64,000 bases of DNA from Candidatus Iainarchaeum sp. (GCA_043817715.1 JBDRGO010000007.1:15499-79498); one strand, 5' to 3'; shown: positions 1 through 64,000, counted from the stretch's first letter. A program made the numbers and translations. Notes: a model not told the origin generated them from the letters alone.

Positions 1-92
1 TGCATTTACCACAATTCATTTAATCAAAAAATACCAAAACAAATTTTAATGTATGTATTAAAATTAGTTAAATTAAGAAAATTAATAAAAAA

Positions 93-716
93 TCAGTATT
101 CTCTAAATCCTTTAATTCTTTTTTTATTAATACACTGCATTTCAATTTCAAATTTGCCTAATTCATTTCCTTCTAAAAAATAAACACAGTCATTTGACTG
201 CATAATGTTTTGTTTTCTTGGATTTAATCCAATTAAATTTGAAATAATCAATCTATTAACCCCTTCATGCGCAACAACCGCAATTGATTCATTTAAATGC
301 CTTGAAATTAATTTCTTTAATAAAGGAAGAATTTCATTAATATCTTTTTCAACATAACTTTGTCCTTTGAGATGCATAAAATCATATTTATGATAAACTC
401 TTTCATAAATTGATTCACCAAATTCAGCAATTACTTCTTCCATGCTTTTTCCTTCAAACACGCCAAAATTAAGTTCATTTAATTCACTTAATTTATGCAT
501 TGGAACTGAATGATTTTCATTAATTATTTCCGCGGTTTTAATTGCACGAATTAATTTACTTGAATAAATTTCAGAAAACTTTTCATTTAAAAGTAATTCG
601 CTTACTTTTTCCGCCTGTTCCAAACCAGTTTCATTTAAAGGAATGTCAGTTAAACCCTGAAATTTATGGATTTTATTCCATTCAGTCTGCCCATGACGAC
701 ATAAAATTAATTTCAA
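93..716 (-). CDS. Histidine phosphatase family protein (phosphoglycerate mutase-like)
   Basis: N-terminal LCRHGQTEWN catalytic-His motif typical of the PGAM/histidine phosphatase superfamily; 207 aa. Confidence 0.7.
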   Translation of the reverse strand: MKLILCRHGQTEWNKIHKFQGLTDIPLNETGLEQAEKVSELLLNEKFSEIYSSKLIRAIKTAEIINENHSVPMHKLSELNELNFGVFEGKSMEEVIAEFGESIYERVYHKYDFMHLKGQSYVEKDINEILPLLKKLISRHLNESIAVVAHEGVNRLIISNLIGLNPRKQNIMQSNDCVYFLEGNELGKFEIEMQCINKKRIKGFREY

Positions 717-761
717 CTCAATACACTTTTCTTTTATTTCCTTTATTTTGAATTCTTTAAA

Positions 762-1703
762 TTATTTTTTTTCCTTTAAATTCAATTCAATTGTTTTTTG
801 TATTGCTTCCGAATTTAATCCATATTTCTGCCATAATTCCATTGGCTTTCCACTTTCACCAAATATATCAGGAACACCGATTCTGATTACTTTTGAAGGA
901 TAAGCCTCGCTTAAATACTCGGTTATTGCACTTCCCAATCCGCCAATGATTGAATGGTCCTCCAAAGAAAAAATCAACCCTGTTTTTTTTACGCTTTTCA
1001 AAACCTGCATTTCATCCAATGGCTTAATTGAACTCATGTTAATTACTTCACAAGAAATCTTTTTTTTCTTCAATTCCTGTGCAGCAATTAATGCCTCATT
1101 CAATACAGGCCCGCATCCAATAATTGAAACATCTTTGCCTTCCATTAAAGAAACTGATTTACCTAATTTGAATTCATAATTTTCAGCAAAAAAAGAATTT
1201 GCTTTTTCCCGGCATAAACGCAGATAAACAGGCCCTTTGATTTTTGCAGATTCAAAAACACTTGAATAAGCTTCCCAGTAATCCATTGGCTGAATTACTT
1301 TCATTGTAGGAATTCCTCGCATTAAAGAAATGTCCTCAATTGCCTGATGGGTTGCACCGTCTTCCCCTGTCATTAAGCCTGAATGGCTTCCCGCAAGCTT
1401 TACATTAAATGAAGAATAAGCTACCGCGTTTCTTATGGGTTCGAATGCGCGCCCGCATAAAAACATTGCAAAACTTGAGGCAAAAGGAATTTTTCCCGCA
1501 ATAGCCAAGCCAACCGCGGTTCCAATCATATCCTGTTCTGAAATTCCCATGTCGAAAAATCTTTCAGGAAATTTTTTTCCAAACAAAATTGATTTCGTTG
1601 ACTTTGCTAAATCAGCATCCAATGCAACAATATCCTTATTCTGTTCCCCTAAAGCAAGAAGCCCTGCTCCATAGCCTTCGCGGGTTGCTTTTTTTTCACT
1701 CAC
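762..1703 (-). CDS. Transketolase, C-terminal (pyrimidine-binding) subunit of split transketolase
   Basis: 313 aa; transketolase Pyr and C-terminal domain sequence; overlaps upstream N-terminal subunit gene by 4 nt. Confidence 0.8.
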   Translation of the reverse strand: MSEKKATREGYGAGLLALGEQNKDIVALDADLAKSTKSILFGKKFPERFFDMGISEQDMIGTAVGLAIAGKIPFASSFAMFLCGRAFEPIRNAVAYSSFNVKLAGSHSGLMTGEDGATHQAIEDISLMRGIPTMKVIQPMDYWEAYSSVFESAKIKGPVYLRLCREKANSFFAENYEFKLGKSVSLMEGKDVSIIGCGPVLNEALIAAQELKKKKISCEVINMSSIKPLDEMQVLKSVKKTGLIFSLEDHSIIGGLGSAITEYLSEAYPSKVIRIGVPDIFGESGKPMELWQKYGLNSEAIQKTIELNLKEKK

Positions 1704-2539
1704 AAAGAATCACTTTCTTTTTTTAATTCTTCAAGTGCTTGTTTTGCTTCCTCATCATTCGGCGCAACACCATGCCATTCGCATTTGTTTTCCATAAAAG
1801 AAACTCCTTTTCCTTTAATTGATTTTAAAACAATTACTGTAGGCTTTTCCTTTGATTTTTTTGCTTCAGTAATTGCATTTAATAATTCATTGAAATCAGG
1901 TGCATTGCATTTCAAAGTATTCCAGCCAAATGCCTCAAATTTTTTTTCAATTGGAGCAACTTCCTTTATTTCTGAAACTTTTCCGTCAATCTGCAAATCA
2001 TTCCAATCCACAAAAGCAATTAATTTATTTAATTTTCTAAAACCAGAAGTCATTGCCGCTTCCCAAATCATTCCTTCCTGCAATTCGCCGTCACCCATTA
2101 AAACAAAAGTAAATGAATCAATTTTATCAATTCTTTTGCCTAAAGCAATTCCATTAGCAATACTTAAACCAGTTCCAAGCGGACCAGTGGATGCCTCAAT
2201 TCCTTTGGTTTTATGCGCTGCAGGATGCCCCTGCAAATGAGAATTGATTTTTCTAAAAGTCATTAATTCTTCAACAGAAAAATAATTTGATTCAGCCAGG
2301 CAGGCATATTGGGTTGGGCAGGCATGGCCTTTGCTTAAAATAAAATGATCTCTTTCACTCCAATTAGGTTTTTTGAAATCATGCTTTAATTCATGAAAAT
2401 ACAGCAATACAAGCAATTCAACACAGCTTAAAGAGCTTCCAGGATGCCCTGACTGCGCGGAATGAATCATTTTAATTATGTGCTGGCGGATTTTATTAGC
2501 CATTAATTTTAATTTTTTTTCTTCTTCTATTGAAAGCAA
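1700..2539 (-). CDS. Transketolase, N-terminal (TPP-binding) subunit
   Basis: GHPGSSLSCVELL and GDGELQEGMIWEA motifs typical of the transketolase TPP-binding domain; 279 aa. Confidence 0.8.
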   Translation of the reverse strand: MLSIEEEKKLKLMANKIRQHIIKMIHSAQSGHPGSSLSCVELLVLLYFHELKHDFKKPNWSERDHFILSKGHACPTQYACLAESNYFSVEELMTFRKINSHLQGHPAAHKTKGIEASTGPLGTGLSIANGIALGKRIDKIDSFTFVLMGDGELQEGMIWEAAMTSGFRKLNKLIAFVDWNDLQIDGKVSEIKEVAPIEKKFEAFGWNTLKCNAPDFNELLNAITEAKKSKEKPTVIVLKSIKGKGVSFMENKCEWHGVAPNDEEAKQALEELKKESDSL

Positions 2540-2578
2540 ATGAATTCACTTAAAATTATTTTTTCTTTTCCAGTTAAT

Positions 2579-3238
2579 TTACCTAATTTCTTTACTTTTT
2601 TCTAATTTTTTCCAGTCATCCAAAAATTTCTGTATTCCTGAATCAGTTAATTCATGTAAATACATTTCTTCCAGCACAGGGAATGGAATTGTTGCAATAT
2701 CCGCGCCAATCAATGCCGCACGCTTCACGTGCTCTGTGCTTCTCACTGAAGCAACAATTACTTTTGTTTTGAATTCATAATTATAAAGCATTGTAACTAT
2801 TTCATCAACTAATTCCATTCCGATTTCTCCTTTGTCATCCAAGCGCCCGACAAAAGGAGAAACATAAGTAGCACCAGCTTTTGCTGCCAACAATGCCTGA
2901 TTTGCTGTAAAAACAAGAGTAACATTTGTTTTAATTTTTTTCTTAGATAAAACCTGCACTGCTTTCATTCCTTCTTTTGTCATCGGAATTTTAATTACAA
3001 CATTTGAAGCGATTTTTGCCAGTTCAATTCCTTCTTTAACCATTCCTTCTGCATCCAAAGCAATTACTTCAGCACTAACTGGTCCCTTAATTAATTTGCA
3101 TATTTCTTTCAGGCGCGGAATGAATGGAACGCCTTCTTTTGCCGCAAGGGATGGATTAGTTGTAACGCCGTCAGCAATGCCCAGTTCCTTTGCTTTTTTT
3201 ATTTGCTCTAAGTTTGCGGTATCAACAAAAAACTTCAT
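2579..3238 (-). CDS. tal: Transaldolase (short Fsa/TalC type)
   Basis: [32 protein letters not shown]-terminus typical of short transaldolases; 219 aa; adjacent to transketolase, forming a non-oxidative PPP module. Confidence 0.8.
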
Positions 3239-3402
3239 TTAAATCCCTCCTTGGGATTTAAAGCATTAAAATCTCTGATTTTAATTTTTAAATTTGCTTT
3301 TTGCAAATTTAAAGCTTTAAATTTTTCTAAAAAATTTAAATTCATAAAATTCACCAATAAAAATAAAGAAGCAAAGAGTTTTAAAAGAAAATTAAAAATG
3401 AA

Positions 3403-3915
3403 TCAATGCCTTGATTTAAATCTTTTAAAAAAAGGTTTTTCCTTAAGTATTGGCTTCCCTATATGTTGAAACAATTCAACAGCTAATTCATGAAACATTT
3501 GGTTAATCGCTGACTTTATTTCAACAGCATGTTCTTTAGAAAAGTGTTCAAGCGCCCCGTATGTTGCCTCACCAGCGCTTTTTGGATTCATTAACAATGC
3601 TTTTTTTACAGCAAAAAATGCGTTTTCTTTGTTACCCTCATGAGATTCAAAATGCTGATGTATTCTTTCAATTATTTCATTTTTTGCATTCTCAAAAATT
3701 AAGTTTTCAAGATAATCCATTAACATTGATCTTGCTTCTTCACTAGCCAGTTTTGGACGATTTAGCAATTCACGATACAACCTTACAACTACTTCTTTCT
3801 CAGTAATGCTATGCAGATTAGCTAATTCAAATATCTTTTCATTTGTTTCATGTTTAACTGTTTCAAGAGTTAATTTTTCTTCTGAGATTTTCCCGCCAAC
3901 CAATTTCATCACCAT
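3403..3915 (-). CDS. Hypothetical protein
   Basis: 170-aa ORF, helical, His-rich segments; no family recognised. Confidence 0.3.
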   Translation of the reverse strand: MVMKLVGGKISEEKLTLETVKHETNEKIFELANLHSITEKEVVVRLYRELLNRPKLASEEARSMLMDYLENLIFENAKNEIIERIHQHFESHEGNKENAFFAVKKALLMNPKSAGEATYGALEHFSKEHAVEIKSAINQMFHELAVELFQHIGKPILKEKPFFKRFKSRH

Positions 3916-3948
3916 TAATTTATTGCATTAATTAAATTTAAATCCTAA

Positions 3949-4842
3949 TCAAACAAATTCCAGCCATTTCAAATAATCCTGGTTTTTTCCGTGGATAATT
4001 AATTCAAATTCATGAATTAATTTTTCTGTAACTGAATTCTTTTTTAATTTAAATTTTTTTTTATTGATTTGCTTTACAGAAACAATCCCTGCCGCGGTTC
4101 CGGTAACAAATACTTCTTCTGCATTCAATAATTCCTTTAATTTCACATTTTTTTCTTTAATTTTTAATTTCATTCCTTTTGCAATCTCAATAACTGAATT
4201 GCGAGTAATTCCTTCTAAAATTCCATTGATTTTCGGAATGAATAAAATCCTTTTTTTTACATAAAAAATGTTTTCCGCACTTGCTTCAGCCACTTGGTTT
4301 TTTTCATTCAGCATTAACGCGTCATCAAATCCTTTTTTGTTTGCATTGATTTTTGCCAAAAAAGAAACCGAGTAATTTCCTGAAACCTTTACTTCAAATA
4401 ATTCTTTATTAACCGCAGTTCTTCTGAAAGAAGAAACCATTAATTTGATTCCTTTTTTTCCTTCAAAGAATTTTTTTTGTTTTGAAGCCATTACTGCAAC
4501 AGAAACAGGAAAATCAATTTTATTTAAAAGCAAATAATTTCCTTCAAAAAAAATTATGGGACGGATGTATGCATCAGTTAATTTGTTTTTTTTCAAAAGC
4601 AGGGAAATAACTGAAATTAATTTCTTCTCAGTAATTTTTGGTTTTAAGTACATGAATTTTGCGGATTTGAATAACCGTTTAATGTGTTCTTTTAATTTAA
4701 AAACAGCAATTCTTTTTCCAATTTTATAACTTCTGATTCCTTCAAATACTGCTGTTCCATAATGCAATGAATTGCTTGAAACAGGAATTAATGCATTTTT
4801 TTTAGAAATGAATTTTCCATTTAAATAAATGAATTCTTTCAT
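3949..4842 (-). CDS. ilvE: Branched-chain amino acid aminotransferase (class IV)
   Basis: HYGTAVFEGIRSY motif and 297-aa size fit IlvE/class IV aminotransferases. Confidence 0.8.
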   Translation of the reverse strand: MKEFIYLNGKFISKKNALIPVSSNSLHYGTAVFEGIRSYKIGKRIAVFKLKEHIKRLFKSAKFMYLKPKITEKKLISVISLLLKKNKLTDAYIRPIIFFEGNYLLLNKIDFPVSVAVMASKQKKFFEGKKGIKLMVSSFRRTAVNKELFEVKVSGNYSVSFLAKINANKKGFDDALMLNEKNQVAEASAENIFYVKKRILFIPKINGILEGITRNSVIEIAKGMKLKIKEKNVKLKELLNAEEVFVTGTAAGIVSVKQINKKKFKLKKNSVTEKLIHEFELIIHGKNQDYLKWLEFV

Positions 4843-4948
4843 GCAAGTATAAGAATTAAAGAAAATATTTAAATAAAAGAAGCTTTAAACCAAAAGAAAA
4901 CATAAATTATATTAATCTTAATAAGTTATTTATACCATAAGCAATTAA

Positions 4949-5740
4949 GTGAAGTTAATGCCTAAAACAAAATTAATCAATAAAATCCGATCCATGAAAG
5001 GAAAGGAATTGATTTCCATGGTTACTGCCTATGATGCAATTTTTTCAGAACTTGCATGCATTGCAGGAATTGACTTGATTCTTGTCGGAGACAGCGTGGC
5101 AAATGTAATGCTTGGATACAGGAACACGAAATCAATTTCAATGGATGAAATGCTTCATCATGTAAAAGCAGTTACAAGAGCAAAACCAAGTGTTCCTGTT
5201 GTTGCTGATATGCCTAAAGGAAGTTACAGTAATTCATTAAAAGCATTAAAAAATGCAAAAAAGTTTTTGAAAGAAAAAGCAGATGCAGTTAAAGTAGAAG
5301 GAGTAAATAAAAAAGCAATTTCAGCATTAAGAAATGAAGGAATTGAAGTAATGGGACATATTGGTTTATTGCCTCAAACTGCTTTAAAATATAAAGTGAA
5401 AGGAAAAAAACCAAGAGAAGCAAAAAAATTAATTAATGAAGCATTATTATTGGATTCAATGAATTGTTTTTCAATTGTAATGGAATGCGTTCCAAGTTCA
5501 CTCGCAGAAGAAATTACTTCACTTGTTTCTTGTCCAACAATTGGAATAGGAGCAGGAATAAAATGCGACGGGCAGGTGCTTGTAGTGAATGATTTAATTG
5601 GATTGCATGCTCAATCATTTAAACCAAAATTTGTTAAGCAATACTGTGATGTTTCAACTGAAATAATTCATGCATTAAATCAATTCAATTTAGAAGTAAA
5701 AGAAAGAAAGTTTCCAGGAAAAGAAAATTCATATGAATGA
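4949..5740 (+). CDS. panB: 3-methyl-2-oxobutanoate hydroxymethyltransferase (ketopantoate hydroxymethyltransferase)
   Basis: TAYDxxFxxxxxxAGIDLILVGDS, MGHIGLLPQ and IGIGAG motifs align along the whole length with PanB. Confidence 0.85.
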   Translation: MKLMPKTKLINKIRSMKGKELISMVTAYDAIFSELACIAGIDLILVGDSVANVMLGYRNTKSISMDEMLHHVKAVTRAKPSVPVVADMPKGSYSNSLKALKNAKKFLKEKADAVKVEGVNKKAISALRNEGIEVMGHIGLLPQTALKYKVKGKKPREAKKLINEALLLDSMNCFSIVMECVPSSLAEEITSLVSCPTIGIGAGIKCDGQVLVVNDLIGLHAQSFKPKFVKQYCDVSTEIIHALNQFNLEVKERKFPGKENSYE

Positions 5741-5774
5741 AAAAAAATTCGGGAAAAAACCAGGAGTGAATTAA

Positions 5775-6917
5775 ATGCAAAGAAAACATTCAAATTCACC
5801 TAAAAATTTATATCACCCTGAAATAAAAAGATTTGTTCGTAAAGCACTGAAAACTAAACGATTCTTAACAATGAAAGAAATAGCAAAACGGGCAAGTGAT
5901 TTAGCTAAACAAAAAAAAATAACTTGCCCCAGCAAAGCATCAATGTATGACAGAATAAAAGAATACAATAATAAAAATAGAATTAGGTCTCCAGAAGAAC
6001 TCCAAGAGCTTAGGGCAAGAATTAAAAAAGACAAAGCTAAATTGCCTGAAAAAACAAAAAATAAAATAATTGAATTAGGTTCAATTTATGAAATTGAAAC
6101 TAAAGAACCAAAATATACTCATGAAAAAATAAGAAAAATGACAGGAACATCAATACGTACAGTTTCATCAATTCTTAGGGGACAGGGATTTACAAGAATA
6201 CACACTCCAAGTAAAATAGAAAATGCCAAGAAACAAATAAGATTAATACAAAGGCCGATTATAAGACCAGATTTGGAAAAAATAAGTGCTACAACAGGTC
6301 CGTCAATAACTACTCTGCTTGAATTTATTAGACGAAACAACATTCCTTATCAAAGCACCCGCCAGCCAAGAACACCTGAAAGAAGAATTCCCTGGGGGCC
6401 TGAAAGAGAAAAAATATGGAATTCAATTATTAATGCAGTCAAGAACTATGGAAGAAGATGGACCAGCTTGTATTCTTCATCAACTGAAGCTGAAAAAATC
6501 GCATTCCAACAAGGATTTGAAATCTTTCAGTATTGGAATCCAGAGGTTCATAAAAGCCATGCTTTAAATTATGTCAGAGGAGGCATTCAAAGATACTTTA
6601 AAAAACAAGCCAAACAACAACGCGCCATTCGGCTTGACAGTCAAAGAAACCAATTTGATACTAAAGACAGATTAATGCATGAATCAATTCCTTCCACTCA
6701 AAAAGATCCGCTATTAGGAATTGAATTAAATGAAATATTTAGAAAAATTGATTCAGCAAAAGGAAAGTTTCCTAAAACAAAAGAAAATATGAAAAACGTT
6801 CTGAAACTAAAAATGCAAGGCTATAACAACGCGGAAATTGGAAAAAGCCTGCAGTTAAGCAGAGAAAGAATAAGGCAATTACTCAAATTAATACAAGATT
6901 TAATCAAACCGCAATAA
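5775..6917 (+). CDS. Hypothetical basic DNA-binding protein with C-terminal sigma-70 region-4-like HTH
   Basis: 380 aa, K/R-rich. C-terminal NAEIGKSLQLSRERIRQLL resembles the sigma-70 region 4 / LuxR-type HTH. Several other HTH-like segments. Confidence 0.4.
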   Translation: MQRKHSNSPKNLYHPEIKRFVRKALKTKRFLTMKEIAKRASDLAKQKKITCPSKASMYDRIKEYNNKNRIRSPEELQELRARIKKDKAKLPEKTKNKIIELGSIYEIETKEPKYTHEKIRKMTGTSIRTVSSILRGQGFTRIHTPSKIENAKKQIRLIQRPIIRPDLEKISATTGPSITTLLEFIRRNNIPYQSTRQPRTPERRIPWGPEREKIWNSIINAVKNYGRRWTSLYSSSTEAEKIAFQQGFEIFQYWNPEVHKSHALNYVRGGIQRYFKKQAKQQRAIRLDSQRNQFDTKDRLMHESIPSTQKDPLLGIELNEIFRKIDSAKGKFPKTKENMKNVLKLKMQGYNNAEIGKSLQLSRERIRQLLKLIQDLIKPQ

Positions 6918-6985
6918 ATTCATTATTTGTTTTTTCCATAAATTAATTCTTTTTAAACATTTCTTACTTTCAGTTTAGTGATTTT

Positions 6986-7579
6986 ATGATTTTAATTGTT
7001 TCCGGTTTTGCTGGTTCAGGAAAAAGCTCTTTAGCTGATTCATTAGGAAAGCATTTCAGTTTACGTGTAATTCATGCATCTGATGTAATGAAGCAATTAA
7101 TGGAAGGAAAACTTGATTTAAATAATACTAAAGGACACGAAGGTTTTTGGGAATCAAAGGAATCAGAGCACATAATGAAGCACAGAGAAGAAAACGATGA
7201 ATTAGATAAGAAATTAGATGAACTGCTGTTAAAAGAAGTAGAAAAAGACAATCTTGTATTGGATTCCTGGACAATGCCTTGGCTTTCAAAAAAAGGCATT
7301 AAAATTTGGTTAAATGCTTCTCCTGAAATAAGAGCTAAAAGAGTGAGTTTAAGGGACAAAATGAGTTTTGAAAAGATTTTAAGCAAAATAAAGGAAAGAG
7401 ATGAAAAAACAAAAGGTATTTATAAAAGAATTTACAACTTTAGTTTAGGCAATGATTTTGAACCATTTGATTTAATTATTGAAACAAATGAAATTAATCA
7501 AAAAGAAGTGTTTGAAAAAACATTAAAAGAATTAAAAAATTTAAATTTAAAGAAAAATAAAAAATTTAAGGAAAATTAA
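6986..7579 (+). CDS. cmk: Cytidylate kinase, archaeal type
   Basis: P-loop GFAGSGKSS at the N-terminus; central DSWTMPWL and IWLNASPEIRAKRV lid and the C-terminal ERDEKTKGIYKRIY motif match archaeal CMP kinases; 197 aa. Confidence 0.65.
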   Translation: MILIVSGFAGSGKSSLADSLGKHFSLRVIHASDVMKQLMEGKLDLNNTKGHEGFWESKESEHIMKHREENDELDKKLDELLLKEVEKDNLVLDSWTMPWLSKKGIKIWLNASPEIRAKRVSLRDKMSFEKILSKIKERDEKTKGIYKRIYNFSLGNDFEPFDLIIETNEINQKEVFEKTLKELKNLNLKKNKKFKEN

Positions 7580-7613
7580 AAAAAAAATTAAAGGATTTAA
7601 GGACGTGGTTTAA

Positions 7614-8315
7614 ATGGAAAGAATTAGCACTGGAATACCAGGATTGGATGATTTAACCCAGGGAGGAGTGCCAAAAGGAAGCACTATATTGATTTCAGGA
7701 GGGCCTGGAACAGGAAAAACAATTTTATGCCTGAATTACATTTATCAGGGAGCATTAAACGGAGAAGCAGGAATATACATTACGTTAGAGGAAGGGGCGG
7801 AAAATATTTCTTGGAACATGGAATCCTTTGGATGGGATATTGGTTCACTGCAGGAAAAAGGATTAATTAATATTCACAGGGTAAGGTTTGATGCTCACCA
7901 GAATATTGAATCACAGGTTGAAGAGGAACTGAAAATTATTGCTGAACTGGTTCAGGAAACAGGCGCGAAAAGGCTTGTTGTTGATTCCACCACTGCATTC
8001 GGAATATGGATTGAAGGCAAGGGAATGCTAAGGCACCAGTTATTTGAATTCACTTCCAAATTAAAGGAACTGGACTGCACTACTTTTTTGATTTCTGAAA
8101 CAAAATCAGAAAGAAATGTTTTTTCTGCAATGGGAGTGGAAGAATTTGTTGCAGACGGAGTGATTGCATTGTATTTTACCCCGCCTCACAGGAATATTTT
8201 TGTAAGAAAAATGCGCGGAACAAACCACTCAAAATCAGTTCATCCATTTGACATAACTGAAAGGGGAATAGTGGTCCATTCAAGGGACGAAGTATTATGG
8301 GATGCAATCAAATAA
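7614..8315 (+). CDS. KaiC-like RecA-superfamily ATPase (single domain)
   Basis: ISTGIPGLDDLTQGGVPKGSTILISGGPGTGKT Walker A context and the C-terminal RKMRGTNHSKSVHPFDITERGIVV are typical of archaeal KaiC-family proteins. Confidence 0.75.
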   Translation: MERISTGIPGLDDLTQGGVPKGSTILISGGPGTGKTILCLNYIYQGALNGEAGIYITLEEGAENISWNMESFGWDIGSLQEKGLINIHRVRFDAHQNIESQVEEELKIIAELVQETGAKRLVVDSTTAFGIWIEGKGMLRHQLFEFTSKLKELDCTTFLISETKSERNVFSAMGVEEFVADGVIALYFTPPHRNIFVRKMRGTNHSKSVHPFDITERGIVVHSRDEVLWDAIK

Positions 8316-8402
8316 AAGAATTCCCGTTCAATTAAATAAAAAAACAATAAGTAATAAGTAAAAAAAATTCCTTTCAATTATAACTGAGCAAGGGAAAAAG
8401 AA

Positions 8403-9137
8403 ATGCATTCAAACCATTCCAGCAAGAAAAACAGAAAACCAAGAGACAGAAAGCCAAATAGTAATGGAAAGAATATTTCTTCAAAGCTGGAAAGGTATTT
8501 AACTAGGCGCGATTTTTATCGTGCATTGATTGAAAAAGAAACCAGAAAACCAAACCCTGAACTTAATTTTTTCACGCCGAATGCATTAATGATACAAGCA
8601 TTTCATGCAAAAGACGGCGGAATTACTTTAAGGCATAGCAGGTTTGTTGACTCAATTGCTTCAATTATATACAATCATTTGACTAAAGCAGAAAAAGAAA
8701 AAATTCATGCAGAAAATGTATCCCTTGCTGCAAGACTGCACGATATCGGAAAATTAATGGTTAGGTCAGAACTTTTAAGCAATACAGGAGAACTTAACCA
8801 AAAAGAAAAGGAAGAAATAAGGAAACATCCGCAGCATGCAAGAAAAATACTTGAAATGGAAGGGCTGCCTGAAGAAATAATTGAAGTTGCCGAAAAACAT
8901 CATTCGCCGCTTGCAGAACAAAGCCAGTTAACAAGGCTAATTGCAATATCCGATGCAATTGCAACAATGCATGGCGAAAGATATTATGAAAAAAAAACAA
9001 TTACCGAAATAATTGAGGAATTAAGAAAACAGAGCGGAAAAATGTTTGACCCAATATATGTTAAGACAGCAATTAAAGCATTGAATAACAGAAAAATACT
9101 GCAAAAATGGGAAGAAATATTCAGGAAACGCGAATGA
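8403..9137 (+). CDS. HD-domain phosphohydrolase
   Basis: RLHDIGK and EKHHSPL motifs (HD metal-binding residues); 244 aa. Confidence 0.65.
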   Translation: MHSNHSSKKNRKPRDRKPNSNGKNISSKLERYLTRRDFYRALIEKETRKPNPELNFFTPNALMIQAFHAKDGGITLRHSRFVDSIASIIYNHLTKAEKEKIHAENVSLAARLHDIGKLMVRSELLSNTGELNQKEKEEIRKHPQHARKILEMEGLPEEIIEVAEKHHSPLAEQSQLTRLIAISDAIATMHGERYYEKKTITEIIEELRKQSGKMFDPIYVKTAIKALNNRKILQKWEEIFRKRE

Positions 9138-9192
9138 AAAATTAATTTTCCAGAATTCTTTATTTTAATCAATTCCTATTTTAATCAATTCT

Positions 9193-12051
9193 TTATTTTG
9201 ATTTTAATTTAATGAAAAATTCCCTTTCAATTAATTTTTCTTTTTCCCCGTTTCCGTGAATTATTTTTGTATTTGTTTCTGATTCAATTTTTTCCTTAAA
9301 TGATGCAATGAAAGCTGAATCACTGCAGTTTAATTCCAATTCAGCTTTCTGGTCAGGGGTTAAATTTGCTTTTTTTCTTAAATCCTGAATCCTGCGCTTT
9401 AATTCCATAAATTCCCATTCATTTCTGAGTTCATCATCTGCCTCATTATTTAATGCAACAGAAATTTTTTCATCAACCTGCCTTGAAGGGAATTTCACTG
9501 CTTTCTTTGATTCAACTGCTTTTTTTACATTAACCATTTTCTGCATTAACAAAAGCGTTTTCGGAAATTCCTTTCCTGTTTTGGTTACAATAATTAATTC
9601 ATTCAACGGCCATCTCAATCGAAGCTTTAATTCTTCACGCAAACTTAATGCTGACTGAACAGCATCTTTTGCCTTAATGAATTCCTTTTCCAGTTCTTCA
9701 TCAATTAATGCATCATTTACTTTATTGAACTGAACCAAATGCACTGATTCCTCAAAATCAGATGCCTTTGCCTTTGAATAAATATATTCACTGAAATGAG
9801 GCGCAATCGGAGCCATTAATTTAACCAAGGAATAAATCACATAAGAAAAAACCCTGGATAATTCCTCCTGCGATACAGAAGAAGTTCTTTCCCTGATTAA
9901 TTTAATGTAATTCCTTGACAAATCCTCTAAAACAAATTCCTCAATTAACTGGGAAACTTTATTGTAATTGAATTTATTATAGCATTCAATGCATTCTTTT
10001 CCCAAAGAATTAATTCTGGACAAAATCCATTTGTCTTCAACAGGAAGCTTTTCCAGATTAACAGTGGGATTTTCCTCAAATTTCAAATCCAGATACATTG
10101 CACCGAAACTAATTGAATTCCATAAAATATTGAAGAAACGGTTAATGTCATCAAATGAATTCCATGAAAAAGAAATATCCTCCCCTTTCACTTCCCTTGC
10201 AATAAACCATCTCAAATAATCCCTGTTATACTTGTCAATGACTTCCTTTGGAGTAATAATGTTTCCCAAAGACTTGGACATCTTTTTTTTGCCTAAATCC
10301 AATACCATGCCATGCATGAAAATTGACTTGAACGGCTTTTTATCAAAACAAATAACTGAAGTAATTAACTGTGAATTCCACCATCCCCTGATTTGGTCTT
10401 TTCCCTCTAAATTAAAATCCGAGGGCCAGTATTTATTGAATAAATCAGCTTTGGCAGGATAACCTAATGAACCCCAAGAGCTTGCGCCTGAATCAAACCA
10501 TACATCCAGTACTTCCGGCACCCTGTTCATCTGCCCCTGGCATTTCTTGCATTTAATTTTTACTTCATCAATCCAGGGCTTATGCAAATCCAAATCACTT
10601 GAAGCAGAAGAAAATGACTGAAGTTCAGCAAGCGAACCAACAACCAATTGCTCCTTGCATCCTTCACAAACCCAAATCGGCAAAGGAGTTCCCCAATAAC
10701 GTTGCCTTGAAACAGGCCAGTCCCCTAACTGCTCTAACCAATTATTGAACCTGTCAAAGCCCCATGAAGGAACCCAATTAACTTCCTTATTTAATTCTTT
10801 AAGTCTTTCCCTTATCTCAGTTATGCGGAAAAACCACTGGTCTGAAGAAATCATTAATAAAGGGGATTTGCATCTCCAGCACACAGGATAATCATGCGTA
10901 AAAGGATGCTTAAACACCAAAGCATTATGTTTTTTTAAGTCCTCAATTATTTCCGCATCAACTGCACGGGCTTTTTTTCCCTTATATTTTCCTGCCTCTT
11001 CAAGCATTGTTCCGCTTAAATCAACAGGAGAAATTACAGGCAAACCAGCCTTTGTTCCTGCATCAAAATCCTCTTTTCCATGCCCGGGAGCAGTATGAAC
11101 CAAACCGGTTCCGGCAGTCAAATCAACATATCTTTCATTTAAAATAACTGTATGCAGATTAGGAAGCTTCGGCTTATTGAATTCTTTTTCCAATGAATCC
11201 AAATATTTTTTTCCTTCCAGTTCCGCACCCAAAAATTCTGATTCAATTGAATAACCTGCCTCAACTGCATCCATTAATTCCTGAATTCTTTCCTTTGCAA
11301 TAATCCATTTCTCTCCATTGGATAATTTTAATTTCACATAAGTGAATTTCGGATGAACCATTACCCCAGTGTTTCCAGGCAAAGTCCAAGGAGTAGTAGT
11401 CCACACAATTAAGTAAGTTTTCGGCTCATCAATTAATTCATATTTAAAATAAATTGATTCATCTGTCTGCTTTACATATTCAATTTCATTATATGCAACA
11501 GCGGTTTCACATGAAGGACAGGCATGAATCGGGTATTTTCCCAAATAAAGCAGGTTCTTTTCCTGCGCTTTCTTAAAAGTCCACCATAAAGCCTCAATAT
11601 ACTGATTATTGCAAGTAATGTAAGGATTATTCCAATCCATCCATACCCCTAAATTATCAAATTCATCATTCATTACATCAATGAATTCAGTTGCAAATTT
11701 CCTGCATTCCTTAATGAAATTCCCTACCCCGAATTTTTCAATGTCTTCCTTTGTTTTCAAGCCAAGCTTGCCTTGAACCTTATGCTCTATCGGCAAACCA
11801 TGAGTGTCATAACCAGGCTGGTCCAAGCAGTCAAAGCCCTGCATTCTTTTCATTCGAATTGAAAGGTCCTTTAAAATTTTATTCAATGCAGTGCCCATAT
11901 GAATATGCCCTGAAGCATAAGGCGGGCCGTCCATTAAGTAAAACGTTTTATTTCCTTCATGGATTTTCCTTGCTTTTCCAACAATATCCTTGCTTTTCCA
12001 GAAAGCACGGACTTCCTCTTCTTTTTCCCTTGAATAATTATCTATTTTCAT
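9193..12051 (-). CDS. ileS: Isoleucyl-tRNA synthetase
   Basis: 952 aa; NKILKD...GYD..GLPIE block shared with IleRS; KMSKS motif (KMSKSLGN); class I aaRS architecture. Confidence 0.9.
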   Translation of the reverse strand: MKIDNYSREKEEEVRAFWKSKDIVGKARKIHEGNKTFYLMDGPPYASGHIHMGTALNKILKDLSIRMKRMQGFDCLDQPGYDTHGLPIEHKVQGKLGLKTKEDIEKFGVGNFIKECRKFATEFIDVMNDEFDNLGVWMDWNNPYITCNNQYIEALWWTFKKAQEKNLLYLGKYPIHACPSCETAVAYNEIEYVKQTDESIYFKYELIDEPKTYLIVWTTTPWTLPGNTGVMVHPKFTYVKLKLSNGEKWIIAKERIQELMDAVEAGYSIESEFLGAELEGKKYLDSLEKEFNKPKLPNLHTVILNERYVDLTAGTGLVHTAPGHGKEDFDAGTKAGLPVISPVDLSGTMLEEAGKYKGKKARAVDAEIIEDLKKHNALVFKHPFTHDYPVCWRCKSPLLMISSDQWFFRITEIRERLKELNKEVNWVPSWGFDRFNNWLEQLGDWPVSRQRYWGTPLPIWVCEGCKEQLVVGSLAELQSFSSASSDLDLHKPWIDEVKIKCKKCQGQMNRVPEVLDVWFDSGASSWGSLGYPAKADLFNKYWPSDFNLEGKDQIRGWWNSQLITSVICFDKKPFKSIFMHGMVLDLGKKKMSKSLGNIITPKEVIDKYNRDYLRWFIAREVKGEDISFSWNSFDDINRFFNILWNSISFGAMYLDLKFEENPTVNLEKLPVEDKWILSRINSLGKECIECYNKFNYNKVSQLIEEFVLEDLSRNYIKLIRERTSSVSQEELSRVFSYVIYSLVKLMAPIAPHFSEYIYSKAKASDFEESVHLVQFNKVNDALIDEELEKEFIKAKDAVQSALSLREELKLRLRWPLNELIIVTKTGKEFPKTLLLMQKMVNVKKAVESKKAVKFPSRQVDEKISVALNNEADDELRNEWEFMELKRRIQDLRKKANLTPDQKAELELNCSDSAFIASFKEKIESETNTKIIHGNGEKEKLIEREFFIKLKSK

Positions 12052-12179
12052 TCTAAGCCCTTTTATAATTCATATAATATAATTAAACTCTTATAATTCA
12101 CCTTGAAAAGGAATAAAAAGGTTACAACAAAACAAAAAACAATAACTAACAAGCCACAGCAAAACAAAGAAATACAGGA

Positions 12180-13094
12180 ATGGACAATATTTCAATTACT
12201 ATGATTCTTCGCATAACTAAAGCAGTCCAAAACTTGTGGAACAGAACATTTAACAAGCCAATTAATTGGGTTGAATTTCATGCAAAAAGAACAGATGGCT
12301 GGTTTCAGACAGCAAAAAACATGTCAGAAAACCATGAAAAATTCATTCAGGCATTTAAGCCAAAAAAAGCATCTGAATCATTCAGCATTGAAATGATTAA
12401 CACAAAACATGAATCTGATTATGCTTTGGCATTAATTCCTGCACAAGCAATTGATTTCACTGAATCAATGCTTCCGCAATTAAAACTTGGAATGGATAAA
12501 AAAAGCAGAAGCATTATTGTTGAAGCAATCCAGTGCTCTGAAAAGGAACTGGCAAAAAAAATCAATGAAGAATTAGGTCAAAAAGGGCCGTGGGCTAATT
12601 TTCTTTTAAGGGAACTGGAAGATTATTCCAAAAAAAATAGATATGCACAAATTAAAATCCGCAAGCCTGAAACGCTTCACAATTACCATAAACCAATTAT
12701 TGCCCTGCCAGAAAAAGAAAGAAGAAAAGTTTACAGAAGACCCAAAGGAATAATTTCCAGATTAAAAAAAGCAGAAGAAAGTTCAGGAAAAAAAAATAAA
12801 AAAGTTGGTTTATCTCAAGAAGAAGCAGAAGCATTAAATGGAAATGAGACTATTAAAAAATTCATTACCGCAAGAAAGGAAGAAAACCAAACACATTTTG
12901 AATTAGACCCAAAAGTGATGAATGAATACAAATCAGAAAATAAACTGGAGAATGCATTGCTAGTCCTGATTTATTCGCATGCTGAAGAAAAAAGAAGAAA
13001 AGCAGTTCAGGAATCCATGCGCAAGCTTTATTATGGCACAGCAAGAGGATGCAATTATACGGAAGAAAGGGACTATTTTGTAAAAGAATTATAA
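12180..13094 (+). CDS. Hypothetical lysine-rich protein
   Basis: 304-aa ORF with normal codon usage; no recognisable domain. Confidence 0.3.
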   Translation: MDNISITMILRITKAVQNLWNRTFNKPINWVEFHAKRTDGWFQTAKNMSENHEKFIQAFKPKKASESFSIEMINTKHESDYALALIPAQAIDFTESMLPQLKLGMDKKSRSIIVEAIQCSEKELAKKINEELGQKGPWANFLLRELEDYSKKNRYAQIKIRKPETLHNYHKPIIALPEKERRKVYRRPKGIISRLKKAEESSGKKNKKVGLSQEEAEALNGNETIKKFITARKEENQTHFELDPKVMNEYKSENKLENALLVLIYSHAEEKRRKAVQESMRKLYYGTARGCNYTEERDYFVKEL

Positions 13095-13135
13095 TTGACC
13101 GAAAAGATTTAATAAAAAATAAGGAATAGTTTAAT

Positions 13136-14173
13136 ATGATTAAATTAATCAGCATTAAAACGATTCATGAAAGAATTCACAGAAACGAGGGCAATGTTCT
13201 CCTGACAGCCGCCCAAATCCAAAAACGCTATCCAAATGAAATACAACTACAAAAAGGAAACAGCTATGCCATAAGCAGGCATGTGCCCGAAGACATAGCA
13301 AATAAATTCATTGAAGAACAAATAGCGCTTAAAGAAGGAATCACGCATAATGATTTATGCAAAGAACTCGGCATTACTCCAAATTCAAAAAAAATGCCTC
13401 TCTTTAAAAACCAGCGGAGAAAAGCAGGAAGAATTATTTATTATAGCCAAGAAGATGCAGAAAAAATAAGAAAATATTATACAAGAAGATATGGCTGGCG
13501 CACCACTGATGAATTAGCAAAATTTTTAGGCGTGGATAAAACCGCAATCCTTATATTTTTTGAAAACCCTGAAAATGCCCAAAAATATTCCCATTTTATT
13601 AGAAGATATCCTAAAAAAAATGTTTTCAACCCTGAATTTTTTGAAGCTTATACCGGGGGAAACCGAAAAGAAGCATCTCAATTAGAAGAAGAAATAACTG
13701 AATATTACAATAATTTCGTAACAACAAGAACAAGAAATACACGCAAAAAAGGAATTGATAAAATTACAGCCCAGGATATTGAAGAAGAAATTAAACTGCT
13801 GAAAAAAAAATATTCCGCAAAAACAAGGGATGTTTCTTTCCTTGACAAGCTTGAAGAAGAAGACGAAAGCATAGACTCATTAGATGAAAGACTGCAAAAA
13901 GGCAACAAAAGAAAGCCGAAAACAAGGCCAGAAAGATTAAGACTCTATGCATTAATTCATTTTTGCAAAAGAAAAAGGCTTTTTGCAACTGAAGAAAAAT
14001 TAATTCAGATAGCAGTAACCTTTGGAATATTAAAAAACGACAGAGAATTCAAAACCATTATAACTGAATTAATTGATTTAGGCGCAATAAGCAAATCAAG
14101 AAAAGTAAATAAAAAAGCAACACGTGAACCGGCAAACAGACCATGGAAAGTATCCGAAAGATTTTTAGAATAA
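13136..14173 (+). CDS. Hypothetical protein with multiple HTH-like segments
   Basis: 345 aa; segments such as DELAKFLGVDKTAIL resemble HTH; K/R-rich. Confidence 0.3.
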   Translation: MIKLISIKTIHERIHRNEGNVLLTAAQIQKRYPNEIQLQKGNSYAISRHVPEDIANKFIEEQIALKEGITHNDLCKELGITPNSKKMPLFKNQRRKAGRIIYYSQEDAEKIRKYYTRRYGWRTTDELAKFLGVDKTAILIFFENPENAQKYSHFIRRYPKKNVFNPEFFEAYTGGNRKEASQLEEEITEYYNNFVTTRTRNTRKKGIDKITAQDIEEEIKLLKKKYSAKTRDVSFLDKLEEEDESIDSLDERLQKGNKRKPKTRPERLRLYALIHFCKRKRLFATEEKLIQIAVTFGILKNDREFKTIITELIDLGAISKSRKVNKKATREPANRPWKVSERFLE

Positions 14174-14236
14174 AAAAAAATTGATAAATCAAGCTACATC
14201 CGGCAAATTCTCTGATGCAAAATGGCAAGGAAAATT

Positions 14237-14311
14237 TGGAGATAGGCGGATTTGAACCGCCGACCCTTGGTGTATAAGACCAATGCTCTAGCCAGGCTGA
14301 GCTATACCTCC
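14237..14311 (-). tRNA. tRNA-Ile (anticodon UAU)
   Basis: The reverse complement folds as a canonical cloverleaf: 7-bp acceptor stem, GGCGG-TTCAAAT-CCGCC T-arm, anticodon stem UUGGU/ACCAA with loop CUUAUAC. No encoded CCA. Confidence 0.8.
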
Positions 14312-14367
14312 TTAAACTTTAATATTAAAAATCAACAAAAGTTTAAAAACAAAACAATTGCAGGGAA

Positions 14368-14748
14368 TTACTGTATGCCAGATTTTTCTGAAGGTTTTTC
14401 TTCCCTTGGAATTATTTCTTTGCTCAACATATTTTCAGTGTTTGCTTCAATGCTTTCCTGTATTTCAGTAATTTTTCCAAACCTTCCAATGTTTATCCTT
14501 AAAGAGTTTTTGAACAAAGAAGAAAAGCCGTTTTCCAGAGAATAATTTTTTCCTGCCAAAACCTGGCTTATTGTGTCATCCCATAAAGTCAGCAAAACCA
14601 TTCCAGAATCATCAGCGATTTTTGCTTCGCATACTTTATGATTTTTACTGTCAAGCTTTGACTGAACATCCCTTGATTCAGTTACTTCAATTGCTTTAAA
14701 TTTTAATTCAATTTTTTTCATATAAGGCCTTAATTCATTTATTTTCAT
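14368..14748 (-). CDS. OB-fold ssDNA-binding protein (SSB/RPA-like)
   Basis: 126 aa. LRPYMKKIELKFKAIEVTESRDVQSK...AKIADDSGMVLLTLWDD pattern matches crenarchaeal-type SSB OB-folds. Confidence 0.6.
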   Translation of the reverse strand: MKINELRPYMKKIELKFKAIEVTESRDVQSKLDSKNHKVCEAKIADDSGMVLLTLWDDTISQVLAGKNYSLENGFSSLFKNSLRINIGRFGKITEIQESIEANTENMLSKEIIPREEKPSEKSGIQ

Positions 14749-14902
14749 AATAAAATCACCAAATAAAAATAAAGCAAAAAGAATAAAAGAACCTTTTTTC
14801 AGGGAAAAAAAAGTTTGCGAAAAAAAACAAGAAAAAAAAGGAGAAAAAATAAAAAAAAGAGAAAAAAAATAAAAAAAATGAAAAGCCTGAAAAATGGCTT
14901 TT

Positions 14903-15571
14903 TTATTTCAAATCTTTTTTCATATCATCAACCAATTGCCTTGCTTCGTCCTTGAATGACAATCCAAAGCTTATTCCGACAATTATTGCAGCCATGAACA
15001 TGAATGTGCCGATTGCAATAAGGAACGCTGTTTCAAGCAATGCAACATCAAAGCCTGCATTTTTTAAACCAAGAACTGTTGCCAAAAACACAGTGATGAT
15101 ATAAACTGCTTTTGAAAGCACTTTCTTTTTCTTAAATGAAGTCTGGTTAATTTTGTTTTCAATTATTTTTGCTACAATCAAGCCCAAAACAACAAGAACA
15201 AGCGCCCCAAGAAGCTTTAACATCATGCTGTAAAGAGTTAATGAAAACACTTCAATTGTTTTGAATGGAATGAAACCTAAAGCCAGTGCAAATACAAAGA
15301 AAAATGTATACCACTTGACAAAGCTTCCAACAACGCTTGATAAAGGCAGCCCTCCGACAGCGCCAACCAAATTATGGTCTTTTGCCCAGTCATCAAGCTT
15401 CAATATATTAAGCACTTTGCTGACAATGCTTTTTAGAATTACACCCAAAAACCAGCCGACAATTATTACAATTATTGCCGCAACAAACCAGAAGCTCAAT
15501 CCTAAAAACTTCGGAACTTCAGCTGCAATAAACTCATTCAGTCCAATCTCAAACGGATTTGATATACCCAT
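14903..15571 (-). CDS. Integral membrane protein
   Basis: 222 aa with about 5 hydrophobic helices; an oligo-T run plus hairpin follows the stop. Confidence 0.4.
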   Translation of the reverse strand: MGISNPFEIGLNEFIAAEVPKFLGLSFWFVAAIIVIIVGWFLGVILKSIVSKVLNILKLDDWAKDHNLVGAVGGLPLSSVVGSFVKWYTFFFVFALALGFIPFKTIEVFSLTLYSMMLKLLGALVLVVLGLIVAKIIENKINQTSFKKKKVLSKAVYIITVFLATVLGLKNAGFDVALLETAFLIAIGTFMFMAAIIVGISFGLSFKDEARQLVDDMKKDLK

Positions 15572-15710
15572 AAATAAATCACCTGATAAACAAAATATTT
15601 TCTCATATATAAAGGTTATGTTTAATTGAAGAGTAGAAAAAAACTCAAAAAAATTAAAATAAATTTAAAAACTCAAAAAAATTAAAATAAATTTAACTTT
15701 TTTTAATTAA

Positions 15711-16256
15711 TTACGTTTTAATTAATTCATTTATTTTTTCAGACAAATCTTTTTTTGTTCCGCTATTCAGTAATTCATAATCAGCTAAAGAAATTAATTC
15801 AGTTAATCCTTTTTTTTGTGAGTCAATTTTGTCTCTTGAAAAAAATTCTTCTTTATTTTGAGGGTCAATATTGCTTTTTCTTTCAAATCTTTCATTTTGC
15901 TTAGCAGTGACTGCGACTAATTTTGCTTCAGGAAAAACCTCTTTAACTGAATAAAATTCTTCTTTGCTTCTTGCACCAACCAAAACCAAATTTGTTTCTT
16001 TTTCTTTATTTTCAGCTCTAAATGCTTTAACTTCCTTCAGTAATTCAATTGCAACTGCATTCATTCCTTTTAGTGCACGAAGTTCATCGCCTAATTTAAC
16101 TAAATTCATTTTAGTTGGCTCCAGATTTTTTTCTTTTGCCATTTTTACAAGAACATCAGAAAAAACAAATTTTTTGAAATTAAATTCTTTAATCAAATAA
16201 TCTGCTGCAGTGTCTTTTCCTGAACGAGCAAATCCAACTAATACAATGCATTGCAT
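15711..16256 (-). CDS. P-loop nucleotide kinase, UPF0200-like (predicted dephospho-CoA/adenylate-type kinase)
   Basis: Start moved to the internal Met MQCIVLVGFARSGKDT (P-loop); C-terminal LADYELLNSG resembles the UPF0200 archaeal kinase family. Confidence 0.5.
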   Translation of the reverse strand: MQCIVLVGFARSGKDTAADYLIKEFNFKKFVFSDVLVKMAKEKNLEPTKMNLVKLGDELRALKGMNAVAIELLKEVKAFRAENKEKETNLVLVGARSKEEFYSVKEVFPEAKLVAVTAKQNERFERKSNIDPQNKEEFFSRDKIDSQKKGLTELISLADYELLNSGTKKDLSEKINELIKT

Positions 16257-16392
16257 GAAGAAAATAAAGGAAGAAGAAATTAATAAATGTAATTCATAAG
16301 GCAATTGTTCAATACAAAAAACACATGTTCAATTAAATGAACAATAAAAAATAAAAAAAAGAAGCAGATAAAAAAAAGTAAAGGAATGATTA

Positions 16393-18048
16393 CTACATCA
16401 TTCCATCCATTCCGCCCATTCCTGGAGGCATTCCTCCAGGTGGTCCTGAGCTTCTGCTTGTTCCTGCAACAATATCGTCAATGCGCAACAGCATTTCAGC
16501 CACTTCTGTTGCTGAAGTTACTGCCTGTTTTTTGATTGCAAGCGGTTCAATTACTTTCAATGCTTTCATGTCAGCAACTTTTCCTTTGTATACATCAATC
16601 CCCATGTATTTGCCTGTTTTTCCTTGGTGCTTTGAACGCAAATCAACTAATGCATCAATTGCATCCATTCCAGCTGATTCAGCCAGGGTTCTGGGAATTA
16701 TTTCAAGTGTTTCAGAAAACAATTCAATTGCCAGCTGCTCTCTTCCGCCGACTGTTTTTGCATAATCCTTTAATTTCAGTGAAACTTCCATTTCGCTTGA
16801 GCCTCCTCCTGAAACAACTTTGCCTGATTTAATTGAAGAAGTAACTGCTCCGATTGCATCAACCATTGCCCTTTCTGCTTCATCAATTACATGCTCTGTT
16901 CCTCCACGGATTAAAATTGTGACTGCTTTAGGATTTTTGCACCCTTCAACGAAAACCATTTGGTCTCCTGAAATTTTTTTCTCTGAAACCATTCCGGCTG
17001 TCCCTAAATGCTCTTTGCTTAATCCTTCCAAACGAGAAACAACTTTTCCGCCTGTTGCTTTAGCCAATGCATCCATGTCAGATTTTTTTACTCTTCTTAC
17101 TGCCATTATTCCTTCCTGTGCCAAAAAATGCTGTGCCATGTCATCAATTCCTTTCTGGCAAAAAATAACATTTGCGCCTGAATCCTTAACACGTGAAACC
17201 ATTTTCTGAAGCATTTTTTCTTCCTGATCCAAAAAAGCCTCTAACTGCATCGGGTCAGAAATCTGGATTTTTGTATCTGTTTCAGGGGATTTGATTTCCA
17301 AAGCAGAATCAATTAAGGCAATTTTTGCTTTCTCTAATTTTTTAGGCATTCCAGTATGGACAATTTCTTTGTCAATAACCAATCCTGAAATCATTTCTGA
17401 TTCAGCTAATGAAGCGCCCTGCTTTTTTTCCAGTTTAATCATGTCCTTGTCAATCACAGTTGCATTGTTTTCTGTTTCTGCAACCTGCATTACTGCTTTC
17501 ACAACCAAGTCAGCCAGTTCTTCTGCTGATTCAGCTGCTTTTCCAGTCATTGAAGTCAAGGCAATTTCCTTTAATGCCTTTTTGTCTTTTGCATCAATTT
17601 CATCACTTATTTCTTCAAAAAATTCAGCTGCTTTTTTTGCAGCCATTCTATATCCTTTAATTATTAATGAAGGATGTATTCCGTCATCCAATAATTTTTC
17701 TGCTTTTCCAAGCAATCCGCCTGCCAAAACAACTGCTGTTGTTGTTCCGTCCCCTACTTCATTGTCCTGTGTTTTAGCCAAATCAACCATCATTTTTCCC
17801 GCAGGATGGTCAATGCTCATTTCACTTAAAATTGTTGCACCGTCATTGGAAATTGTTACATCGCCTAATTCGTCAACAATCATTTTATCCATTCCCTTTG
17901 GACCCAAAGTGGATTTAACTGCATTAGCCACTGCCTTAGCAATTAAAATATTTATTCTTTGGGCATCCCTTCCCAAAACTCTTTTTGAGCCATCGCTCAA
18001 AAACATTACTTGCTGGTTCATTTGATCATTTTGTGCCATAAAAATCAC
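16393..18048 (-). CDS. ths: Thermosome subunit (group II chaperonin)
   Basis: 551 aa; GPKGMDKM, VTISNDGATIL and GGGSSEMEVS blocks; C-terminal GGMPPGMGGMDGMM tail. Confidence 0.95.
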   Translation of the reverse strand: MIFMAQNDQMNQQVMFLSDGSKRVLGRDAQRINILIAKAVANAVKSTLGPKGMDKMIVDELGDVTISNDGATILSEMSIDHPAGKMMVDLAKTQDNEVGDGTTTAVVLAGGLLGKAEKLLDDGIHPSLIIKGYRMAAKKAAEFFEEISDEIDAKDKKALKEIALTSMTGKAAESAEELADLVVKAVMQVAETENNATVIDKDMIKLEKKQGASLAESEMISGLVIDKEIVHTGMPKKLEKAKIALIDSALEIKSPETDTKIQISDPMQLEAFLDQEEKMLQKMVSRVKDSGANVIFCQKGIDDMAQHFLAQEGIMAVRRVKKSDMDALAKATGGKVVSRLEGLSKEHLGTAGMVSEKKISGDQMVFVEGCKNPKAVTILIRGGTEHVIDEAERAMVDAIGAVTSSIKSGKVVSGGGSSEMEVSLKLKDYAKTVGGREQLAIELFSETLEIIPRTLAESAGMDAIDALVDLRSKHQGKTGKYMGIDVYKGKVADMKALKVIEPLAIKKQAVTSATEVAEMLLRIDDIVAGTSRSSGPPGGMPPGMGGMDGMM

Positions 18049-18086
18049 TCCTTTTAAAACAAAAAAATTAGTTAATTTCTTGTGAA

Positions 18087-18103
18087 ATAATTGCTGGATA
18101 TAA
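18087..18103 (-). promoter_or_regulatory. Putative TATA box (TTTATAT) for the thermosome gene
   Basis: Minus-strand TTTAAACATTTATATCC about 55 nt upstream of the thermosome ATG; AGGAGTGA RBS follows. Confidence 0.3.
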
Positions 18104-18179
18104 ATGTTTAAAAACCTGTACTTGCTGATGGATATAGGTGTTGGGTTTTATGAGAGTTAATTTTAATTTAAAAAAAATT

Positions 18180-21143
18180 TTAATTTAAATAAATATAGAA
18201 TGCTTCTGAATCCACTTTAAAGAATTCCCCTTGTGAATTGGTTGTTTCCTGAATGAATGAAGGGTGTGAACCTGTTTTTAATTGCTGATAACTTGTTCCT
18301 TGAGTATTAATTAATGCATCATATGCATAATAACTTAAGTTTGAATTAGTGAATGAACCAATTGGCTGACCGTCCTGAGTATCAATATAGTATTTGTTGT
18401 TTTCTTGAATGAAATGCGCTACAAGATAATGTGCAGGATCAGTAAATGAATTTGTAATATCAAAATCTGAATCCTTTGGAGTATAATAAAGCGCGTCAAT
18501 TACTCCGTCTTCAATTCCTGAAGCATTTGGCAGAGAAGTTCCTGAAAAATTAATTGAAGAATTTTTAATGCTTAATGACTGCACTGCAAGCATTAACCAT
18601 AGCCTGTTCAGCATTTTTGCAGGCTTCACTGCATAATATATTGGGTAATCATTTTGCCCCTGCAATCTCAAGCCATACAATGACGGGGTTGCATCAGAAA
18701 TCATGTCCTCTGAAAAAATCATTTTTCCATATGAATTATCAGATGAATCTCCTTTGGTGTTGTAACTCAGTGTTCCTGTTGAATTATTTTTTCTGAATTC
18801 AATTACTCCGTCAACTGAAACCTGCAGTGAATTGCCTGGCTGAATTGAATTCAAAATAAACGGCATTCCATCAGCCAGAAAAGTATTTCCAGCCAAAACT
18901 ATTTGTGTTCCGATTCCTTCAATATTAATTTCTGCTGAATTGAAATCAACTGAATTAATTGTCCATTTTCTTTCATTAATGTAATCCTGATTATTGACTG
19001 TTAAATTATAATCTCTCATGAATGAACTGCTTGAGCCATAATTCACTTTAAACCAGATTGTTTTTGAATCAAATTCAAATGTTGAGCCTTCTTCTGAATC
19101 ATCCAGTTCCAATGCAAAAGGAATTCTGTGAACAATATTCTGGCTGTCTTTGAATTCAATTCCTGAAGAAGTTGAATTGCTTGAATCATAATCTCCTAAT
19201 TTCATTGTAACAGGAATTACCTGAATTGAAACTGTTCCAGTGTTGCTTCCCTGCACGCCGTCCAATGAATGATAAGTGAATGAATCTGTTCCGGCAAATC
19301 CGGCGAAAGGAGTGTATGTTGCAGTGCATGCAGTTAAACCAACATTTCCATGTGCAGGAGGCGATAAAATCAGGCAATTTAAAGCAGTGCCGTCAGGGTC
19401 AAATGTATTCAGGTCAAAAACAAGGTAATTGTTTTCACTTACAGATAAATTCATGTCATATGCAATCGGCACTGCATTTGCCAGAACAGTTAAATCAACC
19501 CTTACTGAATCACTGATATATTGCCCGTCTGAAACTTTGTAAGTGAAATAATCTGTTCCTGAATAATTGTATACAGGATGATAATTTGCAGTGCAGTTAT
19601 TTATTGATAAAGTCCCATGCGAAACAGAAGAATTAACCGAACAGGTTAATGCATCCCCGTCAGCATCAAATACATTCAATGCAAAAGCAATCGGAGTGGC
19701 TTTATTCACTGTAACTGACTGAGGATAACCAACAGGGGAACTGCTGCCCTGACTAACAAGTATTGTTACCTGAACAGGCCCAACAGAATACTGATTGTCA
19801 GATACAGAATAAGTAAAATAATCTGTTCCTGAAAAATTTGCATCAGGAGAATAAGTTGCCCCGCATCCAGTGGCCCAAGTATATGAATCAATGATTAGTG
19901 TTCCATGCTGAGGAGAAGAATTTACTGAACAGTTAACCAAATCATTTTCTGAATCATGCACATCCAAATCAAAAACCAATGCCATGTTTTTGTTTGCCTG
20001 CTTTGATTGAACAGAAGCAGTCGGCGGATTGTTTGCATTCAAAGTAGTGACAGTAATTGTTATTTCTGCTGTATCGCTGTCTGCTTTTCCGTCGCTTGCA
20101 TAATATTCGATTAAATCAGTTCCTGAAAAATTTGCATCAGGAACATAAGTTAAAACACAATTCTGAATTGCTGATGTTCCATGCAATGAATTTCTTTTAA
20201 TAAAACAAGTTAATGCATCATTGTCCGAATCAGATGCATTAAGCGTTAAAGTTCTTGAATTATTAATTGCTGTCGATAAATTCATTGAATTAGCAATTGG
20301 CTTATGGTTCGGAGAAACAACAGCAATTGTTATTGTAGCTAATCCGCTGTTGTTTTTTCCGTCAAATGCATAATAGTTAACGAAGTCAGCCCCAAGATAA
20401 CTTATATTCGGAGTGTAGAAAATTACGCAATTCTGAATTACTGCGGTTCCATGCTCAGGCCCTGAATCAATAAAGCAGTTTAAATCATTGTTTTCAGGAT
20501 CTGAAACAATTAAAGCAATTGTTCTAGTTTGAGCTTTATAAGTAACTGGATCGAAACCTGCGCCATAAATTATTCTGCTGTTTTCAGCAGTAATTGCCTG
20601 ATTTTGGGCTTCAGGCGGGAAATTTATTTCTTCCTGCACTGGCGAAACCAAATTGTTTCCTATTGCATCTGTTCCAAGCAGTCCTGAAAAATTTGTTTTA
20701 ATGAAATCAGTTACTGCAAAATTGTTTCCCATAGGGTTGGAAAGAATAAAGTAAAGCGAAGCCGAGCCAAGAATAAACATAAATCCTAAAAGCAATACTG
20801 AAGCAGATAAAATCAATACAACCTGAATCGGGATTTTCTGGGTGTTTAAAAGCTTTTTTCCTTTTTCAGTCAATTCATAGTATTTCCATTTTCTTCCTTC
20901 ATCAATCTGATGGATTAACTGGCTTTCCTCCAAAAGCTCTAAATGCCTTTTCATGCTTGCAAGAGAAATATTCCTTTTGGCAGCAAGTTCAGTCAAAGTA
21001 TGCCTTCGTTCATATAATGACTTAAGTATTTCAGTTCTTGCCTCTGAAGAAAGCGCCTTGAATTCATCTGAAGAAATAGTTAATTGCTCTTGTTCCATCA
21101 AATCAAATACCCAGTTAGTAATAAATATAAGCATTCCCTTCAA
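18180..21143 (-). CDS. Membrane-anchored winged-helix (ArsR-like) protein with large extracellular Ig-like/cadherin-like repeat domain
   Basis: The N-terminal 100 aa carry a wHTH (RTEILKSLYERRHTLTELAAKRNISLASMKRHLELLEESQLIHQ). A single TM helix follows (VVLILSASVLLLGFMFILGSASL). Downstream, ~95-aa modules recur, each with a conserved DxDxD...C...HGT...YTP...FxGTDxFTY signature typical of Ig-like adhesin repeats. Confidence 0.6.
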   Translation of the reverse strand: MKGMLIFITNWVFDLMEQEQLTISSDEFKALSSEARTEILKSLYERRHTLTELAAKRNISLASMKRHLELLEESQLIHQIDEGRKWKYYELTEKGKKLLNTQKIPIQVVLILSASVLLLGFMFILGSASLYFILSNPMGNNFAVTDFIKTNFSGLLGTDAIGNNLVSPVQEEINFPPEAQNQAITAENSRIIYGAGFDPVTYKAQTRTIALIVSDPENNDLNCFIDSGPEHGTAVIQNCVIFYTPNISYLGADFVNYYAFDGKNNSGLATITIAVVSPNHKPIANSMNLSTAINNSRTLTLNASDSDNDALTCFIKRNSLHGTSAIQNCVLTYVPDANFSGTDLIEYYASDGKADSDTAEITITVTTLNANNPPTASVQSKQANKNMALVFDLDVHDSENDLVNCSVNSSPQHGTLIIDSYTWATGCGATYSPDANFSGTDYFTYSVSDNQYSVGPVQVTILVSQGSSSPVGYPQSVTVNKATPIAFALNVFDADGDALTCSVNSSVSHGTLSINNCTANYHPVYNYSGTDYFTYKVSDGQYISDSVRVDLTVLANAVPIAYDMNLSVSENNYLVFDLNTFDPDGTALNCLILSPPAHGNVGLTACTATYTPFAGFAGTDSFTYHSLDGVQGSNTGTVSIQVIPVTMKLGDYDSSNSTSSGIEFKDSQNIVHRIPFALELDDSEEGSTFEFDSKTIWFKVNYGSSSSFMRDYNLTVNNQDYINERKWTINSVDFNSAEINIEGIGTQIVLAGNTFLADGMPFILNSIQPGNSLQVSVDGVIEFRKNNSTGTLSYNTKGDSSDNSYGKMIFSEDMISDATPSLYGLRLQGQNDYPIYYAVKPAKMLNRLWLMLAVQSLSIKNSSINFSGTSLPNASGIEDGVIDALYYTPKDSDFDITNSFTDPAHYLVAHFIQENNKYYIDTQDGQPIGSFTNSNLSYYAYDALINTQGTSYQQLKTGSHPSFIQETTNSQGEFFKVDSEAFYIYLN

Positions 21144-21152
21144 TTAAAAAAG

Positions 21153-21440
21153 ATTTTTTTAACAAAAACCAGGCTAACAAAAAACAAAGGTTTAAAAAGG
21201 AAGAGAAAAAACAGGGTTTTTTAAGAAATTTAAGTAAAAAAATAATAATTATAAATGCATTTAATTGAAAGGGCAAGAAATATAAACAGTTTCCTGTAAA
21301 ATAATCATTCAACAGTAGTAAAAAATACTTGCTAAGGGGGAAAATTTATGAAAAGTAAATTAATGTATGCATCTTTTTTAATTATTTTAATGGTATTGCT
21401 TGTTTCGGTTTTTGCAGTAAAGGAAATCACTGCAAAGGAA
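21153..21440 (+). repeat. Duplicated 5' region (copy A): upstream sequence plus signal-peptide coding region
   Basis: Near-identical to 22829-23096 (AGATTTTTTTAACAAAAACCAGGCTAACAAAAAACAAAGGTTTAAAAA plus identical signal peptide codons). Confidence 0.8.
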
Positions 21441-22643
21441 GCAATCAGTCCAAAATCAATTGTGGTTTGTGGAGACACAATAACAGAGGACACGAATTTA
21501 ACAAACGACTTAATTGATTGTGGTGGAAGAGGATTAATTATTGAAGGAAATAATATTACTTTGGATTGCCAGGACCATTTAATTGATGGAACTGAAATCA
21601 GCAACTCAAAAGGAATTTATTTGAACACCGTAACAGGAACCACTGTTGAAAATTGTAGAATAAGTGAATTCGATTTTGGAATTTATTTAGAGAATTCAAA
21701 TTATAATACAATAATTAATAACAATTCATATAACAACGGATATTTTGGAATTTTTTTATGGCAATCACACGGCAACGCTTTAATAGACAATAATACATCC
21801 AATAACGACTCGGACGGAATTTATTTTGATTCATCAAACAGTAACTTAATAGCAAACCATAATACAAACAACAACGAAAATTGCGGAATATATTTAGGAA
21901 ATTCAAGAAACAACTCAGTGACAAACTCTGTTGCTAATGAAAACGATTGGGCTGGGATTCTTTTAAATTATACCTCAAACAACAACGAGATAACAAACAA
22001 TGTGTTTCAGAATAACAACGAAGGAGTTCGCACAATGAATTCCATGCAAAACATTTTTTATGAAAACATCTTTTCAAACAATACAGAATATAATGCTTAT
22101 GAATCAATGGGCACAAATGACTGGAACAACACAACAACCGGAAATTATTGGGGTGATTTTAATTCAAACCCAGGATATCCAACACACTACGAAATTCCAG
22201 GAAACGGAAACGGAGTTGATTACTTTCCTGACTGGGAATTTGGCCGCAAGGCTGATTTAAATATAACTTTTTTAAAGGCTTCAGTCAGTTCAGTACCATC
22301 AACCCAACAAATAAAAGTGACTTATTTCTTTACAATAAAAAACATTGGAATTATTGATTCAGGAGATTTTTATACAGGAATATTAATTGAAGAAGAAAAT
22401 CTTTCTCCAAGCCATATTTCAAACACTACACCAAAAGAAGCTTATGCTCCAAATAATTCAAATCATGTAGCAAAAGAAGCTTATACTTCAAATCTTGCAC
22501 CGACAGAATCAATAACCATTATGCGGGAAGCAATTCTTGACAACGGAAGTTATACAATAACTGCAACCGCTGACAACAGAATGCAGGTTGATGAATTAAA
22601 TGAATCAAATAACACTGCAACAATCCATATAGAAGAAAATTAA
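21348..22643 (+). CDS. Secreted parallel beta-helix (NosD-like) protein with C-terminal CARDB-like domain
   Basis: Signal peptide MKSKLMYASFLIILMVLLVSVFA; CGDTITEDTNL...GLIIEGNNITLDCQ cap followed by repeated N-rich PbH1-type coils; GNYWGDFNSNPGYPTHYEIPGNGNGVDYFP block; C-terminal ELNESNNTATI CARDB-like signature. Confidence 0.7.
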   Translation: MKSKLMYASFLIILMVLLVSVFAVKEITAKEAISPKSIVVCGDTITEDTNLTNDLIDCGGRGLIIEGNNITLDCQDHLIDGTEISNSKGIYLNTVTGTTVENCRISEFDFGIYLENSNYNTIINNNSYNNGYFGIFLWQSHGNALIDNNTSNNDSDGIYFDSSNSNLIANHNTNNNENCGIYLGNSRNNSVTNSVANENDWAGILLNYTSNNNEITNNVFQNNNEGVRTMNSMQNIFYENIFSNNTEYNAYESMGTNDWNNTTTGNYWGDFNSNPGYPTHYEIPGNGNGVDYFPDWEFGRKADLNITFLKASVSSVPSTQQIKVTYFFTIKNIGIIDSGDFYTGILIEEENLSPSHISNTTPKEAYAPNNSNHVAKEAYTSNLAPTESITIMREAILDNGSYTITATADNRMQVDELNESNNTATIHIEEN

Positions 22644-22659
22644 TTGATTGTAAAAAAAG

Positions 22660-22740
22660 AGGATTGAAAGCAGGCTTGCCAAAAAATATGTTTGGAGCCA
22701 TGCTTTCAATTCATTTATTCTTCGTTTTTTATTTTTTGTA
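22660..22740 (+). terminator. Putative terminator hairpin plus T-tract downstream of the beta-helix gene
   Basis: Inverted repeat TTGAAAGCA...TGCTTTCAA followed by TTATTCTTCGTTTTTTATTTTTT. Confidence 0.35.
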
Positions 22741-22828
22741 TGCAACATAAATGTCTTGTTCAATCATTTTATTGTTTTTGTGAAAAATAAATATATTTAA
22801 TTTGATAGTGAAAATTAGTTGCTTAAAA

Positions 22829-23096
22829 AAGATTTTTTTAACAAAAACCAGGCTAACAAAAAACAAAGGTTTAAAAATAAGGAAAAAAAGCCAGATTTTT
22901 TAAGAAATTTAATTGAAAAGATACTACTTATAAATTGTTTTACGGAAAATAATCCTTTAACAGTAGTAAAAAAATCACTTATTAATTGGGGGAAGGGACT
23001 TTTATGAAAAATAAATTAATGTATGCATCTTTTTTAATTATTTTAATGGTATTGCTTGTTTCGGTTTTTGCAGTAAAAGGAATGGAATCAATTCCT
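22829..23096 (+). repeat. Duplicated 5' region (copy B)
   Basis: See copy A at 21153-21440. Confidence 0.8.
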
Positions 23097-26000
23097 AAAA
23101 TGAAAACTGAAAGCAGGGAGTCATTTGAACAAAGCACTGTAAAAGAATCAAGTGAAAGTAGTGCTTCAACAAAATCAGGAACTTCAAATATTTCTTCTTC
23201 TACCAGTACTAAAACTGAAAAACCTTTAACCCCAAAAAAACCAATTAAAGAACCTGAAGTTAAACCAAAAAATATTACTGAATATCCTTTTGTTTCAAAT
23301 GTAAATATTGAACCTTATTATGCTAACTCCGGACCAACACTTAATGCTACTTGTACTGATTATGATGGAACAATTGCAAATGCTGAATTTAACTTAAATA
23401 ATTTATCATTTAATTATTCAATGAATGCAGTTGATGGTTTATTTGATGAATCAATTGAAGAAGTAATTGCTTCAGTTCCTACTTTTAATGTAAGCCAAGG
23501 AATAAATGATGGAAATGTTTTTTGCATTGACAATGAAGGAAATGAATCACTTCCTAATACAAACTCTGTTTTTGAATTCTTTTATGATACATTTATACCA
23601 TCCAGCATGAGACAATCAATGCCTCCAAATGGATTGAATGAATGGTTTATTTCTGAAGTTGATGTCGAATTGTTATTTGTAGATGTGGCTCCAAGTTCAG
23701 GACGTAAAGGACTTTATTACTGTCTGGACCAAACAAATTCCTGTTCTCCAAATATTGATGAAAACGGAATGGTTTCAATCACTGATGAAGGAATAAATTA
23801 TTTAAGAGTTTATTCTGAAGACAATGCAGGAAACCAATCCAATACTTATCCTGCCATATATAAAATTGATTTAACTAATCCTTATGGACAAGAAATTTAT
23901 TTTACTAGTGCAAACAATTACGGAGATGTAACTGTTTCATTAAATCCAGGAACAGATGATGTTTCTGATGTGAATTACTGTCAATTAAGATGGGAAGAAG
24001 AAATTCCTTGGTTACCTGTTGGATTAGAAACCAGTGCTTCATATAATTATTCTCCTGGAACACATACAGCTTTTTATAAATGCTTTGATGAAGCAGGAAG
24101 AGAAAGCGAAACAGTTTCAGATACAATAATTATTACTGATAATAATCAATTTGATTTATTCATTGATAATGGTTACATTCCTAATCCTCCTCTTTTTGAT
24201 GATGAAAATGTTTTCATTGTAGTCACTCTCCATAATACAGGGGACATAGCTAGATTAGTGCCTAGTGAAACATATCTTGATAATGAACTTCAAGGCACAC
24301 CACATTATCAATGGTATTTTCCATCAGGAACATCAGATCTTTGGATTGGATTTGAACCCCTAGAAGCCGGAGACCATAATTTAACAATAATTACAGACAG
24401 CACTAATGATTATAATGAATCAAATGAAGAAAACAATGTATTCGAATTTATTTTCAATGTAATGGCTCACACACAACCAGAAATTCAATGCGGAGACACA
24501 ATAACAGAAGACACGAATTTGAATAATGATTTATTGAATTGTAATGAACATGGATTAATTATTGGAGCGAATAATATTACTTTAGACTGCCGGGGGCATG
24601 TAATTGACGGAAACAACAGATATATTCAGCATGGAATTTACTTAAACTACAAGAACGGAAACACTGTCAAAAACTGCAATATACAACAATTTAGCTCCGG
24701 AATTTCATTAATCCGAAGTTCAAATAATACTCTTACAAATAACAACCTAAACAATAACGAGTATGGAATCCAAATTCAGAACGCGAGCAATAATACATTA
24801 ACGAATAACAATGCAAACAATAATTATTCTGGAATTCAATTAAGTGACTCAAACAGAAATACATTAACAGACAATAATGCAAACAACAATTATTCCGGAA
24901 TCAGGCTTCAATTTACAAGCAATAACACATTAACGAATAATACCGCAAATGATAATAACAGCATTGGAATTTATTTAAGCTTTTCAGGCAATAATACTTT
25001 AACAAACAATAATGCAAACAACAATTATTCCGGAATTCAACTAAGTGACTCTAACTATAATACCTTCACAAGCAATATTATAAAAAATAACTCTAATTAC
25101 GGAGTGGAATTTTTTGAGTATTATTTCTCCATTTTACCACACAACATTTTTTCAGGCAATTTTTTCATAGACAATTATATTAATGCCCGTGAAGACGTAA
25201 ATCACCTCTTCAACGACTGGAATTCCGGTTTAACCGGAAACTACTGGAGCGACTTCAATAACGATAACCCAGGATATCCAAATTACTATGAAATCCCTGG
25301 ACCAGGAAACGGAATTGATTATCATCCAACAGGACCAACACAAGAAATCCAATGCGGAGATACAATAACAGAAGACACGAATTTGAATAATGAGTTACTG
25401 AATTGTACTGGAAATGGATTAATTATTGATGCAAATAATATTACATTGGATTGTCAAGGACATTTAATTGATGGAGAAGGAAGCAATTACGGAATCACTA
25501 TTAGTAACAAACATGGAATTACCATTCAAAACTGTAACATAAGGGCATTTGATGACGGAATAAGATTATATTCCAGCAACAACAATTTCATTCATAATAA
25601 CAATATTATAAACACAAACATAGCAATAGATGTTTACTCATCCAGTACAAACACAATTTCCAACAATACCATTCCAAACAACCTTGACGGAATATACCTT
25701 CGCTACTCCAGCAACAACAATCTTGTATCAAACAATACAATTGTAAACAACCAGCAAGGATTATATTTGCTTGAAAACTCAAAATATAATACTTTTTGGA
25801 ATAACACATTGCTTAACAATATTATAAATGCATCTGAAGCCCATAGTTCAGCAAGCCCTAACGACTGGAATTCAGGAACTGTTGGAAACTACTGGAGTGA
25901 TTTTAACACAAACCCAGGATATCCTAATTACTATGAAATCACTGGACCAGGACAAGGAATTGATTGGCATCCAACAGGACCAACACAAGAAATCCAATGC

Positions 26001-28295
26001 GGAACAACAATAATGCAGGACACAAATTTAACAAACGATTTACTGGATTGCAATGGAAACGGATTAATTATTGGCGCAAATAATATTACGCTGGATTGCC
26101 AAGGGCATTTAATCGATGGAAATTGGAATGATTATGGAAAGTTCGGAATTTATCTTGAAGGAAAGCAAAATATTAATATAAAGAACTGCAATATACAAAA
26201 ATTTTATCGTGGAATTTATTTATTCCTATCCAACAATAATGTTTTGAATGGCAATAATATCAGTAACACCACTGAGGGAATTAAACTATTTTCAAGCTTT
26301 TACAATATTATAACCAAAAATGTTATAAGCAATAATAATTCTGACGGCGTTAGCTTAGATTATAGCTCAGATAATGAGATAATTAGCAATACCATCAGTA
26401 ACAACGATAATGAAGGCATTAGATTATTTTCCAGTTCCGGAACGGAAATTGTTAGCAACAACATAAATTATAATGACAACGGAATCGGGTTATATCACGG
26501 GTCAACTAATAGATTAATAGACAATAGTATAAGCAATAATAACAATGATGGACTTGGGTTGCATTTTGATTCTATTCATAATAATCTAAGTGGCAATGTA
26601 ATAAACGGTAATGGATATGGCGCGTCCTTAACTTTTGATTCTCGATACAACACTTTCTGGGACAACAACTTCTTGAATAACGGAACCAATGCCTATGAAG
26701 ATTCAAATTCCAATTTCAACGACTGGAATTTAGGAACAACCGGAAATTACTGGAGTGATTTCAACTCAAATCCAGGATATCCAAATTATTACGAAATTTC
26801 CGGACCAGGAAACGGAATAGACTGGCATCCGTTAAATGAAATACCTCCTGAATGCGTTGCTCCAACAGACGGAATGAGCATAACTGAAGACACTGTTTTT
26901 TGTTCGGGAACATATGTTTTGCCTAACGGGATTTCAATTGATGCGGACAATGTTACTTTGGATTGCGACGGGGCGGAATTGGATGGAAACACACTAGTGC
27001 CTCCTCCTAACGAACCTGGATTTGGGATAGAAATACGCGATAAAAGCAATATTGTTATAAATAATTGTAAAATTAAACACTATCCTATTGGACTATTTGC
27101 AAAATTTTCGCAGTCTATACTAAAGAATAGCGAGATAGAAAACAATTCAACAGGGGCATTACTCGGAGGTAACGAAAACGAAGTAATATCCAACTATTTT
27201 AATGAGAATAAAAAAAGTATAGTCATCAAGGACTCTCTAAGAACTAGATTGCAATACAATGAGATAATACCAACTAATTCAAATTATCTTCCTGAAGCAT
27301 TAGAAGTGTGGGGAAGCAATAAGGAAGAATACCAACAAGTTATAGATGAAACAAATTTTATTAATGGAAAACCAATTTTATATTATGATGATATAAACAA
27401 ATTGTGTCCAAATAATCAAACGTTTTCAGATTTAAATAATTATAGCCATATCTCCTTTGTGGGGTGTAATAATATCACAATTGAAGACAACAATTTATAT
27501 GAAAATGATGGAATTTTCCTTTATTACTCAGACGATTTCAATATCTTAAATAATTCAATGGACAAAATACAAATTCTAGTTGAGAAATCAAATAATATTA
27601 ATATATCCAATAATGAAGGGAATAAAACAATCATTGAATTTTTTAAATCAAATAACAACAACATTACCCAAAATTATTTAAATGAAGGGCGTCTCGAGTT
27701 AATGGAGTCTAATAGTAATTACATTTACCTAAACAGCCTAAATGGTGCTAATCAAATAGTGCCAGAAATAGGGTTTTTCATCAATGATTCGAATGACAAC
27801 CAGATCGAAGAAAATAATATTTTCAATTACTACAGAGGAATGTATATTGGCGCTCCTGGAAATAATAACTTTCTTCAGCACAACAATTTTTTCAACAACA
27901 GTTTGTTCAATATCTATTATCAGGGGGAATTTGAAGACATCAACACAGCAAACAACTACTGGGGCACCACCAGCATGCTGGGAATTGCCCAGAAAATTTA
28001 TGATTACTGGGATGATCCATTCAGTGGAATAGGTGAAGTGAATTACTGTCCTTATTTGAATGCACCTGACGGCACTCCAATTGAATGCATTCCATGTGAA
28101 AATGCAGATATTGATGAATCAAATTATGTTAATTCAATGGATTTCGCTTTATGGAGAATTAATAACGGAAGCAGTGACTGTAATGCATCAAATAATTACT
28201 GCAACAGGGCAGACATTGACAGGGACTCTTATGTGAATACAACTGATTTCACTTATTGGAGATTTTATAATGGAAGAACCTGTACAGATGAATAA
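23004..28295 (+). CDS. Giant secreted multi-module beta-helix protein with C-terminal dockerin-like domain
   Basis: Start placed at MKNKLMYASFLIILMVLLVSVFA (paralogous signal peptide, RBS GGGGGAAGGG). At least three NosD-like beta-helix modules follow. Each opens with EIQCGDTITEDTNLNNDLLNC...NITLDCQGH.IDG and ends with NDWNSGTxGNYWSDFNxNPGYPNYYEIxGPGxGIDWHP. The C-terminus carries two ADIDxxxYVNxxDFxxWR repeats. Confidence 0.7.
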   Translation: MKNKLMYASFLIILMVLLVSVFAVKGMESIPKMKTESRESFEQSTVKESSESSASTKSGTSNISSSTSTKTEKPLTPKKPIKEPEVKPKNITEYPFVSNVNIEPYYANSGPTLNATCTDYDGTIANAEFNLNNLSFNYSMNAVDGLFDESIEEVIASVPTFNVSQGINDGNVFCIDNEGNESLPNTNSVFEFFYDTFIPSSMRQSMPPNGLNEWFISEVDVELLFVDVAPSSGRKGLYYCLDQTNSCSPNIDENGMVSITDEGINYLRVYSEDNAGNQSNTYPAIYKIDLTNPYGQEIYFTSANNYGDVTVSLNPGTDDVSDVNYCQLRWEEEIPWLPVGLETSASYNYSPGTHTAFYKCFDEAGRESETVSDTIIITDNNQFDLFIDNGYIPNPPLFDDENVFIVVTLHNTGDIARLVPSETYLDNELQGTPHYQWYFPSGTSDLWIGFEPLEAGDHNLTIITDSTNDYNESNEENNVFEFIFNVMAHTQPEIQCGDTITEDTNLNNDLLNCNEHGLIIGANNITLDCRGHVIDGNNRYIQHGIYLNYKNGNTVKNCNIQQFSSGISLIRSSNNTLTNNNLNNNEYGIQIQNASNNTLTNNNANNNYSGIQLSDSNRNTLTDNNANNNYSGIRLQFTSNNTLTNNTANDNNSIGIYLSFSGNNTLTNNNANNNYSGIQLSDSNYNTFTSNIIKNNSNYGVEFFEYYFSILPHNIFSGNFFIDNYINAREDVNHLFNDWNSGLTGNYWSDFNNDNPGYPNYYEIPGPGNGIDYHPTGPTQEIQCGDTITEDTNLNNELLNCTGNGLIIDANNITLDCQGHLIDGEGSNYGITISNKHGITIQNCNIRAFDDGIRLYSSNNNFIHNNNIINTNIAIDVYSSSTNTISNNTIPNNLDGIYLRYSSNNNLVSNNTIVNNQQGLYLLENSKYNTFWNNTLLNNIINASEAHSSASPNDWNSGTVGNYWSDFNTNPGYPNYYEITGPGQGIDWHPTGPTQEIQCGTTIMQDTNLTNDLLDCNGNGLIIGANNITLDCQGHLIDGNWNDYGKFGIYLEGKQNINIKNCNIQKFYRGIYLFLSNNNVLNGNNISNTTEGIKLFSSFYNIITKNVISNNNSDGVSLDYSSDNEIISNTISNNDNEGIRLFSSSGTEIVSNNINYNDNGIGLYHGSTNRLIDNSISNNNNDGLGLHFDSIHNNLSGNVINGNGYGASLTFDSRYNTFWDNNFLNNGTNAYEDSNSNFNDWNLGTTGNYWSDFNSNPGYPNYYEISGPGNGIDWHPLNEIPPECVAPTDGMSITEDTVFCSGTYVLPNGISIDADNVTLDCDGAELDGNTLVPPPNEPGFGIEIRDKSNIVINNCKIKHYPIGLFAKFSQSILKNSEIENNSTGALLGGNENEVISNYFNENKKSIVIKDSLRTRLQYNEIIPTNSNYLPEALEVWGSNKEEYQQVIDETNFINGKPILYYDDINKLCPNNQTFSDLNNYSHISFVGCNNITIEDNNLYENDGIFLYYSDDFNILNNSMDKIQILVEKSNNINISNNEGNKTIIEFFKSNNNNITQNYLNEGRLELMESNSNYIYLNSLNGANQIVPEIGFFINDSNDNQIEENNIFNYYRGMYIGAPGNNNFLQHNNFFNNSLFNIYYQGEFEDINTANNYWGTTSMLGIAQKIYDYWDDPFSGIGEVNYCPYLNAPDGTPIECIPCENADIDESNYVNSMDFALWRINNGSSDCNASNNYCNRADIDRDSYVNTTDFTYWRFYNGRTCTDE
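24475..26110 (+). repeat. Intragenic tandem module repeats (three copies, periods about 870 and 640 bp)
   Basis: Module starts at about 24475, 25348 and 25988 share a 130-bp stretch at more than 80% identity (CAATGCGGAGACACAATAACAGAAGACACGAATTTGAATAATGA...). A fourth copy in the paralog at about 21470. Confidence 0.6.
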
Positions 28296-28457
28296 AGCAC
28301 AAAAGAACAGGCAGTAAAACACAACAAAAGGAACATGCAGTTAAAACACAACAAAAGAGAATGCAATTAATTGCAGTCCTTTGCTTTTGAATTAACTAAA
28401 AGCAATTCCTTTTTATTTTTCTTGTTTATATTCTTTTTAATTAACTAAAGTGGTTTT

Positions 28458-29921
28458 ATGGCTTTAAAGGATTTATTGGAAAGCAGGAATGCTAATTTAA
28501 AGAAAATTGAGGAACTTGGATTTAACCCTTATCCATACAAATTCAAGGCAGAAAATTATGCCAAAGACATTAATGAAAAATATGGAAAAATAAAAGAAGG
28601 GGAAATGACTGGAAAAAAAGTTTCTGTTTTTGGAAGAATAATGAGCAACCGCGGAATGGGAAAAATGGCTTTCATGGATTTAATGGATTCAACTGACAGA
28701 ATCCAGATTGTGTTCAGGGAAGATTTATTGAATAAAAATAAATTTGAATTAATGCAGGCAGTTGATTTAGGGGATTTTCTTGGAGTCAAAGGAGAAGTAT
28801 TCAAAACCAAAAGAGGCCAGTTAAGCATTTTATGCAATGATTTTGAATTTATGTCAAAAGCAGTAAGACCTTTGCCGGAAAAATGGCATGGGCTGCAGGA
28901 TTTGGAAATCCGTTACAGAAAGCGTTCGCTTGACTTAATCATGAACCCTGAAACAAGAAAAGCATTTGAAATGCGTTCAAAAATAATTGATGCAGTAAGG
29001 GAATTCTTTAAATCAAAAGGATTTTTGGAAGTTGAAATTCCTTTAATTCAGCCTGTTTACGGCGGAGCAAACGCAAAGCCATTCATAACCAAATCAAATG
29101 CCTTGGACCAAAACATGTATCTAAGCATTTCGCCTGAATTATATTTAAAAAAATTAATTGTCGGAGGATATGAAAAGGTTTTCACCATCTGCAAGAATTT
29201 CCGAAATGAAGACATTGATAAAACCCATAATCCAGAATTCACAATGCTTGAATCATATGAAATCAATGCAGATTACAATGATGTAATGGATTTGGTTGAG
29301 GAATTATTTGAATTCACTGCATTAAAAGTTTTAGGCAAAACAAAAATCAATTATCAGGGAACAGAAATTGAATTAAAGCGCCCGTGGAAAAGGATTCCAA
29401 TGAAACAGGCAATAAAGGAATTTGCAGGAATTGATGTTGACAAAAAAACCGACAAGGAACTCTTTGAAAAAATCCTTGCGCATGGAGAGCCATATGACGG
29501 CGCAAAAGAAAGAGGCTGGCTAATTCAGGAACTGTTTGAAAGATACTGCGAAAAGCATTTAATCCAGCCAACCCATGTAATTGACCATCCAAAAGAAACA
29601 ACTCCTTTATGCAAAAAGCACAGGAAAGAAAAAGGATTAATTGAACGAGCTGAATCATTCATTAATTCATGGGAAATGACCAATCTTTACTCTGAATTAA
29701 ATGACCCAATAGTGCAAAAGGAAATGTTTGAACTGCAGGAAAAAATGACTGGTTTGAAGGAAAAACACCCCAAAGACACAGATTTCATTGAAGCAATGGA
29801 ATACGGCATGCCTCCAACAGGCGGATTAGGAATCGGAATTGACAGAATGGCAATGCTGCTGCTGGACCAACCGACAATAAGGGATGTAATTTTCTTCCCG
29901 CAAATGAGAACAATGAAATAA
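28458..29921 (+). CDS. lysS: Lysyl-tRNA synthetase, class II
   Basis: 487 aa; N-terminal OB anticodon-binding domain; class II motifs; C-terminal GMPPTGGLGIGIDRMAMLLLDQPTIRDVIFFPQMR is diagnostic of LysRS-II. Confidence 0.85.
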   Translation: MALKDLLESRNANLKKIEELGFNPYPYKFKAENYAKDINEKYGKIKEGEMTGKKVSVFGRIMSNRGMGKMAFMDLMDSTDRIQIVFREDLLNKNKFELMQAVDLGDFLGVKGEVFKTKRGQLSILCNDFEFMSKAVRPLPEKWHGLQDLEIRYRKRSLDLIMNPETRKAFEMRSKIIDAVREFFKSKGFLEVEIPLIQPVYGGANAKPFITKSNALDQNMYLSISPELYLKKLIVGGYEKVFTICKNFRNEDIDKTHNPEFTMLESYEINADYNDVMDLVEELFEFTALKVLGKTKINYQGTEIELKRPWKRIPMKQAIKEFAGIDVDKKTDKELFEKILAHGEPYDGAKERGWLIQELFERYCEKHLIQPTHVIDHPKETTPLCKKHRKEKGLIERAESFINSWEMTNLYSELNDPIVQKEMFELQEKMTGLKEKHPKDTDFIEAMEYGMPPTGGLGIGIDRMAMLLLDQPTIRDVIFFPQMRTMK

Positions 29922-29994
29922 ATGAGCCCAAATAGAATTCTGATTCAAAAGAAAACAATATAAATAGTTATACAGTATAATTATTTGTGGTTTT

Positions 29995-30231
29995 ATGTTT
30001 GAATGTGAGGCAAAATTAAAAACATGGGGCAACAGCATTGGCGTTGTGCTTCCTAAAAAAGAGCTTGAAAAGGAAAATCTTTCTGCTGACAGCAAAGTCA
30101 GAGTGGTTGTTTTTCCTGCAAAAAAGCTTACTGTAGGGGATATTTTTGGAAAGCTTGAAAACTGGAAAAAGCCAGCCAGCAGAATAATGAAAGAAATTGA
30201 CGAGGAATTGGACAGCAAATTCTTTAAGTGA
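29995..30231 (+). CDS. AbrB/MazE-family antitoxin (SpoVT_AbrB fold)
   Basis: 78 aa; KTWGNSIGVVLPKK swapped-hairpin motif. Confidence 0.7.
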   Translation: MFECEAKLKTWGNSIGVVLPKKELEKENLSADSKVRVVVFPAKKLTVGDIFGKLENWKKPASRIMKEIDEELDSKFFK

Positions 30232-30235
30232 TAAA

Positions 30236-30598
30236 ATGAAATATTTTTTCGATACTTATGCGTTAGTCGAAATTGTTGAAAAAAACCCGAATTATGTAAA
30301 ATTCATAAAAGAAGAAATTGTTACAGGCATTCTTAACATTGGAGAATTTTATTATTCGCTCCTGAAAGATTACGATGAAAGCACTGCGCAAAACTGGCTG
30401 AAGATTTTTGGGCAGACAATAATTCCTTTAAGCACAGACACAGCCATCAATGCAATGAAATTCAAATTCCTAAACAGGAAAAAAAACTTTTCTTTTGTTG
30501 ACTGCTGCAGTTACATGCAAGCAAAAGAAAACAACTTGATTTTCTTAACCGGCGACAAGGAATTCAAAGGAATGCCTAATGTGGAATTCGTGAAATGA
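30236..30598 (+). CDS. vapC: PIN-domain toxin (VapC-like)
   Basis: Start at MKYFFDTYALVEIV 4 nt after the antitoxin stop. The leading D of the PIN acidic set is in that motif; the conserved C-terminal acidic residue lies in LTGDKEF. Confidence 0.75.
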   Translation: MKYFFDTYALVEIVEKNPNYVKFIKEEIVTGILNIGEFYYSLLKDYDESTAQNWLKIFGQTIIPLSTDTAINAMKFKFLNRKKNFSFVDCCSYMQAKENNLIFLTGDKEFKGMPNVEFVK

Positions 30599-30657
30599 GA
30601 AAAAGAATTCAGATATGCCTATGCAAAGAAATTTAAATATAATTATATCTAATTATA

Positions 30658-30927
30658 TTGGTGATTTTTTTGGAAGCTGAAGTTGTTGTAAGAAAATGGG
30701 GCAATTCTCTTGGGTTGACTTTGCCTAAAAATCTTGTTGAAACCCAGAAAATAAGGGAAAATGACCGCATATCCATTCAGGTGGAGAAAAATAAGCTGTT
30801 AAGAGTAGGTGACATTTTCGGGCTTGCGAAAGGCTGGAAATTTGACACTCAAAAATTCAAAGACCAGGCAAGGAGGGAGGAACTTGAACGGGAAAGAAAA
30901 ATTTCTGGATTCTTACGCAATCATTGA
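30658..30927 (+). CDS. AbrB/MazE-family antitoxin, second copy
   Basis: 89 aa; RKWGNSLGLTLPKN; paralog of 29995-30231. Confidence 0.7.
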   Translation: MVIFLEAEVVVRKWGNSLGLTLPKNLVETQKIRENDRISIQVEKNKLLRVGDIFGLAKGWKFDTQKFKDQARREELERERKISGFLRNH

Positions 30928-31255
30928 AATAATCAAGGAAAACCAGAATTACAAACCATTTAAGGAAGCAGTTGCAGTAACAGGCAAAGCCAACTTGATT
31001 GAAGTCGCGTACAGTCTGCTTCAGGATTTCCAAAAAGAAACCGCATTAATTATATTGGGTTCCCTGAAAATCAAAACCCTTGAAATAGAGGACAACCAGA
31101 TAACAAAAATCGCTGTTTTCAAAAAAGAACACGCCAAAAAAAAATTCTCTTACATTGACTGCATAGGTTATATCCTGGCAAAAGAAAACGGAATAGCTTT
31201 CGTCACAGGCGACAAGGAATTTGAAGGAATGCCTAATGTGGAATTCGTGAAATGA
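30884..31255 (+). CDS. vapC: PIN-domain toxin (VapC-like), second copy
   Basis: Paralog of 30236-30598; the last 45 nt are identical. No in-frame ATG at the homologous position. Proposed TTG start at 30884 sits 5 nt after a GGAGGGAGG RBS and overlaps the antitoxin. Confidence 0.6.
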   Translation: MNGKEKFLDSYAIIEIIKENQNYKPFKEAVAVTGKANLIEVAYSLLQDFQKETALIILGSLKIKTLEIEDNQITKIAVFKKEHAKKKFSYIDCIGYILAKENGIAFVTGDKEFEGMPNVEFVK

Positions 31256-31349
31256 GAAAAGATATTTTTGTATAAATGAGAAAAATAAAAAAAGGAATTT
31301 ATAACAGATTGCATGAATGAAAATTTGAAAAACCTTAAAGGAAACTCAA

Positions 31350-32078
31350 ATGAAAACTGAAACGCTTGAAGTAAACGGCTTGAAATATGCTGTTAAAATT
31401 CATTATGAAAAAAGAAATAATTCCACCGGAAGCATTGGAAAAAACACAGTCAATATCCGCATTCCTTCAGGATTAAGCCGGGAAGAATGCTTCAGGGAAT
31501 TAATTAAAATGAAAGCGTGGGCAAGAAACAAAATCCAGGAAAACCCGTCAAAGTTTAAGCCGGAAATTCAAAAAGAATACAATGACGGAGATAACTTAAA
31601 AGTTGGAAATGAAGAATACAAACTCAGAATTGAATTAAAGGAAAAGCAAAGCAGTTCCGGCCGAATCAAAGAAGGCATTATTCATCTGACAATTTCCTCT
31701 AATTTATCAAAACAAATGCAAAACAGGCATATTTCAACCCTTTTAAGCAGGTGCATTGCGGAAAAAAGGCTTCCTCATCTTAAAGAAAAAATCAGTGAAT
31801 TAAACAAAAAGCATTTCAATCAAAAAATAAACAAAATTTTCTTCAAACACAATAAATCAAACTGGGGCAGCTGCTCAAAAGCAGGCAATATCAATATTTC
31901 AACAAAATTATTGTTTGCTCCGGAAGAGATACTGGAATATGTGTGCGTTCATGAATTGGCTCATCTCATTGAACAAAACCATTCCTCCCAATTCTGGGAA
32001 TTAATTGAAAAAGCAATGCCTGATTACCGGGAAAAAATAAACTGGTTTAAAGAAAACAAGGAAATATGTGGTTTCTAA
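31350..32078 (+). CDS. YgjP-like zinc metallohydrolase (COG1451/DUF45 family)
   Basis: C-terminal VCVHELAHLIEQNHSSQFWELIEKAMPDYREKINWFKENK matches the HExxH...FW signature of the YgjP/UPF0758 family. Confidence 0.6.
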   Translation: MKTETLEVNGLKYAVKIHYEKRNNSTGSIGKNTVNIRIPSGLSREECFRELIKMKAWARNKIQENPSKFKPEIQKEYNDGDNLKVGNEEYKLRIELKEKQSSSGRIKEGIIHLTISSNLSKQMQNRHISTLLSRCIAEKRLPHLKEKISELNKKHFNQKINKIFFKHNKSNWGSCSKAGNINISTKLLFAPEEILEYVCVHELAHLIEQNHSSQFWELIEKAMPDYREKINWFKENKEICGF

Positions 32079-32689
32079 TGAATTCAACTGAAGAAAACAA
32101 ATTAACTAAATCAACAATCCTAAAATTAAACAACAAAAAATTCTCTTTAATTGAAGAATTCTCACACGGGCACGCATCACAGATTTTTCTTGTAAAGGAT
32201 TCAAAAGGAAAAATTTTCAAATTAAAGAAAGAAAAAGCGAAATCAACTCGAATTAATATGGTACAAAAAGAAGCTTCAAATTTAAAAAAAGCAAATTCAA
32301 TCGGAGTTGGACCAAAATTAATTGATTTCAATGAATCAGAACACTGGGTTTTAATGGAATTCATTAAAGGAAAATTATTTTGTGATTTTATTTCAAATGA
32401 GCCGTCAAAAAAAGAATTATTAAAAGTATTAAACGCACTTTTTCAACAAGCAAAAAAATTAGATGAAATTGATTTAGATCACGGACAATTAGCAGGACGC
32501 GGAGCCAACATATTGGTTACTCCGCAATTGAAACCCGTAATAATTGATTTTGAAAAAGCTTCTCAAAAAAGAAAACCGCATAATCTGAATGTGTTAAAAT
32601 CAATGCTTTTTATCAGGAACTCTGAAATGGGAATAACTGTTAGAAGTATTTTAGGGGAAAAGGAATTAGAGAAATTATCTAAATTTTGA
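32066..32689 (+). CDS. Small atypical protein kinase (Bud32/RIO-like)
   Basis: 207 aa; Gly-rich loop plus Lys (HGHASQIFLVKD...KLKK), catalytic-loop-like DLDHGQLAGRGANILV and IIDFEKAS (DFG-equivalent); overlaps upstream gene by 13 nt. Confidence 0.5.
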   Translation: MWFLMNSTEENKLTKSTILKLNNKKFSLIEEFSHGHASQIFLVKDSKGKIFKLKKEKAKSTRINMVQKEASNLKKANSIGVGPKLIDFNESEHWVLMEFIKGKLFCDFISNEPSKKELLKVLNALFQQAKKLDEIDLDHGQLAGRGANILVTPQLKPVIIDFEKASQKRKPHNLNVLKSMLFIRNSEMGITVRSILGEKELEKLSKF

Positions 32690-32723
32690 ATTAATAAAAA
32701 CAAATTTAGTAAAAAAATTAATT

Positions 32724-32951
32724 TTATTTTTCTTTTAATTCATTTAATCTGTTCATAATTTTTAAAAATCTTTTTCTCTTTTCTCTTCTGACTTCAGACA
32801 CAACTACAGGGTGATTAAGCTCACGCATTAACAGCAACCTTTCGGAATTTAAATTCTCAATTTCTTCCTTTTGTTTAATCTTTTTTCCTATTACTGGCAA
32901 TAGTTTTCCAATTCTTAAAAAAAATCTTTTAATCCGCATATGCATTTTCAC
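32724..32951 (-). CDS. Hypothetical small basic protein
   Basis: 75-aa K/R-rich ORF. Confidence 0.25.
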   Translation of the reverse strand: MKMHMRIKRFFLRIGKLLPVIGKKIKQKEEIENLNSERLLLMRELNHPVVVSEVRREKRKRFLKIMNRLNELKEK

Positions 32952-32969
32952 TAATAAGAAAAATTTATT

Positions 32970-34004
32970 TTATGTTTTGAATACTTTTTTATACGCCGGC
33001 TCAAACTGCCATTCCTTGTATTTAATGTAAACAAATTTAATTATTGGAAGAGCCAATGCATAAAGCAATGCCCATAAAACAACTGAAACAAATAATGCCA
33101 GAACCAGGTTTGTCAGGAACAAAGAAAAAATTGAATCAGAGGAATGGGAAGCAACTGCCTTAAGCGATTCATTCTGCTGAAAACTAAATAAAAGAAATGA
33201 AGTAATTAATCCAAAAATTAAAAACAAAATCTGCAATGGCTTCATAATCCAGTGCTTGTTAATGTTTCTGAACGGGCATATTTCTTCAATTAACCTGAAT
33301 TCCTTCCGGGAAATTTCCTTTTGTTTCCTGATTAATTCAATTGAAGTTATCTGGTACTGCAAACAGGCTTTCACAACATCCTCAGAATAATCCCATTTTT
33401 TCAGAATTACCCCCAGTGTTTCTTCATTAACTGAATTAGGGTATTCCTCTAAAACCCTAAGCAAATCCTTTTTATTCAAATCAATTGATAAAAATTCATT
33501 TACTGCATATTCATCCAAATGCTGCTGTGTTAAAATTGTGTCAAGCATTCTTACTGAAAGCCATTTCTTGCCCTTAAGGAATTTCAATAAATCAAGCAAG
33601 TCATTTCCGACAACATTGAACCTGCTTAATGTATGAATAATGCTTAATGAAGTGGATTTATCCATTTCACTGAAAGTTTTTTCCCTTCGGAATGCCCTGA
33701 AAATTTTTCCCCAATTGTCAATAAAAATATCAATGAAAACAAGAACGCTTAAAACAGAAATTATTGCAATGAAAACAAATTTCTGGATATCCCCGCTAAG
33801 CCATAAAACAAGGACAAATAAAATCATTAGAAACCCGCTCCAGGCATTATCTGAAATTCTAATGTAACGCGTTGCAAGTGATTTCAGCAAAGAAGCGGTT
33901 GTTTCAAGAAAAGCAAAAAACTGCGTGATTGGCTTTTTATCAACCGGCTTGCAGGACAAATCACAATCAGGCCCAAAAATCCCTTTGTTTTCTTCTGAAA
34001 CCAT
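32970..34004 (-). CDS. Integral membrane protein
   Basis: 344 aa, multiple TM helices; no family recognised. Confidence 0.4.
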   Translation of the reverse strand: MVSEENKGIFGPDCDLSCKPVDKKPITQFFAFLETTASLLKSLATRYIRISDNAWSGFLMILFVLVLWLSGDIQKFVFIAIISVLSVLVFIDIFIDNWGKIFRAFRREKTFSEMDKSTSLSIIHTLSRFNVVGNDLLDLLKFLKGKKWLSVRMLDTILTQQHLDEYAVNEFLSIDLNKKDLLRVLEEYPNSVNEETLGVILKKWDYSEDVVKACLQYQITSIELIRKQKEISRKEFRLIEEICPFRNINKHWIMKPLQILFLIFGLITSFLLFSFQQNESLKAVASHSSDSIFSLFLTNLVLALFVSVVLWALLYALALPIIKFVYIKYKEWQFEPAYKKVFKT

Positions 34005-34285
34005 GCAAAAATAAGGGAAAACTAATTAAAAAAACTTTTTATTTTAGGAAAAGAAACGCGATTCAAGCAAAAGCTTGAATGCGCCCTTCAAAGCTCTGCT
34101 TTGAATAGGAAGCTTGCAAAAAATACCTAAAAAAAGCGTAATTGGAGAAAAAAAGAAAATTCATTTATGCTTTGCCCTTGTTTTTTTCTGTGCAATAGCC
34201 CTGTTTCCTGAATTGATTTTTTCCTTTAATACTTCTGCCTTTGAATCCATTGGATTCTGTTTTTTTCCAGCCAAATAAATCACTT

Positions 34286-34552
34286 TTAATTCAATTTGTT
34301 CTGAACCGCGTCAATTTTTTCCCGCAGTTTTGCTTTTTTGTCCCATAAAGAACTTTTGGTTTTTTCACACAGGTCAATTCCTTCATGGGTTTCAGGAGTC
34401 ACTAAATTAAGATAAGTTATCTTTCTGCCTGCTGCCTCGTTTTTCTTTCTTAATGAAGCCAATTTTTTCTCCAATAATTTCCGTCTTATTCTGCTTTGCT
34501 TCCATCTGCTTTTTAAGTTCCTGAAAAAACCCATAACCAGCACTAAATTCAT
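34286..34552 (-). CDS. Hypothetical basic protein
   Basis: 88 aa; 4-nt overlap with upstream gene (operon). Confidence 0.3.
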   Translation of the reverse strand: MNLVLVMGFFRNLKSRWKQSRIRRKLLEKKLASLRKKNEAAGRKITYLNLVTPETHEGIDLCEKTKSSLWDKKAKLREKIDAVQNKLN

Positions 34553-34941
34553 TTCACGAATTTTCTGTCAACTTCAAGGATTAATACATCACATGCTGCT
34601 TTAATTGATTCCAATTGCTTGATGATTCTTTCTTTTTCTTTTTCAATATCCTGAATGTTTTCATATGGTTCAATTGCTTCCCTTAGCATTGATGAATCAA
34701 CATAAGAGTATGGATGCGAATCCATTTTTTTTGAAATTCTTTCAACCATTTTTCCCAGCCATAAATTCATCTGGTTCTTAACTGTTCCTTTAATTTGTTT
34801 TCCTTTAGTTAAATGGCTTCTCAGCATATTAACAACAGTTGCTTTAGGGAAAGGCAATTTATCTTCTGGTAAATCCTCTTCATCCTCTTCAATCATTTCC
34901 TGTGTTTCTACCTTTTCTTCCTCTAATTTTCCTTTAACCAT
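34549..34941 (-). CDS. Hypothetical protein, possible histone-fold (NF-YB/Dr1-like) domain
   Basis: Acidic N-terminus; LPFPKATVVNMLRSHL...VKNQMNLWLGKMVERISKKM...VDSSMLREAIE pattern resembles a histone-fold helix1-loop-helix2-loop-helix3. Confidence 0.3.
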   Translation of the reverse strand: MVKGKLEEEKVETQEMIEEDEEDLPEDKLPFPKATVVNMLRSHLTKGKQIKGTVKNQMNLWLGKMVERISKKMDSHPYSYVDSSMLREAIEPYENIQDIEKEKERIIKQLESIKAACDVLILEVDRKFVK

Positions 34942-35022
34942 AAATTCACCTCAAAAATAAACGCATTACAGTAATACAAATTAGTATACAAATATTTAAA
35001 AATGAAAGAATTAAAAGGCTAA

Positions 35023-35718
35023 GTGACAAAAATATGTCAGATGAATTCAAATAATTTAAGGTTTTTAGCCCCCATAACAGGGCTGTTTGTAGCAGTATTA
35101 ATTATTTCAAACATTGTTTCAACCAAAATCGTTGATTTGGGTTTGCTGGTTTTTGACGGGGGAACACTGTTATTTCCTTTAAGTTATATTTTTGGAGATA
35201 TTTTAACTGAAGTTTATGGTTACAAAAAATCAAGGCAGGTAATCTGGACAGGATTTATTGCATTAATTATGATGAGTGTTACTTTCTGGTTAATTGGACT
35301 GCTTCCAGCAGCAAGTGATTGGTTAAATCAGGAAGCATATGATTTGATTTTAGGAATAATGCCAAGAATTGTGTTAGGTTCAATTATTGCTTATTTTGCA
35401 GGAGAATTTTCCAACAGCTTTGTTTTGGCTAAAATGAAAATTTGGAGCAAAGGAAAACATTTATGGCAAAGAACAATCGGCTCAACTTTAATAGGAGAAG
35501 GAATTGATTCTGTTTTATTTGTTTTAATTGCTTTCCTTGGAGTACTGCCGAATGAATTGCTAATAATGGTTATGGTTTCAAATTATGTTTTCAAGGTTGG
35601 AATTGAAGTAATGTTAACCCCAATAACTTATTTGGTTGTTGGTTTCTTAAAGAAAAAAGAACAAGTAGATGTCTACGATTATAAAACTGATTTTAATCCA
35701 TTTAAAGCAGAATTTTAA
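35023..35718 (+). CDS. yhhQ: Queuosine-precursor transporter YhhQ (COG1738/DUF165)
   Basis: ISNIVSTKIV...FDGGTLLFPLSYIFGDILTEVYGYKKSRQVIWTGF is a strong match to the YhhQ family signature. Confidence 0.8.
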   Translation: MTKICQMNSNNLRFLAPITGLFVAVLIISNIVSTKIVDLGLLVFDGGTLLFPLSYIFGDILTEVYGYKKSRQVIWTGFIALIMMSVTFWLIGLLPAASDWLNQEAYDLILGIMPRIVLGSIIAYFAGEFSNSFVLAKMKIWSKGKHLWQRTIGSTLIGEGIDSVLFVLIAFLGVLPNELLIMVMVSNYVFKVGIEVMLTPITYLVVGFLKKKEQVDVYDYKTDFNPFKAEF

Positions 35719-35814
35719 TAATTTTCATAAAAAGCAGGGGTTTAATTCTTTTCCTTTCATTAATTTTTCTGCGGTTAATGAAGAAACTGACGATGACGCC
35801 GAGGTTATTCAACC

Positions 35815-36130
35815 AATGATGAGTGATGGGCAGGCTGAAACCGCAATTGATAATTAATTAAGCACTGTTGAGCGAAGTGAAACAGTGCAACGCCCGCCAG
35901 CCGGCGTGACGGCTGTGATGGGCAGGCTGAAACCGCATAACTGCCACTGTTAGTTGGCACCAGCGTACTTTTCGCTCTTGGGCTCAAGAGTGCCTTAATG
36001 TACGCTTGCGTACTCCGCCCGCTAGCCAACATGATGGCTGTAATGGGCAGGCTAAAACCACAAGCTAATTAAGCACTGCTGAAAGCAGTGCACACGTGCC
36101 AACGGAGTGAGCCGTTGAACTGAAACCACT
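35815..36130. ncRNA. GC-rich structured non-coding island with internal 48-nt repeats and perfect hairpins (candidate novel sRNA(s); strand unknown)
   Basis: About 58% GC against a roughly 30% background. Three copies of GTGATGGGCAGGCTGAAACC(G/A)CA at 35822, 35915 and 36040. Two perfect 8-bp hairpins (35861-35887 and 36073-36091). Nested helices GGCAC...GTGCC. Copy 1 has a C-box AUGAUGA with CUGA exactly 12 nt downstream. Confidence 0.35.
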
Positions 36131-36171
36131 ATATTTAAATATGTGTTATCACATAATAATTATGTGATTTT

Positions 36172-36414
36172 ATGCCTAATATTACTTTATCAGCAACTGA
36201 TGAAATGAAGGAAAGAATGGGTCGGCATCCTGAAGTGCGTTGGTCTAATGCAGTTCGCATAATTATTGAAAAGAAATTAAATGATTTTGAAAAGGCCGAA
36301 CGTTTAGCTAATAAAATCAATCTTTCAGAGAAAGATGTTGAATTTATTTCAGATAAAGTTGAGAAGGACATGGCTAAACATGCAAAGGAGCTTTTGAATG
36401 AGGGTTACAGTTGA
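36172..36414 (+). CDS. Ribbon-helix-helix (CopG-like) putative antitoxin
   Basis: 80 aa; N-terminal ITLSATDEMKERMGRHPEVRWSNAVRIII beta-strand-helix pattern of RHH; 17-nt overlap with downstream PIN gene. Confidence 0.55.
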   Translation: MPNITLSATDEMKERMGRHPEVRWSNAVRIIIEKKLNDFEKAERLANKINLSEKDVEFISDKVEKDMAKHAKELLNEGYS

Positions 36415-36808
36415 TGCAAATATTCTTTTTTCTGCTTTGATTAAAAAAGGACAAACAAGAAAAGTTTGGTTTAATCCGGAAATTGAATTATGTGCTCCAG
36501 AATTTCTTTTAAAAGAATTCTTAAAATACAGGGAATATCTTCAGAAAAAAGCCTCTGGAACTCCTAAAGAATTCCAGGATATTTCAGAAACTCTTTTTTC
36601 ACAGGTTTTTTTTATTCCCGATTCAGAACTAAAACCATTTTTGCCTGCCGCCGCTTTTCTTTCAAATGATGCAAAAGACTGGCTTTATCTGGCTTGTGCT
36701 TTAAAAGAAGACACAATTATTTGGAGCAATGACAAAGAATTCAAGAAACAGAAAAGAATTAAAATAAAATCGACTAAGGAAATGATTGAAGAAACAGGGA
36801 TGCTGTGA
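36398..36808 (+). CDS. PIN-family putative toxin (TIGR00305-like)
   Basis: MRVTVDANILFSALIKKGQTRKVW N-terminus matches the TIGR00305 PIN toxin signature (vvlDtNvlisall). Confidence 0.6.
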   Translation: MRVTVDANILFSALIKKGQTRKVWFNPEIELCAPEFLLKEFLKYREYLQKKASGTPKEFQDISETLFSQVFFIPDSELKPFLPAAAFLSNDAKDWLYLACALKEDTIIWSNDKEFKKQKRIKIKSTKEMIEETGML

Positions 36809-36974
36809 TTAGTTTACTGGCAGGCTGAAACCTGCTTGATTTTCCCTTAAATTCCGTCAAAAACCAGAAAATTCAAGGTTTTAATGGGTTTTTAGCCTGT
36901 TTTGTTTAAAAACCTTTTTCTTGCTTCATTTAAACTATATTGTGTTTATTTGACCAATAAAGGAGGAATTTAAT

Positions 36975-37151
36975 ATGGCAGATATGTTAGTAGTAAAATC
37001 AAAAGTAGCAGAATATATTAAAGGAAAAGGAATGATGATGGCATCAGATTCACCGGAAGCATTAAGCGGAATGGTTGCAATGTTTTTAGATAAATCAATC
37101 GCAAGATGCAAAGAAAACGGAAGAAAAACCGTTAAACCATACGACTTCTAA
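36975..37151 (+). CDS. Small conserved protein (58 aa), DUF1931/histone-fold-like
   Basis: Below the ORF-track cutoff. Strong RBS AAAGGAGG 8 nt upstream. The stop is followed by a perfect hairpin ACGACTTCTAATTAGAAGTCGT plus T8. Sequence MADMLVVKSKVAEYIKGKG...NGRKTVKPYDF resembles the small archaeal DUF1931 family. Confidence 0.4.
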   Translation: MADMLVVKSKVAEYIKGKGMMMASDSPEALSGMVAMFLDKSIARCKENGRKTVKPYDF

Positions 37152-37162
37152 TTAGAAGTCGT

Positions 37163-37369
37163 TCACTTCTTTTTTTTAATTTCATCTAAAAGCCCTAATT
37201 TTTCAATAGACAAACGCTCTAATTCCTTAGTTTCCTCAAAAGTAAGTCCATTATCTCTTTTAAAAACCGCTTTTCTTATCTTGATTCTTTTCCTATCAAT
37301 TAATTTTATTTTAATTTTATTTACAACGCGTTTAATAAAATGAAATTTTAAAGGCATTTTTCTCATCAA
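37163..37369 (-). CDS. Hypothetical small basic protein
   Basis: 68 aa, K/R-rich. Confidence 0.25.
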   Translation of the reverse strand: MMRKMPLKFHFIKRVVNKIKIKLIDRKRIKIRKAVFKRDNGLTFEETKELERLSIEKLGLLDEIKKKK

Positions 37370-37776
37370 ACAATATTTAACTGTATTTTTTTGCTTACAT
37401 CAAACCCCATTGGAATATCCAATGAGGCTTCAATGAACCATTTAACTGTTGAAGTTTTTCCGCCTAAATTTAATGACAACAGGCCCAAATCAATCTTTGC
37501 CCCGGTATTAATCGGAGTGTATTGCGGAATTCCGATTTCAAATTCATATTCTTTTGTCCGGTAATCTTTTTCTCCTTCTTCAAGCATTATTTTTATTTCA
37601 TTAACCCTTCTAATTGAAGTTTTTCCGCCTTTACTTGAATAAGAAGTTGTTTCTTCTTCTCCGTAAAAAACAGCCCTTACTCCGCGTGCCTTGGTTGCTT
37701 CCTTTAAATCCAGAAAAGCCTTTCCCTTAATTGTTTCCCCGAACTTAAAATTCGTTTTATCAAGGATTAATTTCAT
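37366..37776 (-). CDS. Hypothetical protein
   Basis: 136 aa, beta-rich; 4-nt overlap with downstream gene. Confidence 0.3.
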   Translation of the reverse strand: MKLILDKTNFKFGETIKGKAFLDLKEATKARGVRAVFYGEEETTSYSSKGGKTSIRRVNEIKIMLEEGEKDYRTKEYEFEIGIPQYTPINTGAKIDLGLLSLNLGGKTSTVKWFIEASLDIPMGFDVSKKIQLNIV

Positions 37777-37819
37777 TTCCCCTTTTGCCTAAATCAAACA
37801 TTTCAATCACTCCAAAAAT

Positions 37820-38338
37820 TCAAACAGTTACTCTTTTTATTTCAAATAAATTAACATCATTTTCCCTGTCAACCACTGCAATTAATGCATTTGCTTTAAT
37901 GTTTTGAGTTAAGCGGATTAATCTTGATAATTCAGGAAAATTCATTTTCATGTCTTCTGAATACACATTTAAGGTCCACTGTGTATGGGCTTCCCCTGCT
38001 TTTTTTCCTTTAGGGTAAACCCTGAAATCTGAACCGAATTTCAGGCCTGATTTTAAAACATATCCTGCCTGCTTTAATGATTCAAAAACAATTAATTTTG
38101 AATAAAATTTTTTATCAATTGAAAGACCTTTTTTAAGCAAATCATTTTCAGTTAATTCCCTGTCCCTTAAATCAGTTACCGCAATTTTTTCTTTTCTCAT
38201 TAAGTAAACCGCTTCAAACAAATCCAGAATCAACTGGTTTCCTTTCCTTTCACCAAAGCCCTTGCTTTGCAATTGGTCCGCGGTTTTCTTTTCTTCAACA
38301 ATGACCTTGTTTTCAGCTAAATAAATTCTTGAATCCAT
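37820..38338 (-). CDS. endA: tRNA-splicing endonuclease subunit
   Basis: 172 aa; C-terminal catalytic block KFGSDFRVYPKGKKAGEAHTQWTLNV (Tyr/His/Lys triad spacing of EndA). Confidence 0.75.
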   Translation of the reverse strand: MDSRIYLAENKVIVEEKKTADQLQSKGFGERKGNQLILDLFEAVYLMRKEKIAVTDLRDRELTENDLLKKGLSIDKKFYSKLIVFESLKQAGYVLKSGLKFGSDFRVYPKGKKAGEAHTQWTLNVYSEDMKMNFPELSRLIRLTQNIKANALIAVVDRENDVNLFEIKRVTV

Positions 38339-38404
38339 GTGTAAAGATTAATGGAAAAAGAAGTATTTAAAACAAAAGGTTAATCAAATCTAAAAGAATA
38401 AAGA

Positions 38405-38893
38405 TTAATCAAACCTGCTGAGTAACCGCACAGGATTCAAATCAACATATTTTGAAGAATAACGAGCAGTAAAAACGAGGATTGAATAACTTTGCCTGAT
38501 GCTTTTAACTAAATTCGCAGGCGTTTCAGCTTCAATTGGATTAAATCTTTTCATTATCTGCTTTGCAATTGCAGTATTAGGCGTGTCAATATAAAAACCA
38601 GTGAATTCTTTTTTTAATTCAGGAATTTTTGCAGCAAACGCTTCAAGCAATGAAATTATGTGCCTGGAATTAACTGAATCAATATGCAAATCCAGAACCC
38701 GCTCTCCGCTTCTAAAAATTCCCTTAAATTCTTCAGGCTTTTGAACAACAGCAATATTTCCTTCTAATCTGGATTCAGTTTTGTCCCTGATTGAAAAAGA
38801 AATCATTTTTCTATGCTGAAAAAAATAAGGAATTCCTTCCATTGAATGGCGTTCATGCGCCTCTCTTCTAAAAAATTTAGGCTTTTCAGGCAT
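38405..38893 (-). CDS. Hypothetical protein
   Basis: 162-aa ORF; no family recognised. Confidence 0.3.
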   Translation of the reverse strand: MPEKPKFFRREAHERHSMEGIPYFFQHRKMISFSIRDKTESRLEGNIAVVQKPEEFKGIFRSGERVLDLHIDSVNSRHIISLLEAFAAKIPELKKEFTGFYIDTPNTAIAKQIMKRFNPIEAETPANLVKSIRQSYSILVFTARYSSKYVDLNPVRLLSRFD

Positions 38894-38945
38894 AAATTAA
38901 TTGAATTCAACAAAGTATTTTAAACACCTATAACTAACATAATTT

Positions 38946-38994
38946 AAGAACCTTAAAGGTTCTTAAAGCTTTAAATTTGCTGAAAAGCAAATTT
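38946..38994. promoter_or_regulatory. Two adjacent perfect palindromes in a divergent promoter region
   Basis: AAGAACC-TTAAA-GGTTCTT (38946-38964) and AAATTTGC-TGAAAA-GCAAATTT (38973-38994) between the divergent genes 38405-38893 (minus strand) and trpS. Confidence 0.3.
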
Positions 38995-39014
38995 AACTTA
39001 ATTCAGGTGATTTA

Positions 39015-40124
39015 ATGGCTGAATTCATTGTTAATCCATGGGAAGTAAAAGGAAATATTGATTATGATAAATTAATCAAGGAATTCGGATTACAGCGAAT
39101 AAAAGAGCTTCCAAAGGAATTCAAGGAATTCTTATTGTTCAGAAGAGGAATCATTTATGCCCACAGGGATTTTGAACGCATTACAAACGCATTCAAAAAC
39201 AAAAAGCCTTTTGCAATGATGACAGGATTAATGCCTTCAGGAAAATTCCATTTCGGGCATAAAATGGTTGCAGACCAAATTATTTTTTACCAGAATTTAG
39301 GCGCAAAAATTTATGTTGCTGTTGCAGACATTGAAGCATATAATACAAGAAATCCTGACATGAAGGAATTAAAGGAAATTGCATTAAAAGAATATTTAAC
39401 AAATTATGTAGCATTAGGGCTTGATTTGAATAAATGCGATTTTTATTTTCAGTCAGAAAGGTCAAAAGATGCGAAAAAAAACAAGGCATATTACCGCTTG
39501 GAAAACATGCTTGCAAGGCATGCAACATTCAATGAATTCAAGGCAGTTTATGGAGAAATCACGCCAGGCAAAATGATTTCTTCCTTATTGCAGGCATCTG
39601 ATATGCTTCATCCCCAGCTTAAAGAATTCGAGGGCGCAATTCCCACAGTGGTTCCTGTTGGCATTGACCAGGACCCGCATATTAGATTGGCAAGGGACAT
39701 CAGCCAAAAAATTCAGGAATTTAAATTCATTCAGTTAAGTTCAACTTACCATAAATTCATGCCTGCATTAAAGGGCGAAAAAATGAGTTCATCTGATTCA
39801 ACTTCATTTATTGCTTTAACTGATTTGCCTGAAGAGGCGGCAAATAAAATCAAAAAATATGCTTTTTCCGGCGGACAGCCGACAATTGAAGAGCACAAGA
39901 AAAAAGGCGGCAACCCTGATATTGATGTAAGTTATCAACTGCTTTTGTTTGGAATGGAGCCGAATGACAAAAAACTTCAGGAAATTTATGATGAATATAA
40001 ATCAGGAAAAATGCTTTCAGGAGAGCTGAAATTAATTGCGATTGAAAAAATGGCGCAGTTCCTGAAAAAACACCAGAAAGAAAGAATTAAGGCAAAACAG
40101 AAAGTAGAAAAATTTATTCATTAA
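39015..40124 (+). CDS. trpS: Tryptophanyl-tRNA synthetase (archaeal/eukaryotic type)
   Basis: MMTGLMPSGKFHFGH (HIGH region), VPVGIDQDPHIRLARD and KMSSSD (KMSKS variant); 369 aa. Confidence 0.85.
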   Translation: MAEFIVNPWEVKGNIDYDKLIKEFGLQRIKELPKEFKEFLLFRRGIIYAHRDFERITNAFKNKKPFAMMTGLMPSGKFHFGHKMVADQIIFYQNLGAKIYVAVADIEAYNTRNPDMKELKEIALKEYLTNYVALGLDLNKCDFYFQSERSKDAKKNKAYYRLENMLARHATFNEFKAVYGEITPGKMISSLLQASDMLHPQLKEFEGAIPTVVPVGIDQDPHIRLARDISQKIQEFKFIQLSSTYHKFMPALKGEKMSSSDSTSFIALTDLPEEAANKIKKYAFSGGQPTIEEHKKKGGNPDIDVSYQLLLFGMEPNDKKLQEIYDEYKSGKMLSGELKLIAIEKMAQFLKKHQKERIKAKQKVEKFIH

Positions 40125-40135
40125 CAAGTTATAAA

Positions 40136-41041
40136 GTGAAAGTTATGGATTATGGATTGATTTTAAAGAATGCATATACTTTATGGTTAAAGGATAAAAA
40201 AAGCCTTTTTTATACTTTAATTTATTTTTTAGCAGGACTTTTTTTTGTAGCAATAAGTTTTGGAATTGTGTGGCTTTTCTTTCAAGATGCATGGATTCAA
40301 ATGATGGCTGCATCAACTTATTCAACTACAGTAACTCCTGATCCAAGTATGCTTACAAGTCTTTTAACTTCAATGCTTGTTCTTATTCCAGTTTCATTAC
40401 TTCAAATACTTGTACTTTATTTCATAGGCATTTTAATGAGATTAAGAGCGCTTGAAGTTTTAGGATTTAAAACAGTGCCAATTACTTTAAGCAAATTTTT
40501 TAAACTGATTTTACTTTGGGTTTGGACAACAATTGCAGCAGTTATTTCATGGCATAAGAAAACTTTTTTGTATTTATTTATTGGGTTAATGGTTTTAGCA
40601 ATTATAACCTTAGCATTATTTGTTTTAGGTCAATGGCTTCCGGGAATTATTCTAACAGTTATATTGCTTCCGCTTACAATAATTTATTCTGTAATAATAA
40701 TTTACAATTCAATGAGATTAAGTCTTAGCAGTGCAATAATTCTTCAAAAAGACCAAGGAGTATTTGATACTGCAAAAGAAGCATGGGATTTAGCTGAAGG
40801 CAAGGTTCTTGAAATATTAATTGCAGTTATGGTAATACTTATTCCAATACTTATTGTTGGAATGATTGTAGGACTTATTGCAGGAGTTTTAAGTGCATTA
40901 ATGAATACTGCCTTTCTTTCAACTGCAATACAGCAAATAGTTCAAATTATTATTAGTCCATTGACAGCAATAATTTTTGCTTTTGGTTTTATTACAGTTT
41001 ATTCAGAAGTACTGAAATCAAAAGCATTAAAACCAGTTTAA
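40136..41041 (+). CDS. Integral membrane protein
   Basis: 301 aa, about 7 TM helices. Confidence 0.4.
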   Translation: MKVMDYGLILKNAYTLWLKDKKSLFYTLIYFLAGLFFVAISFGIVWLFFQDAWIQMMAASTYSTTVTPDPSMLTSLLTSMLVLIPVSLLQILVLYFIGILMRLRALEVLGFKTVPITLSKFFKLILLWVWTTIAAVISWHKKTFLYLFIGLMVLAIITLALFVLGQWLPGIILTVILLPLTIIYSVIIIYNSMRLSLSSAIILQKDQGVFDTAKEAWDLAEGKVLEILIAVMVILIPILIVGMIVGLIAGVLSALMNTAFLSTAIQQIVQIIISPLTAIIFAFGFITVYSEVLKSKALKPV

Positions 41042-41060
41042 TCAAATTAAGCAAAAATTA

Positions 41061-41516
41061 TTAATTCAATTTAGGCAAGAATCCAAAGAATCCCTTGCTG
41101 TTTTCTTTTTTTTCCTCTTCTTTTTCTTCCTGCAGTTCAATTAATTCAATTAACTGCAGTTCAATTCCTTCTTTTTTTAATTCTTTTATCAGGCCTTTCT
41201 GCTCCTCTGAATCGGTTTTAATTAAAAAAACTTTTTTTACATTTGAAAGCTTTACTGTGTTGACAAGCTTGTGGTGCAGTTCGCCCCATTCAAGTATGTC
41301 TTCCGCCTTTGCCTTGTTTTCTTTTGCTGAAACAAGTATTTGAGAGATTATTTCATTTGCCTGCGCAATATCAGAAGCAGTCAATCCAAAATCAGTTTTT
41401 TTTTCAGATGCATCAATTACTGCAAGAACAACAAGTTCCCTGCATTGCGGAAAAACTTTTGAAAGGAATTCACGGGAAGATTCTTTTTTTGTCAGAATAG
41501 GAATTAATCCCTTCAT
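41061..41516 (-). CDS. Hypothetical protein (possibly universal-stress-protein-like)
   Basis: 151 aa; ELVVLAVIDASE resembles the USP N-terminal strand; weak. Confidence 0.3.
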   Translation of the reverse strand: MKGLIPILTKKESSREFLSKVFPQCRELVVLAVIDASEKKTDFGLTASDIAQANEIISQILVSAKENKAKAEDILEWGELHHKLVNTVKLSNVKKVFLIKTDSEEQKGLIKELKKEGIELQLIELIELQEEKEEEKKENSKGFFGFLPKLN

Positions 41517-41539
41517 CTCAATTCACTTAATAATTCAAT

Positions 41540-42349
41540 TCACTTAATTAACCTGAATAAATCCTTTTTTTTCTCCAAAATTGTTCCTTCTTCTTTAAGG
41601 AATTCCATCGCCACCCTAATTAGGTTTTTATCAGTATTTAATCCTTTTGAAATTTCATCAAGAGTGGCTTTATCTATTGAATCAAGGAAATCAGTTATTT
41701 TCACTGAAACAGGCCTAAACAATTCATTTGCAATAAAGCAGGAACTTCCGTCAAAGCATTTCATTCCTTTAAGAGAGCCGTCCTTTAAATCTTTTTCATT
41801 TAACTGGGAAAATTTTTTTGCAGACATATCATCTGAAAAAATAACAAACTTGCTGTTTAATTCATTTGAAAAAGAACTGCATTCATCCTGCCCTTTTTTT
41901 GCTTCAGTTCTTTTTATTCCTGATTTTTCCTCTTTTTGCCTTTCTTTTTCTTTTGGCTCGGTTTTCCTTATTTCTTTTCCGCGAACTTCATTTCTTAATT
42001 TATAAATTGATTTTTTGTATTTGTCGCTTAACTTGAATTCAAGGACTTTTTCTTCCGCAATTAATTTCTTTAATGCAATTAATTCATTTTCATTTAATTT
42101 TGATTCAAATACCCCAAAAACACGTTCCTTCAAGGGAAGAAATTCAATTAATTCAAGGACCTTTTCTTCCGCAACCTGTTCAGGGGACTGCTTTTCTTTT
42201 CCTTTTTCCTCTTTTGCCTTCAGAACCCATATGCCTTGGGTTGCATTGAATAATTCAAATTCAGTTCCTTCAATCAATTCATTATCCACTGCCTCTTTTT
42301 CTGAAAAAACCAATGAATAAAACGCACCCTGTTTCTTTAATCTAGGCAT
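41540..42349 (-). CDS. Hypothetical protein with C-terminal winged-helix-like segment
   Basis: 269 aa; KE-rich linker; C-terminal LDEISKGLNTDKNLIRVAMEFLKEEGTI. Confidence 0.3.
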   Translation of the reverse strand: MPRLKKQGAFYSLVFSEKEAVDNELIEGTEFELFNATQGIWVLKAKEEKGKEKQSPEQVAEEKVLELIEFLPLKERVFGVFESKLNENELIALKKLIAEEKVLEFKLSDKYKKSIYKLRNEVRGKEIRKTEPKEKERQKEEKSGIKRTEAKKGQDECSSFSNELNSKFVIFSDDMSAKKFSQLNEKDLKDGSLKGMKCFDGSSCFIANELFRPVSVKITDFLDSIDKATLDEISKGLNTDKNLIRVAMEFLKEEGTILEKKKDLFRLIK

Positions 42350-42514
42350 AATTCAATTAAACCCCCAAATAATGAAAATAAAGAAAAGAAATGAATTTAA
42401 GTTAACTGTTTGGGTTAAATCAGGTTAAATCAGCAAAAACAATTAAAAAAATTAATTCAAAAAATAATTCAGCAATGAAATTCCAGCAAAAAACAATTTC
42501 ATCAATAATTCAAA

Positions 42515-42961
42515 TTAAGTTATTTCAGCAAAAACAATTTCATCAATTAATTCAGGCAATTCCTTTAATTCAAGCACTAAAACCATTGTTTGTTTTTCTG
42601 TAATAGTGCATATTTTATCAAAATCCTTCAAAGAACTATCAATTAATAATCTTGCATCATAAACACTGATTGGAGGAACTAATCTATCAGCATAACCAGT
42701 TATTTCTTCTACTTCTTGTCCTTCAATAAAATCAGAAAAAATAGGAACCGCCTGCCTGACTTTTTCTTCATTTAATTTTTTTTTCCAAGGAAAAACACAA
42801 ATCCAAACATTCTCTGATTCATCCAAAAAAACAGTAGTTTTAAAGCATTGATCTAAACTTAAACCAGTTAATTTACTCAATACAGAAACTTTCCTTATTT
42901 CTTCCCCGGAAACAATTACTTTTGAATTCAGTTCATGGACTTTAATGAAATCCTCTAACAT
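42515..42961 (-). CDS. Hypothetical protein
   Basis: 148-aa ORF. Confidence 0.3.
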   Translation of the reverse strand: MLEDFIKVHELNSKVIVSGEEIRKVSVLSKLTGLSLDQCFKTTVFLDESENVWICVFPWKKKLNEEKVRQAVPIFSDFIEGQEVEEITGYADRLVPPISVYDARLLIDSSLKDFDKICTITEKQTMVLVLELKELPELIDEIVFAEIT

Positions 42962-43080
42962 GAAATCACTTCAATTAAAATAAAAACAAAAAAGAATAAA
43001 AAGAAATCAATTGAAGGGAAAAAGAAAAAAAAGGAAAAAGGAAAGGAAAAACTAACTAATGAAAAAAAAGAAACTTTTTT

Positions 43081-46000
43081 CTAATTAGGATAAATTATTG
43101 GTCTTTTTTTAAAGTATTCAGTAATAGCAGTTTGCAACTCTCTTTCAGTTAACTGAATTGGCACATATTTGGTTCGCATAGAAGCCAAAATCAACTCAGC
43201 AAACTCTTTCATAATTTTTTCGTCCTGTATAAAAAGACCTTTACTATAAGCTTTTTTTACAAATTCTGAAGAAAAAGAAGAAACCCTTACATTCCCATAA
43301 ACCCAAAATGAAATTATTTCAGTCATTAATGTATCTGCATCAATCATTTTTCCGTTTATTTCAACAATTTTGCCTTCACTCATTAAAGGCGGCATAAACT
43401 TTGATGGATTAGCTTGGTATAAATCTAGCTTTGTGAAAGAATAAGTAAAATAATCCTTTTCATAACCTGTTTGAAATTTTTTAAGATATTTAATTAAACT
43501 TCTGTTTTTTGAAAACAAATTAATTAATTCAGCCCTTTCAGAAGTGCTTAAAGCAAACCAACGAATATGGCTTAATTCATGTGCTGAAATATTAATGCTA
43601 TTTGACACTAAATCTTTTCCAGATCTAAACAAAGATAGCTTATTCCAAGAAAAAGCTGAATCCAAAGAAATTGCAATGCTATCAAAACGACCTCCTTTAA
43701 TGCTTTGGAAAGTAAAACCGCCAATAGAAGGTTTAGATCTGCAAACATAAAAATAAATCTTGCCTGCAAAAGGATCATTTAACTCTGAAGTCAAAACAGG
43801 CACTAATCCTTCACTACTTAGTCCTCTGAAAACATTTTGTTTGCCACTCCTAGCCATACTCTGTTTCCAAAAAGAACCCAGTCTTTGCAGTTGATCAGGA
43901 AGAATTGCCGGCAAAGTTCTACGTAAACTCAAAGAGCCAGGAAATTTCAAATACAATTTCTTTGAACCAAACACAACCCCTTCTTCTTTCAGGATTTGAA
44001 TGCTTTCTGACAAAAATAAAGTTTCAACTTCATCAATTGAACAGGCTTCTAAAGTACTTCCTTTACAAACCACTCCCTTTGTTTCATTAATTACTGCTTT
44101 CTGGAATTGCAGTTCTTTAATCAGGATTGCTGCTTCTTCTGGTGATTCTTTTGAAACAAATTCAATCAAATCCTCCAATGAATCAAGTGTTTTACTTATT
44201 TTTGAAAGTTGTTTTGGAGTAACTGAATTCAAATTAATCAAAAAAGCGTCATCTAATTCATTAAATGAATAAATCAAATATTTTTCAGAACCGGCAACCA
44301 CTGCATCTTTTTCAACTCCTCCGACAACAATTTTTTTTGCTGTAGATTCAGCAAAATCAGTTAAAATTTCTTTTGGTACACGAGAATAAGTTTTGCTTAA
44401 ATTCCTTAAAGCAGATATTTCATACCTGAACCAGTTTGTTAAAAGATCTTTTCTTGCTTCAGACAAAGCAACCCTAAAATTAAAAACTGAAGAAGGAGTA
44501 ATTTTTGTATAAATAACTGTGGCAGTATTAGGAAAACGCTTGAATAACACTGCCTTAAATGCATTTTTTTTATCAATTGAAAGCTTAATTAATCTTCCAG
44601 TTCCCCTTAAACTAAATTCAATAAAAGGATGTTTTTCAAGAAATCTTCCAATATTTGAAAGAGCTCTTACTGAAGCTTGCGCGTATTTGCCTGAAACAAA
44701 TTCAGCTAACCTGGTTCCCAAAGAAGTTTTAATAGCACTTTTTCCGACAACTCCTACAAGAGAAAACACTCCTCTAAAAGCAAATTCTCCAATAAACCAA
44801 TACCTTACATCAAAAAATGCTTCCCATCTATGAGAACTTAATTCAACAAATTCAAGAACATGAAGCTCTGATTTAACCTTAAGAGATAAACTTGAAACTT
44901 CAGGTAAAATAATTTCATTTTCTTCATTAAATAATTCAATTTTTTTCTCTAACTCTAAAAGCTTTGCTTTTGCAACCGGGTAAACCGATTCAGAAATATA
45001 ATCCTTGGCTTCAGCGAAATCCAATTCAATTAATTCCAATTCATTTGGAGCTCGATTATGTTCATTAATTATTTCCTGAATAGAATTAAATTTCTTTAAA
45101 GTAGAATTATCAGCAGTTTTATTATTTTGAACAATAGAAGAACTTTGCAAAAAATACCTTGCTGAACCAATATAACCTTTTTCTTCAATATCTTCTTCAG
45201 TTATATCTCCTTGATTCAACAAATTTTCTAAATCATCATCCAATAAATGAACCAATATATTAAATTGCCTTTGCTGTTCATGAATAATTTCTTCTCTATT
45301 CAAAATTTCAGTTACTTCTTCCTGGTTTTCCTCTTCACGAATAATCCATTTAAGCCCATAATAGCCATTATAAAAAAGCTTTGCAAAACTAGTTCTGTCA
45401 TCCAACTGCTCATCCAATTCACCTAAAGCTCCTTTAAATAATTCATTTTCTGTTTGAATTTCTTTTTTCGCAACCTCTAACAAAATCTGATTCAAATGCA
45501 TCCTCTTATTAATTTCATTGAATTGATTAATTTCTTCTTCAGAATCAAATAAATTTGAAATTAAAAAAAGTTTTTCATTAAAAGCATACTCTGCCTCAAT
45601 AAAAGAATCAATATTCTTCCAAGAATATCGGTTCTCTAAATAATCATATCTTGTTTTCAAAAAATTGTATTTCAATTCAAATAAATCATTCATTTCACCT
45701 TCTTCACCAAAAATATTTTCCAAATCCATGAATTCACTTAAATGCATTTCCTTTAATTTCTCTGATTCCAATAATTCTTCTTCCTGAAATCTCTCGGCAA
45801 TCTTTTTATTTTCCTCTAATTTTTTCGGCAAAGTTTCCCTTGGAGAAACAAACGCCAAAGAAATTAATCCACTTGCTTCAAACAAATCAATATGCTTAAG
45901 CCTTGAATCAAAAACCAAATCAAACTTATTTAAAAAATCAAGAACAACAAATTCATCTAATTCATTTAATTCAGTAATCAAATCCAAAGTTCTTTTCTTT

Positions 46001-47034
46001 TCCCTGTGCAATTCAGAGTATACCATGTTTGCTTCACAAGAATCAAAATAAAACGAATCAAGAAAATGAATTCTATTAAAAGAAGGCATTAAATTCTTAG
46101 AACGCAATTCACCAAAATTAGAATTAAAATAATTCAAATACTGCCTGCAATTCCCTTTTGAATTAATCTGAATTTCATCGCTTAAAAGCAGCCAAACATA
46201 AGAATCAACACCAGAATTATGCTCAATAAAAGCATTTTTGTTCTCCAAAGATTTTTCAAGCAAATCCAAATACTTTTCATTCAAATCCTCTAATCTATCC
46301 AACCTGCAGTAAAGCAATGCATTGCTGAATTCCTTTTCAGTTAAGTCCTCTCTTCCATAACTTAACTCAATTTCTTTTAAACAAAAATCATTATGAATTA
46401 CAACCTCAATTCCGTCAGAAATCAAATCATCAATCATTTTCCCCTCTTCATTAATCAACCGAATATCAGCCAAACGCAGGTTAAGGGAATACTCTTCATT
46501 CAATAATTCATCAGAATAATCAGAAATATCAACACTAAAAGTAATTGTCGGCTGAACAAAAGAACTATTTGGATTAAATTCAGGATTATTAGGGTCATTA
46601 AAACCACCACTAAAATCCTCAACACTAAAAGAAACAAAATTCTTTCCAACACCATCCAAAACAAGTCGTTCATGAATTGAATAAGAAGGCAACCACTTAC
46701 TCAAAGGCAAAGTGAAAATAACTTCATCTTCAACGCTTTCATTTGAAACAAATAAATCAATCCTTTCAGGCAAATCAGGATACAAATTAATTGAAGCAAA
46801 ATCAGATTCAGTAATAGGGTCATCTTCAGCCAACCCAACTAAATCAAAAACCCCTCCAACAATGCCTTCAATAAATTCAGCTCCTTCCTTTAAAGGCAAA
46901 CCAAAAGGATCCTCAGGAGCTGCAAAAACAGAAATAAACAAAAAACAAAAGAAAAAAAACAAAAAAAACTTTTTATACATGAAAAATAAAAGAAAAAGGA
47001 AAATAAATACTTTACTAAAAGCATTTATTTCCAA
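43081..47034 (-). CDS. Giant (1317 aa) secreted or membrane-associated hypothetical protein
   Basis: N-terminal, strongly hydrophobic F/L-rich signal or anchor (FIFLFLLFFMYKKFFLFFFFCFLFISVFAAP); remainder acidic and helical with no recognised domain. Confidence 0.5.
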   Translation of the reverse strand: MEINAFSKVFIFLFLLFFMYKKFFLFFFFCFLFISVFAAPEDPFGLPLKEGAEFIEGIVGGVFDLVGLAEDDPITESDFASINLYPDLPERIDLFVSNESVEDEVIFTLPLSKWLPSYSIHERLVLDGVGKNFVSFSVEDFSGGFNDPNNPEFNPNSSFVQPTITFSVDISDYSDELLNEEYSLNLRLADIRLINEEGKMIDDLISDGIEVVIHNDFCLKEIELSYGREDLTEKEFSNALLYCRLDRLEDLNEKYLDLLEKSLENKNAFIEHNSGVDSYVWLLLSDEIQINSKGNCRQYLNYFNSNFGELRSKNLMPSFNRIHFLDSFYFDSCEANMVYSELHREKKRTLDLITELNELDEFVVLDFLNKFDLVFDSRLKHIDLFEASGLISLAFVSPRETLPKKLEENKKIAERFQEEELLESEKLKEMHLSEFMDLENIFGEEGEMNDLFELKYNFLKTRYDYLENRYSWKNIDSFIEAEYAFNEKLFLISNLFDSEEEINQFNEINKRMHLNQILLEVAKKEIQTENELFKGALGELDEQLDDRTSFAKLFYNGYYGLKWIIREEENQEEVTEILNREEIIHEQQRQFNILVHLLDDDLENLLNQGDITEEDIEEKGYIGSARYFLQSSSIVQNNKTADNSTLKKFNSIQEIINEHNRAPNELELIELDFAEAKDYISESVYPVAKAKLLELEKKIELFNEENEIILPEVSSLSLKVKSELHVLEFVELSSHRWEAFFDVRYWFIGEFAFRGVFSLVGVVGKSAIKTSLGTRLAEFVSGKYAQASVRALSNIGRFLEKHPFIEFSLRGTGRLIKLSIDKKNAFKAVLFKRFPNTATVIYTKITPSSVFNFRVALSEARKDLLTNWFRYEISALRNLSKTYSRVPKEILTDFAESTAKKIVVGGVEKDAVVAGSEKYLIYSFNELDDAFLINLNSVTPKQLSKISKTLDSLEDLIEFVSKESPEEAAILIKELQFQKAVINETKGVVCKGSTLEACSIDEVETLFLSESIQILKEEGVVFGSKKLYLKFPGSLSLRRTLPAILPDQLQRLGSFWKQSMARSGKQNVFRGLSSEGLVPVLTSELNDPFAGKIYFYVCRSKPSIGGFTFQSIKGGRFDSIAISLDSAFSWNKLSLFRSGKDLVSNSINISAHELSHIRWFALSTSERAELINLFSKNRSLIKYLKKFQTGYEKDYFTYSFTKLDLYQANPSKFMPPLMSEGKIVEINGKMIDADTLMTEIISFWVYGNVRVSSFSSEFVKKAYSKGLFIQDEKIMKEFAELILASMRTKYVPIQLTERELQTAITEYFKKRPIIYPN

Positions 47035-47039
47035 TGAAA

Positions 47040-48269
47040 TTACTTTCCGTCTAAAGGTACTTCTTCTCCAGTTGATTCTGGTTCTTTTAATTTACCTGCA
47101 TCTGCTTTTAATGCATCAGCTTTATCGGTTTTTTCCCAGGTAAAATCAGGATCATTCCTTCCAAAGTGGCCATATGCAGCGGTTTTTTGATAAATTGGTC
47201 TCAATAAATCCAAATGCTTAACTATTTCAGCTGGTTTTAAACCAAAGTGTTTTCTTACAAGTTCCTCAATTTTTTCTTCTGCAACTCTGTTTGTTCCAAA
47301 AGAATGAACCATTACACTTACTGGATCAGCAACACCAATTGCATAAGCTAATTGCACTTCACATTTATCCGCTAAACCCGCAGCAACAACATTCTTCGCA
47401 ATATATCTTGCCATATAAGTTGCACTTCTATCAACCTTTGAAGGGTCTTTTCCTGAAAAGCATCCTCCTCCATGAGAACCATGCCCTCCATAAGTATCAA
47501 CAATTATTTTCCTTCCAGTTAAACCTGAATCAGCTACTGGCCCGCCAACAACAAATCTTCCAGTTGGATTAACAAAGAATTTTGTTTTATCATCAATCCA
47601 ATCACCACAAACTGGTTTAATTACTTTTTCAATTACATCTTTTCGTAATTCCTCTAAAGAAATTTTATCTGAATGATGCGCTGAAACAACAATTGCATCT
47701 GCTCTAACTGGTTTTCCTCCTTGATACTCAATTGTTACCTGTGATTTTCCATCAGGACGCAAATAATCCAATTCTTTTTTCTTTCGAACATCAGTTAATT
47801 TCATTGTTAATTTATGCGCTAACATAATTGGCAAAGGCATTAATTCAGGAGTTTCATTTGAAGCATAACCAAACATCATTCCCTGATCTCCTGCCCCCTG
47901 TTCTTCTCCTGCTTTTCCTTCAGCACCTAAAGCATTAACTCCTTGAGCAATATCAGGGCTTTGTTCTGACAAAGCAACAATAACACCGCAGCCATCAGCA
48001 TCAAAACCAAATTCAGGGTCATCATAACCAATTCCACGAATTGTTTCACGAACAACTTTCTGAATATCAATATATGTTGAAGTAGTTACTTCACCAGTAA
48101 CAAAAATAATTCCTGTTTTAGTAACACATTCAATTCCAGACCTTGCTTTAGGATCATCCTTAAGCATTGCATCTAAAAGAGCGTCACTTACTTGGTCGCA
48201 AACTTTGTCTGGGTGACCAGGGGTTACACTCTCACTAGTAAAATAATATTTTCCATTTTTTTTAACCAT
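47040..48269 (-). CDS. metK: S-adenosylmethionine synthetase (bacterial/eukaryotic MetK type)
   Basis: [28 protein letters not shown]-terminus and whole-length collinearity with MetK; extra C-terminal tail of about 30 aa. Confidence 0.9.
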
Positions 48270-48360
48270 TCAATCAACTCCTAAAAAAGAAAATAAAAGA
48301 ACATAAGGTTTAAGAATATTTCTTTAATTAAAATATTCAAATAAGAATAATGGTTTTTGT

Positions 48361-48921
48361 ATGCTTCCAGAATTAAGTGAAATTAAAAGCAAAAGAAAAG
48401 AATTAGATTTAACTCAAAATGATTTAAGTGAATTAAGCAAAGTTTCACAATCGCTTATTGCTAAAATTGAAAACAAACAAGTAATTCCTTCTTATGATAA
48501 TGCAAAAAAATTATTTGATGTATTATTCGGAAATGAAAAAGAATTAACTGCAAAAGAATTAATGAGCAAAAAAATTGTTTCAATTGATTCAGAAAAAACT
48601 TTATTGAATGTAATTGAATTAATGGAAAAAAAATCTGTTTCTCAATTGCCTGTGATTGAGTCAGGAAAAAGCATTGGTTCAATTACTGAAAGAAATGCAT
48701 TTGATTTAATTCAAGAAAGCATTAAACCAGAAAAAATTCTTGAAAAAAAAGTTAAAACAGTAATGGATAAACCTTTTCCTGAACTTTCAATAAATTCAGG
48801 AATTGAAAGAATTTCAAATGCATTAAGAAACAGCCCAGCAGTATTAATTATAAATGAGAATAAAGTAACAGGAATAATAAGCAAAAGCGATTTAATGAAA
48901 AGGATTACTGGAAGGAAATGA
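48361..48921 (+). CDS. HTH (XRE-type) transcriptional regulator with tandem CBS domains
   Basis: N-terminal LDLTQNDLSELSKVSQSLIAKIENKQ HTH; two CBS-like segments (ELMSKKIVSID... and VMDKPFPELSIN...). Confidence 0.7.
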   Translation: MLPELSEIKSKRKELDLTQNDLSELSKVSQSLIAKIENKQVIPSYDNAKKLFDVLFGNEKELTAKELMSKKIVSIDSEKTLLNVIELMEKKSVSQLPVIESGKSIGSITERNAFDLIQESIKPEKILEKKVKTVMDKPFPELSINSGIERISNALRNSPAVLIINENKVTGIISKSDLMKRITGRK

Positions 48922-49018
48922 AAAAAAACAAAAAAATAAGATTAAAAGAAGAGCCAAAATTAATCTGAAAACAATTAAAGTAAAAAAAGGATTAAAATAA
49001 TTAAAGCAGAGGGAAAAA

Positions 49019-49615
49019 ATGGGCGGGCGGCATAAACCTGGCAACAGAAAACGGCCTGAAAAAAGCGGCAATACATACAAACTAGGCTGCAGACGAGATA
49101 GAAAAAAAAGACAAGAAAATTACAGAAACGGAAATTACACTGGCAGTATAACAGGTTTTGCCGAAAAGATTTCTCGCGTTGAGTTTGATAGAATCCAAGA
49201 GACAAGGGGAAGAATAAAAAAAAGAAGGAATTCTCTAATTCCGGCTTATATTAAAGAACCAAAGTATAACAACCTGATAGATTTGATTTCAGCCGAAAGA
49301 GAAAGGCTGAAAATTGAAATCAGGTATCTGAAAAGAAGGGGCGATGTAAAAAAGCATGTCGGACTGTTTAGCAAGGGTCCAACCCCTAATGCCTACGGAT
49401 CGGTTCTGAACAGCATGAAAACAAGAAAAAGAGAAATAAATGAAATATGTAAACCGCTTGAAGCGATTGAAAAAGAATTTACTCAACTCCAAAAACAACA
49501 AACTGCAGTAACTGAGAATAAAAAAAATGAGTGGGTAGAAAAAATAGTGTTTGCAATAAGGGAATTGGACAGCTATCTAAATAAATATTTTCCAAGCATA
49601 AAAATAGAGAGATAA
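49019..49615 (+). CDS. Hypothetical basic protein
   Basis: 198 aa, very K/R-rich. Confidence 0.3.
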   Translation: MGGRHKPGNRKRPEKSGNTYKLGCRRDRKKRQENYRNGNYTGSITGFAEKISRVEFDRIQETRGRIKKRRNSLIPAYIKEPKYNNLIDLISAERERLKIEIRYLKRRGDVKKHVGLFSKGPTPNAYGSVLNSMKTRKREINEICKPLEAIEKEFTQLQKQQTAVTENKKNEWVEKIVFAIRELDSYLNKYFPSIKIER

Positions 49616-49703
49616 ACAAGAGAAACCTAACCAATCCAACACATTTATAAACTTTCAGTGAGCAATACATTACTATCAAGTAGTAACTTTTACACGGGGG
49701 TTA

Positions 49704-52154
49704 ATGAACATGAATAATTGGTTAAAGTCAGGAATTTTTTTATTTTTATTAATTTTATTCAGCGCAGGCGTTTTTTCTGACCCTATTATTTATGCATTCA
49801 GTCCGGAAAACGGCTCTTATTATGAGGTAGGAGAATTGGTTAATTTTAAGGCATATGTTGCCGACCAAAAGTATGGTAATGGACAGGCCGCTTTTGCAAA
49901 AAACTGCGGTTATCCAAATAATCCGACAAATGAATGCTTTACCTGGTTTTCAAGCCTGGATGGCTTTTTAGGTTATGGAGTTGGCATTAACAAAGATTTA
50001 ACCGAAGGAACCCATACAATTACTTTTACTGCAACAAATCCAGATAATGAATCAACCAGCATGCAGATTCTTATTTTCGTAGGAATTAACCCCTATAATT
50101 ATCCTCCTTCAATTAATCTCCCAACAACATGGGAAATTGATGAAAGCAAGGAATTTGAAACACTTGATTTATGGCAGTATGCAAATGATGCAGATGATGA
50201 CGATGATGATTTGGATTTCTGGATTGTAAGCGAAAGCAATACCAATACAGTGAACTGCCATATTCAATCAGGCAGATATCTTAAATGCTATCCTTACAAT
50301 GAAGGATTTAGTTATGTCAAAGTAAGGGTTGAAGACCCTGAAGGATTTTATGCTGAAGACACAGTTAAAATTGTTGTCAGTGATTCATTTTCAGGAACTA
50401 ATCTGGAATTAGTGCTTCCTGCAGAATGGGAAATGGACAAAGATGATTCAATCCAGTCAATTGATTTATGGGATTACACTGATTTTGACGGAGATTATGA
50501 TGATTTAGATTATGAAATTGACAGCGAAACAAATACAGCAGTTGCTGACTGCTATATTTCAGGAAAATACCTGAAATGCAATCCAAAGAAAAAAGGAACA
50601 AGCACAGTTTATGTTGATGTATCAGGAGACGGAGAAACTGATTCAGATTACGTGAAAATAACAGTTATAGACCAGGGAACTGGTTCAGGGAATTTGGAAT
50701 TAATCCTTCCAGAAGAATGGGAAATTTATGAAAATGAGCAGACTGATTCAATTGATTTATTGGATTACACTTATTATGACGGAGACGAAGCTGACTTGGA
50801 TTATGAAATCACAAGCGAATCAGGCACCTCAATAGTGGACTGCTATATTTCAGGAACTTACCTTAAATGCAATCCAAAGAAAAAAGGAACAAGCAAAGTT
50901 TATGTAAAAGTTGATGATGGATATGAAACAGATTCAGATTATGTGAATGTAACTGTGATTGACGGCGGAACAAGCACCACAGGATGCAGTAACCTTGAAA
51001 TCAATACTTTTACAGTTTCATTAAATGAAGGGACTTATAAAATTTCTGAATTTGAACTGAAAAACAATTCAGGCAAAAAATTCTTTATTGATTCCATGGA
51101 AGCATATGATAGTTCAAGCTATTTTGATACAGCCAAATACAGCGCTCCGGATTATGTCAATGGAAACAATAAAGCCAAATTCAAAGTTAAAATTGAATCA
51201 AACGAAGTTTCAGGAAACAAAACAGGAACAGCTTATGTAAAGGTAAAAGGCCATTTTTCAGGGCAAAACTCATGCACTAAAACAGAAAGCTTTACAGTAA
51301 AAATAAATGATTTAGGCAGTTCAAATGGAAACAATGACTTTGATAATAACTTTAATTATAATTATGAATGGGACAGTTCATCAGTTGTTTTAGTAAGCCC
51401 GAAATCACTTGTATTAAATAAAGGGGAATCAGAAGGAGTTTCAATGCTTGTAAGGAATTTGACTGATTCAACCCAATGCTATGAAATAAGCTTTAATTCA
51501 GGCACAAAATACATTAAAACAGAAATTCAGGATATTGATGAATTCTGTTTGGATGAAGCAGAATACACTGAATTAAAATTAAGGGTTTTGGCTGAAACAG
51601 ATGCAGTGCCAGGATATTATTCCCCTACAATTGAGACAAAGTATCACGGAAAAACCGACAGGCAGTCAATCAGTGTTAAGGTTACAGCAGACAAGGCTCC
51701 CGCAGCAAAAGAAGAAGTTCTTTCATTAAGCGGGTTTACTTCAGAAATTGAATCATTTGAAGATGAAACAGAACTGGAATTCACTGTTGAAAACAAATCA
51801 GACGAAACAATTAATGATGTATTGATTTCAATTGAAGGCCTGCCTGAAAATGCAAGATTTGAACCAGTATTGATTTCATTCATCGGCGCAAAAAACGCAA
51901 GAACAGTTAAAGGAAAACTTTTACTGAAAGATGTTGCAGCAGGGGAATACAAAACAGTAATTAAAGTCCAGTCAGGAAATGAAATGACTGCAAAAGAAAT
52001 GGCATTAAAAGTGACAGAAAAAGCACAAGAAGAAAATGGCTTTATTTCAGGATTAATTGGATTAGGCTCAACAGCAGGAATAATCATTGGATTCATTATT
52101 CTGCTGGTTTTGGCAGTGGCAATAATTTATTATGCAATAAAACCACATAACTAG
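49704..52154 (+). CDS. Secreted surface protein with three ~100-aa acidic repeats and a C-terminal GL-x-GL-S + TM anchor
   Basis: Signal peptide; repeats LEL(V/I)LP(A/E)EWE...DLWDYTD...DLDYEI.SE...CYISG.YLKCNPKKKGTS.VYV; C-terminus GFISGLIGLGSTAGIIIGFIILLVLAVAIIYYAIKPHN. Confidence 0.55.
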   Translation: MNMNNWLKSGIFLFLLILFSAGVFSDPIIYAFSPENGSYYEVGELVNFKAYVADQKYGNGQAAFAKNCGYPNNPTNECFTWFSSLDGFLGYGVGINKDLTEGTHTITFTATNPDNESTSMQILIFVGINPYNYPPSINLPTTWEIDESKEFETLDLWQYANDADDDDDDLDFWIVSESNTNTVNCHIQSGRYLKCYPYNEGFSYVKVRVEDPEGFYAEDTVKIVVSDSFSGTNLELVLPAEWEMDKDDSIQSIDLWDYTDFDGDYDDLDYEIDSETNTAVADCYISGKYLKCNPKKKGTSTVYVDVSGDGETDSDYVKITVIDQGTGSGNLELILPEEWEIYENEQTDSIDLLDYTYYDGDEADLDYEITSESGTSIVDCYISGTYLKCNPKKKGTSKVYVKVDDGYETDSDYVNVTVIDGGTSTTGCSNLEINTFTVSLNEGTYKISEFELKNNSGKKFFIDSMEAYDSSSYFDTAKYSAPDYVNGNNKAKFKVKIESNEVSGNKTGTAYVKVKGHFSGQNSCTKTESFTVKINDLGSSNGNNDFDNNFNYNYEWDSSSVVLVSPKSLVLNKGESEGVSMLVRNLTDSTQCYEISFNSGTKYIKTEIQDIDEFCLDEAEYTELKLRVLAETDAVPGYYSPTIETKYHGKTDRQSISVKVTADKAPAAKEEVLSLSGFTSEIESFEDETELEFTVENKSDETINDVLISIEGLPENARFEPVLISFIGAKNARTVKGKLLLKDVAAGEYKTVIKVQSGNEMTAKEMALKVTEKAQEENGFISGLIGLGSTAGIIIGFIILLVLAVAIIYYAIKPHN

Positions 52155-52218
52155 GAAATTAAACAATCAAATAAATTTAAATATTCCAAAACAGTGTATA
52201 TCACTAAAGGGATGAAAA

Positions 52219-52908
52219 ATGGGCTATATTAAAGATAGAAGGTTAAGTCCGAATATAACAAAAAAACTAAGGGAAACCCATCAGGATTTTTCTAAACCAC
52301 ACCAAATAAACGGAAAATACCATTTAACACTCAGAGACAATCTCTCATTTACTCCAAGATTCGAGATAACTGATAGAACAGGAGTAAAACACATGGGAAG
52401 GGATATCGGGCATTTTACAAGAGGGCATGGAATGATTCCAGACCATTTAGTGGAGAAACTGTTTTTGCCTTCCTTAATGCATGTCGAAGAATATGAAAGA
52501 AGAATATTTAAAGGCGGATTGTTTGAGGAATACAAAAAACACCAAATAGATAAGTTTGAAAGCATTATTGGAAAAGAAGAAAAAGCAGAAATAGGCGGGC
52601 TAAAAAATCCAGCACACATTGAGGTCATTGCAAGCCCGGAAGTTGCAAGAAAAATGATTGAGGCAGGCTATGTTTTAAGCAGGACAACATACAACAGAAT
52701 AATGCCGGAAGCAAGAAGAATGACCAGAGGAAAAACACCTTCAATAAAGCAGTCACGTAAAGCATTAAAAAAACTTTTACAAATCCCAAAAAAGCCAACA
52801 AAAAAAGGAAAACCAATAAAGCGCTTAATTGAAGGAATAAAAAGAAGCCTAGGTCCAGACAGGGAAACCCCTGAACTGGTTTTACTCAAACCAGTAAGCC
52901 CTAAATAA
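52219..52908 (+). CDS. Hypothetical basic protein
   Basis: 229-aa ORF embedded in the surface-protein cluster. Confidence 0.3.
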   Translation: MGYIKDRRLSPNITKKLRETHQDFSKPHQINGKYHLTLRDNLSFTPRFEITDRTGVKHMGRDIGHFTRGHGMIPDHLVEKLFLPSLMHVEEYERRIFKGGLFEEYKKHQIDKFESIIGKEEKAEIGGLKNPAHIEVIASPEVARKMIEAGYVLSRTTYNRIMPEARRMTRGKTPSIKQSRKALKKLLQIPKKPTKKGKPIKRLIEGIKRSLGPDRETPELVLLKPVSPK

Positions 52909-53012
52909 ATGGCTGATTTACGCCAAGAAGCCTAAATTCTGCCCTCCAAGGCAAAACAATAGCTTTAAATACTTAAACGCATACTATTAATTAGTAGTAA
53001 CACTTTATTATC

Positions 53013-53888
53013 GTGAATAAGTTAACTTTGGGGGATTGGATGCATAAGAATGGATTTTTGTTTGGAATAATTTTTCTTGTTTTGTTTAGCTTAAGCATTT
53101 TTGCATTTAATGTTTCAGGAATTCCTTCTGAAATAGAGTTCAATGAAAAGCCCGAAGTGCTGAGCTTTTATGTTGAAAATAATTCAGGATATGAAAATAA
53201 TTTAAGCATTGAAATTGCTTTTCCCGGAATGATTACTGCTTTAAACGCCCCGAGAAAAATCGGTTCAGGAGAAACAGAAAAAATTGTCTTCAGGCTAAAC
53301 CCTTCGAAGAATTTAATCAGATCGGTTTATTTGGGAAAAATAAAAATCAAGCTCGGAGATTTGGAAACAGAAAGGACAATTAAATTCAGGTTCAATGAAT
53401 TCAAAGGAAAGGCAATTAAGATTTCATTTGAAAAAAATGAAATTAATTTAAATGAATCAAATGAACTGAATGTTATTTTGGAAAACCAATATTTATTGGA
53501 TTCACAGGAAATTGAATTAGTGAAAGTTGAAAATCCGCCTTTCGGATGGAAGTTCAGTTTTGAAAAAACATCATTGGATTCACTGGAACAAAAAACAGTT
53601 CCATTAACAGTCAATGCAACCGGCGCATATTCAGGAACCATTATTCTGGTTTTTGAATCAAACGGAATTCAGGAAAAAAAAGAGCTGAATGTTATTTATG
53701 AACAGAAAGGAAATAATTCAGGAATTTTCGGATTGTTTGTTTTGCCTGAATTGGGCGAAATAAGCATGGGCGATTTATTGATTGATTTTATTTTAATTTT
53801 AATTGTTGCAGTTTTATTGATTTCGTTTATTTCAAAATTAACCCAGTTTCTTTATAGTAGAGATAAAAAAAATGGAGTGAAAAAATGA
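53013..53888 (+). CDS. Secreted/membrane-anchored protein
   Basis: N-terminal signal/TM, beta-rich ectodomain, C-terminal TM; stop overlaps the next start (ATGA). Confidence 0.4.
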   Translation: MNKLTLGDWMHKNGFLFGIIFLVLFSLSIFAFNVSGIPSEIEFNEKPEVLSFYVENNSGYENNLSIEIAFPGMITALNAPRKIGSGETEKIVFRLNPSKNLIRSVYLGKIKIKLGDLETERTIKFRFNEFKGKAIKISFEKNEINLNESNELNVILENQYLLDSQEIELVKVENPPFGWKFSFEKTSLDSLEQKTVPLTVNATGAYSGTIILVFESNGIQEKKELNVIYEQKGNNSGIFGLFVLPELGEISMGDLLIDFILILIVAVLLISFISKLTQFLYSRDKKNGVKK

Positions 53889-55843
53889 ATAAACTAAAAT
53901 TAAAAATGAATAAATTAAGCTTAATTCTGGTTATTGCAGGAGTGCTTTTAATTGTTCTTTCAGCAGGAGCCAATGCAGAATGCAATGGAACATGCGATTT
54001 AGTTAATTACATTTATGATTCAGACATAATCATTTCAGCCGAAGAAACAAGTTTGGGCTTAATGCCTGAAGGCGTAATTTCAACATTAATTTCAGTTAAA
54101 AATTCAGGAAATGAAATCAAATGCATGAAATTGTTTGCCGACCCGAATTATGTTGGATTGAAGGCAGTTTTGGCTGAAACAGATATTTGCGTTGCACCGA
54201 ACCAGGCAAGAACTTTCTCGCTTACAGTTACCGCACCAAAAGAAATTCCTTCCTATCCTGTAATTCATACAGTAAAGATTTTCGCAATGCAGGAAAGCAA
54301 GGTAATTGCAGAAAAAAAAGTATTAGTTGACATTGACGGAGACAAATGCTTTTCATTAAAACAAAGCTATTATAAGCCAGTTTTTGAATTAAACGGATAT
54401 TCTAAAGAAATTCCTTTTACAATCAAAAATTTATGCGAAAAAACACTTCGCCTGGAATTAAGCGCAGACAATGAAATGTTCATGCCTGAATTTGAAGAAA
54501 ATGAAATGATTCTGAACAGAAGCGAAACAAGAAGGACAAATTTAGTTATTCATATCAACGGCACAACTCCAGCAGGGGATTATGAAGCAATGGTTTACGG
54601 AAAAAGCAAGGACAGAAAAGTGCAGAGATATGCAAATTTTTCATTAACTGAAAACTTTCATAAAAAACAATTGAAAATTGAAGTATTGGATGAATTCACT
54701 GAAATGAAAAGAGGGGAAGAAAAATTAATCCGCTTTAAGGCAACAAATTTAATGAATGAAAAGCAGAAGATTTTCTTTATGGCAAATTTAACATTAGGAT
54801 ATGAATTTTTGCAGGAAAGCCATGAATTTGAAGCAAATGAATCACAGGTGTTTTACTTAAAAGTAAAGGCAAAGGAATTCAATGAAAACAAGCAGTACAA
54901 GGGAATATTATACGCTTACAACAGAAACGGGGAACAGGACGAAGATGATTTCTTTGTTGAAATAAATGCAGAGCATGATGTAACTGCAGAATTGCTTGAA
55001 GGAAATGCAAAGGCATTGATTTGTGCAATAAATGAAAAGGCAATTGCGGAACTGCTTGTTTCAAATTACGGGGACTTCAATGAAAAAATCGAGATAAAAA
55101 TAAATAATCCTGATTATAAAACAATTGAAGTCAAAGCAGCAGAAAACAAATTCACACTGGATGAAGACGAAAGCAGAAAAGTATTCATTGCAATTGCGCC
55201 AGGAACCGAAGCAGAATTAGGCGAGCATGAATTCACAGCAACAGTTTATGCATCAGGAAAATTTATAAAAAAATTCACCATTAACTATATTGTTGTTGAA
55301 GAAGAAAACACAGAATTGGAACAAGGAGTAATCCAGATAACCGGATTTCCGACAGAAGTTTCACTGGCGCAAGGCGAAGAAAAAGAAATGGTTTTCACCA
55401 TAACCAATACATCAAAAGAAAAAATAAAAGGAATAACTGCAGCAATGAAAGGACTGGGTTATGGAACCACTGCATCAGAAGAAAAAATTTCACTTGCAGC
55501 AGGGGAAACAAAGACAGTTAAACTGAATTTAAAGGCGGAAAAAAACGCCAAAATAATTTCATTCAATGCAGTAATTGAAATCAAATCAGATGAATTCATT
55601 GATTCAAAACCGGTTAAAGTAATTGTCCTTTCAAAAAAAGAAACCAAAGAAGAAGGCAATGAAGGCGCATTGGAAACAGCAATAGCCGGATTAATCGGGT
55701 TAGGAAGCTCCCTAGGCGGAGGGCTAATGATTTTAATATTAATCATAGCAATAATACTTATTATTTCACTACTTAAAAGTGATGAAACAAAATCAAACAA
55801 CAGGTGGATTGCCTATAAAAAAAGGAGAGGAATGTATGCATAA
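53885..55843 (+). CDS. Secreted surface protein with C-terminal GL-x-GL-S + TM anchor
   Basis: Signal peptide; Ig-like beta-rich modules; C-terminus AIAGLIGLGSSLGGGLMILILIIAIILIISLLKSDETKSNNRWIAYKKRRG. Confidence 0.5.
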   Translation: MNKLKLKMNKLSLILVIAGVLLIVLSAGANAECNGTCDLVNYIYDSDIIISAEETSLGLMPEGVISTLISVKNSGNEIKCMKLFADPNYVGLKAVLAETDICVAPNQARTFSLTVTAPKEIPSYPVIHTVKIFAMQESKVIAEKKVLVDIDGDKCFSLKQSYYKPVFELNGYSKEIPFTIKNLCEKTLRLELSADNEMFMPEFEENEMILNRSETRRTNLVIHINGTTPAGDYEAMVYGKSKDRKVQRYANFSLTENFHKKQLKIEVLDEFTEMKRGEEKLIRFKATNLMNEKQKIFFMANLTLGYEFLQESHEFEANESQVFYLKVKAKEFNENKQYKGILYAYNRNGEQDEDDFFVEINAEHDVTAELLEGNAKALICAINEKAIAELLVSNYGDFNEKIEIKINNPDYKTIEVKAAENKFTLDEDESRKVFIAIAPGTEAELGEHEFTATVYASGKFIKKFTINYIVVEEENTELEQGVIQITGFPTEVSLAQGEEKEMVFTITNTSKEKIKGITAAMKGLGYGTTASEEKISLAAGETKTVKLNLKAEKNAKIISFNAVIEIKSDEFIDSKPVKVIVLSKKETKEEGNEGALETAIAGLIGLGSSLGGGLMILILIIAIILIISLLKSDETKSNNRWIAYKKRRGMYA

Positions 55844-58800
55844 AATAATTGGAATGCTTTTGGTGCTGGCTTTAATTTTTCCGGCAGCATATGCACTGGA
55901 AATAAACGGAAACTGCGATAACAGCATAACTCAATGTGAATTGGGAATAAATGACCTGGAGGTATGCAATAACAGCACCCAAAGGGATTTTTTTAATGTG
56001 ACTCTTTCAGGAGAAGCAGCAAAATGGGTTACTGTCCTGCCCTCAACACTTGAACTTGGACCAGGAGAATGCAGGCAAATACAGACATTCACTGTTTCAG
56101 CATGTTACACTGAGCCAGGAACTTATGGATACACTATAACAGTTTCTGATGGATTCAATGCATCAATTAATTGTGAATTAGAAATTATTCAAGGACATAT
56201 TGTTCCAATTAAAATAATGCCATCTTATCATGAAGCAGCTCAATGTGAAGAAAAAATTTATTCAGTTGAATTAAATAATACTTCAATAATTGATAAACAG
56301 CAAACAGAAGATGTATTTCTTTCATTGCATGGAGAACTTCCAGAAGAATGGGCTCAGTTTTCTGAAACTGAATTAAAAGTAAAAAAAGGAAGTCCTAAAA
56401 CAGTTGAATTAAAAGTTAAATCTCCTTGTAATGCTGAATTCAAAGAATATGATTTCATAGTAAGAGCAGCATTATTTAATCCAAATTTCTTTGATGAAGA
56501 TAATGCAGTATTTGAAGTAAAGCAAGCACAGAACTTAGTAATTTCTTCTGAAAGCAATGCAGCATTAATTGCATGCAAAGAAGAAAAAAGAGAATATTTT
56601 TTGAATTTCAGAAACAATGGAAAATACAATGACGAATATGAATTAAATTTAGATGGACCTGAATGGGTTCAATTAGAAAGAGACACTGTTTCAATTCAAG
56701 CAGGAACATCAAAAGACGTTAAATTGATTTTAAATAAAGCACCAAAAGAAAAAGAAATTTCATTGAAAGTAAAAGCTGTTTCAGAAAAATACAATTATGA
56801 AACAACTAAATTAATTGATGTTAAAGCAATGGATTGCTATAGTTTGAAAGCTGAATTAATTCAAGGAGCAAACACTGCTTGTGCTGAAGTACAAGAAACA
56901 TATGAATTTGAAGTAACTAATACTTCAATTGAAAAAAGAAACATTGAATTAGAAGTAAAAGGTTTAAACGGGGATCTTGAAAAAAATGCTCTTGCATTAG
57001 AAGCAGGAGAAACACAAAAAGTAACCTTCAGACCTGATTTAGAAAATTTACCTGAAGAAGGATATGCAGAAGAATCTGATATAACTTCAATTGAATTCAT
57101 TATGGATACTTCAGGTTCAATGATTGAAAAATTAGGCGGAGAAAAGAAAATAGATATAGCAAAAAGAGAATTAAGAAAATTAATTGAAGACACTGCAAGC
57201 ATTAATGCAGGATTAAGGGTTTTCGGACAGGGAATTTCAGATGACTGCGCTGAAAGCCAGTTAACTTACCCTATTGAAAAATTAAATACTGGAAAAATGA
57301 TACAAAAAATAAATTCACTTTCCCCGCAGGGAAAAACCCCTCTTGCACAGGCATTAAACGCAGGGGCAAATGACTTCACAGAAAAAGGAAACAATGCAAT
57401 AATCCTTGTAAGCGACGGAAAAGAAACATGCAATGGAAACATTGACGAAGCAATCAAAACAGCAAAAGAAAAAGGAGTACGTGTTTACACTGTGGGATTT
57501 GACATTGATGAAGCAGGACAGAAAGAACTGAAAAAAATCGCTTCTGAAACAGGCGGAAAATACTTTGATGCAGTAAATGCAGAAGAACTCGCAGGCTCAT
57601 TAAATGAAATTGCAAGAGAACTGAAAATAGTCAAATCAAAATCATCTGCAGAATCATTCACATTCAAGGCAAAAACAGAATTTGCCGAAGCAAGCAAAAA
57701 AATAAATTTAACAGTAAATGACTGCTTCAATGCAGCACTGTCAATTCCGGAACTTGCATTATGCAAAGGAATTGAAAAAAAGGAATTCTTCAAAATAGCA
57801 AACCTTGGAACAGAAAAACTTGAATTTGAAGTAAGCTCAGTTCCTGAATGGATTAAAGTGGATGAAAAATTCATTAAAACAACTGTTCTGCCTGAAGAAG
57901 AAAAAGAAATTCCTTTCACAGCACTTGCACCAATAAATGCAATTGAATCAGAATATACCATAACAGTGAACTCAGAAAACCAGAAATTAAAGGACACAAA
58001 AGAAATGGTTTACTTAAGCGACGCAAGCTGCATCGGAGTGGATTTAATCACATTAATAGAGGAAATTGATGCAAAAGTATGCGAAGGAAAAGACTACACA
58101 ATTTACATTGAAAATACAGGGCAAACAAATGCAGAAGTAACAGTTTCAAGCAATAAAAGCTGGGTATATGTAATAAATGACAAAATTACATTAACACCAG
58201 GAGAAAGAAAAGAAGTCACTTTCTTTGTAAGCCCCCCATTTGACGTAGGCCCTTACACTGAACTCGTATTCAATGCAAAAACAGACAAAGGATTTGAATC
58301 AAGCGTTTCAATCGGATTAATCAAAACAGGCCAGGACTTTGAAGAAGAAATTGATTTGCAGATAAAAGCAGATAAAAAAATAATCGAAATCACAGACCCA
58401 AAAGAAGGGGCAACAGTTGAATTCGAACTTGAAAACAATTCAAACAGAGTATTGAAAATCAATTCAATCACTTCATTGAAATATGATGCAAAATTCAACC
58501 TGGAAAAAACAAGAATCGCGGCAAAAGAAAGAACAAAAGTATCAATGCAGGTAATAATCCCTGAAGGCGAAGAAGGAACAATTGTTGTTCCATTCAAAAT
58601 TACAACAAACCAAGGAACCTATGTAAGAGACATACCTGTTGAATTCAAAATAACTGAAGCCCCACAAACAGAAGAACAGCCGATTTCAATCGGAAGCGGA
58701 TTGTTTTCACTTGTAGGATTAAGCGGAGTAATCATCGGATTAATACTGTTAATCCTTCTGGCAGTTGGTTCATACTATTATATCAAACAGAAAAAAGAAG

Positions 58801-58919
58801 AAACAAAAAAAGAGCAAGAGGAAACCAAAACAGAAGAACCAAAAGAACCTGCTGAAGCAAAGGCAAAAAAGAAAACAGCAAAAAAAGAAACAAAAAAAAC
58901 AGGCAAAAAAAAGAATTAA
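55836..58919 (+). CDS. Surface protein with von Willebrand factor A (vWA/MIDAS) domain, C-terminal TM anchor and poly-Lys tail
   Basis: Start set at MHKIIGMLLVLALIFPAAYA (signal peptide; RBS AAAGGAGAGG), overlapping the upstream stop by 8 nt. The vWA domain has the MIDAS motif DTSGSM, then LSPQGKTPLAQAL, then ILVSDGKET. C-terminus GSGLFSLVGLSGVIIGLILLILLAVGSYYYIKQKKEE... with a K-rich tail. Confidence 0.7.
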   Translation: MHKIIGMLLVLALIFPAAYALEINGNCDNSITQCELGINDLEVCNNSTQRDFFNVTLSGEAAKWVTVLPSTLELGPGECRQIQTFTVSACYTEPGTYGYTITVSDGFNASINCELEIIQGHIVPIKIMPSYHEAAQCEEKIYSVELNNTSIIDKQQTEDVFLSLHGELPEEWAQFSETELKVKKGSPKTVELKVKSPCNAEFKEYDFIVRAALFNPNFFDEDNAVFEVKQAQNLVISSESNAALIACKEEKREYFLNFRNNGKYNDEYELNLDGPEWVQLERDTVSIQAGTSKDVKLILNKAPKEKEISLKVKAVSEKYNYETTKLIDVKAMDCYSLKAELIQGANTACAEVQETYEFEVTNTSIEKRNIELEVKGLNGDLEKNALALEAGETQKVTFRPDLENLPEEGYAEESDITSIEFIMDTSGSMIEKLGGEKKIDIAKRELRKLIEDTASINAGLRVFGQGISDDCAESQLTYPIEKLNTGKMIQKINSLSPQGKTPLAQALNAGANDFTEKGNNAIILVSDGKETCNGNIDEAIKTAKEKGVRVYTVGFDIDEAGQKELKKIASETGGKYFDAVNAEELAGSLNEIARELKIVKSKSSAESFTFKAKTEFAEASKKINLTVNDCFNAALSIPELALCKGIEKKEFFKIANLGTEKLEFEVSSVPEWIKVDEKFIKTTVLPEEEKEIPFTALAPINAIESEYTITVNSENQKLKDTKEMVYLSDASCIGVDLITLIEEIDAKVCEGKDYTIYIENTGQTNAEVTVSSNKSWVYVINDKITLTPGERKEVTFFVSPPFDVGPYTELVFNAKTDKGFESSVSIGLIKTGQDFEEEIDLQIKADKKIIEITDPKEGATVEFELENNSNRVLKINSITSLKYDAKFNLEKTRIAAKERTKVSMQVIIPEGEEGTIVVPFKITTNQGTYVRDIPVEFKITEAPQTEEQPISIGSGLFSLVGLSGVIIGLILLILLAVGSYYYIKQKKEETKKEQEETKTEEPKEPAEAKAKKKTAKKETKKTGKKKN

Positions 58920-59110
58920 TTCAAACAAAACAAGTAAAAGCAAAAACAAACAACACAAAAAGAAAAAAACAAGAAATTCAAACAAAAAAGAATTAATTCA
59001 AAAACAAAAAGAAATAATTCCAACAAAAGAACAATGCAAAAAAAACAAACAAAAAATTAACCAAAAAAAAAAAATATTAAAAAGAAGAATTGTTTCTTCT
59101 TTTCTTTTTC
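58790..59110. repeat. Poly-purine (A-rich) low-complexity tract
   Basis: About 320 nt that is over 80% A/G; it encodes the K-rich tail of the vWA protein and continues beyond the stop. Confidence 0.6.
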
Positions 59111-59159
59111 TTATTTTTTATTTTTATTGCTTTTATTATCTTCAATCAGCAAAGGAAAA

Positions 59160-59813
59160 TTATTTTTTCTTCAAAAAAGAATTAAAATGCCCTGCAACCA
59201 AAGAACTGTTAATCAGCAGTGCTTTTTCCTCTTTTTCATCAAATGAATGATTCAGATAAAGCAGTACAGAATCCTTGTCAAGCAGGACAAATTTTGATTC
59301 AGAGGATTCAACAGAGGAAAAAGAAAATTTTTTTCTTGAAGCATGCTCTTTAAATGAATCAATTGATTCTTTTGAACCTACAAAAACAGGCTTTGAAGAA
59401 GAGTCAAAAATAATGGAATTGATGTTTTTCTTTCCTGCAATCAGAACCGCGGATTCATTGAAAGCATTTTCAGGATGCTCCTGCAACTGGGACTGAAGGG
59501 AAGAAACAATTGAATCCAGTTCAGAAAAATGAGTTTTCATATCATGCTCTTTCCTTGATTTAACAAAAACAAGGACTTTCTTTAAAGGAAAGGCAGAATA
59601 CTTAACCGGCTTAACCGGCTTATGCGAAATAAATCCCTTATTCTGCAAGGAAACCAATACATCATAAACCCTTGCCCTAGGAATTCCTGCTTTTTCCGAA
59701 ACAACGCCTGCAGTTGAAGTTCCTGAATTAAGCAAAGCAACATATGCCTTTGACTCATATTCATTCAAGCCCAATTGCTTGATTAAATCAATTAATTTCT
59801 TCAACCACTTCAC
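59160..59813 (-). CDS. TrmB-family transcriptional regulator
   Basis: N-terminus LGLNEYESKAYVALLNSGTSTAGVVSEKAGIPRARVYDVLVSLQNKGFI is the TrmB HTH signature. Confidence 0.7.
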   Translation of the reverse strand: MKWLKKLIDLIKQLGLNEYESKAYVALLNSGTSTAGVVSEKAGIPRARVYDVLVSLQNKGFISHKPVKPVKYSAFPLKKVLVFVKSRKEHDMKTHFSELDSIVSSLQSQLQEHPENAFNESAVLIAGKKNINSIIFDSSSKPVFVGSKESIDSFKEHASRKKFSFSSVESSESKFVLLDKDSVLLYLNHSFDEKEEKALLINSSLVAGHFNSFLKKK

Positions 59814-60049
59814 ACCCTAAAAAATAAATGAATCACTAAAGGAAAGAAGAAAGGAATATAAATAGTTTTGCTTGAACAAAAAAAGCCCGCTGAATAAAGC
59901 CAAAAGAACTGAATTTAAAAGCATTCGGCATCAAAAAAGCAAAAAAAATTTCTCTGCTTTTGTTGGCAAAGGAAAGAAATTTTTTCCAAAAAAAAAGTTA
60001 TGTGTAAAATCTGAATAAAAGTATTTAAAGAAGTTCTGCACCAATATAA

Positions 60050-60150
60050 GAGTTGGGAGTTAAGGAGACAAGATACACTGCTTTCCCGCTGAATCGGCGG
60101 CGGTCTTCGTGGGGGAGGCTGAAGGCAGATCCCTGCTTGTCTCCCAATAC
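60050..60150. ncRNA. GC-rich ~100-nt element closed by a long terminal helix (candidate structured ncRNA)
   Basis: TTGGGAG..GGAGACAAG (60053-60072) pairs with CTTGTCTCCCAA (60136-60147). Interior is about 65% GC (CCCGCTGAATCGGCGGCGGTCTTCGTGGGGGAGGCTGAAGGCAGATCCCTG). Intergenic. Confidence 0.3.
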
Positions 60151-60207
60151 TCAATTAACCAAATTCTAAAAACAAATAATTATTAATTAAAAAAATAATA
60201 ATTTTGC

Positions 60208-60600
60208 ATGAACTCAAAAGCAAAAAAATACATTTTTCTTTTAGGAATTCCTTTAGGGCTTCTTTTACTATCACAAATTGTTTTCCAAATTGAAAAAGAG
60301 CCCCTTATTAGAAGTGCATTAATTATTGCTGGATTTATTTCCTTACCAATTCTTGCAAATTATATTAATGCAGATAAAAAAGAATTTATTATTGCATTTG
60401 TTGTTTTTGATTTAATAAATGAATTTCTTTTTTTTGCTGAAGATGTTCTTTTACCTAATGCAGTTTACTCTCTTGAAGAATGGCTAAGCACTTATAAAAC
60501 AATTGAATGGATTTCGGGAAGAATATTTTTTACAGCGATTTATTTTTTAATTCTGTTCCTTGTTTTTGTTTTCTTAAAAAAGAAAAAATCAGTTTCTTAA
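60208..60600 (+). CDS. Small integral membrane protein
   Basis: 130 aa, 4 predicted TM helices. Confidence 0.35.
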   Translation: MNSKAKKYIFLLGIPLGLLLLSQIVFQIEKEPLIRSALIIAGFISLPILANYINADKKEFIIAFVVFDLINEFLFFAEDVLLPNAVYSLEEWLSTYKTIEWISGRIFFTAIYFLILFLVFVFLKKKKSVS

Positions 60601-63228
60601 TTTCTCAATTAACCTGACAGCATAAGGCACAAACAAGGCAGTCATTGAAATCAATATCAACACAATCAATTCCCATGCACTTAATGCAACTGTTTTGAAT
60701 ATTTCCTGCGCAAAAGGATGATAGATTATTAATAACTGCAAACCAAAAGAAATCAATACAGCTAAAATCAAAAACTTGTTTTTTAATGGATTCAGTTCAA
60801 AAACAGTTTTATTTTCCCTCCTGCAATTGAATACCAGAAACATTTCAAAAAAAACCATTCCGCTGAAAACCAGCGTTCTTGCATGAGATGGCTGGGTTAA
60901 ATCAAAAGGATTTATTCCAAAAGAAAAATCCTTTTCAAAACCATACCAAAAAAAAGCTAAACTGCATATAACATAAACAAAAGTTGAAACAAAAATAAAA
61001 AACAAAAATTTAGAGAAAAGTGATTCATTTCTTTTTCTTGGCTTTTCATTCATTAAATTCTCGGGCCTTTCATTTGCCAACGCCAATGCAGGCAAGGCAT
61101 CCGTTGCAATATTAATCCATAAAATCTGCAAAGGAAGCAAAGGCAAAGGCAAGCCGACAATAGAAATGATTCCAACAACAGCAATTGCGGCAAAATTTGC
61201 CGAAAGCAAAAATTTAATGAATGCCTGAATGTTTTTGTAAATTCTTCTTCCTTCCTCAATTGCCGAAACAATTGAAGAAAAATTATCATCACTTAAAACA
61301 ATATCCGATGCCTCCTTGGATACCTCTGTCCCCTTAATTCCCATTGCAATTCCGATATCTGCATTCTTTAATGCAGGGGCATCATTTACTCCATCACCAG
61401 TAACCGCAACAACATGGCCCTGCCTTTGAAGCGCCTGAACAATCATTAATTTATGCTTCGGGTCGGTGCGCGCAAAAATCACATTTGATTTAACGCATTC
61501 GCTGAATTCGTTTTCATTCATTGAATCCAGTTCGCTTCCTTCAACAACAGTTAACTGCTTTAAGCCCAATTCCTTTGCCACTGCCTTTGCAGTCAATGCA
61601 TTGTCTCCGGTAATTATTTTCACTTCAATTCCGGCGCTTAAAGCAGTCTGGATTGATTCCCTTGCTTCAGGACGAGGAGGATCCATTAAACCAATTAAAC
61701 CCAAAAAAACCATTTCATCCTCAGCATATTCAATTTCATCAGTTTCCTTGAAAGCAAACCCTAAAACCCTTAATGCTTTTCCGGCCCATTTTTCCTGAAC
61801 CGAAATTAATTCATTTCTTTTTTCTTCAGTTAAATTAATTTTTTTTCCATTAATCAATAAATGCGTGCTTCTTTCAATTACTTCTTCTAAAGCCCCTTTC
61901 ATTAAAACAATTTTTTTTCCGTTGATTTCATGCAATGAACTCATTTTTTTTCTTTCAGAAGAAAAAGGAATTTCTGAAATTTTTTTAAATTGTGTTATCA
62001 TGTTTGCTTTTTTTGTTAATACCTTTAATGAAACCTCTGTTGAATCACCAACAAAACTTAATGCTTTTTTATTTTCATCAAATTCAATAAATGAATTATT
62101 GCAGTTCTCGCAGGCCCATAACATTTTTTCAAATGATTCTCCTTCATAATTCAATTCTTCAACTGCATCATAACCAACGCCTTTAACATCAATTTCTTTT
62201 CCGTCAACAAAAATTTTTCTTGCAGTCATTTCATTCAAAGTTAAAGTGCCTGTTTTGTCCGAACAAATAACTGTTGCCGCACCCAATGATTCAATAACTG
62301 AAATTTTTCTAACAATTGCCTTTCTTTTCGCCATCTGCTGGACTCCCAAAGCCAAAGTAATTGTGACAATTATTGGAAGCCCTTCAGGAATTGCTGAAAC
62401 CCCTAATGAAACTGAAATCATGAACATTTCAAACAAATTAATTCCGCGGAAAAGCCCGATTAAAAACAAAACAAAAAGAATTCCGATAATTGCAATTCCA
62501 AGATTTTTCGCCAGCCAATCCAATTCAGTGTTTAAAATTGTTTTTTTTTCTTTTGAATCAGAAATCATTTCAGCAATTTTTCCGAATTCAGTATTCATTC
62601 CGGTGCTTGTTACAATTGCCAATGCATGCCCTTCAGTTATAATTGTATTTGAATAAACCAGATTAATTCTTTTAGCCAAAGGCAAGTCTTCAGTTAATTC
62701 TTCAGAATTTTTTAAAACTGAATTACTTTCACCAGTTAAAATTGATTCATCCACTTTTAAGGAAAAGGATTCAATTAACCTTGCATCTGCAGGTGCCTTG
62801 TCCCCTGCATCCAGAAAAATCAAATCCCCTGGAACCAAGTTTTCTGCAGGAATTTTCTGCTTTTTTCCATTGCGTAAAACCACTGCATCCAAGGAAACCA
62901 TTTTCTTTAACGCGCTTAATGCATTTTCTGCCTTGAATTCCTGAATAAAACCAATTACTGCATTTAAAACAATTATTGCAAAAATAGCAAAAGCATCCAA
63001 TTGCTCCCCTAAAAGAAATGAAATTCCGCCTGCAACAAATAAAATCAATACAAGAACCGAAGTGAACTGATTCAAAAAAATCTTTAAAACACTAAAATCC
63101 TTTTTTTCCTTTAACTTGTTTTTACCAAATTCAATCAATCTTTTTTCCGCTTCTTCCTGCACCAAGCCGTTCCTTGAAGAATTAAGCTGCTGAAACAGCT
63201 CTTCCTCTGAAAGCAAAAAATAATCCAA
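60589..63228 (-). CDS. P-type cation-transporting ATPase (type II, Ca2+/cation pump-like)
   Basis: 879 aa; ICSDKTGTLT phosphorylation site, TGDGVNDAPAL hinge; 10-TM architecture. Confidence 0.9.
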   Translation of the reverse strand: MDYFLLSEEELFQQLNSSRNGLVQEEAEKRLIEFGKNKLKEKKDFSVLKIFLNQFTSVLVLILFVAGGISFLLGEQLDAFAIFAIIVLNAVIGFIQEFKAENALSALKKMVSLDAVVLRNGKKQKIPAENLVPGDLIFLDAGDKAPADARLIESFSLKVDESILTGESNSVLKNSEELTEDLPLAKRINLVYSNTIITEGHALAIVTSTGMNTEFGKIAEMISDSKEKKTILNTELDWLAKNLGIAIIGILFVLFLIGLFRGINLFEMFMISVSLGVSAIPEGLPIIVTITLALGVQQMAKRKAIVRKISVIESLGAATVICSDKTGTLTLNEMTARKIFVDGKEIDVKGVGYDAVEELNYEGESFEKMLWACENCNNSFIEFDENKKALSFVGDSTEVSLKVLTKKANMITQFKKISEIPFSSERKKMSSLHEINGKKIVLMKGALEEVIERSTHLLINGKKINLTEEKRNELISVQEKWAGKALRVLGFAFKETDEIEYAEDEMVFLGLIGLMDPPRPEARESIQTALSAGIEVKIITGDNALTAKAVAKELGLKQLTVVEGSELDSMNENEFSECVKSNVIFARTDPKHKLMIVQALQRQGHVVAVTGDGVNDAPALKNADIGIAMGIKGTEVSKEASDIVLSDDNFSSIVSAIEEGRRIYKNIQAFIKFLLSANFAAIAVVGIISIVGLPLPLLPLQILWINIATDALPALALANERPENLMNEKPRKRNESLFSKFLFFIFVSTFVYVICSLAFFWYGFEKDFSFGINPFDLTQPSHARTLVFSGMVFFEMFLVFNCRRENKTVFELNPLKNKFLILAVLISFGLQLLIIYHPFAQEIFKTVALSAWELIVLILISMTALFVPYAVRLIEKLRN

Positions 63229-63273
63229 AAAAAATCCCTTTAAAGCAATAATAAATAAAGAAGAATATAAAGG

Positions 63274-63996
63274 TTATTCAAGGATTGAATAATAATTTTT
63301 TGTGAAATTAGTGTATTTCACTTCTTTTAATACTTGAATTGATTCATAATCAACAAGTATATCCTTAAATTCATTAAAAAAATCAGATAAAATCAAACTA
63401 AAATGCCCATCACTTTTTGAATTAACATCAAAAATAATATCATATTTTCCTAAAGCACGCGCACTCCAAATCATAAAAGGATGGTTCTTAAAAAAAATCT
63501 TTAATTTTTTATCTGCTTTTTTATCAATTCCTTTTGTTTCAACCAAAACCCTATGCCAATTAAAGCCAAGTTTACTGAATGAAAGATTAGCCCAAAATCC
63601 ACCTATAATTTCTTTCTTAATCAACTGCAAAACCCTGTAACGCACAGTTTCAGGAGGAATTTTAACTGCCAAAGAAACTTCATGAAATGATTTCCTTGCA
63701 TCCTTGCTTAATTCTTCTACAATCTGCAAATCAAGCAAATCAACATCAAACACTTTTCTATCAGGAGAAATTTCAATTCTTTGGTTTTTCAGAATTTTTT
63801 CAAAAGAAGAATCCAGTTTTTTAGGAGAAATTTCCTTAACTTTTGCTCCCTCCAAAAAGCCCTTGCAAAAAGAAGAATACAAATACTCATAAAGAATTAT
63901 TTGAAAATCCAATTCCTTCAAAAAACCAGAAAAAGAAGTTTTTAATTCATACATGAAATCATGAAACTGAAACAAGTCCTTACAAAAAAACAACAA
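63274..63996 (-). CDS. Lrp/AsnC-family-like transcriptional regulator with N-terminal extension
   Basis: C-terminal half LQIVEELSKDARKSFHEVSLAVKIPPETVRYRVLQLIKKEIIGG... fits the AsnC HTH plus RAM domain; 240 aa. Confidence 0.45.
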   Translation of the reverse strand: MLFFCKDLFQFHDFMYELKTSFSGFLKELDFQIILYEYLYSSFCKGFLEGAKVKEISPKKLDSSFEKILKNQRIEISPDRKVFDVDLLDLQIVEELSKDARKSFHEVSLAVKIPPETVRYRVLQLIKKEIIGGFWANLSFSKLGFNWHRVLVETKGIDKKADKKLKIFFKNHPFMIWSARALGKYDIIFDVNSKSDGHFSLILSDFFNEFKDILVDYESIQVLKEVKYTNFTKNYYSILE

Positions 63997-64000
63997 AAGA

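Follow-up and report, generated by a model that had tools for sequence, protein, structure and literature searches.

A conserved four-gene cluster of Iainarchaeota encodes predicted surface proteins with a shared juxtamembrane motif and a MIDAS domain

Do four adjacent genes in a DPANN archaeon not yet brought into culture encode proteins with a new kind of C-terminal sorting signal, or are their products held on the cell by their own membrane helices? The question is raised by a 64,000-nucleotide stretch (the window) of a Candidatus Diapherotrites (Iainarchaeota) MAG, in which an earlier note, made from the sequence alone, described an operon-like cluster of surface proteins and suggested that the C-termini of three of them carry an unrecognised archaeosortase- or exosortase-like anchoring signal. 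We refer to the four genes as A, B, C and D.

Layout and distribution of the cluster

The genes and their conserved neighbours in the window are as follows.

48361..48921, + strand: HTH-CBS regulator, upstream neighbour (Pfam HTH_3 and CBS; in 14 loci)
49704..52154, + strand: gene A, 816 aa; ectodomain of beta-rich repeats between a signal-like N-terminus and a C-terminal anchor
53013..53888, + strand: gene B, 291 aa from GTG 53013; small, two beta-rich domains, C-terminal anchor
53885..55843, + strand: gene C, 652 aa; repeats of Ig-like type (NPCBM_assoc/CARDB) between a signal-like N-terminus and a C-terminal anchor
55836..58919, + strand: gene D, 1027 aa; signal-like helix, about four Ig-like domains, vWA domain, about four Ig-like domains, motif, TM helix, K-rich tail
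59160..59813, - strand: TrmB-family regulator, convergent downstream neighbour (Pfam TrmB, E = 1e-21; in 20 loci)

All four genes, read as open reading frames from the window, lie on the + strand, and the overlaps claimed alongside their common direction were both found. The stop of B (53888) and the start of C (53885) form an ATGA overlap of 4 nt, and the stop of C (55843) and the ATG of D (55836) overlap by 8 nt, with a GGAGAGG just 5' of the D start. This D start agrees with the 1027-aa NCBI protein P0002; alternative starts exist for A (ATG 49710, giving the 814-aa form P0015) and for B (ATG 53040). Every one of the four products begins with a signal-like segment, judged by eye from a run of basic and a run of hydrophobic residues and a cleavage-like site of small residues. 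Ig-like domains rich in beta structure follow, and the C-terminus consists of a single TM helix with a basic tail behind it. The operon-like cluster of four exported, beta-rich, C-terminally anchored proteins, including a member with an intact vWA/MIDAS, is real.

The order A-B-C-D was found in most of approximately 25 Iainarchaeota species, each taken as its GTDB representative and among them the complete genome CP010424.1; further metagenome contigs show it too. Orthologues were collected from 15 Iainarchaeota loci for A, 21 loci for B and 24 loci for C, and full-length D from 25 species; a word-index homologue search with C returned only C itself. Genes in the fetched loci were called by longest ORF, and some of their N-termini are too long. 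A is absent beside B-C-D in some lineages (L017, L019), and several contigs are cut short. An alignment scan of metagenomes with the B family gave 13 loci, which had the same cluster architecture wherever sequence sufficed and revealed no new neighbours. At the level of sequence, A-B-C-D is a lineage-specific operon of the Iainarchaeota (Diapherotrites, DPANN), its gene order conserved together with overlapping stop and start codons. The literature searched contained nothing on this cluster. Separately, a 1646-aa protein of locus L016 was considered as an A-C fusion that could serve as Rosetta-stone evidence for a complex, an idea that was rejected: residues 867-1646 correspond to C, and the N-terminal 866 match no A orthologue.

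The recurring cluster is flanked by MetK, the HTH-CBS regulator and TrmB, and this synteny suggests that the two regulators may be members of the system. Two very basic proteins, which the earlier note had described as interleaved with the cluster, did not hold up as conserved members, and one is not even located between cluster genes. The 198-aa ORF at 49019-49615 lies upstream of A, and its sole relative, weakly matched, is in the genome nearest to this one; the presence of the 229-aa ORF at 52219-52908 in the A-B spacer is peculiar to this genome. Neither matched a family above noise in Pfam, NCBIfam or PHROGs. Being unconserved and without a family, both were dropped as parts of the system.

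Domains and the shared C-terminal motif

A, C and D are detectable distant paralogues (A and C share 24% identity over 407 aa, E = 1.5e-6), and the four families as a whole are taken as distant paralogues of one another. B has a weak Pfam match to ASH (PapD-like Ig). The features that set D apart are its vWA domain and MIDAS.

57093..57590, + strand: vWA domain of D, aa 420-585 (Pfam VWA PF00092, E = 3.9e-17, 63.5 bits against a cut-off of 23.8)
57105-57122, + strand: MIDAS DTSGSM, D residues 424-429, invariant in orthologues

The intact MIDAS reported for the last protein of the cluster was borne out. Across 11 orthologues there is no variation at D424, S426, G427, S428, T501 or D527, so that D-x-S-x-S is accompanied by the downstream Thr and Asp of a complete site; T501 and D527, presumably part of the MIDAS, are assigned by their position. 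The solved sequences nearest this domain are BatB-type vWA domains, namely 4rck (E = 6.6e-14), 3ibs (BatB) and 4jdu. The likeness to BatA/BatB of the Bacteroides aerotolerance operon is confined to the vWA domain (NCBIfam BatA, 31.4 bits against a 380-bit cut-off). D also has a C-terminal anchor and, on the two sides of the vWA domain, approximately eight Ig-like domains in all. Among neighbours with Pfam annotation, neither a MoxR ATPase nor a DUF58 partner was seen; the conserved neighbours are those named above.

Structure prediction, which the earlier note had suggested for the ectodomains, yielded an AF2 model of D (mean pLDDT 77) with approximately eight beta-sandwich domains around the vWA domain, followed by coil, TM helix and a disordered tail; the model places an alpha/beta domain at residues 418-595 and a helix at 966-984. 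A Foldseek comparison of this model with the PDB returned hydin-like ASH repeats, alpha-2-macroglobulin MG domains and titin Ig strings. All matches listed are generic Ig-repeat proteins, with query-normalised TM-scores of 0.11-0.25, and no functional analogue was among them.

The C-terminal features of the four proteins are as follows.

52047..52064, + strand: A motif SGLIGL, aa 782-787 (translation and family alignment)
52080..52139, + strand: A TM helix, aa 793-812, then the 4-aa tail KPHN (read from translation)
53718..53735, + strand: B degenerate motif SGIFGL, aa 236-241, within NSGIFGLF and 19 residues ahead of the TM helix
53775..53840, + strand: B TM helix, aa 255-276, where conservation within the B family is highest
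55685..55702, + strand: C motif AGLIGL, aa 601-606; G and last L nearly invariant in the family alignment
55721..55774, + strand: C TM helix, aa 613-630 (read from translation and family alignment)
58695..58712, + strand: D motif SGLFSL, aa 954-959 (translation and orthologue alignment)
58728..58784, + strand: D TM helix, aa 965-983 (translation; AF2 helix 966-984)
58785..58916, + strand: D cytoplasmic tail, 44 aa, lysine-rich (read from translation)

Taken directly from the translations, A ends in ..FISGLIGLGSTAG, TM helix and KPHN; C in ..AIAGLIGLGSSLGG, TM helix and KSDETK..KKRRGMYA; and D in ..IGSGLFSLVGLSG, TM helix and the K-rich tail of 44 aa. The motif had been claimed on three proteins, and we confirmed it in A, C and D; B adds the degenerate copy NSGIFGLF, which had gone uncounted. 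Its general form across all four families is [TAS]-G-[LF]-x-x-L, located 4-29 residues ahead of the TM helix, with acidic residues between motif and helix in B and C.

Within each family, the G and the last L of the motif are nearly invariant over approximately 25 species. Mean pairwise identity of the A motif 7-mer is 0.52 versus 0.25 for the ectodomain (rank 12 of 809 windows), and that of the D motif is 0.71 versus 0.42 (rank 35 of 1039 windows); the B motif, at 0.25 in its family, is no more conserved than the ectodomain. Since some D orthologues (P0011, P0012) are without the motif, D has no strict need of it. The earlier note had allowed that the similarity might disappear in orthologues. 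The motif is kept in all four families and also in orthologues of 33-48% identity, so this ground for setting the similarity aside falls away. Two distant relatives from the Micrarchaeota, in which Ig domains can hardly be made out, likewise end in TGLF and a TM helix, which speaks for purifying selection and against leftover similarity.

As a control, we scored the loose pattern [STA]G[LFI]xx[LFI] at no more than 32 residues from a terminal hydrophobic segment. The motif is present in 77 of 84 cluster proteins versus approximately 8% of control proteins, the loose pattern occurring in 5/57 non-cluster ORFs from bacteria and 2/30 from archaea (the latter being 4/32 as scored, minus two cluster proteins missed by the family filter). 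The nominal Fisher p for cluster versus control is 1.6e-31, with orthologues counting as non-independent samples. Chance does not account for the C-terminal motif that the proteins share, and the motif is conserved in all four families across the phylum.

Processing signal, structural scaffold or retained anchor

Archaeosortase substrates have an N-terminal signal peptide and, at the C-terminus, a short motif, a TM helix and basic residues (PMC6098224). A-D have the same tripartite C-terminus as the substrates of archaeosortases and exosortases (PGF-CTERM/ArtA, PEF-CTERM, PEP-CTERM): motif, TM helix and basic cluster occur in all four, most cleanly in the A family, whose median tail of 3 aa gives the exact look of a classical sorting signal. 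One explanation, which we consider unlikely, is that this module is a dedicated C-terminal processing signal, near whose [TAS]-G-[LF] a membrane enzyme encoded elsewhere in the genome cuts. Such an enzyme would be archaeosortase-, rhombosortase/rhomboid- or GPI-transamidase-like, and the ectodomain would be released or moved to a lipid or envelope polymer. The selective maintenance of the motif in four diverged families and two DPANN phyla speaks for this explanation, as does the AF2 monomer model of D, in which the motif is predicted to be low-confidence coil (pLDDT 30-40), as expected of an enzyme recognition site.

The comparison with curated signals argues against it. NCBIfam searches with the full proteins gave no match to PGF-, PEF-, PEFG-, PIP-, VPXXXP-, Loki-, PEP- or GlyGly-CTERM, LPXTG or other models, and the isolated C-termini reached only 7.3 (PEFG), 13.1 (PEF), 12.0 (Loki) and 10.6 (LPXTG) bits against cut-offs of 16-25, in each case through the TM part only. 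The A-D motif differs in sequence from those of known substrates and lies 4-29 residues outside the helix, whereas theirs is at the helix start. This variable spacing and the acidic residues that follow the motif in B and C argue against a processing signal; the tripartite form itself is less clean in B, with 19 residues ahead of the helix, and in D, with its 44-aa tail.

Single-target sortase systems usually have the enzyme gene adjacent. Of those membrane proteins in the window that were compared with Pfam and NCBIfam, none resembled an archaeosortase, exosortase or rhomboid, and no multi-pass membrane protein is conserved beside the cluster in 25 syntenic loci. The literature searched describes no archaeosortase for these phyla or for DPANN. 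Carriers of the module were found in the four paralogous families of one operon only, in searches whose low power leaves some room for a processing signal. A D-weighted 44-column profile searched against 1.84 billion (1.84e9) representatives gave 11 matches, all of the D or A family, among those with E <= 1e-3; the window's own C protein was not among them, indicating low power. A 44-column profile of all four families (58 sequences) returned nothing at E <= 10, missing the cluster proteins as well, and so does not count as a negative. The module was seen on no other C-anchored secreted protein, of which there are just 2-3 in approximately 450 kb of Iainarchaeota DNA.

The segments behind the motif bear on the same question. 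TM helices and tails are conserved in a manner specific to each family, which argues for retention and would not be expected of a piece lost after cleavage. The B-family helix has the consensus D-x-F-L-V-I-I-A-A-I-L-L-I-A-F-I-A-R-L and an identity of 0.55 versus 0.25 for the ectodomain, although part of any high TM identity reflects composition, such segments being rich in Leu, Ile and Val. Most C orthologues have a conserved SLLNSNKS-type stretch directly after the helix. Tails of the D family measure 50 aa in the median and are one third K/R, with K/R at 7 of the last 12 residues; such a tail would be pointless in a discarded propeptide. The B helix and the D tail fit retained anchors. With no curated match, no sortase-like neighbour in the loci searched, no unrelated carrier in searches of low power and TM helices and tails conserved family by family, the anchoring signal proposed in the earlier note did not find positive support. 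That DPANN archaea (Iainarchaeota and at least some Micrarchaeota) use [TAS]-G-[LF]-x-x-L, TM helix and basic tail as a hitherto unrecognised C-terminal signal for sorting or processing, acted on by an enzyme of unspecified family whose gene lies away from those of its substrates, appears to us quite unlikely.

Sortase-assembled pilus operons of Gram-positive bacteria (RrgA/B/C, SpaA/B/C) encode exported Ig-domain proteins with a motif, TM helix and basic tail, the largest of which has a vWA/MIDAS domain. A-D follow the same small operon plan, with C-terminal anchors and the vWA/MIDAS in the largest subunit, but are without LPXTG (LPXTG_anchor at 10.6 bits against 15.9, TM part only) and without an adjacent sortase, and their host is an archaeon without peptidoglycan. 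In place of the CnaA/CnaB folds of pilins, the top Foldseek matches of D are ASH/PapD-like, MG and titin Ig domains, with no pilin among the 50 matches listed.

Retained anchors would also suit an S-layer or other structural envelope scaffold in place of an adhesin, with TM stalks that contain the motif; this we regard as distinctly improbable. SlaB of Sulfolobus is an exported, beta-rich protein with a retained C-terminal TM anchor in an archaeon without archaeosortase, so TM-anchored S-layer subunits of this kind are known (PMC6098224). A-D are of the same beta-rich, TM-anchored type, as strings of Ig-like (CARDB/NPCBM_assoc-type) domains, and their cluster is kept across the phylum beside the housekeeping gene MetK. 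They have no sequence or family match to SlaB, however, and differ from it in their MIDAS domain and four paralogous subunits. The invariant MIDAS points to ligand binding rather than lattice building, no S-layer family model in Pfam or NCBIfam was matched, and A is missing beside B-C-D in some lineages, as noted above.

That the motif has no function of its own, being a residue of paralogue duplication or a G/L-rich extension of the helix, would agree with the detectable paralogy of A, C and D, the poorly conserved B motif and the frequency of G/L-rich strings at TM boundaries, with the loose pattern in approximately 8% of control terminal hydrophobic regions, but is very improbable: ectodomains of different families are near the edge of detection, yet G and L are nearly invariant, in Micrarchaeota as well, and the A and D motifs are far better conserved than the following linker (0.52 versus 0.42 and 0.71 versus 0.27) and the last 100 ectodomain residues (0.22 and 0.32).

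A candidate adhesion complex

Our preferred reading, to which we give an even chance, is that A-D form a lineage-specific, TM-anchored, multi-subunit adhesion complex in which the motif is a juxtamembrane assembly element. It draws on the domain make-up, the gene order, the invariant MIDAS and the presence of the motif in all four families; operon structure and translational coupling suggest that A-D may assemble as one complex. Each of the four products would be exported by Sec and cross the membrane once as a type I protein, its ectodomain a string of ASH/PapD-like Ig beta-sandwich domains. All four would stay on the cell through their own TM helices and join in one surface complex. The outward-facing vWA/MIDAS of D would bind a ligand in a metal-dependent manner, the ligand being perhaps a polymer, some surface or the cell of a host. 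The motif would provide a contact close to the membrane that lets the four stalks pack against one another or bind a shared partner, and the near-invariant helix of B, the SLLNSNKS stretch of C and the long lysine-rich tail of D may perform subunit-specific work in or under the membrane.

Integrins are type I proteins with large multi-domain ectodomains, in one subunit a vWA-type domain with a ligand-binding MIDAS, contacts through ectodomain, juxtamembrane and TM segments, and short basic tails. The parallel with integrin alpha/beta would be a functional analogy only, any sequence relation being confined to the vWA fold; A-D would comprise four subunits rather than two, and no beta-propeller, PSI or EGF domains were detected in them.

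A life attached to other cells is assumed for most DPANN archaea; to our knowledge, few of the molecules involved have been identified, and no member of the Iainarchaeota has been brought into culture. If the motif were a sorting signal, it would represent, going by the literature searched, the first sortase-like surface anchoring in the DPANN superphylum. The motif provides a defined experimental handle for distinguishing a retained anchor from a new processing pathway, and the A-B-C-D module is usable as a lineage marker. As a phylum-wide four-gene surface module with an invariant metal-dependent adhesion site, it is a concrete candidate for DPANN attachment.

The surface-protein cluster and the structure of D

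Four co-directional surface-protein genes, here called A, B, C and D, were read as ORFs in the window:

Genes of the A-B-C-D cluster
49704-52154, + strand: gene A, 816 aa
53013-53888, + strand: gene B, 291 aa
53885-55843, + strand: gene C, 652 aa
55836-58919, + strand: gene D, 1027 aa

B and C overlap through ATGA and C and D by 8 nt, and GGAGAGG lies upstream of the ATG of D, whose start agrees with that of the NCBI protein P0002. Read from the sequence, all four N-termini combine basic and hydrophobic stretches with a cleavage-like site of small residues, and all four C-termini carry a single hydrophobic helix followed by basic residues. In D, Pfam identified a vWA domain (E = 3.9e-17); its other hits in A-D were all to the generic Ig-like families FixG_C, NPCBM_assoc, CARDB and ASH. 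A and C (24% identity, E = 1.5e-6) are distant paralogues, as are C and D (27% identity over 166 aa). The ORFs, overlaps, C-termini and Pfam results confirm the earlier note's description of a four-gene surface-protein cluster with a C-terminal motif, TM helix, basic tail and vWA domain. Its inclusion of two basic ORFs in the cluster was not borne out, as one has a single weak relative and the other is unique to this genome:

49019-49615, + strand: 198 aa, basic, between an HTH-CBS regulator and gene A
52219-52908, + strand: 229 aa, very basic (49 K+R), occupying the A-B spacer

The sole relative of the first is a 168-aa ORF at the equivalent position in the closest genome (locus L006; 28% identity, E = 1.7e-5); elsewhere this position holds other small genes or no gene. 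The A-B spacer is 70-175 nt in all other genomes examined, and the ORF within it here had no homologue in the fetched loci and matched nothing in Pfam, NCBIfam or PHROGs; this ORF may have entered the operon recently or may be spurious.

An AF2 model of D, run with 11 orthologues, had a mean pLDDT of 77:

Layout of D in the AF2 model
N-terminal: signal helix
aa 20-400: about four beta-sandwich domains
aa 418-595: alpha/beta vWA domain
aa 600-937: about four further beta-sandwich domains
aa 940-965: low-confidence coil over the motif (pLDDT 30-40)
aa 966-984: TM helix
after the TM helix: disordered tail

Foldseek returned ASH/PapD-like repeat proteins (hydin-type), alpha-2-macroglobulin MG domains and titin, all with low TM-scores; outside the vWA domain, the modelled fold is a generic Ig string. 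By sequence, the solved proteins nearest to the vWA domain are BatB-type vWA domains, and the residues of its metal-binding site (MIDAS, which includes DTSGSM), D424, S426, S428, T501 and D527, are invariant in 11 orthologues.

Distribution and genomic neighbours

NCBI annotates C and D as 'Candidatus Diapherotrites archaeon' MAG proteins encoded on an 81,410-bp contig, and related Candidatus Iainarchaeum genomes are currently classified in the phylum Iainarchaeota (kingdom Nanobdellati), i.e. DPANN. Full-length orthologues of D share 34-48% identity with it. With each species represented by one genome, a scan yielded 25 full-length D loci, among them that of the complete 1.24-Mb genome CP010424.1 (GW2011_AR10), all from Iainarchaeota or unclassified archaea; outside these, matches to D in the same scan were restricted to the vWA domain and chiefly bacterial. 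The A-B-C-D order and identical stop/start overlaps recur in the D loci, with A not adjacent to B-C-D in loci L017 and L019, and in metagenomes the B family used as query found 13 further such loci. Among the neighbours, TrmB is conserved in 20 loci, HTH-CBS in 14 and MetK in 12, and the window's own copies were confirmed.

The window's S-adenosylmethionine synthetase (47040-48269, - strand; Pfam S-AdoMet_synt_N/M/C), which keeps its place near the cluster in 12 loci, is of the bacterial/eukaryotic type and not of the archaeal MAT type. The C orthologue of one lineage (locus L016, 5038-9978) reaches 1646 aa, and its additional 866 N-terminal residues have no match in the A, B, C or D families. 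Other genes in the window were also recorded; the pairing of a DNA-binding domain with extracellular-type repeats in the first is unusual:

18180-21143, - strand: 987 aa, N-terminal winged helix-turn-helix (HTH_45/HTH_20), five Big_9 and four cadherin-like repeats
21348-22643, + strand: secreted NosD/beta-helix protein, 431 aa
22986-28295, + strand: adjacent secreted NosD/beta-helix protein, 1769 aa, signal peptide near-identical to the preceding one, two terminal dockerin-like ADIDxxxYVNxxDF repeats
30197-30598 and 30809-31255, + strand: small paralogous PIN-domain proteins with a common C-terminal ..TGDKEF.GMPNVEFVK
36398-36808, + strand: third small PIN-domain protein
43081-47034, - strand: 1317 aa, hydrophobic N-terminus, no Pfam or NCBIfam match

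A conserved juxtamembrane motif

The motif, [TAS]-G-[LF]-x-x-L, lies just outside the C-terminal TM helix. SGLIGL in A, AGLIGL in C and SGLFSL in D are 5-11 residues ahead of the helix's scored hydrophobic core, and a weaker SGIFGL in B is 19 residues ahead of it. In a search anchored on the last TM helix, with G fixed by the pattern, the motif was present in 77 of 84 cluster proteins, starting 4-29 residues upstream of the TM helix. Its final position is L in 66 of these 77, and G is nearly invariant in the family alignments; typical forms are xTGLVGLATTAG (A), VGTGLFSLA (D) and FLAGLxxLGG (C). Near terminal hydrophobic segments, the loose pattern occurred in 5 of 57 bacterial ORFs and 2 of 30 archaeal non-cluster ORFs (4/32 as scored, two being missed cluster proteins). 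The cluster-versus-control comparison gave a Fisher p of 1.6e-31, which is nominal, orthologues being non-independent samples.

Identity within each family
A family: motif 0.52, ectodomain 0.25
B family: motif 0.25, ectodomain 0.25
C family: motif 0.35, ectodomain 0.28
D family: motif 0.71, ectodomain 0.42

The motif also occurs on a Micrarchaeota contig (locus L054, MAG JACCLL010000026.1), in a tandem gene pair whose products both end in TGLF, a TM helix and a basic tail:

10-2973: Ig-repeat protein ending ATGLFTL + TM; the contig begins within this gene, so coverage starts there
2986-5172: 728-aa vWA protein ending LTGLFV + TM

Their ectodomains can hardly be aligned with those of A-D, and the pair resembles a pared-down form of the cluster from another DPANN phylum. 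Because the motif is kept in several otherwise diverged lineages, we conclude that it is kept by selection; chance origin is ruled out, and mere residual paralogy is unlikely.

Sorting signal or membrane-proximal element

The earlier note had read this motif as a candidate sorting signal. A conserved, shared motif stands, while sorting gained no positive evidence from CTERM models, sortase genes or unrelated carriers. No curated sorting-domain model matched A-D; with isolated C-termini, PEFG-, PEF-, Loki-CTERM and LPXTG models reached 7-13 bits over the TM part only, below cut-offs. The window's uncharacterised membrane proteins included no archaeosortase, exosortase or rhomboid match, and no conserved multi-pass membrane protein adjoined the cluster in 25 loci. 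A 44-column module profile gave 11 matches at E <= 1e-3 among 1.84 billion representative proteins, all D or A family members or their fragments, in a weak search that listed very strong matches alone and missed even C of this window; a profile of all four families, also a weak search, gave 0 at E <= 10. The motif was absent from the few other C-anchored secreted proteins in ~450 kb of Iainarchaeota DNA, and the window's other large secreted proteins (starting at 21348, 22986 and 43081) have no C-terminal anchor.

Several features count against anchor removal. In B, no part is better conserved than the TM helix (0.55 vs 0.25 for the ectodomain), which starts with a fixed Asp and ends with a fixed Arg; SLLNSNKS is conserved after the helix of C; the D tail, of median length 50 residues, is one third K/R and finishes in a lysine cluster; and the motif-to-helix distance varies, with acidic residues between in B and C. 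Together with the missing signal-model matches and the lack of sortase-like genes among the window's membrane proteins and of conserved multi-pass genes in the 25 loci, they make it unlikely that the motif is a dedicated processing signal whose enzyme is encoded elsewhere, although the C-terminus of the A family, where the tail is just 3 residues, resembles a textbook tripartite signal. The more novel reading, a new DPANN sorting signal, is somewhat less likely again. That A-D form an S-layer-like scaffold instead of an adhesin, a reading that shares the premise of retained anchors with our main one, is less probable still, and a functionless relic is very improbable.

We give about an even chance to A-D being type I membrane proteins that retain their TM anchors and form a lineage-specific cell-surface complex of four subunits. 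The analysis shows the four proteins, the order of their genes, the MIDAS and the conservation of the motif; that they assemble and adhere, and what the motif does, we infer as follows. D would offer a predicted metal-dependent binding site at mid-height on a long Ig-domain stalk, and the stalks would pack or dock through the shared motif as an element close to the membrane. A-D resemble archaeosortase substrates in architecture and, at the operon level, Gram-positive pilus loci whose tip adhesin carries a vWA domain, but match no signal model and have neither an adjacent sortase nor a pilin fold; their functional likeness to integrin-type receptors is analogy only. The searched literature held no account of the cluster or motif. 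A-D are membrane-anchored Ig/vWA surface proteins, a known class, that carry a shared conserved motif.
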